From positions 73,922-137,921 of the forward strand of contig CAWJWZ010000001.1 of NCBI GenBank assembly GCA_963846705.1: a DNA stretch of 64,000 nucleotides. The letters run 5' to 3'. This DNA comes from an uncultured bacterium (GTDB taxonomy: Bacteria; Babelota; Babeliae; Babelales; Babelaceae). The notes beneath the pieces are model-generated. The model saw only the letters and a program-made list of their open reading frames with translations, was not told where the DNA came from and made no database searches. Positions within the stretch are counted from its first letter, which is position 1; each line of letters begins with the position of its first letter. Both the position numbers and the translations under genes were made by a program. Shown piece by piece: positions 1 to 64,000 of the stretch.

Positions 1-1620
1 ACCAATTGTTGCCAATGCTCTGACACAGGATTTACTACTGATACTATATCTATTGGTTCATACTTAATTTCACGTAAAAATTCAGCATCATAGAGCGCAT
101 AATTATATACTTCATGAAACCGTAACCCATAGGCAAATAATTTTTTAATAGTACGTATGGTAAAGAGCGCACGAGAATCATATGGTACTGTTTGCTTGTA
201 TGGTAATATATACTGCTCAGGGCTAATAGCTATAAATCTGCCTATTTCTTCAATAATATCTTCAGGAATAGCGATATCTTTAGAAGATCTAAATGCGGGT
301 ATATTTATTATATAGGTACGCATATCAGATGCTACGTATACCGTAAATCCAAGACGTGATAATGTATGTATAACACACTCTTGGGCAACTGGCACACCAA
401 GCTTTTTACTTATAGCTTCTTCAGTAATCTCAAGCACACGCTCTTGAGGATTTATGCCCAACGAAGTAATGCAACGCGAAGCATGATATGACACCTGTGC
501 ATCATCAAGTAACTTTAAATAACGCATAAGTGCGTCAGTATTTTGAAAAGGATCCGGATTTTTCTCAAAACGTGCAGATGCTTCAGTTCTTTTTTTAAAG
601 CGCATTACACTTTTACGGATAGTAGCACCATCAAAATGTGCTGATTCTAGTACTACTGCATGAGTTGTAGGCTGTAAAGCAGTATCTTTACCACCCATAA
701 TACCAGCAAGCGATAGTGGCTTTATACCGTCACTAATTACTATATCGTCAGCTGTTAACGTAATGGTTTGATCATCTAAAAGCGTAAGCGATGCGTCCGG
801 CATATGGCCTGCTATAATGTGCTTTGTAGTAAGAGCATGAGCATCAAACGCATGTAAGGGCTGTCCTATGTCAAACATTACATAATTAGTAAAATCAACA
901 AGCATAGTAATAGGACGGCTATTTATTCCTGCTAGACGATAGGCTATATGAAGCAATGACGGTCGCTGCTCAATATCACTAATATATATCCCCGCAAGTC
1001 GATTACACACACGTATGTCTTTAATTTCAAAACTAAACGGCATATCATCGGTAGCTGGAGCATTACGTGCATATTCACACAATAGCTTATGCACTATAAG
1101 CTCTTCTTGAGCAACTAATGGCACTTTAAGAATAGCTGCCATTTCACGTGCAATACCACGATGACTCCATAAATCAGGCCGATGGGTAATTGCTTTATTT
1201 TCTATTTCTATTATATAATCCTGTCGCTCTATTTGCTGTTTCCATTCACCTGCTCTATCTGCAGGAGCGACAAAAACTTCAGGTAAATATCCGTCTTTTT
1301 CAGCATGAAAATCTGTAAGAGTAGCCCATTGCCACGTAGTATTGTGTTTTTTTAATATGGCCAATGCACCAACATGCATAAGACCAGTACGTAGGGGTAA
1401 CCTATATTCTTGATTATACTCACTACTTTCTACTACTATATATTGATCATTCCATGCAGTAACTAATCCAAGAGTAAATAACTCATGCTCAAATATACGC
1501 GGTGTTATCTTTTCTATTTCAGCGGTTGTTTGATTAAAACACGCTACTAATTCTTTAAGATTAAGAGTTTTCCAGTCTGTAGCAATGTGATCAAAAATCC
1601 AACTTAGTAATAATTTCATG
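1..1620 (-). CDS. pheT: Phenylalanine--tRNA ligase beta subunit, N-terminal ~540 codons; gene continues past window start
   Basis: Manual reverse-complement translation from ATG (complement of 1618-1620) reads [19 protein letters not shown]...[17 protein letters not shown]...[13 protein letters not shown]...RLGFTVY... and stays open to position 1. The ORF track omits it because there is no in-window stop. B3/B4-domain and G(I/V)MGG motifs are typical of PheT. Confidence 0.8.
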
Positions 1621-1781
1621 AAGTTAAAGCCTTGTGTATCCGTTAAAATACTTTCTATTATTATAACATACGATAGAAAATTCTTTTACTTAATTAAACA
1701 ACCAAAAAGTATTGAATTTATTAGCGTAAATAGATGAGCTTATAACATAAAACAACAATAAATTATAACCAAGTAACAATT

Positions 1782-2705
1782 ATGAAAATAATAAAATATA
1801 TTTTTATTTTTACTCTTACTCGTGGGTTAGTATTATGTATACCGCTAGCCGCGCAAGATAGCACATTACTATATAATTTAAATATTCTTAATTATCACTT
1901 ACAAAATTTGGCAGATAGTGTGCAGCCACTACCAATCATTGAATTACAATTTCCTGCACAAATAAAGACACTTGCTCGTAGAATGGTTTTAGGTGCACCC
2001 GATAAGGATACTCCTAATAGTATTACGTACTTAATAAACACACAAAATAATCGCCTTATCATGCAAGAGATAGCTGGTGTCTACCAGGCTGATAGGAGTG
2101 GTAGGAGTATCCTTAAAGACTTTGTAACACAATTAAGGCAACAGTACGATATAGACATACTTTTATTTCCTATACTTAATCAAGAACATGTAGTTGCTAA
2201 TTTTATTGTAAGCTTTAGTGATTTACCAAATAATCAAAAAGTATCTGTTCTACACAAATTACTTATAAATACACTTCAAGTTGCGTATATAAAAACAATA
2301 ATTAAGGATTCACTAAAGAAACTTGGCACTATTACTGAAGGCTACGAATCACCATATATCGTTACTAAAACCAATTTACTTACTGTTTCTGAAATTGTAT
2401 TTTTGCAACTTTATTTTCTTGGCATTTTAGTTACTGTACCTGACGTACAGATTAATACTCTTCAGAGCGCTTTTAATAAGTCAGCAATAGTTAACACACT
2501 AAATAAAACTATAGCTGATGCTAAAAAAAGAGCATCTTCTGTTTTAGTCTCAGAAACAGAAGAAAATTCTTTAAAGCAAGAGTACAAAGATCTAAAGGGT
2601 CGGCTTGAAACCGTTGCTACTCAATATGTAATTGATAATCTTCCTAAACGTCTAAAAGAGTTTGGCAATTGGTTACATACAGAATTAGAAAAAATCCAGC
2701 TTTAG
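1782..2705 (+). CDS. Paralogue 1 of a 5-member tandem family of signal-peptide proteins (no recognised family)
   Basis: 307 aa. Hydrophobic N-terminus (IFIFTLTRGLVLCIPLAAQDSTLLYNLNIL). Invariant core SEIVFLQLYFLGIL. C-terminal YVIDNLPKRLKEFGNWL. 5' leader duplicated upstream of paralogue 2. Confidence 0.75.
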   Translation: MKIIKYIFIFTLTRGLVLCIPLAAQDSTLLYNLNILNYHLQNLADSVQPLPIIELQFPAQIKTLARRMVLGAPDKDTPNSITYLINTQNNRLIMQEIAGVYQADRSGRSILKDFVTQLRQQYDIDILLFPILNQEHVVANFIVSFSDLPNNQKVSVLHKLLINTLQVAYIKTIIKDSLKKLGTITEGYESPYIVTKTNLLTVSEIVFLQLYFLGILVTVPDVQINTLQSAFNKSAIVNTLNKTIADAKKRASSVLVSETEENSLKQEYKDLKGRLETVATQYVIDNLPKRLKEFGNWLHTELEKIQL

Positions 2706-2845
2706 AAATACGATAGAAAGCAAAAAGCATCAACGACGATATAGAATCCTTTTACGCATTAAGTAACAAAAGGTATTGAATTTATTAGCATAAATATATT
2801 ACATTATAAAATAAAATAACAATAAATTATAACCAAGTAATAATC

Positions 2846-3781
2846 ATGAAAAAAATAGTGAAATATATTTTTATTCTTACCCATTTATTAGTATCAGGTC
2901 TACCACTAGCCGCACAAGATAACACATTAACATACAACTTAAGCATGCTCGATATTCACTTAACAGGGCTTGCAAATCTTCTACCAATAAGACTTGAAGA
3001 AATTGCGCGTAGAATGGTTTTTATTCTAGAAATACAACATCCCATTAATATTCAGCACATAATAACAAGAGATAAGAAACGCTTTATAGTTCAAAATATA
3101 ACCGTAACTACTGAACCTCAAAAAGATTTCATAACTTCATTACGAAAAATTGATGAGGTGAATGGATTATTGTCTCGTGTATTTGCTGCAAAAATACAAG
3201 TACCTTTTACTACTATAAATGTAAGCTTCAGTGAGCTAGAAGATAGTCAAACAATATCTGTTTTATATCAACTTATAACAGATATCCTTAAGCGACCAGC
3301 GTTCAAAGGAATTAGCAAGGATCAACTTGAGACAATGGCAGGCATTCCTAAAGAAGAACCAAGAACAGCAAAAGAAGAAAAAGAATTTACCTTTCTCAAT
3401 ACTAAAATCGAATTACTTACCGTTTCAGAAATTGTATTCCTTCAATTGTATTTTCTTGGCATTTTAGCTGCTACACGTGACGTACAGGTTAATACTCTTG
3501 AAAATGCTTTAAATGCCTCAAAAATAGTCAGTACTATAGTCAATACTAAAGAAATAGCTAGTGCATTAAAGAACACTATAACTACTTCTAAAGAAGCCTC
3601 TAATGACTTATCACAAACACAAAAGGATTCTTTAACGAAAGAATATCAATCTATAAAATCTCGTCTTACAAGCGTTGCTAATGACTATGTAATTAGTAAG
3701 CTTCCTAAAGACAACCAACCACTACAAGAATTTGGCCAGCGATTACTCAATAAATTAGAGCGAGAAGTAAAACAATGGTAA
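2846..3781 (+). CDS. Paralogue 2 of tandem family
   Basis: 311 aa. N-terminus PLAAQDNTLTYNLSML, core SEIVFLQLYFLGIL, C-terminus YVISKLPKDNQPLQEFGQRLL. Overlaps paralogue 3 by 7 nt. Confidence 0.75.
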   Translation: MKKIVKYIFILTHLLVSGLPLAAQDNTLTYNLSMLDIHLTGLANLLPIRLEEIARRMVFILEIQHPINIQHIITRDKKRFIVQNITVTTEPQKDFITSLRKIDEVNGLLSRVFAAKIQVPFTTINVSFSELEDSQTISVLYQLITDILKRPAFKGISKDQLETMAGIPKEEPRTAKEEKEFTFLNTKIELLTVSEIVFLQLYFLGILAATRDVQVNTLENALNASKIVSTIVNTKEIASALKNTITTSKEASNDLSQTQKDSLTKEYQSIKSRLTSVANDYVISKLPKDNQPLQEFGQRLLNKLEREVKQW

Positions 3782-4734
3782 ATAATACTAAGATAACTAC
3801 AAGTACTTTCTTACACATAGTACTAATATTTACTCTCTCGTTAAACGCACAAGACAGCATAATAGCATATCATTTAAATATGCTTACTACTACTTTGCAA
3901 AATCTTATGCGCCTTTTACCAGTTACTTCAAAAACAGTTAACTTAGTGATTGATCCAAATGACAAAGTACTTGCAGTTGACATAGTTTTAGATAAGCAAA
4001 ATCCTAGTATTATAACTTTATTAGATACAAACACTTTGATTATTCAGGATGTTAAAGCTGTTAGTAAACCTTCTCTTCCTGATTTTCAAGTATCATTACG
4101 AAGTCCAAATCAAGTAGATCAATTTTTTATACCTATATTTAGTCAAAGACATCAATTATATGGTTTTAGGCGTGTATATCAAGAACAGGCACCATACTTA
4201 CTTAAAGAATTAATAAGTTTCAATGAAGTACCAAATGATATAAAGATCGCTGCTTTAGAGTTAATAATAAATAAATATCTTTCCCCTGTTTCTAGGGTCA
4301 GTCAAAATCTTAGTCAAAAAATATGGGAAAAAATTCTACAGCCAGTAAAGATACAGACAACCCTTGACGAGCCATTATCCGGAGCAGAAGAATTAATATT
4401 TGAAAAAGCAAATCTTATAAAGAGTTTTGAGATAATATTTCTTCAATTATATTTTTTAGGTATTTTATCCACTTTCACTAATGACACAAAACGTCTTAAA
4501 AAAATTTTCGATGATTTGGATATAGCTTATTATTTGAAATTTACAGCAAATTGGATCAAAGGTCATCCACAAAAAGAACAACAAGTTTTAATGCAAGAAT
4601 ACCAAAACTTAACAAATCATCTTGTAACCGTTGCTACTAATTATATAATTAATAAACTTCCTAAAGATAACCTGCAGCTGCAACAGTTTGGCAATCAGTT
4701 ACTTAACCAACTAAAACAAGATATAAAAATATGA
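3775..4734 (+). CDS. Paralogue 3 of tandem family
   Basis: 319 aa. N-terminus SLNAQDSIIAYHLNML, core FEIIFLQLYFLGILS, C-terminus YIINKLPKDNLQLQQFGNQLL. Its stop overlaps the start of paralogue 4 (ATGA). Confidence 0.75.
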   Translation: MVNNTKITTSTFLHIVLIFTLSLNAQDSIIAYHLNMLTTTLQNLMRLLPVTSKTVNLVIDPNDKVLAVDIVLDKQNPSIITLLDTNTLIIQDVKAVSKPSLPDFQVSLRSPNQVDQFFIPIFSQRHQLYGFRRVYQEQAPYLLKELISFNEVPNDIKIAALELIINKYLSPVSRVSQNLSQKIWEKILQPVKIQTTLDEPLSGAEELIFEKANLIKSFEIIFLQLYFLGILSTFTNDTKRLKKIFDDLDIAYYLKFTANWIKGHPQKEQQVLMQEYQNLTNHLVTVATNYIINKLPKDNLQLQQFGNQLLNQLKQDIKI

Positions 4735-5669
4735 AAAATTATATCAAGATAAGTATAGGTATTTTCTTAAGTATGTTATTTATATCTACTCTCTTATTGC
4801 ACTCTCAAGACACCACACTAGTAAATAATTTAAATATACTTACAGTAAATTTACAAAGTCTTACACATCTTTTAAAACCATCACGTCCTTCTACTTTCAG
4901 ATCACGTAGTATCATACCACTGCCACCGGTCACTCTAAGAATTGGTCAAGATGACAGAGAACTTGCATTTAAGATAGTTTTTGATGATCAAAATCCTAGT
5001 ATCGCAAATTTATTAAATACTACTAATCAATTGATTATTCAAAATGTTAAAGCTGTTGGCGAACCTCTCCCTACTGATTTTCAAGCATCACTTCGAGAGC
5101 CAAACGAAGTAAATAATTTTTTTTTCTCTATACTTACTCATCAATATAAACTTGGACAACAAGTTGCAAGTTTTTATCAAGTACGTAATGATCAAAAAAT
5201 ATCTGTAATCGAGTCTATAATCTTCCAGATTGATCGCGGACAACAGCTTTCAGACAAAATAGATACAATAATGGAAGAATTAGGAAAGCTCTATGAACGT
5301 CGTCCTGAAAGTATATTTAGACCATTGTACAAGAAGGCCAGATTAATAGCACACTCAGAACAAATATTTCTCAAACTCTATTTTATGGGAATAGTATCAC
5401 GTATACCTACAGTAACACTTGCAGAATTTAAAGCTATTCTTGAAAAATCTACAATACTCACAGATTTAGAAAACATAACCGTTATTTATGGTTCTACAAA
5501 AGAGCGTTTTTCTCCTCAAGAGTATACACAATTACAGACGATGCTTAACGGAGTAGTTCAACACTATGTAATTAGTAAGTTTCCGAAAACTGAAGAATGG
5601 CAAAAATATGGCCCAAAATTACAGCAGCAACTTAGTGAAGCTCTAGATAAGTCTGTCTTGCCAAACTAG
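4731..5669 (+). CDS. Paralogue 4 of tandem family
   Basis: 312 aa. N-terminus LLHSQDTTLVNNLNIL, core SEQIFLKLYFMGIVS, C-terminus YVISKFPKTEEWQKYGPKLQQQLSEALDKS. Confidence 0.75.
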   Translation: MKNYIKISIGIFLSMLFISTLLLHSQDTTLVNNLNILTVNLQSLTHLLKPSRPSTFRSRSIIPLPPVTLRIGQDDRELAFKIVFDDQNPSIANLLNTTNQLIIQNVKAVGEPLPTDFQASLREPNEVNNFFFSILTHQYKLGQQVASFYQVRNDQKISVIESIIFQIDRGQQLSDKIDTIMEELGKLYERRPESIFRPLYKKARLIAHSEQIFLKLYFMGIVSRIPTVTLAEFKAILEKSTILTDLENITVIYGSTKERFSPQEYTQLQTMLNGVVQHYVISKFPKTEEWQKYGPKLQQQLSEALDKSVLPN

Positions 5670-5759
5670 AGACAAACATTCTATATTTTTAGTGTCTTTA
5701 ATTAACCTATAAATATATTGAATTGGTCTTAGAAAATATAATAAAATTATACAAAAGAG

Positions 5760-6755
5760 TTGATAGTTATTCAAAAAGGATACATAACAGTGAAAACTAA
5801 TACCAAGGTTACCATAGGTATTTTTTTAAGAATACTACTATCTTCTCTATTGCTTAATTCTCAAGACACTACACTAGTAAATAATTTAAGCATGCTTACG
5901 ATAAGTGTACAAAATCTTAGTAGCTTATTAAAGCCAGACCCAGGTATTACACTCAGTGATCAAGAAGCTAAAATTCTTGCAAATAAAATAGTTTTTTTTG
6001 GCTTCTATACACCAACAATTATTACTCATAGCATTATATCTTTAGTAAGAAATAATACGTTTATTATCCAAAATGTTACAGCTACTGGTGAGCCTTTTCC
6101 TACTGATTTTCAAGTATCACTACGAACACCAAATGAGATAAATGGATTTTTATTACCCTTACTTAGCCAACAATATCCAGTTAACTCTCATACTACCAGC
6201 TTTGATACATTAAACAATACTCAAAAAATTCAGATTCTCGTTAATCTTATAGTCCCACAAACTATTACTATTCATGAAAAAGGAAAAAGAAAAACAATAC
6301 CAAGCACGATTCCTGCAATGCTTAATGCTTCTGCTCTTACAGAACAATTAAGAGAAAAAATGAGGAATTTAGGACAGTTTCATCAGCGGTATCCGGAACC
6401 CGTACCTACACCATTGTCTGTTAAGGCTGTGATTATAGTAAATTCAGAGCTGATATTTATCAAACTTTACTTTATGGGCATATTATCAAGTATAGCTACA
6501 GTACAGCTTACACTATTTCAGGATATTCTTAAGCGTTCTGAAATATTTTCTGCTTTAAGCAATATAGCATCTCTTCCTGCTTTCGATTATACGCTTACTG
6601 ATCAAGAACATGCGCTATTAAGTGCAATGCTTAATCAAGTAGTTCAAAATTATGTAATCAGTAAGTTTCCTAAAACTGAAGAATGGCAAGAATATGGCCT
6701 CGAATTACAGAAGCAACTTCGTGAAGCTTTAGATAAGTCTCGCACAAGATCATAA
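5760..6755 (+). CDS. Paralogue 5 of tandem family (start uncertain)
   Basis: 331 aa as listed. The true start is probably the GTG near 5790, preceded by aaaagga. N-terminus LLNSQDTTLVNNLSML, core SELIFIKLYFMGILSS, C-terminus YVISKFPKTEEWQEYGLELQKQLREALDKS. Confidence 0.7.
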   Translation: MIVIQKGYITVKTNTKVTIGIFLRILLSSLLLNSQDTTLVNNLSMLTISVQNLSSLLKPDPGITLSDQEAKILANKIVFFGFYTPTIITHSIISLVRNNTFIIQNVTATGEPFPTDFQVSLRTPNEINGFLLPLLSQQYPVNSHTTSFDTLNNTQKIQILVNLIVPQTITIHEKGKRKTIPSTIPAMLNASALTEQLREKMRNLGQFHQRYPEPVPTPLSVKAVIIVNSELIFIKLYFMGILSSIATVQLTLFQDILKRSEIFSALSNIASLPAFDYTLTDQEHALLSAMLNQVVQNYVISKFPKTEEWQEYGLELQKQLREALDKSRTRS

Positions 6756-6838
6756 AATCTATACGTAAGATTTTTAATTTTCACTGTCTTATGGTATATT
6801 AATAAAAAGATTCACTATAAGCATTATATTTTCGCAAT

Positions 6839-7768
6839 ATGGGTAAAATTATACTTTTTTATAAATATGTTGATATAGCTGATACACATGCAATTCATGC
6901 TGAACAGCACGAGCTCTGTGCTACGCTTAATCTTAAAGGTCGCGTGCTTATAGCGCATGAGGGTATAAATGCAACGCTTGGCGGCGCTGCAAATGCAATA
7001 GATACATATATACGATTTATGAATCAACATAACCTATTTAATTCAATAGATTTTAAAGAAAGCGAGGGTAATGCTAATCACTTTCCTCGTTTGCAAGTAA
7101 CGATTAAGAAAGAAATAGTTGCATTTAAAGCAGGTTCTTTCAAAATAACAGTTGCTCATAAAGGCACAAAGCTTACTCCCGCTCAAGTACATGAACTTAT
7201 ACAACAGCAGCCCGATAACTTAGTTATATTAGATGTGCGCAATAACTATGAGTCACGTATTGGAAAATTTAAAAATGCACTTGCTGCTCCTATTGATAAT
7301 TTTCGCGAATTACCAGATTATATTGATGCTCATCTTGAGCAATTTAAAGACAAGCAGGTAATTACGTATTGTACTGGTGGAATTCGTTGCGAAAAAGCTT
7401 CAGCATATCTTAAATCAAAGAGTGTTGCACAAGAAGTATATCAACTGGAAGGTGGTATCTGCCGCTATGCTGAACAATATCCTGACGGGTACTTTCGAGG
7501 CAAAAACTATGTTTTTGATAATCGTATAAGTGTACCCGTTACGAGTGATATACTTGGCTCTTGTGCTGTATGTGCAACTGCATATGACGAATATACCAAC
7601 TGTATTAACGCAACATGTAATAAACAGATTATTTTGTGTTCTTCGTGTATGCATGCGCTTAATAATACGTGTAGTGTGCAGTGTAAGCAATTGGTACAAG
7701 AACGCAAAGTACGTATACGCGTAGCACCTAAAAAAATTAGCATATCACAGGAAGCACATGGAAACTAA
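6839..7768 (+). CDS. trhO: Rhodanese-related tRNA U34 hydroxylase (YceA/UPF0176 family) with Cys-rich C-terminal extension
   Basis: N-terminal ILFYKYVDI...HEGINATLGG signature of the YceA family. Rhodanese-like central region (ITYCTGGIRCEKA). C-terminal CxxC-rich tail. Confidence 0.75.
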   Translation: MGKIILFYKYVDIADTHAIHAEQHELCATLNLKGRVLIAHEGINATLGGAANAIDTYIRFMNQHNLFNSIDFKESEGNANHFPRLQVTIKKEIVAFKAGSFKITVAHKGTKLTPAQVHELIQQQPDNLVILDVRNNYESRIGKFKNALAAPIDNFRELPDYIDAHLEQFKDKQVITYCTGGIRCEKASAYLKSKSVAQEVYQLEGGICRYAEQYPDGYFRGKNYVFDNRISVPVTSDILGSCAVCATAYDEYTNCINATCNKQIILCSSCMHALNNTCSVQCKQLVQERKVRIRVAPKKISISQEAHGN

Positions 7769-8759
7769 AGGTAGTATATCGAGCCAAATACAAGATATTA
7801 GCTCTACTGCTGGTATATGTATACAAGAAAATGTGTCCTTACGTGATAAAAATTGGTTTAAAACAGGTGGTAATGCACGTTTTTATTGTGAGCCATCACA
7901 TGATTATGCATTTGCTCAAGCACTTCAGTTTGCTCGTACTCATGCATTAGATATAGTTGTACTTGGTGAAGGTGCTAATATACTTATAAGTGACGAAGGA
8001 TTTAATGGGCTCGTAATTCGTCCAGTTTCTCAAACTATTACGGTACATCACGAACAAACTAAGAGCGCTTACTGTTTTGTAGAAGCAGATGCGGGTGTGT
8101 CTTTTGGCCAACTTATTTCATTTTGTTTAGAGCATAATATAGGTGGCCTAGAAGAATTTAGTGGTATACCAGGTACAGTAGGCGGCTCAGTCTTTATTAA
8201 TATTCACTATTTTGAGCATCTTTTAAGTCATTTTTTAGTACGTGCTCATATAATTAACAAATACACCGGAGAGCTTACTGTTGTTGATAACTCTTGGTTT
8301 CAGTTTGGATACAATCAATCACGATTACACCAGAATGAGTATTATTTAGTACGTGCACTGTTTAAATTAAAAATGGTTTCACCGCTTGAAGCTGCGTATG
8401 CGCAAGGGCGACAAAGTGAGATTATTCGTCACCGTCAAAAGCGCTATCCTACACGCCATACCTGTGGCAGTTTTTTTAGAAACTTTTATGAGCATGAAGT
8501 AACCCTTACGAGTAATGGTAAAAAGCTTATTTTTGTGGCCTATTATCTTGATAAAGTAGGTGTTAAAGGTCACCTACGGGTAGGCAACGCTTTGGTTTCA
8601 TATCAGCATGCTAATATGATAGTTACCAACGAAAACGCTACATCGCATGAAGTTATTACCCTAGCACGTCACATGCAAGAGTTAGTATACCAAAATTTTG
8701 GTATACTCCCCCACCCTGAATGCCAGCTCGTGGGATTTAACCCGTATCCACTCCTGTGA
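7758..8759 (+). CDS. murB: UDP-N-acetylenolpyruvoylglucosamine reductase
   Basis: FAD-binding motifs FKTGGNARFY, VLGEGANILISDEGFNG and GIPGTVGGSVFINIHYFE; ~333 aa. Overlaps trhO by 11 nt. Not next to any other mur/fts gene. Confidence 0.8.
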   Translation: METKGSISSQIQDISSTAGICIQENVSLRDKNWFKTGGNARFYCEPSHDYAFAQALQFARTHALDIVVLGEGANILISDEGFNGLVIRPVSQTITVHHEQTKSAYCFVEADAGVSFGQLISFCLEHNIGGLEEFSGIPGTVGGSVFINIHYFEHLLSHFLVRAHIINKYTGELTVVDNSWFQFGYNQSRLHQNEYYLVRALFKLKMVSPLEAAYAQGRQSEIIRHRQKRYPTRHTCGSFFRNFYEHEVTLTSNGKKLIFVAYYLDKVGVKGHLRVGNALVSYQHANMIVTNENATSHEVITLARHMQELVYQNFGILPHPECQLVGFNPYPLL

Positions 8760-9421
8760 TTAACGAACTTATTTTTTGCGGCTCAGTTTTTTTAGTGAGC
8801 AGTACCGTACTTGGTGCTTTAAAATTAGGCAAAGAAGCATTAATAGCTCTTATTAGTTTATTAGTAGTATTGGCTAACTTATTTGTAATTAAAGAGATAA
8901 CGCTTATGGGGCTCTCTGCAACAGCATCTGATGCGCTGGCAGTTGGTGCAGCATTAGCGCTTAATATTGTACAAGAATATTATGGGCGCCAGATAGCACA
9001 AAGAGCAATAGGAATAAGTTTTAGCGCACTTTTTTTATATACGGTGCTGAGTCTTTTGCATATAGCATATAGACCAGGTTATGGCGATACCACCCAGGTT
9101 CACTTTTATGCACTACTTGCAGTAATGCCGCATATTGCTCTAGCATCACTAACTACCTATCTTATAGTACAGTCTATTGATTGTCAGCTGTATAGCATAC
9201 TACAAAAGAAGACAGTATGGTATGCTCAGGGCATGTTAAAAAATTATCTTTGTGTTGGCATAACGCAACTACTTGATACGGTTCTTTTTAGCTTTTTAGC
9301 ACTTTATGGTATAGTAGATAATATTGGGCAAATAATTATTACGAGCTACACTATAAAAATAGCAGTTATTTTTTTAGCAGCTCCTTTTTTACATTTTTCG
9401 CACGCTATTATAAAACAGTAA
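8756..9421 (+). CDS. Polytopic membrane protein, YhhQ/DUF165-like putative queuosine-precursor transporter
   Basis: 221 aa, matching YhhQ length. About 6 predicted TM helices. Start overlaps the murB stop. Sits immediately upstream of tgt, the usual genomic context for YhhQ. Confidence 0.5.
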   Translation: MINELIFCGSVFLVSSTVLGALKLGKEALIALISLLVVLANLFVIKEITLMGLSATASDALAVGAALALNIVQEYYGRQIAQRAIGISFSALFLYTVLSLLHIAYRPGYGDTTQVHFYALLAVMPHIALASLTTYLIVQSIDCQLYSILQKKTVWYAQGMLKNYLCVGITQLLDTVLFSFLALYGIVDNIGQIIITSYTIKIAVIFLAAPFLHFSHAIIKQ

Positions 9422-9429
9422 GTACTTTC

Positions 9430-10560
9430 ATGACCTCCTTTAGCTTTGAAATTATACATACATCTTCTAAATCACGTGCACGCGTTGGACGAATATATAC
9501 CCCTCATGGGATTATTGATACTCCTAACTTTGTAGCTGTTGGCACCAACGGTACACTAAAAGCTCTTGATAATCAAACTACGAGCGAACTTGGTGTGCAG
9601 CTTATGTTCTGTAACACGTATCACTTGCTCGTACAACCCGGTACTGAAATTATTAAAAAAGCAGGTGGTCTACATACGTTTATACAACGACAACAACCAA
9701 TTATTACCGATTCTGGTGGTTTTCAGGTTTTTAGTCTTGCCTATGGCGGTATTACGGAAGAATTAAAAAGCAAGGGTCAAAAAAAGCATACTAGTACGGT
9801 GGTAAAAATTACCGAAGAGGGAGTGCTGTTCAGGTCGTATCGTGATGGCTCTCTTATTGCACTTACTCCCGAATCATCAATTCAGGCGCAAAAAAATTTT
9901 GGTGCTGATATTATTATCCCGCTTGATGAACTTCCTCCCTATCATATTACTCATGAACAGCTTAAAAAATCGGTTGAGCGTACTCATAGGTGGGAAAAAC
10001 GGTCACTTGATGAACACCTTAAAAATACTAATAACCAAGCAATATATGGCGTTATTCATGGCGGTACCGATAAAGATTTACGCCTACAAAGTTGTACCTA
10101 TTTACGTAACTTACCGTTTGATGGGCTAGCTATCGGTGGCAGTTTAGGTAAAAATAGACATGAAATGCTTGATGTATTACGATTTCTTATGCCTCTTTTA
10201 CCAACAGATAAACCAAATCATCTTTTAGGCATAGGAGACTTACTCTCAGTTAATGAATTTCTTACACTTGGTATAGATACATTTGATAGTTCGCACCCAA
10301 CACGATGTGCTCGTCATGGTCTTTTATTTACTACGCAAGGTTGTGTTAAGATTATACAAGGTGCCAATAAAACATCACTTGAGCCTATTGACCCCGAATG
10401 CTCATGCACCGTATGTCGTCATTATACTCGTGCTTATATACATCATCTTTTTAAGGCACATGAAATTACTGCGTATATACTTGCCACCATACACAACGTT
10501 CATTTTATGATACACTACATGCGGCAATACCGTAATGCTATTTTAGAGGATAGGGTCTAG
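9430..10560 (+). CDS. tgt: Queuine/preQ1 tRNA-ribosyltransferase
   Basis: 376 aa. Catalytic region LMFCNTYHL...DSGGFQVFSL...LGIGD. Zn-binding site CSCTVCRHYTRAYIHHL. Confidence 0.9.
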   Translation: MTSFSFEIIHTSSKSRARVGRIYTPHGIIDTPNFVAVGTNGTLKALDNQTTSELGVQLMFCNTYHLLVQPGTEIIKKAGGLHTFIQRQQPIITDSGGFQVFSLAYGGITEELKSKGQKKHTSTVVKITEEGVLFRSYRDGSLIALTPESSIQAQKNFGADIIIPLDELPPYHITHEQLKKSVERTHRWEKRSLDEHLKNTNNQAIYGVIHGGTDKDLRLQSCTYLRNLPFDGLAIGGSLGKNRHEMLDVLRFLMPLLPTDKPNHLLGIGDLLSVNEFLTLGIDTFDSSHPTRCARHGLLFTTQGCVKIIQGANKTSLEPIDPECSCTVCRHYTRAYIHHLFKAHEITAYILATIHNVHFMIHYMRQYRNAILEDRV

Positions 10561-10565
10561 CGTAT

Positions 10566-11351
10566 ATGAATACTATTACATCCCCTTATAATCCTGAGAT
10601 CAAAACAGTAGTACAGCTTCATGATGCAACAGAGCGCAAAAAACAAAACAAATGTATTGTAGAAGGGTCACGTGCCATTAGTACTTTTATAACACATAAC
10701 CATAAACTTATTGTGTTATACTCTACTGAAAAAATGCTTACTCATGCTCGTAAACTCATACCGTACCGGCACCAACAAGAACAATGCATTAAGCTTGTCT
10801 CTGATCGTGTTATGCATAAAATAGCATCTACCGTAAGCCCAAGCGGATTACTTGCCGTCTTTGAAATACCAGCTGCTCTAAAAGCTGAATTTGTACCCGT
10901 TACTCTCGTTCTTGCTCAAATTAACGATCCCGGTAATATGGGTACGCTTATACGCACTGCAGCCGCGCTTACTATAAAAACAGTTATTATTATCGAAGGA
11001 GCTGACCCTTGGAGTCCTAAAGTTATTGCAGCAAGCGCTGGCACTATAGCAGCTGTTACGGTGTTACAATTAAACTGGCAAAAGCTTATGCTTTTAAGCA
11101 AGCAACATAAACTACAACTTTGTGCCCTTACACCGCGTGGTGGTAAGTTACCACAAGAGCTTATAGTAAATCGTACTGCTTTAGTTGTTGGTAATGAAGC
11201 GCATGGACTCCCTCCTGCATGGGAACAAGACTGTCATGAACGCTTTACTTTACCAATGCCCGGAGGAATTGAAAGCTTAAACGCTGCAGTTTCAGGATCC
11301 ATTGCACTCTATCTATCAATAATGCCGTCTCTATGTACTACTAACCATTAA
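10566..11351 (+). CDS. SPOUT-class RNA 2'-O-methyltransferase (TrmH/RlmB family)
   Basis: 261 aa. N-terminal substrate-binding region, then SpoU motifs LVLAQINDPGNMGTLIRTAAAL and LVVGNEAHGL...ESLNAAVSGSIALY. Confidence 0.75.
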   Translation: MNTITSPYNPEIKTVVQLHDATERKKQNKCIVEGSRAISTFITHNHKLIVLYSTEKMLTHARKLIPYRHQQEQCIKLVSDRVMHKIASTVSPSGLLAVFEIPAALKAEFVPVTLVLAQINDPGNMGTLIRTAAALTIKTVIIIEGADPWSPKVIAASAGTIAAVTVLQLNWQKLMLLSKQHKLQLCALTPRGGKLPQELIVNRTALVVGNEAHGLPPAWEQDCHERFTLPMPGGIESLNAAVSGSIALYLSIMPSLCTTNH

Positions 11352-11367
11352 TATAGTTGTTACTCTT

Positions 11368-12675
11368 ATGACTCATGCTCCTCAACTTTCACTGCTTGCA
11401 GCAATTTTAATTAATATTAATATCATGCTTGGTTCTGGTATTTTTATTAATACCGTGCTATTGGCACGCAATGGGGGTGACAAAGGCGCATTTGCGTATG
11501 TACTTGTAGGCATACTAGTGCTTCCGCTTATACTTGCTATAACACAGCTACTCAAGTATCACCGTGGCGGCACCTTTTACGAGTTTGCACATCCTATTCA
11601 TCCCTATGCAGGTTTTATAAGCACTTGGATTTACTTTACCACAAAAATAGCGTCTGCAACGCTGGCTATCCATGTATGTATTTCTCTTTTGCAGCAAATT
11701 TTTCCCTATTTAAACAATTATACTACTATAACGCTTGACTGCTGTGTTATTACACTATTTATGCTGTTAAATATGCTTAATTTAAAAATAGGCACGAGTA
11801 TTCAATATTCTTTTATTGCTCTTAAACTGATGCCTATTCTTTTTGTAATACTCAGCGGTATAGTACTCTATAATAGTTCTTTTATATCAGTTGATACCAT
11901 TGCGTGGTCCAATATTTTACCAACTATACCATTTGCTCTCTATGGGTTTACCGGCTTTGAAGCTACCTGTTCTTTAAGCAGACGATTAAAAAATCCAGAA
12001 AAAAATGGTCCCCGTGCTATTTTAATTTCTTTTTTTCTGGTCATTACTATTGCTACACTGTTCCAACTTGCTTTTTTTAGTAATCTAGGACCATTACTGA
12101 GTAAACTTGAAAGCTATCGTCAAGCTTTTCCTCTTTTGCTCAATAAATTATATACTGCACAGTCTACTAGCAAAAACATTCTTTTAGCATTGCTTAATAT
12201 CGGTATCGCGTCTTCATCGCTTGGTGCTGCATATGGTATCATGTTTAGTAATAGCTGGAACCTTTTTGTATTAGCAAGCAATAACTATATACTCGCTGCT
12301 CCTAAGTTTACGTATCTTAATAGATATCACATGCCCATTATTTGCATTATAGCTGAAGCAGCATTAGCGTATACCTATATACTTATTACTCGTGGTAATC
12401 AAATACCACTGCAGCAACTTGTATCGCTTGGATCAACTATTGCGTATACACTAAGTATGATAGGACTTATTGTATTTATATATCGCACACAAAAACGTAT
12501 TACTTGGCTTGGTATACTTGGTACTATGAGCTCTTGCATATTGCTTGGAGCAGCACTTTATAATTTTTATATGTTTGGCACTGCCTCTCTTCTAGGCTTT
12601 ATAGTATTAGTACTTTTTGGCACAAGCATATTTTATTATAAATACTATAATCGCTCTACATTACGAGCTCTATAA
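11368..12675 (+). CDS. APC-superfamily amino-acid permease
   Basis: 435 aa. About 12 predicted TM helices. N-terminal LLAAILININIMLGSGIF motif typical of amino-acid permeases. Confidence 0.65.
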   Translation: MTHAPQLSLLAAILININIMLGSGIFINTVLLARNGGDKGAFAYVLVGILVLPLILAITQLLKYHRGGTFYEFAHPIHPYAGFISTWIYFTTKIASATLAIHVCISLLQQIFPYLNNYTTITLDCCVITLFMLLNMLNLKIGTSIQYSFIALKLMPILFVILSGIVLYNSSFISVDTIAWSNILPTIPFALYGFTGFEATCSLSRRLKNPEKNGPRAILISFFLVITIATLFQLAFFSNLGPLLSKLESYRQAFPLLLNKLYTAQSTSKNILLALLNIGIASSSLGAAYGIMFSNSWNLFVLASNNYILAAPKFTYLNRYHMPIICIIAEAALAYTYILITRGNQIPLQQLVSLGSTIAYTLSMIGLIVFIYRTQKRITWLGILGTMSSCILLGAALYNFYMFGTASLLGFIVLVLFGTSIFYYKYYNRSTLRAL

Positions 12676-12796
12676 ACACATAACTACGTAAAAACACTTT
12701 TCTTATAGGGCATTTTACAAAAATACATACCATATCATACTAATATAATATAAAAAACAGATTATTTTATAGTATTAACTAAATACATTAGTACAA

Positions 12797-14896
12797 ATGG
12801 TAAGGATTATCTTTATGTTTTTACGTATTTTTCTTGGTCTAAGCAGTACGCTCGCTATGAGCGGCATGCTTATGGCAATGCAAATAACTACTTATCCTAC
12901 TCACTCTGTTTATTTAGCTCGTCAAGCTCAATGTGCAGCATTAAGCCATGCGTTACCTCGTACGCAACTAGCAATTAACTTATCTAAAATCTTTAAACAA
13001 GATATATCAGATAAACTTATAGCTTTAGCTAATCAACGTAAAGCTACTACTGACGTAGATGTTGCAAAACGCATCTTACTACTTGCTCATAATACTCCAT
13101 TCTCATTAACTAAAACTAATAGAGATGCTGAATTACTGTCTAGCCAAACATCTATATTTCAACAAGTATCAGCAAATAGCAACTTAGAAATACCTACACT
13201 AGAAACTCCGGAGCAAACTGAATTATTTCTAGAATGTCTTGAGAATCAAGCAGATCTCACGCACAATGACAGTAAAGTAATAGCAGAACGTTTACACGAA
13301 TACACATTACCTGATCTTTGTGCTATAGCTAAAACATATAACTCTCTTGATATGCATACTATTCAAACTAATAGTGCTCTATTAGAACCTCTTATACAAG
13401 CTCTTGCTCATAAGCTTATTAATACCAATATACAAGAACAGATGCAGTATCAAGAGCTTACTACTACACTATCGCCTACTATACAAAGTATGCTCGTACG
13501 TGAAACACTTAAGCAAAGTGGCTTATATACTATGTTACATAGTAATAATAATAGTAATCGTACTATGATATCCTGTGCTGTGCATGAACGACCAAATCAA
13601 AGCACATCAGCATTATCCTGGACACCTGCCGGATATCATCTTGCATATAATAAAAAAGATATTAGTGTGCAAGCAAATGATACCCTTTATATATGGGATA
13701 GCATAACACAGCAACATATATATAGAGCAAACAAACAACAAGATATCATAAAGTCACTAGAATGGTCATCTAATGGTACATATCTTGCTGTTAAATGGGA
13801 TCACAGTGGAGAGATAGGGATTTGGGATACTATACACAAAGAATATCGTACTTTTTTGAAAAAAGAAGATTATACCGGTTTTATTTTATTAGATATCCAC
13901 TGGTTACCAAATAGTAACTATATTATAGGTAATTTTGATGATGGCTTTGTAAGAGTATGGGATATAGAAAATAGCAGGTGTATACGTGAGATTCAAGTAG
14001 CTGAAAATAAACAAACAAGTCTAAGCTCAGTAATAAGCTGCTCCCCTAATGGTAAATACATAGCGCATATATATGACAAAGGTACTAATAGTCGTTCTCA
14101 TAAGACCATAAAAATATTGTACAGCAATACATTGGCTACTAAAACTGAGTTTCAACTTGAATTAAAATGGAAGGATAATTTTAACAAACTCGCTTGGTCA
14201 CCTGATGCTACTCGTATTGCATATAGATCTGGATCTACTGTAAAAATTTTAGATATTACTACTCAGCAATGCATTACTTTACCTGGATTACCTGAAAAAG
14301 ACATTGAGATGGTTTGGTCAATCTCATGGTCACCCGATGGCAAATGTATAGCAATTGGCCATGATTATACTATTAACATATGGAATACAGACACCAATAC
14401 ATATACTGGTACTATATTTCAACGTAAGGTATCAGATAATACTCTTGTTACTACATATCGACCAAATGATCAGCTAGAATATATGCATGATTTGCTTAAT
14501 AGAACTACTGAAAAAACAACTTGTCCAGTGTATTACATAAGCTGGTCACCTGATGGTAAATATATAGGAGCAAGTTATGGAAATGAAGTTGCAGGAAGAC
14601 CACAAGGTATTCAAGGAACATATGTATGGCAATGGCTAGATCCTGCTTTTGATACACTTTTAGAAGAAAAGCTAACGCTCAATTCTATTTTACCAGTTAT
14701 ACATAAACTAAATATACATGAGCTTAGTAACACACAGGCTCTTGGAATTCTGCATACTCAGCTTGGTCAATGTACAAATACAGTAAATACTCCAAAGCTC
14801 AATACTACACAAGCGAGTACTCAACTTAGTAAATCTTTTATATATACCGCCTTAGGTAAGATAGGCACTATTTTACGTAGATTCTATACTAAGTAA
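12797..14896 (+). CDS. Signal-peptide WD40-repeat (beta-propeller) protein, eukaryote-like
   Basis: 699 aa. N-terminal hydrophobic leader. Multiple WD-type repeats (LAVKWDHSGEIGIWDT, DGFVRVWDIENS, SISWSPDGKCIAIGHDYTINIWNTD, YISWSPDGKYIGASYG). Confidence 0.75.
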   Translation: MVRIIFMFLRIFLGLSSTLAMSGMLMAMQITTYPTHSVYLARQAQCAALSHALPRTQLAINLSKIFKQDISDKLIALANQRKATTDVDVAKRILLLAHNTPFSLTKTNRDAELLSSQTSIFQQVSANSNLEIPTLETPEQTELFLECLENQADLTHNDSKVIAERLHEYTLPDLCAIAKTYNSLDMHTIQTNSALLEPLIQALAHKLINTNIQEQMQYQELTTTLSPTIQSMLVRETLKQSGLYTMLHSNNNSNRTMISCAVHERPNQSTSALSWTPAGYHLAYNKKDISVQANDTLYIWDSITQQHIYRANKQQDIIKSLEWSSNGTYLAVKWDHSGEIGIWDTIHKEYRTFLKKEDYTGFILLDIHWLPNSNYIIGNFDDGFVRVWDIENSRCIREIQVAENKQTSLSSVISCSPNGKYIAHIYDKGTNSRSHKTIKILYSNTLATKTEFQLELKWKDNFNKLAWSPDATRIAYRSGSTVKILDITTQQCITLPGLPEKDIEMVWSISWSPDGKCIAIGHDYTINIWNTDTNTYTGTIFQRKVSDNTLVTTYRPNDQLEYMHDLLNRTTEKTTCPVYYISWSPDGKYIGASYGNEVAGRPQGIQGTYVWQWLDPAFDTLLEEKLTLNSILPVIHKLNIHELSNTQALGILHTQLGQCTNTVNTPKLNTTQASTQLSKSFIYTALGKIGTILRRFYTK

Positions 14897-14920
14897 TTAT
14901 TAGTATATATTAGTACTGTG

Positions 14921-15985
14921 CTAACGAATCTTAAGTGTTAAAAGCGCAAGAAGGCACAGTACTAACGATATAATGCCAAAGCGCATCGTAATTTTAGCTT
15001 CAGGCCAGCCTAAAAGTTCAAAATGATGATGTATTGGTGCCATCTTAAAAATACGCCGTTTAAAATAACGATAAGCACATACTTGCATAATAACAGAGAC
15101 AGTTTCAAGAACAAAAAGTCCACCAGAAATAGGTAATATAAGCTCTTGTCGTGATAAAAGTGCAATAAATCCAAGACCGGCACCAAGCGCTAATGATCCT
15201 ACATCACCCATAAAAATTTGCGCAGGATAAGCATTGTACCATAAAAATCCTAAAGATGCCCCTACTAGCGCTGCTGCGACTATAGTAATTTCTGCGGTGC
15301 CAGCATAGGGAATAGCAAGATACCGTGCCAAACCAACATGGCCGGCAACATAACAAATAAGCGCAAACGTCACAAAATTAGAGATTAATGACCCAATAGC
15401 AAGACCATCAAGTCCATCGGTTAAATTAACGGCGTTGCTCGTAGCAACTAAGATAAAAACTGCCCAGGGTATAAAAAACCATCCAATATAGGGATTAACG
15501 TTTTTAAAAAACGGTATAGTAAGTGTTAAACTTGGAGTATTATAAAAAAACCATATCAATACAATAATAAGCGCAGAAACTAGTTGTGCACGCATTTTTT
15601 TAGATTCAGAAATACCTTTTTTATAGCGAATTTTATACCAATCATCCCAAAAGCCTATAGCACCAAAGAGCACTAAAGAAAGCAAAAGAAGCCATATAGA
15701 AATCTTAGTAAGATTACACCATAAGAGCGTAGTAATAATAACTGACAATAAAATAAATATACCGCCCATTGTAGGCATGGTGCCCTTAAGCTTGTGAGAA
15801 TCAGGAGCATATTCACGCGTGGTGGTATTAAATACACGACGTGATGTACGAATAAACCATGGCCCTAATAAAAGCGAAAGCATAAGCGCTGTGAGCAAAG
15901 CAGCAATAGCACGAAAACTTACATAATGAACAATATTGAGCAAAGACCAGTAGGAATGTAAATAATAAGCAAGATGATACAGCAT
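14921..15985 (-). CDS. mraY: Phospho-N-acetylmuramoyl-pentapeptide transferase
   Basis: 354 aa, 10 TM helices. MraY motifs TMGGIFIL, AIGFWDDWYKI, NAVNLTDGLDGLA and APIHHHFEL. Confidence 0.9.
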   Translation of the reverse strand: MLYHLAYYLHSYWSLLNIVHYVSFRAIAALLTALMLSLLLGPWFIRTSRRVFNTTTREYAPDSHKLKGTMPTMGGIFILLSVIITTLLWCNLTKISIWLLLLSLVLFGAIGFWDDWYKIRYKKGISESKKMRAQLVSALIIVLIWFFYNTPSLTLTIPFFKNVNPYIGWFFIPWAVFILVATSNAVNLTDGLDGLAIGSLISNFVTFALICYVAGHVGLARYLAIPYAGTAEITIVAAALVGASLGFLWYNAYPAQIFMGDVGSLALGAGLGFIALLSRQELILPISGGLFVLETVSVIMQVCAYRYFKRRIFKMAPIHHHFELLGWPEAKITMRFGIISLVLCLLALLTLKIR

Positions 15986-16199
15986 ATACGTACACGAAAG
16001 TTTATAGAAATATAATATAGTTTACGAGGCTATTTTATCACGCCTTTCATCCTTTTGACAGAAAAGAGTAAATAGCTACGCTATAAAGGTATTATAATAC
16101 TAGAAAAAAAACATTAATTATATACTGTGTTCAATCAAAGTAAATTATATATCTTTAATTATATTTACATTAATATACTACTAGGAAAGTGATACTTCT

Positions 16200-16574
16200 A
16201 TGAACAACAACTTAAAGCTTTTTATTGTTTTTTTACTCTGTAGCATGTTTTCAGGAATGCATGCCAATGGAGCAGTCGAACAAGAACTTTCTCAAATTTT
16301 ACGTCGTTTTCTTGGTGTGTCTGAAACCTATGAGGTAAAACCATGGACAAGCTGGATTGATGATATTAAAGCAGTACTTGCTAAAAATTTAAATTATTAT
16401 AAAGACTTGCATGCTAAACTTGAACGCATGAAAAAGTACACATTCGCTACCGGAGTAGCTTCGGGATTGGAAAATTTTAAAGATAAGCTTCCGCAAGATA
16501 TTATTCAACTTAAAAATTCTATGACTAAAAATCAAGTTATTGCCATTATTGACAAGCGTATGAAAGGGCAATAA
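16200..16574 (+). CDS. Small exported protein, unknown function
   Basis: 124 aa. Signal peptide LFIVFLLCSMFSGMHANGA. Followed by a hairpin at 16606-16629. Confidence 0.5.
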   Translation: MNNNLKLFIVFLLCSMFSGMHANGAVEQELSQILRRFLGVSETYEVKPWTSWIDDIKAVLAKNLNYYKDLHAKLERMKKYTFATGVASGLENFKDKLPQDIIQLKNSMTKNQVIAIIDKRMKGQ

Positions 16575-16605
16575 GCCTAATACAGGGAAATGGAGCTTAT
16601 ATATA

Positions 16606-16636
16606 AAAGCATATTTGCTAATATGCTTTATTTCAG
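16606..16636 (+). terminator. Candidate rho-independent terminator after the 16200-16574 gene
   Basis: Stem aaaagcata (16606-16614) pairs with tatgctttt-like segment 16621-16629 (9/10 bp), loop ttgcta, followed by the T-rich stretch atttcag. Confidence 0.4.
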
Positions 16637-16693
16637 TATACTATTCTTAGAGTTATTAATAACTTTAAGAATTTTAATTTTCAGGACTTAGTA

Positions 16694-18511
16694 GTGCACA
16701 CACATTTTGATGTTATTGTAGTAGGCGGGGGTCATGCTGGTATAGAAGCTGCATATGCAGCTGCACGTCTTGGCTCACGTACTCTAATGATTACTCTCCA
16801 TCTTGATCGTATTGGACTCATGCCATGCAATCCTGCAATTGGAGGCATTGGTAAAGGTCATATTGTATTTGAGATTAGTGCTCTTGGTGGTTTAATGCCA
16901 CAACTCTGTACGCAGACATATTTGCAAGCACGTATGCTCAATACGCGTAAGGGTCCTGCGGTACATGGCTTGCGCTTACAAATTGATAAGCATGCGTATA
17001 ATAAACTCAGTAAGCAAATGCTTGAAAAAGTAGAAAATCTTACGCTGAGTATGGGCATGGTCGATGAATTACTGTTTAATGCAAAAAACGAACTTGCTGG
17101 GGTAAAAACGCGTGAAGGCGCAACCTATACAGCGCCTACCGTTGTACTTACAACAGGCACCTTTTTAAATGGGCTTATACACGTAGGACCTACTAATTAT
17201 CCAGCAGGACGCCAGGGAGAGGAATCAGTTAGTAAGCTTTCTCACTTTTTGTATAGCTTGGGACTTACTATGGGACGTCTTAAAACAGGAACTCCACCAC
17301 GGTTACTACGGTCGAGTTTAGACTTTTCAGTAATGGAACCCCAAGGATCAGATCAGCTTAATTACTTATTTGAGTTCTATCTTCATAGAGTAACGCACAA
17401 GTTAAACTGTTATATTACACACACAAACGAAACCACCCATGCAATTATACGAGATAATTTTGCATTATCACCTATTTTTACCGGTCACATTAAAGGCACA
17501 CCACCGCGCTACTGTCCCTCTATTGAAGATAAAATTTCACGCTTTGCAGATAAATCTTCACATCATGTATTTGTAGAACCAGAATCGGCAAGTAGTGAAG
17601 AAATGTACCCAAATGGGCTTTCTACGTCATTACCACTTCCTATTCAAGAACAATTTATACGTTCTATTAAGGGCTTTGAACAGGCAATTATAGCACGTCC
17701 TGGCTATGCGGTAGAATATGATTTTATAGCACCTCATCAGCTGCATCATAGTTTAGAACTTAAAAAAGTACCTGGCCTTTTTTTAGCAGGTCAAATTAAT
17801 GGCACCACAGGCTATGAAGAAGCCGCTGGTCAAGGCATTATAGCAGGTATTAATGCCCATCTTAAAGCACATAATAAGCCGCCATTTGTACTTGATCGTA
17901 ATGAAAGTTATATCGGTATAATGATCGATGATCTTGTTTCGCTGGGGGTTGATGAACCATACCGTATGTTTACTTCACGTGCAGAGCGACGTCTTCTATT
18001 GCGACAAGACAATGTATTTAGTCGTTTAAGCACAAAAGCATATAATTATGGGCTTATTAATCAAACATTATATAATGCAATTAAGCATGAAGAAGATATC
18101 GTAGTAGCTGCATTAACGCAGCTAAAGCAGCGTAAAGAACACACTGAGCTTTTTAAGTTATTAGGATCAGAACATATTGAAAAAATACTACAAAAAATAC
18201 GCAGCGATATAGCGCCAATTGCCCCTGAACTATCAGATCGTACGCTTGCTACTATACATGCAGAATTACTCTATGAGCCATACTTAAAACGCGAAGCAAA
18301 GGAAGTAGAAAAAGCACGAACGTATCAAAGCCTCAGTATACCTTCTGACTTTGATTTTTCTCATATTCCAGGTTTATCTATAGAGCTACAACAAAAACTC
18401 ACCAAACATAGACCACAAACTATCGCACAGGCAATGCTTATTTCAGGTATGACCCCTGCTGCTATTTCACTTCTTATTTTTAAGATTCGGGAACATACAA
18501 AAAAAAATTAA
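16694..18511 (+). CDS. mnmG: tRNA uridine-5-carboxymethylaminomethyl synthesis enzyme MnmG (GidA)
   Basis: 605 aa. GTG start. FAD site FDVIVVGGGHAGIEAA. Conserved GidA core throughout. Confidence 0.95.
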   Translation: MHTHFDVIVVGGGHAGIEAAYAAARLGSRTLMITLHLDRIGLMPCNPAIGGIGKGHIVFEISALGGLMPQLCTQTYLQARMLNTRKGPAVHGLRLQIDKHAYNKLSKQMLEKVENLTLSMGMVDELLFNAKNELAGVKTREGATYTAPTVVLTTGTFLNGLIHVGPTNYPAGRQGEESVSKLSHFLYSLGLTMGRLKTGTPPRLLRSSLDFSVMEPQGSDQLNYLFEFYLHRVTHKLNCYITHTNETTHAIIRDNFALSPIFTGHIKGTPPRYCPSIEDKISRFADKSSHHVFVEPESASSEEMYPNGLSTSLPLPIQEQFIRSIKGFEQAIIARPGYAVEYDFIAPHQLHHSLELKKVPGLFLAGQINGTTGYEEAAGQGIIAGINAHLKAHNKPPFVLDRNESYIGIMIDDLVSLGVDEPYRMFTSRAERRLLLRQDNVFSRLSTKAYNYGLINQTLYNAIKHEEDIVVAALTQLKQRKEHTELFKLLGSEHIEKILQKIRSDIAPIAPELSDRTLATIHAELLYEPYLKREAKEVEKARTYQSLSIPSDFDFSHIPGLSIELQQKLTKHRPQTIAQAMLISGMTPAAISLLIFKIREHTKKN

Positions 18512-18659
18512 TAGAATCGCAATAAGGCATGACTACACTAATATAAAAATATATACTAATACTTATTTATAAATTCTATATCAGTTAAGAGTTTATATAG
18601 ATTACACTAGTATTAATTTATATATTAGTAAATAATTACAATGTTATAGGGAGAGTACT

Positions 18660-20687
18660 ATGAAAAAGCTAATAAGTAGCCTTATTTACTTTTTCCTCAC
18701 TGTTATTATCTACGGTATGGATAATACACAAGAAGTAAACATATATATCACTCCTCAAGAACGTTTTATACAGGCTGCAAAAAATGGTGATAGAGCTACA
18801 TTAGCTTATTTATTAGAGTATCATGCTCAAGATATCGCTATTAATGCCCCAGATTCTGAAAACGGTCTTACTGCCTTTACTCACGCTGCAATAAATAACC
18901 ACGTAGATGTTATGCAGCTATTAATAGATTACGGCTATGATCTTACTATAAAAGATAACAGTAATAGATCAGGCTATATGCATCTTTTTGCATTTGACAA
19001 TTTTGTTTCTTATATCAATCAGCATAATTGCTTACATGATCTTATACAACAACAGGGAGCTGATATTTTTGTATATGCGAGCCAAAAGGGTGCATTTAAG
19101 CATTTTTTGAGTTTATTACGCTATGGTATTAGTCCTTTTACTACATTTAATAGTGAAGGCCTGACTGCCTTACATGGTGCAGCACAAGGAAACCAAAAAG
19201 CAATAGCGCGCTTACTTCTTGAAAAATATAAGATTAAACCAACTCTACCTTCAAAAGATATGCGTTGTCCTCATCATATAGCAGCATTATACGGAAGCCG
19301 TGAAGTTTTTGATTATCTTATTCAATTTTTAACGCTAGAAGAATTATATTATGCAGAACTAAAGTATGGCACTATACTCCATAATGCTATTGTAGGTGAT
19401 CACCCTACTATGGTTACTTATCTTATAAACGAATTTCCCTTTTTACTCACTATAAAAAATAATTTTGATATGAGCCCTCTTGGCATCGCCGTCTTATATA
19501 ACCGAGAAGATATTGTGCACTTGTTAATTGATCAGTTTAATGTTAATCCTTATGAAGACGAATATGATGGAATACCACTTATACATGTTGCTGCAGCAAA
19601 AGGATACCGTAATCTGGTACAATATTTTATTGAAACAGTAGGCATGGACCCCCTTATAGAAAACACAAAATATAAGAATGCACTCTATTATGCGGCAGCT
19701 TATGGTAGACTTGAGGTGTTACGCTATTTTCTTGAAGAGCTTAGCTATGACCCTTTTTTAACAACACAAACCACTGGTGAAACTTTACTACAGGCAGCAA
19801 TGATAGTGAGCGATTTGCCAGATATAATACATTATCTTATACAGCAGCATAATCTTGATAGTAATATGCCGGATAAAAATGGCAATACGCCATTGGCATA
19901 TGCTGCATATAACGGTCGATATGCCAGCATGCGAGTATTAGTAGAAAGACATAAAGCAAAAATTGATACAACTGATAATCAGCTAACTACACCGCTTATG
20001 CATGCAATTGCTAGAAATCACGTATCAATAGCCCGTTATCTAATTGAACATGCAGGAGCTGATATACATCATAGAGACATGAATGGTAATAGTGTTGTGC
20101 ATCTTGCAGGTAAGCATGAAGCAATGCTCTCATATATACTGTCTCAAAGAAACAAAAAGATAGATATTAATGTTAAAAATAACGTGCATAATACTCCTTT
20201 ACATATAGTAGCGTATGACGTTCAAGGAAATAAGCAAGTAAAAATGCTTTTACAAGCGGGAGCTCAACCAAATAGCACTAATATGTATAATTTAACACCT
20301 TTTCATTATGCAGCTAATAATTCTATACACGCGCTTCTTAAGCAATTTAGTAAATATAGGTCTAAATTATTTAAAGCGTATTATCAGAAATCTTTAATAA
20401 AACTTGCCTACTTGGCACGTAAAATTACGTGTAACATACAAAATCATAATGGTGATACTCTATTACATCTAGCTATTACTGCGAGTCAAGAAGATACTAA
20501 AAACTATGAACAATATGTAAAAATCGCTCAATTTTTACTTACTCTTAATCAAGAATTAGCTTCAGTAAAAAATAATCAGGGTATAACACCTGTTTATCAA
20601 ACAGTTATACAGCATGAACTCACTATGTTAAAACTCTTAACGCAAGCTGCATGTGCTCAAAAAGACACTAATACTCTCTTACCATAA
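18660..20687 (+). CDS. Signal-peptide ankyrin-repeat protein
   Basis: 675 aa. N-terminal leader LISSLIYFFLTVIIYGMDN. More than 12 ANK units (G.T.LH.AA..G). A clean hairpin terminator (18514-18540) lies just upstream, after mnmG. Confidence 0.85.
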   Translation: MKKLISSLIYFFLTVIIYGMDNTQEVNIYITPQERFIQAAKNGDRATLAYLLEYHAQDIAINAPDSENGLTAFTHAAINNHVDVMQLLIDYGYDLTIKDNSNRSGYMHLFAFDNFVSYINQHNCLHDLIQQQGADIFVYASQKGAFKHFLSLLRYGISPFTTFNSEGLTALHGAAQGNQKAIARLLLEKYKIKPTLPSKDMRCPHHIAALYGSREVFDYLIQFLTLEELYYAELKYGTILHNAIVGDHPTMVTYLINEFPFLLTIKNNFDMSPLGIAVLYNREDIVHLLIDQFNVNPYEDEYDGIPLIHVAAAKGYRNLVQYFIETVGMDPLIENTKYKNALYYAAAYGRLEVLRYFLEELSYDPFLTTQTTGETLLQAAMIVSDLPDIIHYLIQQHNLDSNMPDKNGNTPLAYAAYNGRYASMRVLVERHKAKIDTTDNQLTTPLMHAIARNHVSIARYLIEHAGADIHHRDMNGNSVVHLAGKHEAMLSYILSQRNKKIDINVKNNVHNTPLHIVAYDVQGNKQVKMLLQAGAQPNSTNMYNLTPFHYAANNSIHALLKQFSKYRSKLFKAYYQKSLIKLAYLARKITCNIQNHNGDTLLHLAITASQEDTKNYEQYVKIAQFLLTLNQELASVKNNQGITPVYQTVIQHELTMLKLLTQAACAQKDTNTLLP

Positions 20688-20696
20688 ACTATGGGG

Positions 20697-21086
20697 CTAC
20701 TTACACAAGATAGAAGGCGCTAGGTAATCGGTAAGCGTTGGCTGCTCTTCAAATGTTTCTTCTGTAAGTTCTTGAAATGAAGGAGTATCAACACTATCTT
20801 TTAAAACAGTAATATGAGCACCTGACCCAACAATAAGCCCTTGAAGATCTTGCAATCGTTCAGCGATAGTATTAAGATATACACGCACTTCTTCATCTGG
20901 TGTAGTTTTTTTAGTATGCAACACGTGCTCATCTATTTCAGAGGACAGCATTTGTAGCTCAGTAGCAAGCGACTTTTTGAGTTTATCCAAGCGCTGCAGC
21001 GCAGGATCTAATTGTGATCCCCCTATAAGGGGAAAGATTATACTTATCGTACTTATAGTACTTATAACGAGTATATATTTTTTCAT
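20697..21086 (-). CDS. Small exported coiled-coil protein
   Basis: 129 aa. Signal peptide MKKYILVISTISTISIIFPLIGGS. Start ATG overlaps the stop of the upstream micro-ORF (tcATGA). Confidence 0.5.
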   Translation of the reverse strand: MKKYILVISTISTISIIFPLIGGSQLDPALQRLDKLKKSLATELQMLSSEIDEHVLHTKKTTPDEEVRVYLNTIAERLQDLQGLIVGSGAHITVLKDSVDTPSFQELTEETFEEQPTLTDYLAPSILCK

Positions 21087-21223
21087 GATATACCTTGACA
21101 GCTTTCTTCACATATATTTTTATTATCAGTACATGCAGCCATACTAAAGCCATCATATGCATAGCGCATGCATATACTATATTCAGAAATACAGGTAAAT
21201 ACACATGTAGAAGTAGTGTTCAT
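21083..21223 (-). CDS. Unlisted 46-aa Cys-rich micro-ORF (MNTTSTCVFTCISEYSICMRYAYDGFSMAACTDNKNICEESCQGIS)
   Basis: Found by manual reverse-complement translation. AAGGA lies about 11 nt upstream of the ATG. The TGA stop overlaps the ATG of the downstream 129-aa gene (ATGA coupling). Six Cys, no signal peptide. Confidence 0.3.
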   Translation of the reverse strand: MNTTSTCVFTCISEYSICMRYAYDGFSMAACTDNKNICEESCQGIS

Positions 21224-21399
21224 TGCACTATGTTTCCTTATAGTTAAGCAGATTATAGCTTACTCTACGTACTACTTAATTATTGCAAAAATTAATTCAA
21301 ATTTGCAATAATTAATCTATAAGAATATATAACTCAGGGGTCGCGTGATTGGTAAAAAAAGATATACTAAAGACAAAACATTACTATAGTAAGTAGATT

Positions 21400-22194
21400 A
21401 TGTATCCAGTATTATTACATATTTACGGTCCCTTTTTTATTCACAGTTACGGTGTTGCTATTGCTATTGGACTTGCCGCTTTTTATAGAGCAGTTATACG
21501 ACATCCACAATGTCAATATATTATTACGCATACGCAGTTTCACGCACTTATTAACTATGGTATTCTTTTAGGTATTATTGGGGGGCGAGCTTTCCACATA
21601 ATAAATGAATGGCAGAGCTATACCCACACCTATGAGTTTTTAGAATTTTGGCAAGGTGGCTTCTCAATAGCAGGCTCACTCTTATCTATACTTATGGGCA
21701 CTTATTATTATCTTATCCAAAAAAACATAGCAGTGCTCCCATTTTTTGATCTATGTGCATTATATGCTCCTTTACTTGAAATTGCAGGACGTATTGGCTG
21801 TTTTTTTGCCGGTTGTTGTTATGGACTACCAACACATAGTATGCTTGGTGTCACCTATTGTCATCCACAGGTATACGCACCTTTACATGTACCATTACAT
21901 CCAACACAATTATATACTGCAGGTGCTTTACTACTGGCTTTATTGCTAATACATGTTTTATATATATATAAACCTCGCATTTTTACCATAGGGCAAGGCT
22001 ATTTATGTGCACTATATTTAATACTCAGCAATTTGGTACGCTTTAGTGTCGACTTTTTGCGAGCTGATCGTGTTTTTATAAGTACTATATCAAGAATATC
22101 GGTTTATCAAATAATAGCGCTTACTATAATAGTGCTTACCAGTATAAGTATGATCATTATTATGTATAAACGTCGGATACTACGTTTATCATGA
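21400..22194 (+). CDS. lgt: Prolipoprotein diacylglyceryl transferase
   Basis: 264 aa. Lgt blocks GPFFIHSYGVAIAIG, FWQGGFSIAGSLL and HPTQLYTAGALLLALLL are collinear with E. coli Lgt. Overlaps dnaG by 4 nt. Confidence 0.85.
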   Translation: MYPVLLHIYGPFFIHSYGVAIAIGLAAFYRAVIRHPQCQYIITHTQFHALINYGILLGIIGGRAFHIINEWQSYTHTYEFLEFWQGGFSIAGSLLSILMGTYYYLIQKNIAVLPFFDLCALYAPLLEIAGRIGCFFAGCCYGLPTHSMLGVTYCHPQVYAPLHVPLHPTQLYTAGALLLALLLIHVLYIYKPRIFTIGQGYLCALYLILSNLVRFSVDFLRADRVFISTISRISVYQIIALTIIVLTSISMIIIMYKRRILRLS

Positions 22195-23951
22195 ATATTT
22201 TTAGCTATATTAAGTCTCATATATCTATTCTTGATGTTATAAGCGAATATGCAACCCTTAGAAAAACAGGTCATTACTATAAGGGACATTGTCCCTTTCA
22301 CCATGAACGTACTGGTTCATTTACCGTAAGCCCCGCAAAAGAAATTTTCTATTGCTTTGGTTGTCATCAGGGTGGGGATGTCATATCATTTATTGCCAAA
22401 ACTGAGCGGCTCACCCCTTTAGAGGCAGCATATTACCTCAGTAATCGCTATGCGATTACATTACCTGAATCACTACAAGAAGAAAAAGTAAAAAATCCCA
22501 AAAGTGATTACTATGCTTTGTGTGCACTTATTACACAGTGGTGCCATAATATGCTATTACAGCATGAAGCTCCTCGTGCTTATCTTGCCAAACGCGGTAT
22601 AATGCATCAAAGTAGTATATTATTTACTATTGGTTATTTTCCTGTAGGGTATCATGCACTTAAAGAGCTTATACACTTGGCAAAAAAGCATTATATTCTT
22701 ACTGAAGCATTACTAGAATCTAAGATTATAATGGAGGGCAAGCATCAAATATACTCTCCCTTTGAAGATCGTATTATCTTTCCTATTACTGATCACGTAG
22801 GAAGAACTGTAGGATTTGGAGGACGGATATTTAAAGAGGGGGATACCCGTGTTAAATATTATAACTCTCACGAAAATAGCTTTTTTACTAAAGGCGCCCT
22901 GCTTTTTGGTCTACATCATGCTAAAAAAAGTATTATAGAAGAACAGAATGTCTTTCTTGTTGAAGGGTATACTGATTGTATAGCAATGGTACAAGCTGGT
23001 TATACTAATACTGTAGCAACATTAGGTACTGCCTGTACTGTTCAGCATTTGCAACAATTAGCACGCTATGCTTCTAAATTATATGTACTCTATGATAGCG
23101 ACAATGCCGGCTACAATGCATTATTACGTCTAACCCAAATGTGTTGGCAATTTGATCTTGAGGTGTATACGTTACGCCTCCCTCCAGAAGAAGATCCAGC
23201 TTCATTTTTTGCACGTGGAGGTAATCTTACTACATATCTTAATAATGCCGTTGATATTTTTATGTTTTTTGCAGAAAGTTTAGGGCAACAAATGCATAAG
23301 GCGACTGTTGGTGAACGAGTAAATAAAGTTCGTACTTTTTTGCAAATTATAGCACGTATACAAGATCCGCTAAAACGTGATGTTTTATTACAAAAAGCTG
23401 CCACGACTTTTGCTCTTTCATTGTCTACACTCACGCAAGAGCTACAGCGTATACAGCAAAAACATGCATATACGTTACATAATGATCAGTCTAAAATATC
23501 AGTAAGTAAACCAGAAAGCACGTTTCAACTACATGCATTAGAAAAAAAATTATTTTCTGCTATACTAAGTAATGTACATGTGTTGAGTAGCGGTCATGAA
23601 GAGTTTTTAATACAACACTTATCTTTCCCTTTAAATCAGCTGTTGCAGAAGTTACTTAGTTTCAAAACTAAAGTAAGTTTACCTGATACTCTTCACAAAG
23701 AATTTTTTAATGAGCTTGAAGAACAGGAAAAAGAATTGCTGAGCCAAATACTTATAGAAACAGCAGAGATACAGAAAGATAATACATTTGAGCTCTTATT
23801 TGAGCAATTTAAAAAAAAACAATGGAAGCTTATAGTGCACACTATACAAGCTAGACTTGTAGCAGCACAAAAAACACCAAACGCTCAAGAGAGCATTGCT
23901 CAAATACTATTAGATTTTGAAAACGTAAAAGAAAAAATAAAGGGACATTAA
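22191..23951 (+). CDS. dnaG: DNA primase
   Basis: 586 aa. CHC2 zinc finger [13 protein letters not shown]...[20 protein letters not shown] region [12 protein letters not shown]...LYDSDNAG. Confidence 0.9.
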
Positions 23952-23953
23952 TA

Positions 23954-25858
23954 ATGATCAAAAAGACGCCACGTAAAAAATTAGGGACATCGGAACGACG
24001 CAAACCAACAGCATCAGGAGTAGATCTTCATCAAGAACTCATTGAAGGCTTAGTAGAAAAAGGCAGAAAAAATGGCGTAATGACATACGAAGAAATAATG
24101 GAGTTTAGTGATAGAAACCATTTAACTGAAATCGAAGCTAATGATCTACTTAAAGCTCTTGAGCGTGAAAATGTAGAACTTGTAATGCTTGAAGAACTTG
24201 AAGCTGAACGTGGGGAATTGGTAGAATTTGAGAAAGAAGATGCTGGAACACAACATATTAAGACCCATCTTGAATCCTCACTAGAACTTGTTGGTGATGA
24301 AGAAGAAGACTTAGAAGCTGAAGCCGAAGATGAAGATCGTGATTTTGCGCGTGAAGTAGGAGAAAGCACTCCTATAGCAGACGGCGTAAAATCGTATTTG
24401 CGAGATATTGGAAAGATACCGCTTTTAAATAAAAAAACAGAAACTGCTATTGCTGAGCAAATTGCAACGGGAAAGACCGAATCAATTAGTGCTATCTCCA
24501 AGTTTCCGTTTATTCATAAAGAGCTTGTTACTATCGGCGACAGATTGCAAAAAAATACTATTGCGCTTAAAGACGTTATTCAGTTTTCTGAATTTGATGA
24601 AGAAAACTTACCAAAATATGAGGAAGAAAAAAATGCGTTTTTAGCCACGATTAATCAGATCAAAGAACTTATCGAAAACGAAACAAAAATCTATTATAGT
24701 TATCGTGGAACGTTAGATAGCGAAAGCAAAAAGAAAGAAATGCTTGCGAAAATCAAGCAAAATAAAGAGAACATTAGCAAAACAATACAGACTATTAAGC
24801 TATCTAATAAACTTATTAAAAAACTTACTAAGCGTATTGAAAAAGCTATCGGTAAGATCAATGAAAAAATTGAACTTATTAAAGTAGCTGAAATGCAACT
24901 TAAAGCACACAAGCACCCCGTTGCGGAGCATGACCAGCATGAACTTGAAGAAATTGAACGTTCAATACGTAGTGCTTATAAAGGCATTAAGAAAATAGAA
25001 CATGAACTAGGTCTTCCTCAAGACGCTATTTTTAGTAATTATAAGCAACTAATGGAAGGACAATTCAAAGATAAGCGTGCAAAGGACGATCTAGCACGTG
25101 CTAACCTACGTTTAGTAGTAAATATTGCAAAAAAATATGTAAATCGAGGCCTGCACTTTTTAGATCTTATTCAAGAAGGAAATATAGGTCTTATGAAGGC
25201 CGTAGAAAAATTCGAATTTGAACGAGGATACAAATTTTCAACATATGCAACGTGGTGGATTCGTCAAGCAATAACACGTGCTATAGCTGATCAGTCACGA
25301 ACTATTCGTGTACCTGTACACATGGTTGAAACACTCAATAAAATTAACAAAATTAAGCGTACATTTATACAGGAGCATGGGCGAGAACCAAGTCATACTG
25401 AACTAGCTAAAGAGTTGAATCTTGATGAAAAGAAAATTAAGAATATTATAAAAATCTCTAAAGAACCTATTTCACTCCAAACACCCGTAGGTGATAGTGA
25501 AGATGCATTTATTAGTGATTTTATAGAAAGTGAAAACGAATTTTCGCCAGCAGATACCGTAGCCAATAGCGATCTTAAAGAGCGCGTGCGAGAAGTGCTA
25601 AAAACACTTACTCCGCGAGAAGAAAAAGTACTTAAGATGCGCTTTGGCATTGATGTAGCCTCAGAACATACGCTTGAAGAAGTAGGTAAAGACTTTTCAG
25701 TGACCCGTGAGCGTATTCGTCAAATTGAAGTAAAAGCGTTACGAAAACTACGGCATCCATCGCGAAGCAAGAAGTTGCAAACGTTCTTTGATAAAGAGTT
25801 TGCCATGATCGATCTTCCTGATGAAGAAGATAATGACAGCTCAGATAGTGATGAATAA
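23954..25858 (+). CDS. rpoD: Primary RNA polymerase sigma factor (sigma-70)
   Basis: 634 aa. Acidic region 1.1 and non-conserved insert. Region 2 [44 protein letters not shown]. Region 4 [30 protein letters not shown]. Confidence 0.95.
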
Positions 25859-25899
25859 ATAAGTATAATATATAGCGAAAGTAAGCGAAATTTAATTAT

Positions 25900-27210
25900 A
25901 TGGATATCCCCCCGGATAGTAGTCTGCTCTATACTAATAGTATTCTTTTTTTAGTAGCATTAGTTGCATGTGCATTATTCTCTTTTTTAGAAACAAGTAT
26001 TACCTCATTGCGATTATTTAGACTTAAAGAGATTGCACAAACGCACAAAAAATATAAGGCTCTTTTAAGTACATTAGAACAAAACCCGGATCGTGTACTT
26101 ATCACCATTTTAGTAGCTAATAATTTGGCTGATGTCACAGCAGCGGTAATTAGTAGCCAAATTATGGAAACCATATCACATATGCTCCAGCTTTCTGGCA
26201 GCGTAGGATTCTCTCTAGGTATTGGACTTACTACTGCTGCTATATTAATTTTTGGTGAAATTATCCCTAAAAATATTGCTAAAGTACATGGACAAAAGCT
26301 CTTTGGTTCTACTTTATGGATTACAAATATAGTATTTTATGCACTCTATCCATTTGTAATATTTTTAGTACGCTTTGCAAATTTTTTCACGCAAAAGGCA
26401 GGTGATGGCAAACCAGTCGAAAGCATGGAATATATTACTTCAGAACGAGAAATTCAGTTTTTAATCGAGTACATCACTGAAAAAGGTCTTATAGAGCAAG
26501 AAAAAACCCAAATGCTTAAAAGTATTTTTAAGCTGAGCGCTACACCGGTAAAAGAAATCATGATACCTGAAACTGAAGTTATTGCTTTAAGTGCACAAAC
26601 AGGATTAAAAGAAACGCTGCAGTTATTTTCTAAATATCAGTTTTCACGCTTACCAGTCTACGAAGGTGAATTTGACAATATTATCGGTATGCTTCACCAA
26701 AAAGACGTATTTCTTATGCTCTTGCGTAACGAAGAAAAATCACTTAAAGAGTTGGTACGTCCTATTATGTTTATCCCAGAAACAATGAAGCTTAACCAAT
26801 TACTGCGTGAATTTCGTGAACAGCGTATGCACATTGCCATGGTTATTAACGAATACGGTAGTGTTACCGGACTTGTTACCCTTGAAGACGTACTTGAAGA
26901 AATAGTTGGCGATATTAGCGATGAATACGAACCGGTCACTTCTAAGATAGTTCCTTTACGTCCAGGTGCATGGCTCGTAGATGCAAGTATTAATCTCGAT
27001 AAGCTTGCATCATTGCTTCGCATTACCTTTGAAACTGAAGAAGCAATTACTCTTGGTGGATTCTTAACAGAGCAATTACAACATTTACCTAAAAAAGGTG
27101 AACTGCTTAGCTATAAGAATTATAACTTTCAGGTACAAAAAGCCAGCCCGAAACGAGTGTTTCAAGTTTTAATTTTTCAGCATGAGCTCCCTCAATTAAC
27201 AGAAAGCTAA
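25900..27210 (+). CDS. CorC/HlyC (TlyC) family transporter: DUF21 + CBS pair + CorC_HlyC
   Basis: 436 aa. Four N-terminal TM helices, tandem CBS domains and a C-terminal transporter-associated domain. Confidence 0.8.
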   Translation: MDIPPDSSLLYTNSILFLVALVACALFSFLETSITSLRLFRLKEIAQTHKKYKALLSTLEQNPDRVLITILVANNLADVTAAVISSQIMETISHMLQLSGSVGFSLGIGLTTAAILIFGEIIPKNIAKVHGQKLFGSTLWITNIVFYALYPFVIFLVRFANFFTQKAGDGKPVESMEYITSEREIQFLIEYITEKGLIEQEKTQMLKSIFKLSATPVKEIMIPETEVIALSAQTGLKETLQLFSKYQFSRLPVYEGEFDNIIGMLHQKDVFLMLLRNEEKSLKELVRPIMFIPETMKLNQLLREFREQRMHIAMVINEYGSVTGLVTLEDVLEEIVGDISDEYEPVTSKIVPLRPGAWLVDASINLDKLASLLRITFETEEAITLGGFLTEQLQHLPKKGELLSYKNYNFQVQKASPKRVFQVLIFQHELPQLTES

Positions 27211-27213
27211 TAC

Positions 27214-29199
27214 GTGAACACTTTACTACGTGGTATACTACTATTTTTAGTAAGCATATATAGTTTGCCGGCGTATGCTAATAATCAAGCTATTTTAATT
27301 ATCGATACGCATGAACATACAAACTATCGTGTACATACGCTTCAGACACTACTAAAAACAGCAGGTTTTTCACCTTCTTACTGTTCTTTATATATGCTTT
27401 CTCAAGAAGACCTTACTACGTATCAAGCAATATTATTATTGCTTGATACGCAGTTCTTAGAGCACGGCCAGCACCCTATTATACAGCAACTATGTACCCA
27501 ATTATCTCAGTTTGCTCAAGAACCTCAGAAAGTAGTTGGCATTTTTATGCCGTCAGGCAATACACCAGGTAATGTATATAATCTTTTTATACAGTTTTTA
27601 GATACTCTTTCACCTACATTATGGCACACTATAACTACTTCTTCTGATTTGCTTGTACAGACAGTACAACTTCTTGCAACTCCTGATATATATTACAGTT
27701 GGTGTTACGATACAGCACTTCTTGCACAACGCAGTCCTTATCAAAAACTTACTGAGCGTGCCTATGCTTTACTTCAACTGCGTGGTGCACAGGGAGAAAA
27801 GGTATACTCTAAAATACTACCAAGCTGTACTATATACCATAATCACAGCTTTTTTCCTTTTGCTCTTATAGTAGAGCATCCATATACACATACCTATTTT
27901 TTATTAAGCAGGCAAAGTTTTTTTACACATAGTGAAATTCAAGAAGATTTTTGGCTACATCCATTAGATACTTATTTACAACAAGAATTTCTTACTACTG
28001 CCCTTCATATACTTCATGAACTGTATTATATAGGCGCACAAAAAACGCTGTGCCCAGTAGTACCTGAAGCACCACGAGTACTTGAAAGTACACCTACTAT
28101 TAAACAGAATACTCAGCCACCTATCTTCTGTGGATGGCTTGAATTAGATCCTATGGTTAGTTCAGCACAGAACGTGCAAGTAGGTATGGAAGCTCTATAT
28201 AAAGCAGGTCTTACTATGCTCTGGCTACAAGCTCGTCCTGAGCTCTATCTCAGCTCTCATGCTCAATGGGCAAACAAACAAGAAGAGTTTTTTACTCAGC
28301 TTGCGCAATTTACTTCTGGTTTACAGCACTATAAGCCAGCACAAACGACAGTACCTGATCTATTTATAGGCATAGAACTTACGGGAAATTTCAGTACAAC
28401 ACCTGTACCTATCTGCGCACAAGATATATATGGCGTATCATATACTAAAATACCAGCACCACTTGATAGAGAACATTTTTGGCAACCTGAAGTATTTGCT
28501 GTATTAGACACGTTTATTAAACGTTGGCCTGAGATAAGTAACGATATACCTATAGGTGGTATTATGTTTGACTTTGAAATGTACCATGCGCAAGACCAAA
28601 CTACGCTCTATACAAGCTATATGGATTTTAGTGATCACTCCTGGCAGCTGTATATACACTACACCAAACAAGCAGAACTTAATCAGCTTGCTACCGTGCA
28701 AGAGAGAGTATTATACTTATACCAGCACAAATTGCTTGATGCTTATTTTGCTATTCTACAAAACGCAGCATGCAATCTTGGTAATGACTTAAGGCTCTTT
28801 ATTAAACAGCGTTTGCCTGGGTGCCGTATAGGAGCATATCTTCCTACGCTTCCGCTATCTTGGTTTTATACAGGAATCTTAGCAGGGCTCAGTACACCTG
28901 AAGAACCCATTATTTTAGCTACGTTTAATACCCATTTTTATCACCATAAACCATGGCTCGAAAAAAATACTATATATGCGTACCATCTTGGAGTACTATT
29001 ACTTTCAAAATTACGCACCCCTGATGATTTTAACTTAATTTCTACTATACGTGCTCATCATGATGGTATTTGGTATAATCGGTTTTCCCGTTTGGTACAG
29101 TCTCGAAACCCAATTAACTGGGAATGGGATTATGGCCTTGAAGTTACCCCTTTAGATACCGCTACTGTTACAGCAGCTATGTGTACTTACCAGCAATAA
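27214..29199 (+). CDS. Large signal-peptide hypothetical protein
   Basis: 661 aa. Signal peptide LLFLVSIYSLPAYANNQA. No motif I recognise. Starts 4 nt after the corC stop. Confidence 0.6.
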   Translation: MNTLLRGILLFLVSIYSLPAYANNQAILIIDTHEHTNYRVHTLQTLLKTAGFSPSYCSLYMLSQEDLTTYQAILLLLDTQFLEHGQHPIIQQLCTQLSQFAQEPQKVVGIFMPSGNTPGNVYNLFIQFLDTLSPTLWHTITTSSDLLVQTVQLLATPDIYYSWCYDTALLAQRSPYQKLTERAYALLQLRGAQGEKVYSKILPSCTIYHNHSFFPFALIVEHPYTHTYFLLSRQSFFTHSEIQEDFWLHPLDTYLQQEFLTTALHILHELYYIGAQKTLCPVVPEAPRVLESTPTIKQNTQPPIFCGWLELDPMVSSAQNVQVGMEALYKAGLTMLWLQARPELYLSSHAQWANKQEEFFTQLAQFTSGLQHYKPAQTTVPDLFIGIELTGNFSTTPVPICAQDIYGVSYTKIPAPLDREHFWQPEVFAVLDTFIKRWPEISNDIPIGGIMFDFEMYHAQDQTTLYTSYMDFSDHSWQLYIHYTKQAELNQLATVQERVLYLYQHKLLDAYFAILQNAACNLGNDLRLFIKQRLPGCRIGAYLPTLPLSWFYTGILAGLSTPEEPIILATFNTHFYHHKPWLEKNTIYAYHLGVLLLSKLRTPDDFNLISTIRAHHDGIWYNRFSRLVQSRNPINWEWDYGLEVTPLDTATVTAAMCTYQQ

Positions 29200-29202
29200 A
29201 TT

Positions 29203-29628
29203 TTAACGGGTCCGTCGTGCCGCCGGTGTAGCTGGTGTACGTCTTGTCTCTGTTGGACGTTGCATAGTAGAAAGTGCTCTCATAATATTTTGACGAGTAG
29301 CTAGTGGCTGTTGCTTAGCCTCAGTATGTGCTCGTTGCAAATATTGACGCGCATGCTTCATTTGATAGGTATCTTCACCATAGCCTTTACGTTGAAAGCA
29401 ATCTACTATCTCTTGCCAAAAGTGTATACGTTCTTCAGCTGTACCTGCAGCTTGACCATAATAGCGTTGTCCTCTTTCAGGACTACCAGTTACCGACTCA
29501 CTCTCATATCCAAGCCATTTGCCAATTTGACGTAACGACCCTTGTATGCCTCCTTCATCTTGCATAGCATGCACCGACTGTGCAAAAATACCAATTACAA
29601 GTAAAGTAGAAATAATAAGCTTCTTCAT
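29203..29628 (-). CDS. Small exported protein with Arg/Thr/Pro-rich C-terminal tail
   Basis: 141 aa. Signal peptide LIISTLLVIGIFAQSVHA. The C-terminal RRTPATPAARRTR tail is encoded by a locally GC-rich patch. Confidence 0.5.
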   Translation of the reverse strand: MKKLIISTLLVIGIFAQSVHAMQDEGGIQGSLRQIGKWLGYESESVTGSPERGQRYYGQAAGTAEERIHFWQEIVDCFQRKGYGEDTYQMKHARQYLQRAHTEAKQQPLATRQNIMRALSTMQRPTETRRTPATPAARRTR

Positions 29629-29724
29629 ACATTAGTCCCTCTTGTTTATTTTTCATATAAAAATTCTATTAGAATTAAATATAAGAATAAATAGAGTACA
29701 AAGTCAATAATTAACCGGACCTAT

Positions 29725-30363
29725 TTAATTAAACACTTCACCCATACTTACAGTAAATAAGAGCAGCTCTTTAGTATCTTCGTTGAGTACACGTATAGTA
29801 AAATCTGGACGTAAATCTGCAGCCTTAATAAAAATAAACTTATCTACCCTGGCATAGGGTGCGATATCAAGGGTATCAGTACCATGTAACGAATTACGAC
29901 GTATATAGTGAGTAATCTTTTTGTTATTTTTGCTCATAGCATATCCAGTTGGTGCAATAACCACAGGAATTAATTGCCAGAAAAAAAGTAACGCAGGCCA
30001 GGATGCCGTAAGAACATAGAGCGAAGTATTATAATGCAACAGTTTTGAAATTTTTTGTGGTGATGCAAGAGAAGTATTTATATAGCTTGGGCGAATAGTA
30101 TAACAATAGGCAGATGTGTTTACAAAAGAAAGATGTACAGGATAGTAATCAGAAGCAGGCAAATCAACACCAAAATATTCTTTACTTTGATGCGATAATA
30201 AAACCTCATAGCTAAATATAAGATTGTCACGTACATGCTGCACTGTTCTATCTGAGGATAATGCAGGACAATGTTTTAAATTAGTTGGTTTTTTGCTGCA
30301 GCTGGCTAATAAAATTATACTAAAAATACTAAAATAGGTTAAAATACGCAGTATATGCTTCAC
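29725..30363 (-). CDS. Putative lipoprotein, unknown function
   Basis: 212 aa. Lipobox-like LLASCSKK after a hydrophobic leader. Confidence 0.5.
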   Translation of the reverse strand: MKHILRILTYFSIFSIILLASCSKKPTNLKHCPALSSDRTVQHVRDNLIFSYEVLLSHQSKEYFGVDLPASDYYPVHLSFVNTSAYCYTIRPSYINTSLASPQKISKLLHYNTSLYVLTASWPALLFFWQLIPVVIAPTGYAMSKNNKKITHYIRRNSLHGTDTLDIAPYARVDKFIFIKAADLRPDFTIRVLNEDTKELLLFTVSMGEVFN

Positions 30364-30484
30364 AAGAAGAATTCCCCACTAGTTGTATGTGCATATCTTA
30401 AATTTTTGCATTTTCTATATTCTGCTTTAAAATAACGTATAAACTCGTAATGGTCAAATTGCAAAAAATATAAGGCTCTTTTCT

Positions 30485-31504
30485 ATGGTTAAAAACTCTA
30501 CCATATATATAGTAAGTATTATACTATGCTGTACTATTTCTTCTCTTTCTGGTTTATTTTTTGAGCTGCTGAGCGAAATAGAAACAATTACAACAGTACT
30601 TACGAAAATAAATGAGCGTAATCGCACCGAATTAATTAATTTTGTTAAAGAAAAAGCAAGAAATTCTTCACAAAATATTTTTACCACAGATATACAAAAT
30701 ATATTGGCATTTCCAACAAAAGGTAATATATTTCAGCAAGATTTTCCTGAGCTTGCAGGACAATTACCGCAAGACGTTACAGAAATAGTAGAATTTTTAG
30801 AAAATCCTGCACGCTTTACCAACTTAGGCGCTCGTATGCCTAAAGGGATACTACTTGTAGGTCCCCCCGGTACCGGCAAAACTACACTTGCTCGCTATAT
30901 AGCAAACACCGCACGCGCTAGTTTTTTTAGCGCTTCAGCATCTCAGTTTATTCAAGAATATGTTGGTGTTGGTCCTAAACGTATCCGTGAATTATTTGAT
31001 GAAGCACGCCAATCAATTAAAAATGGACCCTATAAAGCATCTATACTATTTATTGATGAAATAGACGCTATTGGTAATGCTCGTGATCCCTTTACTAATA
31101 CCGAATACCGTAACACTCTTAACGAACTACTTAACCAAATGGATGGCTTTCATCAAGATCCAACTATTGTAGTTATAGCTGCTACAAATAATCACAAACT
31201 ATTAGATCCTGCCCTTACTCGTCCTGGTAGATTTGACCGCATAGTAAAAGTAACGTTACCCAGTTACAAAGACCGTAAAGAAATTTTAGAACACTATACT
31301 GCCTATCTTAAAATAAATATTCATGAGTATCCTATTGATTTTGATTTTTTAGCAACAAAAACAGAGGGATATAGCGGCGCTGAGCTTAAAAATCTTGTTA
31401 ACGAAGCAGCCATCCGTGCAGCACGAGAAAAAGCTGCTTGGGTACAGCAAAAACATTTTGTTACTGCATTACACGATATTACTATCAAACGCAGCAACAA
31501 ATAA
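30485..31504 (+). CDS. Membrane-anchored single-domain classical AAA ATPase (FtsH/Msp1-ATAD1-like AAA core, no protease domain)
   Basis: 339 aa. N-terminal TM helix. Walker A GPPGTGKT, Walker B ILFIDEID, second region of homology ATNNHKLLDPALTRPGRFDRIV. Confidence 0.85.
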   Translation: MVKNSTIYIVSIILCCTISSLSGLFFELLSEIETITTVLTKINERNRTELINFVKEKARNSSQNIFTTDIQNILAFPTKGNIFQQDFPELAGQLPQDVTEIVEFLENPARFTNLGARMPKGILLVGPPGTGKTTLARYIANTARASFFSASASQFIQEYVGVGPKRIRELFDEARQSIKNGPYKASILFIDEIDAIGNARDPFTNTEYRNTLNELLNQMDGFHQDPTIVVIAATNNHKLLDPALTRPGRFDRIVKVTLPSYKDRKEILEHYTAYLKINIHEYPIDFDFLATKTEGYSGAELKNLVNEAAIRAAREKAAWVQQKHFVTALHDITIKRSNK

Positions 31505-31510
31505 TAGTAT

Positions 31511-32491
31511 CTAGTTATTATTATGCTTAAAAACTTGTTGCATTGAAGCAAAAATACCCATTAACGAGCTCATTTCATACGGCACTATAATAAGCTTATT
31601 GTCTTTACCTTCAGTTAATTGCGGTAATGCTTTAATATATTGCATAGTAATAAGATATGCCGCAGGATCATTATGTGGCATGGCAGCTTTAACAAACTCA
31701 ATAGCACGAGATTCAGCTTCGGCAACTTTAAGACGCGCTTCTGCTTCACTTTGTGCGTTAATAACCCGAGACTCTGCTATACCACGTGCCGTAAGTATAT
31801 TAGCTTCACGCTCACCTTCAGCTTGTAAAATAGCAGCACGCTTCTGTCCTTCTGCTTCTAAAATCACTGCACGACGATCGCGCTCTGCACGCATTTGCTT
31901 TTCCATAGCGTGACGTATATCAGCAGGAGGATTTACTTCTTGTAATTCAACTCTGTTCACTTTAACGCCCCACTTGTCCGCTGCTTCATCAAGAATAATA
32001 CGTAATTTAGTATTTACTTTATCGCGTGATACTAGTGTTTCATCAAGATCCATAGAACCTATTACGTTACGCAGTGTTGTCTGTGCAAGTTTTTCAAGTG
32101 CCTCTGGTAAATTAGCAACAGCATATATTGCTGCTTTAGGATCAATAATTTGATAGTATAATAATGCACTAATTTCCATAGTCACGTTATCACGAGTAAT
32201 AACATTTTGTTTAGGAAACTCGTAAGCTGCTTCCCGTAAATCAATACGCTCAGTAGTTTTTATATACTTATAATATTTTTTATTCTCTATTTCTTTAAAG
32301 TATGTCCATGCATTTGCCCGTGGTGAATCGATAAATGGCACGACTATATGTAACCCTGGAGTAAGCACACGATCAAATTTACCAAAACGTTCTATAATTA
32401 CTGCTTCCGCTTGACGTACCAAAAATAACGACCGTACTATAATAATACTGCTAAGTACTAAACATACTATAATAAATATAAGTGTTACCAT
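31511..32491 (-). CDS. SPFH/band-7 (stomatin/prohibitin-like) membrane protein
   Basis: 326 aa. N-terminal TM helix. SPFH core plus an Ala/Glu-rich coiled coil (AERDRRAVILEAEGQKRAAILQAEGEREA). Contains a ~40-aa insert (SPRANAWTYFKEIENKKYYKYIK...). Confidence 0.85.
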   Translation of the reverse strand: MVTLIFIIVCLVLSSIIIVRSLFLVRQAEAVIIERFGKFDRVLTPGLHIVVPFIDSPRANAWTYFKEIENKKYYKYIKTTERIDLREAAYEFPKQNVITRDNVTMEISALLYYQIIDPKAAIYAVANLPEALEKLAQTTLRNVIGSMDLDETLVSRDKVNTKLRIILDEAADKWGVKVNRVELQEVNPPADIRHAMEKQMRAERDRRAVILEAEGQKRAAILQAEGEREANILTARGIAESRVINAQSEAEARLKVAEAESRAIEFVKAAMPHNDPAAYLITMQYIKALPQLTEGKDNKLIIVPYEMSSLMGIFASMQQVFKHNNN

Positions 32492-32559
32492 AATATCTCC
32501 TGTATAATCCTATGTTGTCTTTTATAGTAATTTAAGTATATCTAGAAATATGTACTAAA

Positions 32560-32605
32560 ACAAAAACAAATATATTTTCTTTGTTGAGAATATATTTGTT
32601 TTTGT
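32560..32605. repeat. Perfect 17-bp inverted repeat (acaaaaacaaatatatt / aatatatttgtttttgt) with 12-nt spacer
   Basis: Read directly: 32560-32576 pairs with 32589-32605. Lies between the stop of the 32682-33059 gene and the start of the SPFH gene, both on the minus strand. Could be a terminator or an operator. Confidence 0.45.
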
Positions 32606-32681
32606 ACTTACGCTGTTCTTTATGAAAAACATTTAAATCTCTTACATCAGTTCTATTATTTTGCAGATACTTTAAAAGAAC

Positions 32682-33059
32682 TTAAGATTCTTGAATTATA
32701 TAAGGAGAACTTTCGTCCTTTTCATTAGCAGGAGGATTAATATCAAAGGTGATTCCTCCACAGTGATAATGAGACCCTCCTGGATCACGAAAACCTGTTA
32801 CAGCATAATGCCAATCACCTCCTAATTGCCATACCTCCAATCCTCTAGTACAACATGCTTTAGAATAGATGTCTACATGCCCTTTAGGTTCTATATATCC
32901 AATTTCATGATCTTTACACAATGAGCCAATGGACTGATATACAAGTGTATACCCTATAGAGTCTGAAGTATTATTACGTATTGTATATGTATAGCCATAC
33001 ATATTAGTAAAGCAATATGTGCCTGTAAATAGTAAAAATAAAATAAACCCTTTTTTCAT
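32682..33059 (-). CDS. Small exported Cys/Gly/Tyr-rich protein
   Basis: 125 aa. Signal peptide ILFLLFTGTYCF. Confidence 0.5.
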   Translation of the reverse strand: MKKGFILFLLFTGTYCFTNMYGYTYTIRNNTSDSIGYTLVYQSIGSLCKDHEIGYIEPKGHVDIYSKACCTRGLEVWQLGGDWHYAVTGFRDPGGSHYHCGGITFDINPPANEKDESSPYIIQES

Positions 33060-33129
33060 TATATCTCCTCATTGTATTGTATCGCGTAAATCTAATAATG
33101 TTTTTATAAATAATATTTCTAATTATAAT

Positions 33130-33173
33130 TATTCTTGCATTTTACAGTACAATGCACTAAAAATGCAAGAATA
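33130..33173. repeat. 14-bp perfect inverted repeat (tattcttgcatttt / aaaatgcaagaata) in a divergent promoter region
   Basis: 33130-33143 pairs with 33160-33173, 16-nt spacer. Lies between divergently transcribed genes at 33059 (minus) and 33321 (plus). Confidence 0.4.
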
Positions 33174-33320
33174 TAATTAATACTATTTTAATAATCACAA
33201 ACTATTTTTAGTATATTATAAAAATTGGCACTGCAGGATAACAAAGTTTCTATCTAACTATTCGCCTTATGGTCTTAATATGCTATACTTAATAAAAACA
33301 TTTACAATTATTTAATTATT

Positions 33321-34055
33321 ATGCATATTATTAACATTTTTATACCTGGCACGCTGCCACCAAACTTTATTATGAAAATATCTGTTGTTCATAGATTTCT
33401 CTATTGCCTGCCTGGTCTTACATTAGCCCGTAATCTTGGGCCTGAATATCATATGAACAAAATAGCGCGTACTCTTGCACAACAAGATGCCCAGCGCTTT
33501 CCTCTAGATACTTTTTATCTTTTCGGTTGGTCAGGTGCTTTAAATTTTAAAGCACGACAACAAGCTGCAGATAGCTTGTATAGCCACATTAAGCACTTAG
33601 TAAAAAGTTTTGCAGAGACACCATATATTCGTATTATTACTCATAGTCACGGTGGCAATGTTGCATTAAATCTTGCACGTAGCTATCCTGAACTAGAACT
33701 ATTTACTATTAACGAGCTGATTCTATTAGGGTGTCCCGTACAAGAAGCTACACGTGATTTTGTTAATGCCCCTCTTTTTGGTAAAATTTATTCGTTTCAC
33801 TCGCATATTGACCTTATCCAAGTATTAGATCCTCAAGGACTTTCGCAGGCGAGTACTTCTTTTTTTTCTCATCGCCATTTTCCCTTCACGTCAAGAGTAC
33901 TACAGGTCAATCTTACACTTAATAAGCGCAATCTATTTCATCTTGAATTCTTAATGCTGAAATTTTTTACCCTTTTACCTCAAGCACTTACTATTCTTGA
34001 AACTCAGTATTATCATCATGTTGCAAGAGATATTTATATTAATATAACGCGCTAG
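33321..34055 (+). CDS. Putative alpha/beta-hydrolase (lipase/esterase-like); nucleophile elbow THSHGG
   Basis: 244 aa. IRIITHSHGGNVALNLA fits a GxSxG-type elbow with Ser replaced by His at the x position. Downstream Asp/His candidates present. The 3' end overlaps the convergent delta-60 gene by 4 nt. Confidence 0.45.
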   Translation: MHIINIFIPGTLPPNFIMKISVVHRFLYCLPGLTLARNLGPEYHMNKIARTLAQQDAQRFPLDTFYLFGWSGALNFKARQQAADSLYSHIKHLVKSFAETPYIRIITHSHGGNVALNLARSYPELELFTINELILLGCPVQEATRDFVNAPLFGKIYSFHSHIDLIQVLDPQGLSQASTSFFSHRHFPFTSRVLQVNLTLNKRNLFHLEFLMLKFFTLLPQALTILETQYYHHVARDIYINITR

Positions 34056-35536
34056 AATTTCCAGGCACACAGTGGACATGATGCACTTACACATACGTCA
34101 CAAATACATGTACGTTCTTGCATAAACCCATGAGAAGCATCTTCAATACACGTACCAGTTATAGAATTTACCAGTTGTTTAATAGGAGTACTAATATTTT
34201 TCGGTGTTCCCCAATAGCATGCTATAGCAAAACCACTTTTCTTACGATTACGTGTATTTTGTGCGCTTCCGATTGCTAAAATATTACCTGACTGCTGAAT
34301 TTGTAGTGAACGTATTTCAGCAGATATATTATTAAATTCACTGAGCACTTTACCATATTCTCCAAATGAATAATCAAGTGTACCGTCTTCCTTATAACGT
34401 GCGAGAGCAAAACATCGCTCTTTAGTATCTTCATTTTTTACTGCAAAACCACCTAAGAGTATTTTGCCATCTTCTTGTATAACTAATGAGAAAGCTCCTT
34501 CTTCAAGCCCGGTAAAATCAGTTAGAGCTTTTCCCTCCTTGCCAAAGCTAGTATCTATACTCCCATCTTTGTTATAACGCACTAGAGCGAAATTAGTACT
34601 TATAGATTCATCGCTTCGCTGCGCGATACCTCCTACTACTACTTTACCATCCTTTTGTAGAGCGATATCATGGCCAACTGCTTTGAATCCCCGTATATCA
34701 GTAATAACTTTTCCATTAATACCAAATGACTCATCGAGTTTTCCCTGAGGAGTATACCGTACGAGTGCAAATCGTATATCGTTAGGAGTATAGCCTATTG
34801 TTGCAAAGCCTGTTACAATAATTTTTCCATCAGGCTGAAGTGCAATTTGTTGTATACCATCACAAAACCCAAAAAATTCAGTAATTATTTTACCTTTTTT
34901 GCCAAAAGATTCGTCAAGAGTACCATTAGAGTTAAGACGTGCGAGCGCAAAATTTTGTTCCCCTGTTTTAGGCTGTACTGCAGACCCAGCAACTAGTATT
35001 TTCCCATTAGACTGTATTGCTAAACAAGTGGCAGTATCTTTATGGCTAAAAAAATTTACGAACGATTTACCTGCCTGTCCAAACTCTTGATCAAGAGATC
35101 CATTACGGTTATAACGTGTTATAGCAAATATACAGGTACTCATTTCTTGACTTGGTGTAGCACAACCTGCTACTACTAGTTTTCCATCCTTTTGTTCTTT
35201 TACTGCACACGCTTGAGCACTATAATGGGGAAATTGAGTAATTACTCTACCATGTTGTCCAAATGTATGGTCAAGCACACCTTTTTTAAGATATCGTGCA
35301 ATAGCAAATGCCTGCTCAATAGGGTTATCTTTATATGTAGTGGAACCAACGACAATTAATTTATCATCATTTTGCAATGTAGCAGCTAAAGCCTGACCGT
35401 TCCAACCAAAAAAATCGGTAACGACAAATCCTTGCTGCCCAAACTTTGCATCTAAACTCCCTTCTCGAACAGTTTCAACTTCAGCATACAAGCGTAAAAA
35501 CAAAAAGATAATAGTAATAATAAAACTCTTTTTCAT
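34052..35536 (-). CDS. Signal-peptide protein with seven ~60-aa delta-60-type repeats (predicted beta-propeller) and Cys-rich C-terminus
   Basis: 494 aa. Repeats DAKFGQQGFVVTDF / DHTFGQHGRVITQF / DQEFGQAGKSFVNFF / DESFGKKGKIITEFF / DESFGINGKVITDI / DTSFGKEGKALTDF / DYSFGEYGKVLSEF at about 60-aa spacing. C-terminal tail TCICDVCVSASCPLCAWKF. Confidence 0.65.
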   Translation of the reverse strand: MKKSFIITIIFLFLRLYAEVETVREGSLDAKFGQQGFVVTDFFGWNGQALAATLQNDDKLIVVGSTTYKDNPIEQAFAIARYLKKGVLDHTFGQHGRVITQFPHYSAQACAVKEQKDGKLVVAGCATPSQEMSTCIFAITRYNRNGSLDQEFGQAGKSFVNFFSHKDTATCLAIQSNGKILVAGSAVQPKTGEQNFALARLNSNGTLDESFGKKGKIITEFFGFCDGIQQIALQPDGKIIVTGFATIGYTPNDIRFALVRYTPQGKLDESFGINGKVITDIRGFKAVGHDIALQKDGKVVVGGIAQRSDESISTNFALVRYNKDGSIDTSFGKEGKALTDFTGLEEGAFSLVIQEDGKILLGGFAVKNEDTKERCFALARYKEDGTLDYSFGEYGKVLSEFNNISAEIRSLQIQQSGNILAIGSAQNTRNRKKSGFAIACYWGTPKNISTPIKQLVNSITGTCIEDASHGFMQERTCICDVCVSASCPLCAWKF

Positions 35537-35637
35537 GCATTTCCTTTTATTCTATACGTTCTTTTATCGATGAGAATAAGCAAAAAATAAGTAAAAAGGC
35601 AATATTATACTTAAAATTAAGAATACATTATGTAGAG

Positions 35638-37530
35638 TTACCTAATAATTCGTTTTACTAATTTGATAAGTGCATCTGCATTAATTTCTTCATAAGCAAG
35701 TAATTCTTGGGAAGTACCTGAACGAGGAATTTGCTGCACCGCACACGAATATACAGATATATTTGTATGAGCAAGGGCAGTGCGCACTGCTTCACCAATA
35801 CCACCTGCTACATAATGATCCTCCGTAGTAATAATCTTATTACTACCGTTCTCTGCAACAGTTTGTACAGTTTTTACATCAAGTGGCTGCACTGAATATA
35901 AATCAATAACGGCAATAAAAATATTTTCAGCACGCAAGCGCTCATATGCTGCAAGCGCTTCAAAAAGCGTTATTCCTGCAGCAATAACTACAACTCTATC
36001 ATGATCACTATGCTTAAGTACTTTACATCCTCCTATATAAAAATTTTCAGTCTCATGATATATAACGGGCGTTTCTGCGCGTGTTGTACGTAAATAGCTT
36101 ATACCTTGTGTATACTGTATCATGCAACATATCAGTTTATAGGTACTCACAGCATCACTTGGATAGAGCACTATTGCATTAGGTAAAAGCCGCATTAACG
36201 CTATGTCTTCAAGGCCCATTTGTGAAGGCCCATCTGCTCCAACTGATACTCCTGCATGAGAACCTACCACTCGTAATGCAGCGCGACTAATAGCACTCAT
36301 ACGTAATTGATCAAAAGCACGTGTAAAAAATGCTGCAAATGTAGATACAAATGGAATAAATCCCTGTGAGCACAGACCAATAGCCATGCTCACCATATTT
36401 TGCTCCGCAATAAAGCATTCGATAAATCTATCAGGATGTTCTTTTTCGAAAATTTCAGCAAAGGTAGAATTTTTAACTTCAGCATCAAGAGCAATAATTT
36501 TTTTATTATAATTTCCCAAAATTGCTAGTGATTGTCCGTATGCTTTGCGCGTTGCAAGCATTTGACCTTGCGTATATGCAGGAAGCGGAATTTCATCTTG
36601 AAAAGAATTACGCGCCTCTATTGGTTGCTCTTGAGAAGAAAAGTGTGTAGGATGCCACGTATAACTATAACTGCGAGTAGTTTGTGATGCAGCCCAGAAT
36701 CTATGCTTAAGCTGATTAAGCATTGCAGGCAGCTCTTCTTTTTTTACTGCATGTCCATGATAATTTTCTTGATCTTCAAGCCTATCAACTCCGTATCCCT
36801 TATAGGTCTTTGCAATAATTATACTCGGTTGAGAACGAACTTGTTTTGCTTTATCAAGCGCTTCTATTATTTCAGGTATAGAGTGACCATTAATAATAAA
36901 CGTATACCAGCCAAATGCAGACCACATACGTTGGTAACGCTCAACATCATGATTCCAAATAACCTGATTTGCTTGACCAAAACGATTGTTATCTAAAATC
37001 ACTATAAGATTACCAATAGTATAATAGGCAGCTATTTCTGCTGCTTCCCATATTGACCCTTCAGTAATTTCACTATCCCCAAGTAATACATAGGTATAAA
37101 AAGTGCGCTGTTGCAACCGTGCTGCCAAGCTTATACCAAGACCAATAGAAAGACCCTGACCTAATGAACCAGTAGCTGCTTGTACATAAGGAAATCGTGG
37201 CGTAGGATGCCCCTCTAAAGATGAATTAAATTGACGCAAACTCATTAATTCTTCGTCTGATATAACACCTACTTCATGCCAAGCGGCATATAATAACGGT
37301 GCAGCATGCCCTTTTGATAAAATAAAACGATCATTATCAGGATGTGTATAATTATAGGGATCATAGCGCATTGCATAAAAAAATAAAGCAGCTACAATAT
37401 CAGCAGCAGAAAGACATGATGTAGGGTGACCTGAACCAGCCTGTGTTGTAGCACGCAAGCTATTAACCCTCAGCTTATATGCCTTATGTTCTAAAAAAGC
37501 TTTATATGCTTGATCACCACCAATATTCAT
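35638..37530 (-). CDS. tkt: Transketolase
   Basis: 630 aa. TPP-binding SGHPTSCLSAADI, DRFILSKGHAAP, GSLGQGLS; Pyr and C-terminal domains intact. Confidence 0.9.
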   Translation of the reverse strand: MNIGGDQAYKAFLEHKAYKLRVNSLRATTQAGSGHPTSCLSAADIVAALFFYAMRYDPYNYTHPDNDRFILSKGHAAPLLYAAWHEVGVISDEELMSLRQFNSSLEGHPTPRFPYVQAATGSLGQGLSIGLGISLAARLQQRTFYTYVLLGDSEITEGSIWEAAEIAAYYTIGNLIVILDNNRFGQANQVIWNHDVERYQRMWSAFGWYTFIINGHSIPEIIEALDKAKQVRSQPSIIIAKTYKGYGVDRLEDQENYHGHAVKKEELPAMLNQLKHRFWAASQTTRSYSYTWHPTHFSSQEQPIEARNSFQDEIPLPAYTQGQMLATRKAYGQSLAILGNYNKKIIALDAEVKNSTFAEIFEKEHPDRFIECFIAEQNMVSMAIGLCSQGFIPFVSTFAAFFTRAFDQLRMSAISRAALRVVGSHAGVSVGADGPSQMGLEDIALMRLLPNAIVLYPSDAVSTYKLICCMIQYTQGISYLRTTRAETPVIYHETENFYIGGCKVLKHSDHDRVVVIAAGITLFEALAAYERLRAENIFIAVIDLYSVQPLDVKTVQTVAENGSNKIITTEDHYVAGGIGEAVRTALAHTNISVYSCAVQQIPRSGTSQELLAYEEINADALIKLVKRIIR

Positions 37531-37612
37531 CTTTATTCCTTATTAAAATACAGTATATCTTAACTTTATACTTTTTTTTTCGGTACTATAATAAAAATTA
37601 CCAAGGAGAGTT

Positions 37613-38863
37613 ATGAAAAAATATATACGAGACATATTAGTGCTGTATTATACAATAGCTCTTTGTATTACCATATACTCTATGGATAATACAAAGACTT
37701 CTAGCACACCTCCTCCATTCTCTATGCTTGAAATAACTCCCTATACACCTAGTCACTTAACTGAGGCTGGTCCATCTTCGAGAAAACGACAGGACTCACA
37801 TAAACGAAATGTATGCGTGCTGTTGAATAACAACAGAAAGATATATCCAAATCCTTCAATTCTTCATCTCTTTAAAATACTGCGCTCTCCTTCTCAACAG
37901 GAGATAGAGATCAAACTACCTATGGCAAATAGCAAACAAGCTCACGTACTTTTTAATCTTGTTAAAAGTGCACTCCAGCAAACTGACCAGTCACTTGAGA
38001 ATATATATACACGAATAATACAGGAGTTGCTTACTTATAATATTGATCAGGTTCTCATTCTTTTGCGTACCGCCCACGCTCTTGGCATTATAGAGGATAA
38101 TAAAATTACTTTAGCACTTAGTGCAGCACTTATTACTCGGTATACACATCTTAACCCTAATATTTCATATCGTATTGGGGCAAATATTCAGCCATATCTT
38201 AACCCTAATGCTGAGTTTTTACCAGAAAAGCATACTGACAATGAAAAAGATATTTATTTTATACAAAAAGTAGCACGACACTATAAAAATAGTACCGGTA
38301 CTTCATTACCTCTTAGAGTTGGTACTATTAATCAGCAACTTATTGAAGGAAAACAATTTACTATCACTGATAATACCCTTTCATTACACACTCAAGAATA
38401 TGAAGATATTAGAGGGATTCACAATATCACTAATATCAATACTGTTACTAAAATTGACCTATCGTATAATAGATTAATACATTTACCTGTTGAATTAGGA
38501 GAATTAGTCACTGTACAAGATCTTGATCTCTCGTATAACTATATCACTAGACTTATTTGTCCTGTATTTGCGCTTAAGAACTTAATTAGGCTTAATCTAC
38601 ATATGAATCAACTTACTGAACTATCTCATGAAATTAAAGAACTTAGCAACTTAACAGAGCTTAACCTGTCTATGAATAAGCTTGAAAGACTACCTCTTGA
38701 GCTTATCTTTTTAACTAGATTGCAAAAACTTTTTATTTCTGACAACCCCTTTAATCCTGATGAAGCAACAATAATTACACGTATAACTGAAAGTCTCAAC
38801 CGCCAAGGATGTACCACGTTTAATTTAGAAGCTAAACAATTGACCCCTCATACCCCTTCTTAA
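37613..38863 (+). CDS. Signal-peptide leucine-rich-repeat protein, eukaryote-like
   Basis: 416 aa. C-terminal LRR array (IDLSYNRLIHLPVELGELVTVQDLDLSYNYITRL...LNLHMNQLTELSHEIKELSNLTELNLSMNKLERLPLEL). Confidence 0.75.
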   Translation: MKKYIRDILVLYYTIALCITIYSMDNTKTSSTPPPFSMLEITPYTPSHLTEAGPSSRKRQDSHKRNVCVLLNNNRKIYPNPSILHLFKILRSPSQQEIEIKLPMANSKQAHVLFNLVKSALQQTDQSLENIYTRIIQELLTYNIDQVLILLRTAHALGIIEDNKITLALSAALITRYTHLNPNISYRIGANIQPYLNPNAEFLPEKHTDNEKDIYFIQKVARHYKNSTGTSLPLRVGTINQQLIEGKQFTITDNTLSLHTQEYEDIRGIHNITNINTVTKIDLSYNRLIHLPVELGELVTVQDLDLSYNYITRLICPVFALKNLIRLNLHMNQLTELSHEIKELSNLTELNLSMNKLERLPLELIFLTRLQKLFISDNPFNPDEATIITRITESLNRQGCTTFNLEAKQLTPHTPS

Positions 38864-38949
38864 ACCTTTCTGTTTGCACAAAATAAAAGAGTACTAATAT
38901 AGTAGTAGCACTTCTTGTAAAATACATAAAAGAACTTACACTCATAATT

Positions 38950-39936
38950 ATGAAAAATTTTATTGGCAATATAAAAAATAAATTAGTATTTTTTATTCAA
39001 CTGCAGCTTTTTATCTCTCTTTGTTCATTGCCCATAAGCATAGCATGGGGTTTGCCATTTTCCTCCATGAGTTTTATCGGTAATTTTATTTTTAGTCCCG
39101 TTCTCACATGCTTTCTTTTGCTATCTTTGCTTACATTTTTTACTGAATTACTTTGTATTCCCAACACGTTTTTACTAGTGCTTTTAGAATATACAAGCTC
39201 GCTATGGCTTTGGTGTATGCGTTATGGTTCGTTAACATGGCTCATTAGTATACGTTATAGTGGACCTTTAATAAGTGTACTTATACTAATAATCAGCTTT
39301 GGTTGCTTACACGCACAAAAACTACGTACTCTTACCTATAACAGTTTCGCTCTATGTATTCTTTTATTTGGTATAATAATAGCTAGTACAAGTTTTTTAG
39401 CACGTCCTATTGAAGAGTATATAACAGTTGCCTATGGCCCCAATACTTGTGTCCCCCTTATTATCACCCCCTACGAAACAGTGATTATTGAACATGGAAC
39501 GCTTACAAGAAGCACTTATCAGGCACTTCGTTCATGGATACAGTATACCTTACTGCCCTTACTCGCTCAAAAAGCAGGATGCTCGAACATTACCCATTTA
39601 GTGCTTTTAAAACCATCAAAGGCAGCGTTTACATTAGCCGCTCTTTTAGCCAATAAACAGCTTATAAATCATGTGTATTGTCCGGCTTGGCAAAAAAATT
39701 CTCACTATAAGCACTTGCGCTCTCTTTTAGCACGTAGTACCATTACTCATACAACACTATCTCATAATTTTTGCCTTCCTCTTCAGTCATCAACTACTAT
39801 TCTGACAAGCAGTGCACTTTCATCAAATACACAGAACACTCAACCATCTGTCTATCAAATTCATGGTATTGTGGGCGATCAGCAATTTACTATACAACCT
39901 CGTATACCAACAAAAAGACTAAAACGCGCACACTAG
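38950..39936 (+). CDS. Polytopic membrane protein, possibly a truncated or degenerate ComEC/Rec2-like protein
   Basis: 328 aa. N-terminal 6-7 TM helices resemble the ComEC competence domain (LPISIAWGLPFSSMSFIGNFIFSPVL). C-terminal region faintly MBL-like but lacks the HxHxDH motif. Confidence 0.3.
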   Translation: MKNFIGNIKNKLVFFIQLQLFISLCSLPISIAWGLPFSSMSFIGNFIFSPVLTCFLLLSLLTFFTELLCIPNTFLLVLLEYTSSLWLWCMRYGSLTWLISIRYSGPLISVLILIISFGCLHAQKLRTLTYNSFALCILLFGIIIASTSFLARPIEEYITVAYGPNTCVPLIITPYETVIIEHGTLTRSTYQALRSWIQYTLLPLLAQKAGCSNITHLVLLKPSKAAFTLAALLANKQLINHVYCPAWQKNSHYKHLRSLLARSTITHTTLSHNFCLPLQSSTTILTSSALSSNTQNTQPSVYQIHGIVGDQQFTIQPRIPTKRLKRAH

Positions 39937-40032
39937 TTATATTTTTATTGTATGCTAAGATATTGATTTTCTATTAGAAAATTTAATATAATAAAATTTA
40001 ATATAATTATAATTTTTAAAAGAGGAAATACT

Positions 40033-40473
40033 ATGAAATATATACTAGTATTTTTATGCTTGAGCGCGGGCGGTATTATAAGCGCTGGACAACAAATGCC
40101 AAGAGGTCCGTATCAAAAATCATGCTCAAATTGTAAGGTAGAAAATAACGTTTTAACCTGTCGTTGTAATGACCCACGAGGTGGCTACAAGAGAACATCA
40201 TTAAAACTTCCTGAACCGGTTAAAGATATTAATAACTGTTGGGGTACATTAAAATATGGCGACTGTTGGGAAGGGCTTCCTGATGGCCCGTATCGACAAA
40301 GTTGCTATGATTGTCAATTAGGAGCGGTTCCTGCCTTTGGACAAGACACACTGTGGTGTTATTGTCGTACCAAACAAGGTGCCTATAAATCTGCCTATCT
40401 CTTTAAGGCCTTAAGTAGTCATGATACTATTAATAACTGTAATGGCCAATTACGATTTGGCTCTTGTACATAA
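40033..40473 (+). CDS. Secreted cyanovirin-N homology (CVNH) domain lectin-like protein
   Basis: 146 aa. Signal peptide. Two tandem half-domains align to cyanovirin-N: SCSNCKVENNVLTCRCNDPRGGYKRTSLKLPEPVKDINNCWGTLKY vs TCYNSAIQGSVLTSTCERTNGGYNTSSIDLNSVIENVDGSLKW, and SCYDCQLGA...NNCNGQLRF vs TCRNTQLAG...ANIDGTLKY. Confidence 0.6.
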   Translation: MKYILVFLCLSAGGIISAGQQMPRGPYQKSCSNCKVENNVLTCRCNDPRGGYKRTSLKLPEPVKDINNCWGTLKYGDCWEGLPDGPYRQSCYDCQLGAVPAFGQDTLWCYCRTKQGAYKSAYLFKALSSHDTINNCNGQLRFGSCT

Positions 40474-40484
40474 GTAAAAAAATT

Positions 40485-40522
40485 AAAATGCAGCAGTTAT
40501 ATTATTATAACTGCTGCATTTT
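40485..40522. terminator. Bidirectional rho-independent terminator (perfect 16-bp stem)
   Basis: aaaatgcagcagttat (40485-40500) pairs with ataactgctgcatttt (40507-40522), loop attatt. T-runs follow on both strands. Sits between convergent genes ending at 40473 and 40527. Confidence 0.7.
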
Positions 40523-40526
40523 ACTA

Positions 40527-40832
40527 CTATAACTGCATATTCATGTACGTATATGCTCCTTTTTCACAGGAGTAAAGGTCACATGATCCTTCAGCATATG
40601 TACATCTACATCTATCTGTTTCAAGACTAAAAGGTCCTACTGGTCCCTCTATATATCGCAACCACTGGATATACGGGTCAACTGCAATACGTAATCCTGC
40701 ACGATATGCGTTTAATTCACGGTCTGACATACAGGTAACATCTTTATTACAGCAATTATAGGCTACAAGAGAAGAAAATAATCCTGCCGCTATATTACCC
40801 ATAATGAGCATAATCCCAACATAATACTTCAT
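40527..40832 (-). CDS. Small exported Cys-rich protein (9 Cys)
   Basis: 101 aa. Signal-like N-terminus MLIMGNIAAGLFSSLVAYNCCNKD. Convergent with the CVNH gene and shares its terminator. Confidence 0.45.
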   Translation of the reverse strand: MKYYVGIMLIMGNIAAGLFSSLVAYNCCNKDVTCMSDRELNAYRAGLRIAVDPYIQWLRYIEGPVGPFSLETDRCRCTYAEGSCDLYSCEKGAYTYMNMQL

Positions 40833-40907
40833 ATACCTTTCCCCCCTTATGCTTTAATTTTAATCTATAATAGAATTATAAAAAATACAATAGTATCATC
40901 TTGCCAT

Positions 40908-43900
40908 TTAAATTTGAGAATATTTACATATTTTTTCAAAAATCTGATGAAGTTCTATTATCTTTTGTTGGTAAGGTATTTGATATACCAGTGCTATTAT
41001 AATCCTTTGCAAATAAGAGTCTACACTCTCAATAGCTTCTTTTAATTCAGAGCAGGTATATTCACCGGTCTTACTAATGCCACCATTTTTAATTACTTTA
41101 GTAATACACATTACTGCTTCTCGGCAAAGAGTTACGATTTCTTCAGAGTATACTCCTGCATTTACTTTGCACAATCCTTCTTCTACTGCCAAACGTGCTT
41201 TAAGGCAAAGCGCGGGCATATTCTCCTTCAGTTGTTCAAGGCCATCAAAACGAGTACGAGCCATCTCATACGTATCTTTACTTTTTCCTTTATACGCACA
41301 ATTATAAAACCAGCGAGCTATAAGATGCCATTTACGCTGTTTAAAAACAGTACTATTATCGAGACTAATAAGTGTCTCGATAATACTCAGCCTTTTTGCT
41401 TCATCTACAAGCATTGATTCTCCATCTTGATCATTACTATGCTCAACAAACTTGATTAATTGTTGAAAATAATTAAGCGCTTGATCAGGCGATTGGTGAA
41501 CACCTAATCCTTCGGCATACATCTTTATTAAATACAGCAATGCCATCTTTGCATCTTTATCTACTGCTTCCTGAAAGTACCCGTATGCTTCTTTATATCT
41601 ATTTTGATCATACAGTAATACACCAAGACCAAATGCTACCTCAGGCAAATGTGCACTATAAGCTTTTTTCAAAAAATGGAAAGCTTTATTTGTAGATTTT
41701 TGTAGTCCATTACCCCCTCTTGCATACCAGCATCCTAATACACGGCATGCATCTGGCTCATTTTGCTCGGCAGCCTGAATAATATAAGCTAACGCCTGCT
41801 TGAAATTAGGAGAAATAACATCAGCATGCCCATTATAATATAACATTCCTACTATAGATTGAGCCTCAGAATCACCTTGATTCGCTAATTGTTTTAAAAG
41901 CTGAAATCCATAAAGAATACCTTCTTTACCAGTATGCTCTGTCCCTTTTTCTTTCAGATATAAGTCTGCAAGTTCTCTCTGAGCAAGCTTATAATTACGT
42001 GCTACAAGCTCCTTATATATATTTTCTGCTTGATTATATTGATGGTTGTCTTTGTAGATACCTGCTAGATTATACTCTGTTGATAATACATATGGTAAAG
42101 CTTCTTTATATCCCTGTTTTGCTGCCTTTTTAAAACACTGTATCGCTTTTTGAAAACTAGTAATTTGGTCAAATGGATTACCTATTACCATAGATCCAGC
42201 CTGAGCACGCTTTAATAACGATACACCTAAAATATAGAGTAACTCTGGATCGCTCTCTTCTTTATCAGCATGTTCTAGAAATGCAGGATAACAGTCTGAT
42301 ACCATAACTAAATTGGTTATTTCAGGATTACTACTAACGTTCTCACTACTAAATTCTGCCTGCTTAAAGAATTTTTTTGCCTCTTGAAGTGCTTTAGCAG
42401 TACCTAATTTACAAAAATGGGCTGCCAAATAATACGAAGACATACTATGCCCTGCTTGGGCTAATTTTCGCAAACCTTGTATAGCTATAGTAGTATCGGT
42501 TATTTCTACACCAATTTCTTTCATAACAGCACAAGCTTTAGCAAAGCAACTATGTGCTATTTCAGCAGAGTACGCAACTCCTTTGCCGGTAAGGTACAGA
42601 GTACCTAAAAAACACAATGCTAGAACATGTTCTTTATTAATTGCTTGAGTAAAATACGAAAGTGCATCTTCATATCGCTGATAATGATAAGCAATTTTAC
42701 CAAGTTTATAGAGTGTTTCACCATCTCCGTTTTGCACGTTATCTTTATAATGCTGTTGAGCTTCCTCAAGAGAATTAAAACATATTTCATCACCTATTTC
42801 TTGTAAAAATTTTATTGCTTCAGTATCTTCTTGAGCTGCCGCTTTACGTAAATATTCAAGAGCTTTAGAACGATTTTGAGCAATAGTACCTCCACATACT
42901 AATGGTACTTGTTCTCCATGCCAATACGCATTTCCCAATACTGATTGCGCTGTAATATCATTATTATCTGCCGCTTGTGTAAGCAATGCTAAAGCTTTTT
43001 CTACCGCATCTTGACCATGCAATTCTTCACAACCTTTCAAATAAAGTAATCCAAGCACGCAACACGCCTGAGGATGATTCTTATTATAATATAATGCATT
43101 ATGTGCATACTTATGTGCTTGGGTCATATCTTGCTGTTGAAAAAAATAATAATACGCTAAACCTGCTGCTAGCTCACTCTGATCATTTTTTTTAAGTTCT
43201 TGACCTAACTTTTCAGCTTTTTTAAAATAGTCAAAACCTTTTTGTAATTCCACGACGTTACTGGCTGTAATGATATTTTTACCGGAAGTAGAACGATATG
43301 TATGCAGACAACCTAATAGATAACAAGCTCGAACATGTCTATTACGTGCTAATTGTTCAGCAATAGCATATGCTCCTGAAGAATATACTAAATCTTTTAC
43401 ACTATCTTTATTAGATACGTTCTCTTGAAATAGTTTTTCAGCATGTTCAAAGTAATCAAGTGCCATATCTATTTCACTATTTTGAGCAAGTATGCAAACA
43501 ACTTTATAACAAGCAGGTAAATATTGTAATTCACTCAATTGTTTAAGTCCTTCAAGCGCAAGAGTATAAGCGCGTTCATTAGCCGTTTCAAGTTTACACT
43601 GTTTTTGCGAACATGCTTTAACAAAATAAGAGAACGCTTTTTCAAAAACCTCCTCGTTGTGTTCTTGTGCTAAATAATGCATACCAAGATAAATCGAAGC
43701 ATACGTGTTGCCTTGGTGTGATGCTTGAAGAATACAGTCAAGCGCTTTCTGTGTATCAGGCTCTATAATTCCCCTAATACCTTTTTCTAAAGCTAATGCT
43801 AGACAATAGAGCGCATAACCGTTACCCTCTTGAGCCTGTCGCTCAAGCGAGTATATAGAGTTGCGAAAAAGCAAAAGCTCTGCAGTATCGCCATGTATAG

Positions 43901-46460
43901 TATTTATTTTTTTAGCTTCTTCTAAAAGACGGCTTTCTATATCAAGCACGGTGATAAAGTTTTCAGCATCAATCTTTTGACTAGCACTATGCATAAGCAA
44001 ACATAATGCTCTGAATGTATATGGTCCATTTTCCTGTATTGCTTTGTCAATATATTTTTGAGCATGATTAAGACGCTCATGTACTGTCTTATAGCTACTA
44101 TACAGATATATTGCTTTTCCTAAATAATAATTAAGTTCAGAATCACCAGTAGTTGCAGCAAGATTTTCACTAAAAGCATATACAGCCGTGGTAGTATACA
44201 TGTGCCATACATCAGAGCTTGATATTAGTTTTAATAGCGTACAACATAGTGCTATTTGTTGTTTAGGTTCTAGCTGCTGTATAAACTGTTTAGAGCATAC
44301 TTTAAGTAGTTGTTCTGGGTTAATACGCATAAACAGTGCTAATACTTCACTATTATTAATATAGTCAGGATAGCTTTTAAAAAAACTAAAAATATGTGTA
44401 CTTAAACATATTTTTAGTAATGCTTGTTCTGCTGTAGAAACTCCCTGTAAAGCTGCGTGCACAAGACATTTATAAGCGCGGGCATATAAGTTTACCTGCT
44501 CTTTCATGTATATTTCAGCAAGTATCAGTAAAATCTCAGGATGCGTTGTATATGCACGCTGCTCAAAATTCTCAAAAATGTTCGATAACCGCTCAAAGTT
44601 TTCCTGCATACTCTTGGTTGCTTGTTCTAACGCTGTTTTTATATGGGAAAGTGACATATCTGTACTATCAAACATATAGAAATCTAAAAGATCATACGCG
44701 GCTTGTACGTGGCCACACTCAACTGCTTTATTTAGATAGAACGGCGCTTTCTCATCTCGTAATGCAAGATCTTTTTCATTGCGGTAAATACATACCCCAA
44801 CGATATAATTAAGTTCAGAATTATTAGATATCTGTGCAAGCTCTTCTAATAATTGCACTACGCGCTCATTACATAGTTGACGCCAAAGGTTAGAGCTCAA
44901 CTTTTGTTTGAGCGGCTGCATAACTGTTAAGACTTTAGTATAATTTTTACTTTCTTTGGCTTGATACGCATAATACTTAATCATCCAAGCGATTGCTTTA
45001 ACATATCCATCTTCAGCAAGCGTTGCAATGCCATCTAACGCCTGATCATACTCAGCAGATGTATCCTTTAAGAAGTTACGGTAATAATAAAATGCGTTTT
45101 CATAGTCTTTTTTATAGTAAAATAATTTGCCAAGCCATATATTTGCCTCATTACACTGCTTAACTGCTTTATTTAAAGCAACTTGTGCTTTTTTTTCAGA
45201 CGACATATTCCACTTATTGCTCAATGCCACATACCACATTTTACCTACAGCTAAAGCAGCTACAGTATCATTATCTTGGTCCATTGCTCTGTGTAATATA
45301 ACAGGTATTTGAGCATCTTTAAGTTGATCAAACAGTTCTTTAGAGGGATTATCTATAAATAACTGTACTGCCAACTTTGCCCATTGCTGTGCTGCATTGT
45401 ATGATCTATCAATAGCGTATAAACCAGTATAAAAAAGCTGTGCTAAAAAACAGCGTGCTGAAATATTTTTATAAGTAAGTGCTAAAGATATAATTTTCTG
45501 AAGTGCCGTATTTTGAAGTACACAATCATAAGAATATACCCATGGATCCTTTACTAACTGAGAAAAACAAGCAAATGCTCTGTCTAAACTCTGTGCATTC
45601 GTAGGATGCTGAAAGCATGCCATTCCATTATTTAAAAGAGCTTGGCGTTCCGACCACGCTGCCGCTTGTTTTATGTACTCAATATATGCATTCTCTGTAG
45701 CATCGCCATCTTCAAGAGTATAATCGGTATGAGCAACTTTTTTATAATACGTATATGCTTTAGCATAGTCACCCTGTATATAATAGAGCTGACCAAGAGC
45801 ATATAGCGCTTCAGGATCTCCACTTAAAGCAGCTAAAGTATATAATTGTTGAGCGCACTTTCTATTTTGTTCTGTTCCTATACCATCATGGCAAAGTTTA
45901 GCAAGAAGCTTTAATGCAGATAAATGGTAATAATCTTGGGTATATTCTTGATTCTTTCTATAAAAAGATAAACGATGCGGACCCACTGCATGATATGCAT
46001 AAAAATAGACTTGTTCTGGAAAGGATGCAGCATAGTTTTCTTGTTGAAACAATCTTAAAGCATACAAATAGTATGCTTCTGGGCTAACGTTAGGATGATA
46101 GAGCGCAGCTGATAAAATAGCGTCAGCATTTGCATGCTGTTGCTGTGCATACCATTTACTCAGCATAATTTGTGCTAGATGATTACGCGGTACCGCTTGT
46201 TCTAATAATGTTTGTCCCTGTAGTACTGTTTCGGGTCTGGAAAGCAAATAAGCAGCTCTAAAGCACAAATGTCGATCTTCAGAAGAATAAAATAATTGGT
46301 TAAATAAGCGCGTTGAAAAGCATGGCTTTGTTATATGTGTTCTAGGCGTTTTATTATCTAAGTGCATACTTATTATTGGTACAATGGCTATACCATGCAC
46401 TATAAAATACATACAACTAATAATACACTTTTGCATTATACTGCTTTCTTTAAGTACCAA
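40908..46460 (-). CDS. Giant Sel1/TPR-like repeat protein (1850 aa)
   Basis: Dozens of Sel1-type units (A...LG..Y..G.GV..D...A..W(F/Y).KAA..G...A). Hydrophobic N-terminal segment. Lies directly downstream of glk-pgi on the same strand. Confidence 0.8.
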   Translation of the reverse strand: MVLKESSIMQKCIISCMYFIVHGIAIVPIISMHLDNKTPRTHITKPCFSTRLFNQLFYSSEDRHLCFRAAYLLSRPETVLQGQTLLEQAVPRNHLAQIMLSKWYAQQQHANADAILSAALYHPNVSPEAYYLYALRLFQQENYAASFPEQVYFYAYHAVGPHRLSFYRKNQEYTQDYYHLSALKLLAKLCHDGIGTEQNRKCAQQLYTLAALSGDPEALYALGQLYYIQGDYAKAYTYYKKVAHTDYTLEDGDATENAYIEYIKQAAAWSERQALLNNGMACFQHPTNAQSLDRAFACFSQLVKDPWVYSYDCVLQNTALQKIISLALTYKNISARCFLAQLFYTGLYAIDRSYNAAQQWAKLAVQLFIDNPSKELFDQLKDAQIPVILHRAMDQDNDTVAALAVGKMWYVALSNKWNMSSEKKAQVALNKAVKQCNEANIWLGKLFYYKKDYENAFYYYRNFLKDTSAEYDQALDGIATLAEDGYVKAIAWMIKYYAYQAKESKNYTKVLTVMQPLKQKLSSNLWRQLCNERVVQLLEELAQISNNSELNYIVGVCIYRNEKDLALRDEKAPFYLNKAVECGHVQAAYDLLDFYMFDSTDMSLSHIKTALEQATKSMQENFERLSNIFENFEQRAYTTHPEILLILAEIYMKEQVNLYARAYKCLVHAALQGVSTAEQALLKICLSTHIFSFFKSYPDYINNSEVLALFMRINPEQLLKVCSKQFIQQLEPKQQIALCCTLLKLISSSDVWHMYTTTAVYAFSENLAATTGDSELNYYLGKAIYLYSSYKTVHERLNHAQKYIDKAIQENGPYTFRALCLLMHSASQKIDAENFITVLDIESRLLEEAKKINTIHGDTAELLLFRNSIYSLERQAQEGNGYALYCLALALEKGIRGIIEPDTQKALDCILQASHQGNTYASIYLGMHYLAQEHNEEVFEKAFSYFVKACSQKQCKLETANERAYTLALEGLKQLSELQYLPACYKVVCILAQNSEIDMALDYFEHAEKLFQENVSNKDSVKDLVYSSGAYAIAEQLARNRHVRACYLLGCLHTYRSTSGKNIITASNVVELQKGFDYFKKAEKLGQELKKNDQSELAAGLAYYYFFQQQDMTQAHKYAHNALYYNKNHPQACCVLGLLYLKGCEELHGQDAVEKALALLTQAADNNDITAQSVLGNAYWHGEQVPLVCGGTIAQNRSKALEYLRKAAAQEDTEAIKFLQEIGDEICFNSLEEAQQHYKDNVQNGDGETLYKLGKIAYHYQRYEDALSYFTQAINKEHVLALCFLGTLYLTGKGVAYSAEIAHSCFAKACAVMKEIGVEITDTTIAIQGLRKLAQAGHSMSSYYLAAHFCKLGTAKALQEAKKFFKQAEFSSENVSSNPEITNLVMVSDCYPAFLEHADKEESDPELLYILGVSLLKRAQAGSMVIGNPFDQITSFQKAIQCFKKAAKQGYKEALPYVLSTEYNLAGIYKDNHQYNQAENIYKELVARNYKLAQRELADLYLKEKGTEHTGKEGILYGFQLLKQLANQGDSEAQSIVGMLYYNGHADVISPNFKQALAYIIQAAEQNEPDACRVLGCWYARGGNGLQKSTNKAFHFLKKAYSAHLPEVAFGLGVLLYDQNRYKEAYGYFQEAVDKDAKMALLYLIKMYAEGLGVHQSPDQALNYFQQLIKFVEHSNDQDGESMLVDEAKRLSIIETLISLDNSTVFKQRKWHLIARWFYNCAYKGKSKDTYEMARTRFDGLEQLKENMPALCLKARLAVEEGLCKVNAGVYSEEIVTLCREAVMCITKVIKNGGISKTGEYTCSELKEAIESVDSYLQRIIIALVYQIPYQQKIIELHQIFEKICKYSQI

Positions 46461-46647
46461 TTAAAATATATTACTGCAGTTAATAATACTGTACGGCTTA
46501 ATAGGCATCAAGACTAGAAATAGAAATTAGTAGATATATATTTTTTATTATTGTAACGATGCAGGTCTTCTTGCTTACTACTTTTATATAATGCTGGTAT
46601 TCATTTACGTCATGTCAAATCACCAGTTATACCCAATAAATAACACC

Positions 46648-47967
46648 CTAATTTTCACTTTCTAAAATAGCTCGTGTAGCCTGCTTATACCGCTCTACAT
46701 TTGGCTGATCAAAAGGATTAATAGCCCACAAAGCAGCTAAATATATAATTTCTAGCATTTTAAATTGCATAAATTCACCTAAAATATATTCACTTATATC
46801 AGGTAAAGTTATTACGGCAAAAGGTCGCTGATCCTGTACATATGCTGCACAAGTACCTTGAAACGTAGCAGATATAATATGATGTAACGAGTGTCCCTGC
46901 ACGAGAGAACCAACTGGTGTAAGCGGCCCTTCAGGAACTGTTATAAATGCACGTGGCTTTTCTACATATACAAATGTAGTAGCTTTATCACGTGGGCCAC
47001 CTAGATAAAGCTGTGCAACTGAGTGTAAATCGGTAGTGCCAATAGATACCGTGGGTGTAATCCCTATTTCAATAAGTTTCTGAGTACAGGTATATTGTTT
47101 ACCAATACTCTCACCTATAAGCTGACGATACCACTTGCCAAGATTTTCTAATACTGGCGAAAATAAAAACATGTCATGGATAGTTTTGCCTGCTTGATAC
47201 CAAGAATACAGCAAAAGAGCACTTAACGCTGCAGGGTTTTGGTCAATAGTAGTGTTAAGACACCGTAAAAGCATATGTTGCGCACCTGTTCGCATTGCTG
47301 CTATATCGCCTCCTAAAAGCCCTAATGGTAATAATCCCATAGCAGTTAGTACTGAAAATCTTCCGCCGACTAATGGTGGAATTTCAAGTATAGTCCATCG
47401 TAATTGTTGAGCACGCATATATAATGGCGAGTTTTTATCGGTAAGAGCAATAATATAGTCATGTGCGTCAGTATAATACGTATAAAGAAGATCAATAAAA
47501 AGTGCTCCACTTGCTACTGTTTCTATAGTTGTTCCCGATTTAGTTGCTATAATTATTAATACTTTTTGCTGATTATTTAAAGCATTTTGTACTTTAGTAA
47601 GCACTGTTTGTACGGTATGCGCATCTACCGTATCAACGCAATATATTTGCCTCCCTGTTGGTTGATTAAAATAATACACACCAAAAAGAGCTTGTATAAG
47701 TGCTTGAGCTCCTAAGCTGGACCCGCCTATACCAACAAGCACAATTATAGCTGGATTTAATACCAACTTTTCTGCTATTACTTGTTTAATTTCATGTAAT
47801 GAATTAGTATCAGCAGGAACATTAACTGATGCGTACTCTGTTGCATAGCCTGTTTCAAGCATATGACGTACACGGTCTATTTCGCCCCGTACACATAATG
47901 CTAGTTCCTGTAGCTTATCATGAGCGATAAGTGCAGTTTTTTCATAACTAAAATCTATATGTTTCAT
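46648..47967 (-). CDS. pgi: Glucose-6-phosphate isomerase (short ~440-aa type)
   Basis: 439 aa. SIS motif IVLVGIGGSSLGAQAL. Overlaps the glk stop by 4 nt. Confidence 0.85.
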   Translation of the reverse strand: MKHIDFSYEKTALIAHDKLQELALCVRGEIDRVRHMLETGYATEYASVNVPADTNSLHEIKQVIAEKLVLNPAIIVLVGIGGSSLGAQALIQALFGVYYFNQPTGRQIYCVDTVDAHTVQTVLTKVQNALNNQQKVLIIIATKSGTTIETVASGALFIDLLYTYYTDAHDYIIALTDKNSPLYMRAQQLRWTILEIPPLVGGRFSVLTAMGLLPLGLLGGDIAAMRTGAQHMLLRCLNTTIDQNPAALSALLLYSWYQAGKTIHDMFLFSPVLENLGKWYRQLIGESIGKQYTCTQKLIEIGITPTVSIGTTDLHSVAQLYLGGPRDKATTFVYVEKPRAFITVPEGPLTPVGSLVQGHSLHHIISATFQGTCAAYVQDQRPFAVITLPDISEYILGEFMQFKMLEIIYLAALWAINPFDQPNVERYKQATRAILESEN

Positions 47968-49046
47968 AACACTATCCTTTGTTGCTGCAGTTGTAACAGT
48001 ATATACTGTGCAGCACCATATAAGCTTACGTTATAGTCAGCAATAACATAAATAGGTATTTTAGTAAGCATTTCTCTATGCTTGTTACATTTAAGAAACT
48101 CTTCTCTAAATAAAGGATGAAAAAACATGTTTACATTACGAGCAGCTATACCTCCTGCTATATATAAACCATTAAGGGCAAGCGTATCTAAAACAAAGTT
48201 TTTACCACATCGCGCATAAAAAGTAAGATACAGTAAAAAGGTGTCCTTACAGCGCTCATCCTGTTGTGCATAATAGGAAATCTTATCAGGAGCAAAATTA
48301 AATTCTGCAATATGTTGTGTTATAGGAGTTATTGGGTATTTTTTTTCATGATATACCCCTAAAAATGTATAAATGCGTTGAATCCCTTTGCCTGAAAGAA
48401 TATCTTCCCATGAAATACGTGCTACTCGCTTTTCAGTTTTTTGTATAAATTGACCTAATGCGAATTCTTGTTCAGTTTGAAAGGCACAATCAGCATGTCC
48501 TCCCTCAGATGCTATAGTTATATAGCGTTGTAAATGACGATCCCAGACCATAATAGATTTACCAAGCCCTGTACCTGCACCAATACATGCTTGATGCGCA
48601 AGCTCATAACGAGTACCATGGTTAATTACCACAATATCTTCAGGCGCTAGCTTATCAATACCTAAACTTACCGCTTCAAAATCGTTAATTAAAAATAACG
48701 TCTCTATATTTGTACGCTGCTTAATTTCATGAGCATCAATAGTAAAAGATAAATTAGTAGGTCGTGAATAAGCACCTTGATTATATACAATGCCCGCTGA
48801 ACCAATACAAGCATATTTAATAGATATATTATAGAGAGATTTAATATACGTTAAAACATCATCTACTACTCCAGGAAAATCAGTAATTTCCTGACTTTTA
48901 AAATGCAATGACACTAAAAGACGCAGCTGTGTAGCAGTAAGATCAAAAATACCGAAATTACTGTTAGTCCCTCCAATATCTCCTACAAGCACTACTAAAC
49001 CTGAATATGAAAATGGTACGTACTGTACTTTCTTAAACGTAAGCAT
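47964..49046 (-). CDS. glk: Glucokinase (Glk family)
   Basis: 360 aa. N-terminal LVVLVGDIGGTNSNFGI matches the Glk ATP-binding motif (E. coli LVGDVGGTNARFA). Confidence 0.8.
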   Translation of the reverse strand: MLTFKKVQYVPFSYSGLVVLVGDIGGTNSNFGIFDLTATQLRLLVSLHFKSQEITDFPGVVDDVLTYIKSLYNISIKYACIGSAGIVYNQGAYSRPTNLSFTIDAHEIKQRTNIETLFLINDFEAVSLGIDKLAPEDIVVINHGTRYELAHQACIGAGTGLGKSIMVWDRHLQRYITIASEGGHADCAFQTEQEFALGQFIQKTEKRVARISWEDILSGKGIQRIYTFLGVYHEKKYPITPITQHIAEFNFAPDKISYYAQQDERCKDTFLLYLTFYARCGKNFVLDTLALNGLYIAGGIAARNVNMFFHPLFREEFLKCNKHREMLTKIPIYVIADYNVSLYGAAQYILLQLQQQRIVL

Positions 49047-49091
49047 ATCAGAGCACTAACTAAGAATATTTTTATTGGAGTATACTATTTC

Positions 49092-50039
49092 GTGAAGAAG
49101 TATGACATAACTAATAGAGTAAAAAAAAGAGTTACTATACATGCTGTTTTTTCTTGTTTACAATTATATACAGTAAGAACAGACTATTACGCAATGAGAA
49201 TTCCTATGCCTTCTCTTATTTTCATACATTATTATCTTTTATATATTAATTTATTTTTATTACCGATATTTTTGTGTGCTGTTACGTATGAACAGCAGCA
49301 ACAAGCAATTAGTTTGCGTCATGCTCGAAGACCAATTTATGAATCTACTAACGAGCTAGAAGATATATCAAACTTTGAGTATACATGGTTTTCTGATAAC
49401 TATTTAGCTTCTTCACATATAAGTACCTTGCATGAGGCAATAATAGTACAAGATTATAAAGCTATTGAGCGAATTATTCAAAATAATCCTTTGGCAGTAC
49501 ATAGCAAAAACTGTCAAGGAGATACACCTTTGCATGTTGCTATGCAACAGAGTAATGCTAAAGTTATATTATTATTATTAAAAGCTAGAGCAGATTACTA
49601 CGCACGTAATAATCAAAATATAACTCCCCTACAAATTGCTCGTAATAGTAAAAATAAGTATTTGCGCAGATTATTGTGCAAATTTATAAAACTTAAACGC
49701 AAAGTATATAAAACAAGTATATATGCGTCGTTACGTGAAAAAAAAGTGCTTGCAACAAGATCACCACTCATTCAATATCTACGCAATGCAAATGGTAATA
49801 CGCCATTGCATCAAGCAATTATTAATAACGATATTGATTTTATTCTCTATCTTGTAAGTAAATATCCAGAGCTTATAGCAGTTTATAATAACCATGGTCA
49901 TACACCTGTATGGTACGCAATTACGTATGCGCAAAATAATTATGCTATACTAAGATTATTATTTAAAATAGCAGGTGACCCGCTGGTATTTTCTACGCCA
50001 AAACATGCGTGGCCTTTACCTCTGTTACCGGTGCCGTAA
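49092..50039 (+). CDS. Ankyrin-repeat protein with N-terminal hydrophobic leader
   Basis: 315 aa. Real start possibly the internal Met (MRIPMPSLIFI...). ANK units GDTPLHVAMQQ, GNTPLHQAIIN. Confidence 0.8.
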   Translation: MKKYDITNRVKKRVTIHAVFSCLQLYTVRTDYYAMRIPMPSLIFIHYYLLYINLFLLPIFLCAVTYEQQQQAISLRHARRPIYESTNELEDISNFEYTWFSDNYLASSHISTLHEAIIVQDYKAIERIIQNNPLAVHSKNCQGDTPLHVAMQQSNAKVILLLLKARADYYARNNQNITPLQIARNSKNKYLRRLLCKFIKLKRKVYKTSIYASLREKKVLATRSPLIQYLRNANGNTPLHQAIINNDIDFILYLVSKYPELIAVYNNHGHTPVWYAITYAQNNYAILRLLFKIAGDPLVFSTPKHAWPLPLLPVP

Positions 50040-50107
50040 GAATACCTTCTTGTTTTTAATCCTAGTATTGCATATACTACAAAATTAAAGTACCTAAAAT
50101 AAAGTGT

Positions 50108-50524
50108 ATGCGCCTGAAAATAGTGCTGTGTAGTATAGTATCTTTTACTAGTATACAAGCCAAATTTATAGCACTTACTAGCTTGACAGAAGACCCTACA
50201 AAGGGTACTTATATTTTTCAGGCGTTACTTAAAGACCGTAAAAAATTTACTGTTGCTTTTTTTGCACCGGTCTCATGTACGTATTGTCTGTTAAAAGAAT
50301 TATTTTATAATCAAGCAACGCTATCGTTTATGCGCTTTTGCTCTGGTAAAGTGCATTTTATATCTGTTAACACACAGCACTATCCTGAGATTGCTACATT
50401 TTATACTATTAAGACAACACCAGTACTTGTATATTATAGTAACGGCAAAGAAGTATATCGATCCTATAGTGCACCTACACTTACCAGTCTACGACACACG
50501 GTACGGCGCTATTTCGGAATTTAA
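50108..50524 (+). CDS. Exported thioredoxin-fold protein (CTYC active-site variant)
   Basis: 138 aa. Signal peptide. FAPVSCTYC in the position of WCGPC. Paralogous to the next ORF. Confidence 0.55.
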   Translation: MRLKIVLCSIVSFTSIQAKFIALTSLTEDPTKGTYIFQALLKDRKKFTVAFFAPVSCTYCLLKELFYNQATLSFMRFCSGKVHFISVNTQHYPEIATFYTIKTTPVLVYYSNGKEVYRSYSAPTLTSLRHTVRRYFGI

Positions 50525-50532
50525 TTTTATCT

Positions 50533-50976
50533 ATGAGGTTTTTAATTATGAAAATACTACACTCTATAACAATAGCAGTTTTAAGCCTTAATCTACTGAT
50601 AAATGCTCTTTCTGCAAACGTTATATATTTTACTACCGCAGCTGCTGGAAAAGACCCTTTTGCTCTCTTTGAGTACTATACAAAGCAAACAACACATGCT
50701 ACTCTTGTACGCTATACAGCATCATGGTGTGGAACATGTAATAATACTAAAGCGCAGTTTGAGAAGCTTGCTCAAGAGTTTAAAGCTGCAGCAATTACTT
50801 TTATTGAAATTGATTATTCTCTTTTTAAAAATCTTGCCGATAAACAAGGAATACATAGCCTACCGACTTATGTGTATTATAAAAATGGCAGTAAAATTTT
50901 AAGTCATGGATCACCTACGAATTCTACTACATATTCTACACTTAAGAATAATATTAAAAAATATTTTAATAGTTAA
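50533..50976 (+). CDS. Exported thioredoxin-like protein (WCGTC)
   Basis: 147 aa. Signal peptide. YTASWCGTCNNTKAQFEKLAQEF...LPTYVYYKNG. Confidence 0.7.
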   Translation: MRFLIMKILHSITIAVLSLNLLINALSANVIYFTTAAAGKDPFALFEYYTKQTTHATLVRYTASWCGTCNNTKAQFEKLAQEFKAAAITFIEIDYSLFKNLADKQGIHSLPTYVYYKNGSKILSHGSPTNSTTYSTLKNNIKKYFNS

Positions 50977-51006
50977 AAAATAGGGGAAAGAATTTCCCCT
51001 ATTTTT
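50976..51006. terminator. Bidirectional rho-independent terminator (perfect 14-bp stem, 3-nt loop)
   Basis: aaaaataggggaaa (50976-50989), loop gaa, tttcccctattttt (50993-51006). Overlaps the stop codons of the convergent trx-like gene and nrdB. Confidence 0.7.
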
Positions 51007-52003
51007 AATCCCACTGTAGTGCACCTGCAATTTGATATTCTGTTACGCGTGTCTCAAAGAAATTTTTCTCTTTTGTTAAATCAGTAGCTTGTGACATCCA
51101 GCTAAACGGATTCTCTTTAAAAAATTGACGTGGCAATCCAATGCGCTCAAGGCGACGATCGGCTATATACTCTACATAGTCAGAAAATTGCCGAGCATTC
51201 ATACCAAGTAAGCCATTAGGACATGCGTCATAAGCATACCGTTTTTCAAGTTCAACTGCCTTATGGATAAGAGCTACTATTTCTTCCTGAAATTCAAACG
51301 TCCAAATAATAGGATTTTCAGCAACAATAGTATTAATTAGGTCGCTGCCAAACGCCAAATGTAAACTTTCATCACGCATAATATATTCAAATTGTTGGCC
51401 AACTCCTACCATCTTATTATGACGCTTAAGCGCAAGCATCATAGCAAAGCCGGCATAAAAGAAAATTCCTTCCATAATAACATAGTAGCCAACAAGATCA
51501 TGAATAAAGCGTTTAATATTTTCTGGCCCTTCTGGTATAAAATGAGGATCTAAAATTGCAGAGGTTAAATGCACTACAAAATCATCTTTATCTTTAATAG
51601 ATGGTATTGTAAGATACATGGTGTAAATTTCATCCGGATTTAATCCTAATGTATCACAACAATAGATAAACGTATCTGTATGAATTGCTTCTTCAAACGC
51701 TTGTCGCAAAAGATATTGGCGACATTCTGGATTAGTAACATGTCGATATACCGCAAGCACTAAGTTATTGGCAGTAAGAGATTCTGCTGTTGCGAAAAAA
51801 CCAAGGTTCCATAAAATTAAACGTCGCTCTGCACCCGAAAGCAGCTGTGCAGACTTCCATTGCTCTACATCATGCTGCATAGGTATTTCTTCAGGTGTCC
51901 AATTATTAGCAACGCTATCTTTATAGTGTTGGCGGGCCCATGGATAATGAAGCGGTAATATTTTATTAGGATCAGTTTTTGCATTATTATTAATAATTGC
52001 CAT
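51005..52003 (-). CDS. nrdB: Ribonucleoside-diphosphate reductase beta subunit (class Ia)
   Basis: 332 aa. Di-iron/tyrosyl-radical ligand pattern (EAIHTD..., ...EGIFFYAGF..., RDESLHLAFG). Confidence 0.9.
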   Translation of the reverse strand: MAIINNNAKTDPNKILPLHYPWARQHYKDSVANNWTPEEIPMQHDVEQWKSAQLLSGAERRLILWNLGFFATAESLTANNLVLAVYRHVTNPECRQYLLRQAFEEAIHTDTFIYCCDTLGLNPDEIYTMYLTIPSIKDKDDFVVHLTSAILDPHFIPEGPENIKRFIHDLVGYYVIMEGIFFYAGFAMMLALKRHNKMVGVGQQFEYIMRDESLHLAFGSDLINTIVAENPIIWTFEFQEEIVALIHKAVELEKRYAYDACPNGLLGMNARQFSDYVEYIADRRLERIGLPRQFFKENPFSWMSQATDLTKEKNFFETRVTEYQIAGALQWD

Positions 52004-52020
52004 ATGCCACCTTTATAAAG

Positions 52021-54483
52021 TTATTGACATGATTCACATGTCTGATCATCAAGATTACATGCTTGCTGTTCACGCCCATCTGGGGACTCTTGTGTTGAAG
52101 TAATATCAAACACATACGAACGTTTTTGTGTAAAACCAAACTGAGCTGCATCCAATGTTGATTTTTCTATCTGACTTGCAGCCAGCGTGCGCAAATAATA
52201 CAATGTTTTAAGGCCACACCGCCATGCAGTAAAATAAATATCATGTAATTTTTTTCCAGAAGTACCGCGCATAAAAATATTATGCGATTGACTTTGATCT
52301 ATCCATTTACCTCGTACAGCAGTAATACGTATAAGCCATTCAGGATCTAATTCAAATGCTGTTTTATACTTATTTTTAATTGAAGCAGGTAATACTGCTA
52401 TGTTTGCTAAATCTCCATCGTAATACTTAATTTGGTCAAGCATATTTTGGGACCACAAACTCAATTTTTTAAGCTCATCTACTAAATAGTGATTAATTAT
52501 AGTAAATTCACCACAAATATTTGCTTTAACATATATATTTTTAAATATTGGCTCAATAGATGGGTAACATCCTGCAATATTAGAAATAGTAGCAGTTGGC
52601 GCTACCGCCATTACATTAGAGTTACGCATACCATATTGACGTACTTTTTCTTTAAGCCCTTTCCAGTTTTGAGTACTTGTACGTGAAACATCTATAGTAA
52701 CCCCCCGCTCCTGTTCTAATAAGCCAATAGTATCAAGAGGAAAAATACCGCGGTCCCATTTAGAACCATAATACGAACTATATACACCACGTTCACGAGC
52801 AAGATCGCAAGATGCATCAATAGCATAATATGCTACGTATTCTCCTAAATTATCAGCAAGCTCGAGTGCTCGTGCATCATCAAAAGGTATATTTAGCTTA
52901 AAAAGTACATCTTGAAAGCCCATGATACCGAGTCCGATAGGCCGATGCTTACTATTAGATGTCTGCGCTTCAACCGTTGGATAAAAATTCAGATCAATAA
53001 CATTATCAAGCATACGAACGGCTGTTTTAATCGTAGATCGCAGTAATTCTGTATTAAGCTTTCCATCAGACACATGACGTGATAAATTAAGAGATCCTAA
53101 ATTACAGACTGCTGTCTCTTGAGCACTCGTATTTAAAGTAACTTCTGTACATAAATTAGAACTATGTATGACACCTGCGTGATCTTGTGGTGAACGAATA
53201 TTACAGGGATCTTTAAATGTTATCCAAGGATGACCAGTTTCAAATAACCTACTGAGCATTTTACGCCACAGTTGTTGCGCAGAAATTACTTTATATTGGC
53301 GTAGTTTACCTGATTGTGCTTGTAGTTCATATTCTTGATACGTTTTTTCGAATGCACGTCCATAAATATGATGAAGATCAGGGGCTTCTTCAGGAGAAAA
53401 AAGTGTCCAAGTCCCATCTTCTTGTACCCGTTTCATAAAAAGATCTGGTACCCATACTGCCGTATTCATATCATGGGTACGACGGCGCTCGTCACCGGTA
53501 TTACGTCGTAAATCTAAAAAATCTTCTATATCAAAATGCCATACTTCAAGATAGACACACGTTCCACCCCGTCGAATACCGGTCTTTGTAATGGCAACGA
53601 CTATATCGTTAGCTATTTTTAAAAATGGAACAACACCTTGACTGGTAGCTTTTATACTTTTAACACGTGATCCTGTGGCTCGTATATTTGTCCAATCAGT
53701 ACCTATACCACCTGCCCATTTTGCCAACTGTGCATTATCACCAAGACACTTAAAAATATGATGTAAATCGTCTTCAATAGTAGTTAAAAAGCACGAACTT
53801 AATTGCGCAATAGGAAATCCTGCATGAAATAACGTTGGTGTTGAAGGGGTATATCGCAATGTTGAAAGTACTTCATAAAACTCACGTGCACACTGATCTT
53901 TATTTGCTTCTTGCAACGCAAGCCCCATTGCTATACGCATCCAAAATAGTTGCGGAAGCTCTACTCGTCGATTATCAATTTTTAGTAAATAACGCTCATA
54001 TAACGTAAAAAGACCTACATAGCCCAAAAGAGCATCACGTTCAGGGCAAAGCACTTGTGCTAAATACTCTAAATCAAACGTAAGCATACGCGCATCAAGC
54101 AAATGAGCTTCTACACCGCTCGTAATAGCCCTTTTAAAAGCAGTCTTATATTCTTCTGCTGTTATTACTTTATGCGTTGGTATGACCTCTTTTCTAAGCT
54201 TTTGCAATAATAATCGCGCTGCTATTACAGCATAATCAGGATCCTTTTCGATACAGGCAGCAGCAGCAAGCATCATTGCTTTTTCTATATCTTCAGTAGT
54301 AATACCATCAAATATAGTTTTTACTACTTCTTGTACAAGCAAATCAGTAGATAGAGATAAGTCATATCCTTGTGTAGCCTGCTCTATAGTACGTCGTATT
54401 TTATCTATATCTAAAGCAGTCTGTATACCATTCCGTTTGACAACGCATAACCCCTCAAAAGAACTTTTCTGGCTTCCTATCAT
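52021..54483 (-). CDS. nrdA: Ribonucleoside-diphosphate reductase alpha subunit (class Ia)
   Basis: 820 aa. N-terminal ATP-cone (VVKRNGIQTALDIDKIRRTIEQA). Catalytic NLCTEV. C-terminal Cys pair CESCQ. Confidence 0.95.
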   Translation of the reverse strand: MIGSQKSSFEGLCVVKRNGIQTALDIDKIRRTIEQATQGYDLSLSTDLLVQEVVKTIFDGITTEDIEKAMMLAAAACIEKDPDYAVIAARLLLQKLRKEVIPTHKVITAEEYKTAFKRAITSGVEAHLLDARMLTFDLEYLAQVLCPERDALLGYVGLFTLYERYLLKIDNRRVELPQLFWMRIAMGLALQEANKDQCAREFYEVLSTLRYTPSTPTLFHAGFPIAQLSSCFLTTIEDDLHHIFKCLGDNAQLAKWAGGIGTDWTNIRATGSRVKSIKATSQGVVPFLKIANDIVVAITKTGIRRGGTCVYLEVWHFDIEDFLDLRRNTGDERRRTHDMNTAVWVPDLFMKRVQEDGTWTLFSPEEAPDLHHIYGRAFEKTYQEYELQAQSGKLRQYKVISAQQLWRKMLSRLFETGHPWITFKDPCNIRSPQDHAGVIHSSNLCTEVTLNTSAQETAVCNLGSLNLSRHVSDGKLNTELLRSTIKTAVRMLDNVIDLNFYPTVEAQTSNSKHRPIGLGIMGFQDVLFKLNIPFDDARALELADNLGEYVAYYAIDASCDLARERGVYSSYYGSKWDRGIFPLDTIGLLEQERGVTIDVSRTSTQNWKGLKEKVRQYGMRNSNVMAVAPTATISNIAGCYPSIEPIFKNIYVKANICGEFTIINHYLVDELKKLSLWSQNMLDQIKYYDGDLANIAVLPASIKNKYKTAFELDPEWLIRITAVRGKWIDQSQSHNIFMRGTSGKKLHDIYFTAWRCGLKTLYYLRTLAASQIEKSTLDAAQFGFTQKRSYVFDITSTQESPDGREQQACNLDDQTCESCQ

Positions 54484-54533
54484 ACCTATAACTCCGATAC
54501 AAACAAGAACCCATAAAGCTTATACTTCTCTCT

Positions 54534-54559
54534 AAAAAGTATACTCTTTGAGAGCTCTC
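54534..54559. promoter_or_regulatory. Near-palindromes upstream of nrdA (aaaaagtatactcttt and gagagctctc); candidate operator
   Basis: Read directly, 50-75 nt upstream of the nrdA start on the minus strand. Centre agtatact is self-complementary. Resemblance to an NrdR box is weak. Confidence 0.25.
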
Positions 54560-54811
54560 AATTTATAAAATATTTTCTATTTTGATTTTTTTATATTGAA
54601 CTATCGTATACCTACTTTAGCAGGTTATGCTTTTATTTTCAATTAAAATTCATAATACATTTTAGTTCATAAAGATAGTATTTTTTTAAAGGACAATAAG
54701 TATCTATAATTCAGATTGTAACAATAATTATAAAACCCTTGCTTTTGACGCAATGGTACTCTTAAGCTACACTAAAATAGTTTTACTAACTCTAAAACCT
54801 TAGGGGGAATT

Positions 54812-55483
54812 ATGAAATGTTCACTTCGTTTAAAGCAACTAGGAGCAGGACTCTCGCTAGTACTTTTACTGGTCCCGTTTGGTATCTATGCGGATAAACC
54901 TCACACTGGTAGCTCTACCAGTAAGAGTAGTACTCAAGAAGAATATCCTGATGTTGTTAATATTCGTACTCAAGAAGAATTTGATAAAGAAGTACTACAA
55001 AGCTCTGTACCAGTAGCAGTTAAATACTATGCAGATTGGTGTGGAGCTTGTACGTGGATTGCAGGCACGTATGGTAACTGTGCTACAAAATATAAAGGCA
55101 AAATAAAATTAGCTGCTATTTCTACCGAAGATAGTCCTGAGCTTGCCAAAGGCATCAAAGGACTTCCAACATTTGCTTTTTATAAAGATGGCAAAAAGGT
55201 AACTGACGATTTAGTGGGGGCAACAAAAGAATTTGAAACAGTACTTCTAGCATATTTAGGAAGTAATAATAAATTTACTCGTACAACCGTCGCAAAAACA
55301 GATACAACTTCTACTGAAAAAGAGAAGCAATCTACCTCTACACCACGTGTAGCACTTAAAAAAGAAAAGCCTCACGCTAAAACTGTTACTACGGCAAAAG
55401 CACCACGTAGAAACAAGACAGCTTCATCAAGAACAGTCACTGCATGTTCTTCAACAAATACTTCTCGTACAACACGCGCGTAA
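54812..55483 (+). CDS. Exported thioredoxin-like protein (WCGAC) with long Thr/Ser/Lys-rich C-terminal tail
   Basis: 223 aa. Signal peptide LSLVLLLVPFGIYA. YADWCGACTW...LPTFAFYKDG. The ~80-aa tail is low-complexity. Confidence 0.7.
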   Translation: MKCSLRLKQLGAGLSLVLLLVPFGIYADKPHTGSSTSKSSTQEEYPDVVNIRTQEEFDKEVLQSSVPVAVKYYADWCGACTWIAGTYGNCATKYKGKIKLAAISTEDSPELAKGIKGLPTFAFYKDGKKVTDDLVGATKEFETVLLAYLGSNNKFTRTTVAKTDTTSTEKEKQSTSTPRVALKKEKPHAKTVTTAKAPRRNKTASSRTVTACSSTNTSRTTRA

Positions 55484-55503
55484 ACAGTATATAAACACTG
55501 TAT

Positions 55504-55525
55504 GGTGAGAGTTAACACTCTCACC
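55504..55525. terminator. Bidirectional hairpin terminator (ggtgagagt taac actctcacc)
   Basis: 9-bp stem with 4-nt loop between convergent genes ending at 55483 and 55528. Confidence 0.55.
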
Positions 55526-55527
55526 CC

Positions 55528-56775
55528 TTATTCATGTTCGTAGATAATATGCGGTTCAGGAGTATATAAAAAAACTGAGCGAGCTTTTTGAAAAAAATTA
55601 GTAAGATCACTATTAATCTTACGCACTGCATCTTTATAAGAACGAGCATTACCTACCAACTGCTCAAAACAAATTCCCAGTGCTTTATCAAGCATGGCAC
55701 TAGAGTGTAGCACAACACCATGAGTAGTAAAAAAGCTATACAGTGCTCGTATTGTTCGTATACTAGGACAAGTATTAATATCAGGGATAGCAATCTTAAG
55801 CCCTTGATAATATATCTTTTTACGTTCACTATAATAACTCAGCAACATACTCTCTATAGAAAATTCTTGCAGTATCCTTTGTAGTTCTGTCCAAAACTGA
55901 ATACTTATGCGCTGCTCACGAGGAAGTGCAATGCATTGAAATGGCATACTAGTTCCTACCCCAACATCAAGGGGAGTTAACTCCCCCATTAGTCCAAGAA
56001 AACTATACCCTAAACATGAAATATACGTCGGGATATTAGGTGATAATGGTGCAAGCCATGGGCTAATCTTTTGACCACGCTGATACCCATTAAGCTGAAT
56101 TACCGCTACATTAACAGTATTATCTAAGAGATACCTATTATAATACCGTGCAAGCTCGCCCATAGTCATACCATAACGCACTGGTATAGAAACATATGAA
56201 ATAAAAGAAGTAAGACTAGGATCTACTAAAGGACCCTCCATGCGCATACCTAAAGGGTTCGGTCTATCGAGCACTACCACCGGTTTACCTAGCTTTGCTG
56301 CACTATACAGTATATCGTACAGCGTAGAAATATACGTATAATGCCGCATACCGGCATCTTGCAGATCAAACATCAAAATATCAAATGCTTCTTTATAGCG
56401 TGCTATGCACCGTAAACGGCCTTCTTTACCGCTATACTGTTTATTATACAGGCTTACTACTGGAACACTGGTTTTTGCATCACGTCCTGAAGCAACATGT
56501 TCTCCTGCGGGCACATTGCCGTCAAGTCCATGCTCTGGTACAAAGATTACCGTTACGGTAAACCCTTTATCACGTAAAACAGTAACAGTACTTTGTCCCA
56601 GACTATTCTTGCCTGTTTGATTAGTAACAACACCTACTCTATATATTTTTTCTGTTTTTAGTAATTTCTGTACAAGACGTGGCGTTACTCTATCTATGCC
56701 AAGCTTATATGTATATATACCTACAGACCAAACAGCTAAAAAAATAATAAGTATACACATACATAATTTGTGCAT
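55528..56775 (-). CDS. DUF1343 / NamZ(YbbC)-like putative exo-acting muramidase/glycosidase
   Basis: 415 aa. N-terminal TM/signal. RVGVVTNQTGKN...FVPEHGLDG resembles the DUF1343 family signature. Assignment from memory of the motif only. Confidence 0.45.
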   Translation of the reverse strand: MHKLCMCILIIFLAVWSVGIYTYKLGIDRVTPRLVQKLLKTEKIYRVGVVTNQTGKNSLGQSTVTVLRDKGFTVTVIFVPEHGLDGNVPAGEHVASGRDAKTSVPVVSLYNKQYSGKEGRLRCIARYKEAFDILMFDLQDAGMRHYTYISTLYDILYSAAKLGKPVVVLDRPNPLGMRMEGPLVDPSLTSFISYVSIPVRYGMTMGELARYYNRYLLDNTVNVAVIQLNGYQRGQKISPWLAPLSPNIPTYISCLGYSFLGLMGELTPLDVGVGTSMPFQCIALPREQRISIQFWTELQRILQEFSIESMLLSYYSERKKIYYQGLKIAIPDINTCPSIRTIRALYSFFTTHGVVLHSSAMLDKALGICFEQLVGNARSYKDAVRKINSDLTNFFQKARSVFLYTPEPHIIYEHE

Positions 56776-56811
56776 ATTTATCCCTCTCCCCTTAGTCTAC
56801 CCCTTAATTAT

Positions 56812-58380
56812 TTATGCACGTATGCTTAATCGTAGTACCGTAAGATCATATGCTAAAAATATCAACCTATTAGCTAACATTTGCGTAGTTTCAATTGGCT
56901 GCTCTTTAGCTTCTTCTAGAATAGACTCAAGAGCTGGAACTTGAGAAGCATATGTTTCAGCACTGTTACCAGATTGATCTTTAATGCTCGTACTGGCGCC
57001 ATGTTTAATTAATAGTTCAATACTATTTTTAAGATCTTTTGCTGTATTTGAATCTAATTTACTCCCTGTATATAAGTCCCAATATTGCTTAACAGCATAT
57101 ATAAGAGCTGTTGCATTCCAATTATCTTGCATATTAACTTGGGCACCACTTTCAAGCAACAACTGTATCATTTCAGCATTCCCTTTTTGAGCAGCAGCCA
57201 TTAATGCTGTTTCGCCTCTTGCTCCTACCTTTTTATTTACATCAGCTCCTTTTTCAATAAGCATACGAGCAATGTTTAGATTATCCTTATCAACAGCACT
57301 AATTAAAGGTGTAGCACCCTTTACTAGTTGATTTACATCAACCTTACGATCGTCCAATAGCCAGCGGACTATTTCTTCATGACCGCTATCAATAGCTGCT
57401 TTTAGAGGAGTAATACCCTTTTTATCAGCTTCAATACTCGCTCCTTTAGTAACAAGTTTTTTGATAAATTCAACATCATCAAATTTTGCAATAGCTTCTA
57501 TAATTGGCGTTTTCCCTGCACTATCAGTCATATTTATATACTGACGAGTAGCAAGCTTTAATATAGTATCTCTTGATTCATCATTTAAAATAGCACGTAT
57601 AAGGGGATTAGTTGAAGCACGTGAAATAATATTCCACATATTATGATATTCAGGTACTTCACGAATAGTCGTTAATTGTGCTGCTGGTGTATGATAACTT
57701 CTATTTTCAATACTAGGATCTGCTCCTGCATCAACTAATAATTTCATAATTTCCAAAATTTGCTTAGAATCATCGCCCTCTTTCACTCTAATAACAATAT
57801 GCAATGCAGTATTACCATTTTTATCTTGCATATTTACTATCTCGGCTAATTTATTTTGCAGAGCTTGATGAGACAACAATGCTCTAACTCCAGTAACAAC
57901 CTTTTGATTTATAGTATGGCGTAATGCACGTATTAGAGCTGTCTCTTGGTTAGTACCAAACTTTTTACTGACATCTGCGTTCTTGTTAATGAGCCAGTTT
58001 ATTACCTTTTCATTGCCTGTTATCAGCGCGGCTGCAAGTGGTGTATAAGGATCGTATACTTCATCCTCTTTATTAATAGCTAAATCAGTTTTTTTAAGAA
58101 ATGCATTAATAACTTCAGGGTTTCCTTTTATTAAAGCTGCTATAAAGGACAATTGACCAAAACTGTCAGGCTTATCAAGATCCTGTGTATTAATCTTATT
58201 TAATAGCTGTATAATTTCATTAGCAGGTTCATTGTGAATAATTGCATTAATTAAACGATTATCAGAGCGAAGTGTATAGGAAAAAGTCTTAGGGTCATTA
58301 AAGATATCACCAGCCTTTAGCTTAATAGACAAACAGATCAAAAAAATAATAACTATTTTATAACATAGCTTCATATGCAA
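56812..58380 (-). CDS. Signal-peptide ankyrin-repeat protein, tandem duplicate A
   Basis: 522 aa. Paralogous over its full length to the next ORF (shared blocks GQLSFIAALIKGNPEVINAFLKK..., EDEVYDPYTPLAAA, VPALESILEEAKEQPIETTQMLAN). Confidence 0.85.
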   Translation of the reverse strand: MHMKLCYKIVIIFLICLSIKLKAGDIFNDPKTFSYTLRSDNRLINAIIHNEPANEIIQLLNKINTQDLDKPDSFGQLSFIAALIKGNPEVINAFLKKTDLAINKEDEVYDPYTPLAAALITGNEKVINWLINKNADVSKKFGTNQETALIRALRHTINQKVVTGVRALLSHQALQNKLAEIVNMQDKNGNTALHIVIRVKEGDDSKQILEIMKLLVDAGADPSIENRSYHTPAAQLTTIREVPEYHNMWNIISRASTNPLIRAILNDESRDTILKLATRQYINMTDSAGKTPIIEAIAKFDDVEFIKKLVTKGASIEADKKGITPLKAAIDSGHEEIVRWLLDDRKVDVNQLVKGATPLISAVDKDNLNIARMLIEKGADVNKKVGARGETALMAAAQKGNAEMIQLLLESGAQVNMQDNWNATALIYAVKQYWDLYTGSKLDSNTAKDLKNSIELLIKHGASTSIKDQSGNSAETYASQVPALESILEEAKEQPIETTQMLANRLIFLAYDLTVLRLSIRA

Positions 58381-58512
58381 ACTCTCTCTATAAACTTTCT
58401 ACTTGTATAGCAATATATTACTGCTATATTTTATAAAGCAAGAATATTGCAGAGAAAGCATATCTATCGTTACCAGTTACGTACTGTACTACTAAGATTA
58501 TTCCCTTATTAT

Positions 58513-60021
58513 TTACGCACGTACAACTGAACGTAGTACCATAAGGTTATATGCTAGAGAGCTTAACTTATTAGCTAACATTTGCGTAGTTTCAACTGGC
58601 TGCTTTTTAGCTTCTTCTAAAATTTTGGCAAGAGCTGGAACTCTTTGAGCATACGTTTCAGCACTATTACCTAATCGATCTTCAATATCAGGGTTAGCAC
58701 CATATTTAATTAATAGTTTAATACTATTTTTAAGAAAACTTTCAATATCTCTCTTTAATTGGTTTGTTATGCTCAATTGCCAATATTGCTGAACAGCGTA
58801 TATAAGAGCTGTTGCACCAGCATTATCTTGCATATCAACTTGAGCACCTTTTTCAAGCAATAACTGTACTAGTTTAGCATTTGGTTCTGGTCTTGATTCA
58901 ACAGCAAGGATTAAAGGTATAGTTTCCTTTACTGGTTCATTTACATTAACTTTAATATCATATAATAACCAACGAACTATTTCTTCATATCCCCTAATAA
59001 TAGCTGCTGCTAGCGGAGTAATACCATCTTTATCAGCTTCAATACGTACTCCTTTAGCAACAAATTTTTTAATAAATTCAGGAGTACCAGCCTTACCAAT
59101 AGCTTCAACAAGTGGTGTTTTTCCTGCACTATCAGGCTTATTTATATATTGATGAGTAGCAGGCTGAGTAGCAAGATTTAGTATAGTTTTTTCTGATTCA
59201 CCTTTTAAAATAGCACGTATAATTGGATTAGTTGAAGCATATGAGAGAACAACTCGCTTAACAGCAGTTTGTTGTCCTTCAATTAATTCTTCTGGTGTTC
59301 TCCCCTTATCATTTTTACTTTGAGGATCTGCTCCAGCATCAACTAATAATTTCATAATTTCTACAGCGTACCCATTATATTTACTTGCTATAACGTGTAG
59401 TGCAGTATTATTATATTTATCCTTCATATTTACTATATCAGCTAAGTTATCTTGCAGAGCTTTATGAAATAATAATGCTCTAACTCCAGTAACAAGCTTT
59501 TGATAATTAATATCAGAGAATGGAAAAAGTATCTCTCTTAATGCCCGTATAAGAGCTGTTCCTTTAAAATGGCCAAACTTTTTATTTATATCTATCTTCT
59601 TGATAATAAGCCAGTTTATTATATCACTATTTCCTGTTATAATGGCTGCCGCTAGTGGCGTATAAGGATCGTATACTTCATCCTCTCTATTAAGATCTAA
59701 ATCAACATATCTTTTAAGAAATGCATTAATAACTTTAGAGTTTCCTTTTATTAAAGCAGCTATAAATGGCAATTGGCCATAACTATCAGGTATATTAAGA
59801 GCTTGCTTATTCGTTGCATTTAATAACTGTATAATTTGACTATCAGGTTGCTTCTTAATAATTGCCCTAGTTAAAGAGTTAGTAGAGTCAAGCTCATACG
59901 GATAAAGATGAGGATTTCTCTCAGTTTCTCCTGCTTTTAGCTTAAAAACTAGAAGTAATAAAACAGCAACAGATACTAGTCTACTTATCTTCATATATAA
60001 TCCACCAAAGTAATACTGCAT
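58513..60021 (-). CDS. Signal-peptide ankyrin-repeat protein, tandem duplicate B
   Basis: 502 aa as listed. Probable true start at MKISRLVSVAVLLLLVFKLKAG. 3' coding end and first nucleotides of the 3' flank are near-identical to duplicate A. Confidence 0.85.
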   Translation of the reverse strand: MQYYFGGLYMKISRLVSVAVLLLLVFKLKAGETERNPHLYPYELDSTNSLTRAIIKKQPDSQIIQLLNATNKQALNIPDSYGQLPFIAALIKGNSKVINAFLKRYVDLDLNREDEVYDPYTPLAAAIITGNSDIINWLIIKKIDINKKFGHFKGTALIRALREILFPFSDINYQKLVTGVRALLFHKALQDNLADIVNMKDKYNNTALHVIASKYNGYAVEIMKLLVDAGADPQSKNDKGRTPEELIEGQQTAVKRVVLSYASTNPIIRAILKGESEKTILNLATQPATHQYINKPDSAGKTPLVEAIGKAGTPEFIKKFVAKGVRIEADKDGITPLAAAIIRGYEEIVRWLLYDIKVNVNEPVKETIPLILAVESRPEPNAKLVQLLLEKGAQVDMQDNAGATALIYAVQQYWQLSITNQLKRDIESFLKNSIKLLIKYGANPDIEDRLGNSAETYAQRVPALAKILEEAKKQPVETTQMLANKLSSLAYNLMVLRSVVRA

Positions 60022-60059
60022 TTATTACACGCTATCAAACGTATATTTTATAAGGCAAT

Positions 60060-60091
60060 AAAAAAAGCTCTTATAGAATATAAGAGCTTTT
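60060..60091 (-). terminator. Rho-independent terminator of hppA
   Basis: 13-bp perfect stem aaaagctcttata / tataagagctttt with 3-nt loop. On the minus strand it is followed by a 7-T run. Confidence 0.7.
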
Positions 60092-60121
60092 ATAAGTTAT
60101 ACTATAAAAAAACTTTATCTG

Positions 60122-62101
60122 TTATTTAAGAGAAACAAGTAATAGTGCAAGTACTGACATAAGCTTAATTAAAATATTAAGTGCAGGACCTGACGTATCT
60201 TTAAATGGATCTCCAACGGTGTCACCAATAACTGCTGCTTTATGTGCATCAGAACCTTTACCGCCTAAATTACCATGTCCAGCTTCAATATACTTTTTAG
60301 CATTATCCCAAGCACCGCCACCATTTGCCATCATAAGAGCCAGCAGTACGCCTACCAGTGTTGCGCCAACTAGTAAACCACCAAGCGCTTCTTTACCAAA
60401 AACATAAAAAGTAACCACTGGTGCTATGACAGTTAGTACACTAGGCAAAATCATCTCACGTAATGACGCTTGCGTGCTAATAGCAATACAACGCTTGTAA
60501 TCAGGTACGGCAGTACCCTCCATAAGTCCGGGAATTTCTCGAAATTGGCGTCGTACTTCTATAACCATTTTTAGTGCTGCGCTACCTACTGAACGCATGG
60601 TAAGTGCTGAAATTAAAAATGGCAATACCCCTCCAAAAAATATGCCTACCAATACTAATGGATTATTAAGATTAAGTACCTCAAGATGAGCAGCTTCAGT
60701 ATACGCTGAAAATATAGCGAGAGCAGTTAAAAGTGCTGATCCTATTGCAAATCCTTTACCCATCGCTGCTGTTGTATTGCCAAGTGCATCAAGCCGATCT
60801 GTTATATCACGCACTGGTTTACCAAAACCTGCCATTTCTGCAATACCACCAGCATTATCAGCAATAGGACCATATGCGTCTACGGTCATACTAATACCTG
60901 TTGTTGCAAGCATTGCTACCGCTGAAAGAGCAACGCCAAATAGTCCCCCGCCTATAGTAAATGAAGCAAGTACCACCAACGCTAAAATAATTACTGGTAA
61001 AGCGGTAGATTCCATCCCAACGGATAAACCATAAATTAAATTAGTAGCTGCACCCGAGCGTGAGCTTTCAGCAATTTTACGAATAGGTCCATGTCCCGTA
61101 TAATACTCAGTTACCAAACCAATGACAATACCAGAAACACACCCTAATACAATAGACCAATACAGTGCATTGTCTATTGCCATAAACTGTATATATATAT
61201 ACGCAGCTGCTAAAAAGAAACCTACTGCTATATAATTTGCATTACGAAGCATAGCTGCGGGATTTGCTTTAATAAGAGCATTTGAAAGTAAACCCACAAA
61301 AGAACCTATAAGCCCTAGCACTGAAAGCATTAAAGGCAACGTAACATATGCCATATCGTGAATATGATGCGTTGTAGCTAAAATAACTGCTGAATACATA
61401 GCACCAACATATGATTCATAAATATCAGCGCCCATCCCTGCAGTATCACCTACACAGTCACCAACGTTATCAGCAATTACCGCAGGATTTCGTGGATCAT
61501 CTTCAGGAATACCAGCCTCTATCTTGCCTACTAAATCGGCACCAACATCAGCTGATTTAGTATAAATTCCGCCCCCTACTCGTGCAAAAAATGCTACCAA
61601 AGATACGCCAAAACCAAAACTCGTTAAGATAGAAAGAAAATCAGGACGGCCAAAAAAGAAATAAAGTACAGAGCCTAAAGTAATAAGTCCAAAACTAGCA
61701 ACTGAAAAACCCATAACGCCACCACCAAAAAAAGCAACTAAAAATGCCGCATGCTCTCCCTGGTTTTTAGCTGCAAGCGTCGTACGTACATTAGCATCAG
61801 TTGCTGCTTTCATGCCAATAAATCCAGTCAACATAGAGAAGATAGCACCACCTACAAAACAGAGCGCTGCCGTTATACTAGAATAAAAAGCAATCACCGC
61901 AGCAGTAAGCACTACAACAAGTGAAATAATTTTATATTCTTCCCGTAAAAAGGTCATTGCACCTGCCTTAATAGCTTTGGCTATTATTCGTGCTTGCTCA
62001 TCGTCTATAGGTAACTGATTAATTCTTTGCAACAACCACCATACTACTGCCAATCCTGCAGCAGCCGTTAATAAGATTGTGGCGAAATACACAACCTGCA
62101 T
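60122..62101 (-). CDS. hppA: Membrane-bound proton-translocating pyrophosphatase, K+-dependent subtype by motif
   Basis: 659 aa, ~16 TM helices. GGG...[14 protein letters not shown] and [14 protein letters not shown] motifs. [10 protein letters not shown] carries the Ala (not Lys) diagnostic of K+-dependent enzymes. Confidence 0.95.
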
Positions 62102-62244
62102 AAGGACTCCTACTTAATTAAAAAATCATTAAATAATTTTAAGAAGTGATTTATAGCACCTTTTAGCATCTTACTACATAAAAATGCTTTTACAGGATAT
62201 CATTTTTTGTACATACAAGCAAAGTTCTTTAATGGTCTCTAGTT

Positions 62245-63948
62245 CTAGGACCGTGTTTTATATACAAGAAAATGTACACCGGTCACTTTATTATAAAACG
62301 TAATAAGATATCTATCTTCACTTTTAATCACCCAATTACTATCATCCATAAGCGATAGCGTATTTGCTATTTTCTCATATGACTCATTATTAGGCATTAA
62401 TGGAGGATAATCAATATCCCATTTGCTTTTATTAAAAAATTCTTCAACAAGTCCGTAAGCAGACGGCTTACTACTAAAACAATGATGATATACCGTATTT
62501 CTAATAAGATTTTTCCCTGCTGAATACACCCCAATACGAGCTTTTTGTCCTGGAATATGCAGCTCACCAGCTAATAAAGCTGTTGTTCCTCGTTCGTCAT
62601 GTAATATGTATCCCTTTTCAAAAGCAAGATCTATAAGTGCTAGAGGAAGTGTATGTATCTGTACTATATAGTTAAAATTTTGCTCATTTCTATACTCATA
62701 ACCATGTTCAGCAAAAGCTTGCTGAGGGTTGGTAACCCAGGTAATAACAGATAGTGCAATATTATAATTACGTACGTTCGTAGAGCCTATTTTCTGTTGC
62801 ACTGTTTTGGTAGAAGGTTTTATATCTATTATATCTATCTGATTAGGTTGTGTTACCTCTGTGTGCTGTTCAGTATTTTCTGTATGTGCTATTGCAATAG
62901 CAGGTGATGCTTTTTTCTTTTTCTTCTTTTTATGTACAGGATGTAACGGTATATTCTCTACACGTGAATCATTGGTATTGTTCACATTAGATTCAGCTAC
63001 TATTAGTGAAGTAAGTTCAGCATCTGCCTGAGTATACAAGTTATCAAGCCGAGACTGTTCGTTATCATAATAATTTTGGCATACATTTTTTAATGCATCC
63101 AAGCATTTTTTATCATATGATGTATGTTCTTTGACAAACTGTCCTTGTTTATCATTATATATAAGTCTATTAAGATATTTACAACAATCTTTCGTTATAG
63201 TATACCCTCGCGATGCACATTGCTGTATAAACTTATTTTTAAAAGAAGCTATTTGACGTTTGTATCCTATCGCAATTAAGCTATACTTTTCCTGAAGGGT
63301 AAGTGCATTTAGATTTACATTATGTACTATATCAGGCGCATATAGCCTTAAAGATGCAAGTAATACATCTATAAGATTTTCAGTAGCAAGCGCTAATTCA
63401 CGCATAGCTTCGTTTTCACGATGTATGTTAAGCATTGATAGGGCAAATAGTTGCGCTTCACTATCTACTGTTTGGGTATTTACTATCTGTTCTAGCTCTT
63501 GAACTAATTGCTGATCCTGAAAGTAAAGATCAGGAGAAGCATAAATTTCTGTAGCAGATACTTTCAAAAAACGAATAAACCGTAATGCTAATGCAACAGC
63601 ATTCGAAGAATTAAAGGTTTCTTTAATAAGCGTCCCATTCGGATAATTATTATCTTCTACGGTAACGCCTAATTGCTTACCCTGCTTACTTATTTCTCGC
63701 TCTCGTTCCACCGCCCGTACAAATCGTACTACAGCTTTCACTTGGACATTTTGAAGCTTTAGCAATTGAACTAGCTGATTTAACGAGTCCTGATACTGCT
63801 TGTCGTTCTTAGTTTCAAGTAGTTGGCGCAGGTGTAAAATAGGCGTGGTAAATTCATGCTGCATACTATACAGCTGCATATTGCCTATGCTTACACTGAT
63901 AAGTACGCTCAAAAGTATGTGTATATAGATATTAGTAAACATCACCAT
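62245..63948 (-). CDS. Signal-peptide hypothetical protein with internal poly-Lys tract
   Basis: 567 aa. Leader IHILLSVLISVSIG. HKKKKKKKA tract. No recognised domain. Confidence 0.55.
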   Translation of the reverse strand: MVMFTNIYIHILLSVLISVSIGNMQLYSMQHEFTTPILHLRQLLETKNDKQYQDSLNQLVQLLKLQNVQVKAVVRFVRAVEREREISKQGKQLGVTVEDNNYPNGTLIKETFNSSNAVALALRFIRFLKVSATEIYASPDLYFQDQQLVQELEQIVNTQTVDSEAQLFALSMLNIHRENEAMRELALATENLIDVLLASLRLYAPDIVHNVNLNALTLQEKYSLIAIGYKRQIASFKNKFIQQCASRGYTITKDCCKYLNRLIYNDKQGQFVKEHTSYDKKCLDALKNVCQNYYDNEQSRLDNLYTQADAELTSLIVAESNVNNTNDSRVENIPLHPVHKKKKKKKASPAIAIAHTENTEQHTEVTQPNQIDIIDIKPSTKTVQQKIGSTNVRNYNIALSVITWVTNPQQAFAEHGYEYRNEQNFNYIVQIHTLPLALIDLAFEKGYILHDERGTTALLAGELHIPGQKARIGVYSAGKNLIRNTVYHHCFSSKPSAYGLVEEFFNKSKWDIDYPPLMPNNESYEKIANTLSLMDDSNWVIKSEDRYLITFYNKVTGVHFLVYKTRS

Positions 63949-64000
63949 AACCTCACATTTTAAAAATTAATAAAATATAGAATTTTATAGATACTTATAC

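Follow-up and report, generated by a model that had tools for sequence, protein, structure and literature searches.

A protease-less AAA+ ATPase of the FtsH/Yme1 branch and its lipoprotein partner in Dependentiae: a candidate exported unfoldase

Background

What does a bacterium do with a small AAA protein that has a hydrophobic N-terminus and a single ATPase domain, and on which side of the membrane does this protein work? The question is posed by a 339-residue protein encoded at 30485..31504 (+) of a 64,000-nucleotide stretch of DNA from an uncultured member of Babelaceae; we refer to this whole stretch as the window. The initial annotation likened the protein to the eukaryotic membrane-extraction ATPases Msp1/ATAD1, proposed that it could be a eukaryote-like effector or a membrane-protein quality-control factor and suggested that it may act with the adjacent SPFH scaffold. 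Dependentiae (TM6) are intracellular parasites of protists. AAA+ ATPases require ATP, and the bacterial periplasm is usually regarded as ATP-free and hence free of AAA+ machines.

Domain content of the protein

The reading frame opens with ATG, has no in-frame start upstream and represents a real gene. Pfam finds one AAA domain (residues 122-257, E 3.6e-41) followed by AAA_lid_3 (residues 284-325, E 6e-13); no second AAA domain was found by Pfam in the 339 residues, in agreement with the earlier statement that there is no second ATPase ring. The large subdomain and the lid occupy residues 96-339 (30770..31504, +), as judged by motif coordinates, Foldseek and the AF2 model (pLDDT 80-98 over these residues). 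Every catalytic motif is intact: Walker A GPPGTGKT (residues 126-133, 30860-30883, +), pore loop 1 YVGVG (30959-30973, +, with YVG at residues 159-161), Walker B ILFIDEID (residues 187-194, 31043-31066, +), sensor-1 N235/236 and the SRH ATNNHKLLDPALTRPGRFDRIV with arginines R246, R249 and R252 (arginines at 31220-31240, +). The module further contains a DGF inter-subunit motif of the FtsH type and the family motif EYRNTLNELLNQMDGF (31103-31150, +). With Walker A and B, sensor 1, SRH arginine fingers and a four-helix lid (PF00004 and PF17862), it belongs to the classical AAA clade, and its description as a single such module behind an N-terminal hydrophobic segment is upheld by Pfam, hydropathy and the intact motifs. 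The end of the protein had been placed about 40 residues past the SRH, which is wrong: 85 residues follow there and form a complete AAA lid domain.

The protein stops after this lid and has no Pfam Peptidase_M41 match. A tblastn search of the window with five FtsH protease domains returned only matches with E of at least 0.2, in unrelated places. The FtsH protease domain is thus absent, as had been noted, and the recommended search for M41 remnants found none downstream or elsewhere in the window. The gap to the next gene was correctly given as 6 nt (31505-31510), and beyond it lies an intact convergent SPFH reading frame. An Rfam search of the window found nothing.

Relationship to FtsH

By its sequence, the protein belongs to the FtsH/Yme1 branch of the classical AAA+ ATPases, with all catalytic motifs kept and the protease domain missing. 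Its top NCBIfam match is TIGR01241 (FtsH_fam) with 294 bits, over profile positions 161-403 of 598 only and below the curated full-length cut-off of 600, so that it does not qualify as a full-length FtsH. The profiles of PAN (229 bits), CDC48 (179) and CdvC (130) score lower. Single-domain sequence matches in PDB are led by i-AAA 5ubv with 229.6 bits and FtsH with 211 bits, and the top Foldseek matches are again 5ubv, FtsH 2ce7/1iy0 and AFG3L2. In a simple neighbour-joining tree (200 bootstraps, canonical FtsH sampled from outside Dependentiae), the family together with FtsH and Yme1 is split from ATAD1, Vps4, spastin, Cdc48 and VAT in 199 of 200 bootstraps, and forms a clade of its own in 186.

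This family is old, conserved and centred on Dependentiae (TM6). About 100 single-AAA homologues were listed, 310-400 residues long, 42-59% identical and none of them with a protease domain; named members come from Dependentiae/TM6, Babeliaceae and one Amoebophilus. A contig scan with the family alignment used the generic motifs GPPGTGKT and FIDExD and picked up nothing but canonical FtsH from unrelated bacteria, which was reused as FtsH references, while a metagenome scan with the family motif NTLNELLN yielded 9 loci only. We found nothing in the literature on the protease-less family, experimental secretome data included.

Several other origins of the gene have to be weighed. That the top profile match is FtsH, with the AAA part alone covered, would suit an FtsH gene that was recently truncated or is decaying into a pseudogene fragment. 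However, all catalytic motifs are intact, the roughly 100 full-length homologues listed share the protease-less architecture, the family has a clade of its own (186/200) and the downstream space is taken by an intact convergent gene without any M41 remnant in the window. We therefore regard a recent frameshift or truncation as refuted, as the initial annotation had expected, and leave it practically no probability. Transfer of Msp1/ATAD1 from a eukaryote is a highly improbable origin as well. It is true that the sizes are alike (339 versus about 360 residues) and that a single AAA domain without a protease stands behind an N-terminal hydrophobic segment, and this part of the Msp1 comparison holds. 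But ATAD1 is the most distant of the references (29% identity over the AAA domain, against 43-50% to FtsH/Yme1) and falls on the other side of the 199/200 split, together with Vps4 and spastin (194/200). The pore loop QEYVGVGP is of the FtsH/Yme1 type (EYVGVG, aromatic-Val-Gly and then xG), not KWYGES as in DKWYGESQ of ATAD1, and Msp1/ATAD1 is missing from both the best 60 PDB sequence matches and the best 50 Foldseek matches. The checks of phylogeny and pore loop that had been recommended thus speak, together with identity, against membership in the Msp1/ATAD1 family, which we consider refuted. Hardly more can be said for the ATPase of an anti-phage defence system of the IetA/IteA kind, which was tried and rejected: the scores of PADLOC IetA (140 bits) and NCBIfam IteA (121 bits) that suggest it fall far short of the FtsH score and amount to generic AAA similarity, the neighbours include no IetS-type protease partner, a PADLOC scan of four neighbouring proteins gave no match, and a scan of viral contigs did not turn up the family motif. 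This reading, too, is given very little chance.

N-terminus and predicted export signal

Residues 1-23, MVKNSTIYIVSIILCCTISSLSG (30485..30553, +), resemble a Sec signal in hydropathy, family charge bias and (-3,-1) sites: a positive n-region is followed by a hydrophobic core of about 12 residues and a small-residue c-region. The protein begins with MVK, IYIVSIILCCTI and SSLSG, after which LFFELLSEIE opens the next helix. Over approximately residues 5-26, the Kyte-Doolittle mean of a 19-mer reaches 2.1, and the best 12-mer of the core has an Eisenberg <H> of 0.80. The n-region of the window protein contains one Lys only; for the family, the charge is +2.1 on the N-flank and -0.8 on the C-flank, and of 54 members 47 have N>C and 2 the reverse. 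Permissive (-3,-1) sites, many of them plain A-x-A, lie directly ahead of the conserved helix in 55 of 73 members; the rule used for cleavage sites is a permissive one, and the evidence for a signal peptide consists of heuristic family-wide statistics. By these heuristics the family displays the hallmarks of a Sec-type signal: the n-region is positive, the hydrophobic core is about 10-15 residues long, positions -3 and -1 carry small residues, and the mature part begins neutral or acidic. Residues 1-23 may be a signal peptide that is cleaved off, in which case the cut would fall at about G23|L24, or else an N-in signal anchor. The flanking charges (47 versus 2) and the signal-like layout predict, again by sequence heuristics, the N-in/C-out orientation, which is the reverse of the Msp1/ATAD1 anchor; this prediction runs counter to the proposed Msp1-like topology.

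The following helix (residues 24-59, 30554..30661, +) is amphipathic and heptad-patterned according to the alignment, muH and AF2. Its consensus in the family alignment is aF[IL]LxLLxDI...L.E.N..NR, with N43 invariant. Residues 24-47 were considered as a second TM and rejected as too polar (muH 0.34, <H> 0.02, 7 charged of 24 residues; 5-9 charged across the family). There is a single hydrophobic segment, and not the FtsH-type pair of TMs around a periplasmic domain. In the AF2 model, residues 5-59 make up an unbroken helix, which also fits an uncleaved anchor. Then comes a variable linker, predicted to be disordered (residues 60-95, 30662..30769, +), with pLDDT below 50 at residues 64-85 and with length and sequence that vary in the family alignment.

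Relatives of the protein are built in several ways. P0068 combines a signal peptide, ankyrin repeats and the AAA module, P0002 and P0005 have a signal peptide and tandem AAA without any TM, and others carry 2-4 hydrophobic segments. P0062 occupies the same syntenic position (dnaG-rpoD-corC-AAA, with RpoD 73% and CorC 58% identical); it has a signal peptide and a TM, and no lipoprotein partner. Because of this additional TM, a cytoplasmic AAA ring is predicted for P0062.

Neighbouring genes

Divergently from the AAA gene runs a gene for a 212-residue lipoprotein (29725..30363, -), its conserved partner, which the initial annotation overlooked. The lipobox LLASC with Cys22 (30298-30312, -) follows a signal sequence and agrees with the bacterial pattern [LVI][ASTVI][GAS]C; the Cys is invariant in three lipoprotein alignments, and distant members have lipoboxes too. 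A hydrophobic helical hairpin (residues 113-159, 29887-30027, -) is inserted in an Ig-like beta-sandwich. The lipoprotein gene divergently adjoins the AAA gene in 11 of 13 non-redundant loci. A distant homologue again adjoins the gene of an AAA protein, one that starts with MFIVFKKSYFFISLTVSILSLSIAHA followed by VAP, and in the remote lineage L101 a homologue is paired, in a single case, with a signal-peptide-bearing HtrA-type protease. The lipoprotein accompanies the single-segment type of AAA protein and is absent at the two signal-peptide-plus-TM relatives examined. Exhaustive search gave 869 lipoprotein relatives and word-indexed search 2-9; no stretch of the alignment is conserved enough for a metagenome motif scan. 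In the divergent intergenic region of 121 bp (30364..30484), promoter-like sites can be drawn at 30405-30433 (+) and 30457-30429 (-), but the region contains no more consensus matches than shuffled sequence. The protease-less FtsH-like motor and the lipoprotein form a two-gene module that is widespread in Dependentiae and uncharacterised. There is hardly any doubt in our minds that the family is FtsH-derived, conserved and distinct from Msp1, with the lipoprotein as its partner.

The convergent gene on the other side (31511..32491, -) encodes an SPFH/Band_7 protein, stomatin/HflK-like (Pfam Band_7 1e-42). In its N-terminal anchor, positive charges are lacking ahead of the TM, and R20 and R26 lie behind it, a pattern opposite to that of the AAA protein, so that the SPFH domain is predicted to lie on the cytoplasmic side. 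Only 3 of 13 non-redundant loci have an SPFH gene within 4 kb of the AAA gene, and part of this association is shared synteny. The suggested partnership is accordingly weak, and SPFH is probably a neighbour and not a dedicated partner. Ankyrin, WD40, LRR and Sel1 proteins are abundant in the window.

Discussion

We suggest, with slightly better than even confidence and on the strength of sequence features, that this FtsH-derived protein is exported and works as an unfoldase together with the envelope lipoprotein. Its hexameric ring would thread, unfold or extract a protein substrate at the expense of ATP, without degrading it. The N-terminus would act as a Sec-type, N-in signal sequence; the amphipathic helix behind it would be coiled-coil-like and the linker flexible, and as no second TM follows, the AAA ring should be translocated across the inner membrane. 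Its place of action would then be the envelope side, where the lipoprotein would tether or assist it and where helix 24-59 could possibly dock on the lipoprotein's hydrophobic hairpin. ATP would be supplied by the host and would have to reach the periplasm anyway in these ATP-importing parasites. The unfoldase would possibly fill the place that belongs to the HtrA-type protease in lineage L101. Chromulinavorax imports host ATP and has signal sequences on 44% of its CDS (10.1101/379388).

The odds lean narrowly towards an extracytoplasmic position of the AAA domain. Within this, an envelope-associated ring takes the larger part, though by itself it stays below an even chance, and release to the host the smaller. 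The most specific version, a Sec-exported AAA+ unfoldase in the periplasm or envelope, tethered by the lipoprotein and fuelled by host ATP that diffuses into the periplasm, is put forward tentatively. We know of no periplasmic AAA+ protein, and this counts against the exported reading.

The main competitor, possible but in our opinion doubtful, is a protease-less FtsH paralogue anchored in the inner membrane and facing the cytoplasm; working in an Msp1-like or FtsH-like topology, it would extract or unfold membrane proteins or join canonical FtsH in mixed rings in the manner of plastid FtsHi. ATP is confined to the cytoplasm in ordinary bacteria, the ancestry is that of FtsH, and P0062, P0070, P0078, P0088 and P0051 have a signal peptide plus a TM with a positive cytoplasmic flank, which predicts the AAA domain to be inside; the single long N-terminal helix of AF2 and the SPFH genes near three of the loci are also in line with it. 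Against this, the charge bias is the reverse of an N-out/C-in anchor, the hydrophobic cores are short and pass into P/G/N-rich c-regions and A-x-A sites, a second TM is absent and the next helix is charged, and the exported lipoprotein is found beside AAA proteins of the single-segment type but beside neither of the two signal-peptide-plus-TM relatives examined. A fully secreted effector, which after Sec export and cleavage would leave by type II secretion or vesicles and act in the protist cytosol by remodelling proteins or membranes of the host, with the lipoprotein as an export helper only, seems unlikely to us. It shares the signal-peptide layout with the exported reading and gains from P0068, in which ankyrin repeats are joined to the same AAA module, and from the repeat proteins in which the window is rich. 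[quoted passage not shown] On the other hand, soluble effectors do not usually come with a strictly co-inherited lipoprotein, this protein lacks a host-targeting domain, its N-terminal helix is highly conserved instead of fast-evolving and the literature holds no experimental secretome data for the AAA family. An effector or a membrane-protein quality-control role, as first proposed, is possible.

In its tethered form, the unfoldase would, if export is true, be the first ATP-driven protein-remodelling machine outside a bacterial cytoplasmic membrane. The rule of the ATP-free periplasm would then have to admit an exception, or else the proteins would constitute secreted ATPase effectors of a new class. 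Under the cautious interpretation too, the annotations "cell division protease FtsH" and "FtsH 2" carried by family members are corrected.

Comparison with known systems

FtsH resembles the present protein in its AAA domain, in the pore loop [FY]VGxG, in the DGF motif and in the RPGRFDR arginine fingers. In contrast to FtsH, our protein has neither the M41 zinc-protease (HExxH) nor the TM1-periplasmic domain-TM2 arrangement, only a single signal-like segment, and the family differs by its separate clade, a 6-residue insertion before Walker B and the motif of its own. Mitochondrial i-AAA Yme1/YME1L provides the best PDB match (5ubv, about 50% identity) and shares the YVG pore loop and a single membrane-proximal N-terminal region, but it retains the protease, and its grouping with the family reached only 33 of 200 bootstraps. 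Plastid FtsHi/Ycf2 are likewise FtsH-derived pulling motors without proteolysis and match well in structure (8xku, 8xks), although FtsHi retains an M41 domain in degenerate form and an FtsH-like topology in the membrane, whereas here the protease domain is wholly absent. PAN and the proteasomal Rpt proteins, second-best by profile, also place an N-terminal coiled-coil helix and a linker before a classical AAA domain; they differ in clade, our protein has no OB domain and PAN has no signal sequence.

From Dependentiae themselves come the AAA-Ulp1 fusions of Babela massiliensis, likened here by description: these AAA proteins have atypical predicted signal peptides and were read by their authors as secreted, but they carry a permuted Ulp1 peptidase domain reported as Babela-specific (PMC4378268). 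The likeness to Msp1/ATAD1 is a functional analogy only, in size, single AAA ring, N-terminal hydrophobic segment and non-proteolytic extractase work. Msp1 belongs to the meiotic clade with Vps4, katanin and spastin, has a KW/YYG pore loop and is anchored N-out/C-in, whereas the flanking charges of our family predict N-in/C-out.

Domain composition and origin of the AAA protein

The AAA gene (30485-31504, +) starts with ATG, has no in-frame start further upstream and encodes 339 aa; its GC content of 0.36 resembles that of the remaining window. Residues ~5-26 are strongly hydrophobic, and Pfam recognizes AAA at residues 122-257 (E 3.6e-41) and AAA_lid_3 at 284-325. Walker A (GPPGTGKT, 126-133), the pore loop YVG (159-161), Walker B (ILFIDEID, 187-194), sensor 1 and the SRH arginines (RPGRFDR, 246-252) are all intact. 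The initial annotation was accurate about this reading frame overall, except that it let the protein end ~40 residues after the SRH; we count 85, which make up a complete lid domain. Its view of a single AAA domain without protease or second ring was borne out. Pfam finds neither a second AAA domain nor a protease domain, and tblastn of the 64-kb window with five FtsH M41 domains gave only chance matches in unrelated places (E at least 0.2). Six nucleotides separate the end of the AAA gene from the stop codon of a convergent SPFH gene, itself intact. The protein is an intact FtsH-type motor without protease.

The homologue search listed ~100 single-AAA homologues of 290-470 aa and 42-59% identity, none of which contains a protease domain. 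The labels "cell division protease FtsH" and "FtsH 2" have been given to family members by some sources. Those with a named source belong to Dependentiae/TM6, Babeliaceae and one Amoebophilus MAG, and a Dependentiae genome is the most likely origin of the window. In the alignment, family members have two features that FtsH lacks: the motif EYRNTLNELLNQMDGF and, ahead of Walker B, an insertion. A recent truncation of FtsH is ruled out by these ~100 protease-less homologues with a motif and insertion of their own.

The highest-scoring NCBIfam profile is FtsH_fam (294 bits, ATPase part only, profile positions 161-403 of 598), followed by PAN (229), CDC48 (179) and CdvC/Vps4 (130). The single-domain PDB sequences that match best are 5ubv, an i-AAA (Yme1-type) ATPase (229.6 bits), and FtsH from Thermus (211 bits); VAT and p97 top the PDB list solely by summing two domains of ~144 bits each. 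For neighbour-joining trees (200 bootstraps) we used 15 canonical FtsH genes, human ATAD1 and spastin, yeast Vps4, Yme1 and Cdc48 D1/D2, the 5ubv i-AAA and VAT D1/D2; the references other than the FtsH genes were checked residue by residue against PDB chains (8vxt for ATAD1). In an alignment trimmed to 241 columns, the window protein shares 49-63% identity with family members, 43-50% with FtsH/Yme1 and 33-39% with VAT, Cdc48, spastin and Vps4. The family, FtsH and Yme1 separate from ATAD1, Vps4, spastin, Cdc48 and VAT in 199/200 bootstraps; ATAD1, Vps4 and spastin group together in 194, and the family plus one tandem-AAA relative forms a separate clade in 186. Foldseek with the AlphaFold model (pLDDT 85.5) matched i-AAA, FtsH, AFG3L2, FtsHi and PAN. 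The Msp1/ATAD1 analogy proposed initially is contradicted by the lowest of all identities (29% to ATAD1), by the opposite side of the 199/200 split, by pore loop 1 (QEYVGVGPKRIRELF, the FtsH/Yme1 signature, versus DKWYGES in ATAD1) and by the lack of Msp1/ATAD1 structures among the top 50 Foldseek matches. The window protein is FtsH-derived and no relative of Msp1/ATAD1.

N-terminus and predicted compartment

The family N-terminus combines, in this order, a conserved signal-like segment, an amphipathic helix and a linker. A poorly conserved positive start (MKKTK, MRKLK, MLKK and others) leads into a short hydrophobic core and then a stretch rich in P/G/N/T, often closing in A-x-A (SCQA before F, ITNA and ATHA before I, NAQA before F). 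Then come the conserved helix aF[IL]LxLLxDI...L.E.N..NR, with invariant N43, and a variable low-complexity linker. In the AlphaFold model residues 5-59 form one helix and 64-85 are disordered. The post-signal helix (Eisenberg <H> ~0.04, muH ~0.30, 5-9 charged residues) is amphipathic and heptad-patterned; its low <H> and its charges rule it out as a second TM.

N-termini were judged by heuristic signal and topology rules. Among 54 members with one hydrophobic segment, mean charge is +2.1 in the N-flank and -0.8 in the 15 residues past the segment; the N-flank is the more positive in 47 and the less positive in 2. In 55 of 73 members, the boundary to the helix carries a permissive (-3,-1) site. 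By the established positive-inside rule, the N-terminus is predicted to be an N-in signal, which may be cleaved as a signal peptide or kept as a signal anchor. Since no stop-transfer segment follows, the AAA domain should be translocated. This charge layout speaks against the Msp1-like topology assumed at first: Msp1 is N-out with cytosolic AAA, and the opposite is predicted here. Relatives with a signal peptide, ankyrin repeats and AAA (P0068), or a signal peptide and two AAA domains without TM (P0002, P0005), lend further weight to the idea of export of these AAA modules.

Other relatives favour an anchor whose AAA domain faces the cytoplasm. P0062, P0070, P0078, P0088 and P0051 carry a signal peptide, a loop and a TM with positive flank, and further ones have 3-4 hydrophobic segments; for most of these a cytoplasmic AAA is predicted. 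(In P0051 a long acidic region separates signal peptide and TM, and AAA follows.) P0062 even shares the syntenic position of the window gene, dnaG-rpoD-corC-AAA, with identities of 73% for RpoD, 58% for CorC and 51% for the AAA domain. Either the N-terminal module and compartment switched between lineages, or the single-segment topology inference is wrong. Mainly because of P0062 and its kin, we favour export of the window protein only slightly; the cytoplasm-facing anchor is a serious, if rather unlikely, rival.

Conserved lipoprotein neighbour

Profile scoring of gene neighbourhoods at 13 non-redundant family loci identified a conserved neighbour: in 11 of them the AAA gene is preceded, at a distance of 85-300 bp, by a divergent gene of ~210 aa (29725-30363, -, in the window). 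It is missing beside both signal-peptide-plus-TM relatives examined. SPFH, initially suggested as a partner, fares poorly, being within 4 kb at only 3/13 loci (next to the AAA gene in the window and in L087, 3.6 kb off in L083). In contrast to the AAA protein, the SPFH domain is predicted to lie in the cytoplasm, because R20/R26 follow its TM and no positive charge precedes it. At L083 (8113-9517) and L087 (5321-6316) the SPFH gene is 58-61% identical to the window copy; in L083 an NfeD gene precedes SPFH, the usual stomatin-NfeD pairing, and the window copy has no adjacent NfeD.

The upstream protein has no Pfam or PADLOC match. Its lipobox cysteine is invariant (LLASC in the window), and its AlphaFold model (pLDDT 84) shows an Ig-like beta-sandwich interrupted by a helical hairpin (residues 113-157), the first half of which is very hydrophobic. 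Exhaustive HMMER search yielded 869 representatives at 50% clustering, so the protein belongs to a large unnamed lipoprotein family. Among distant members, P0240 has a divergent partner that starts with MFIVFKKSYFFISLTVSILSLSIAHA directly followed by VAPLKTLEKLNRK, beyond which it is an FtsH-like AAA protein. P0280 (L101, 2061-4618) is divergent from a 572-aa signal-peptide Trypsin_2+PDZ (HtrA/DegP-like) protease, without AAA gene; this single case hints at a tie to envelope proteostasis. The contig of P0260 is too short for a neighbourhood. Another profile match, P0174, a 2657-aa "protein" with dozens of signal-peptide/lipobox-like repeats matched only by the N-terminal part of the profile, most likely arose from an error of assembly or gene calling.

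Genomic surroundings

Ankyrin, WD40, LRR, Sel1/TPR and DUF5122 repeat proteins are encoded around the AAA gene, many of them bearing a signal peptide: a WD40 protein (12797-14896, +), a 675-aa ankyrin-repeat protein (18660-20687, +), a DUF5122 beta-propeller with signal peptide (34052-35536, -), an LRR protein (37613-38863, +) and an 1850-aa Sel1/TPR protein (40908-46460, -). This eukaryote-like repertoire is typical of amoeba-associated bacteria. Five tandem paralogous ORFs at 1782-6755 (+), of 307-331 aa and 27-44% pairwise identity, have signal-peptide-like N-terminal segments that close in ...AAQD or ...NSQD, and gave no Pfam match in the three scanned; they resemble an expanded family of secreted proteins.

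Two signal-peptide ORFs of 661 aa (+) and 141 aa (-) without Pfam match separate corC from the lipoprotein gene (27214-29628). Together with the lipoprotein gene they look like an insertion relative to the genome of the syntenic locus L098, because there the AAA gene directly follows corC. In L085, four complete tandem ORFs (188-216 aa; 561-3129, -) and a fifth cut by the locus end adjoin the lipoprotein-AAA pair; the complete ones have no Pfam match and show no homology to the lipoprotein. Directly downstream of the P0088 gene, a 59-aa ORF (L097, 5302-5481) weakly matches AAA_lid_3 and may be what is left of a duplicated copy.

Proposed function and comparison with known systems

We propose that a hexameric ring would grip polypeptides via Tyr159 and unfold or extract them by ATP hydrolysis. 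Helix 24-59 might serve oligomerisation or docking onto the hydrophobic hairpin of the lipoprotein. Export would proceed by Sec; alternatively, the protein might be released to the host through a type II system. An exported ring could draw ATP from the host. Dependentiae import host ATP (10.1101/379388), and ATP must therefore cross their periplasm. The interest of the window protein lies in this testable inside-or-outside question: a ring truly working outside the cytoplasm would be a categorically more surprising finding.

By descent the protein is an ATPase of the FtsH/Yme1 clade, yet the name FtsH would be wrong for it, because it lacks three defining features: an M41 domain, the module with two TMs and a score above the curated cut-off. 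FtsHi keeps a degenerate M41 domain, whereas the window protein has no protease domain at all. On present evidence, the identities Msp1/ATAD1, FtsHi and IetA are each rejected. We found no mention of such a protease-less family in the literature searched, and we rate as new the combination of an FtsH-derived protease-less motor with an N-terminus of export type and a lipoprotein as dedicated partner.
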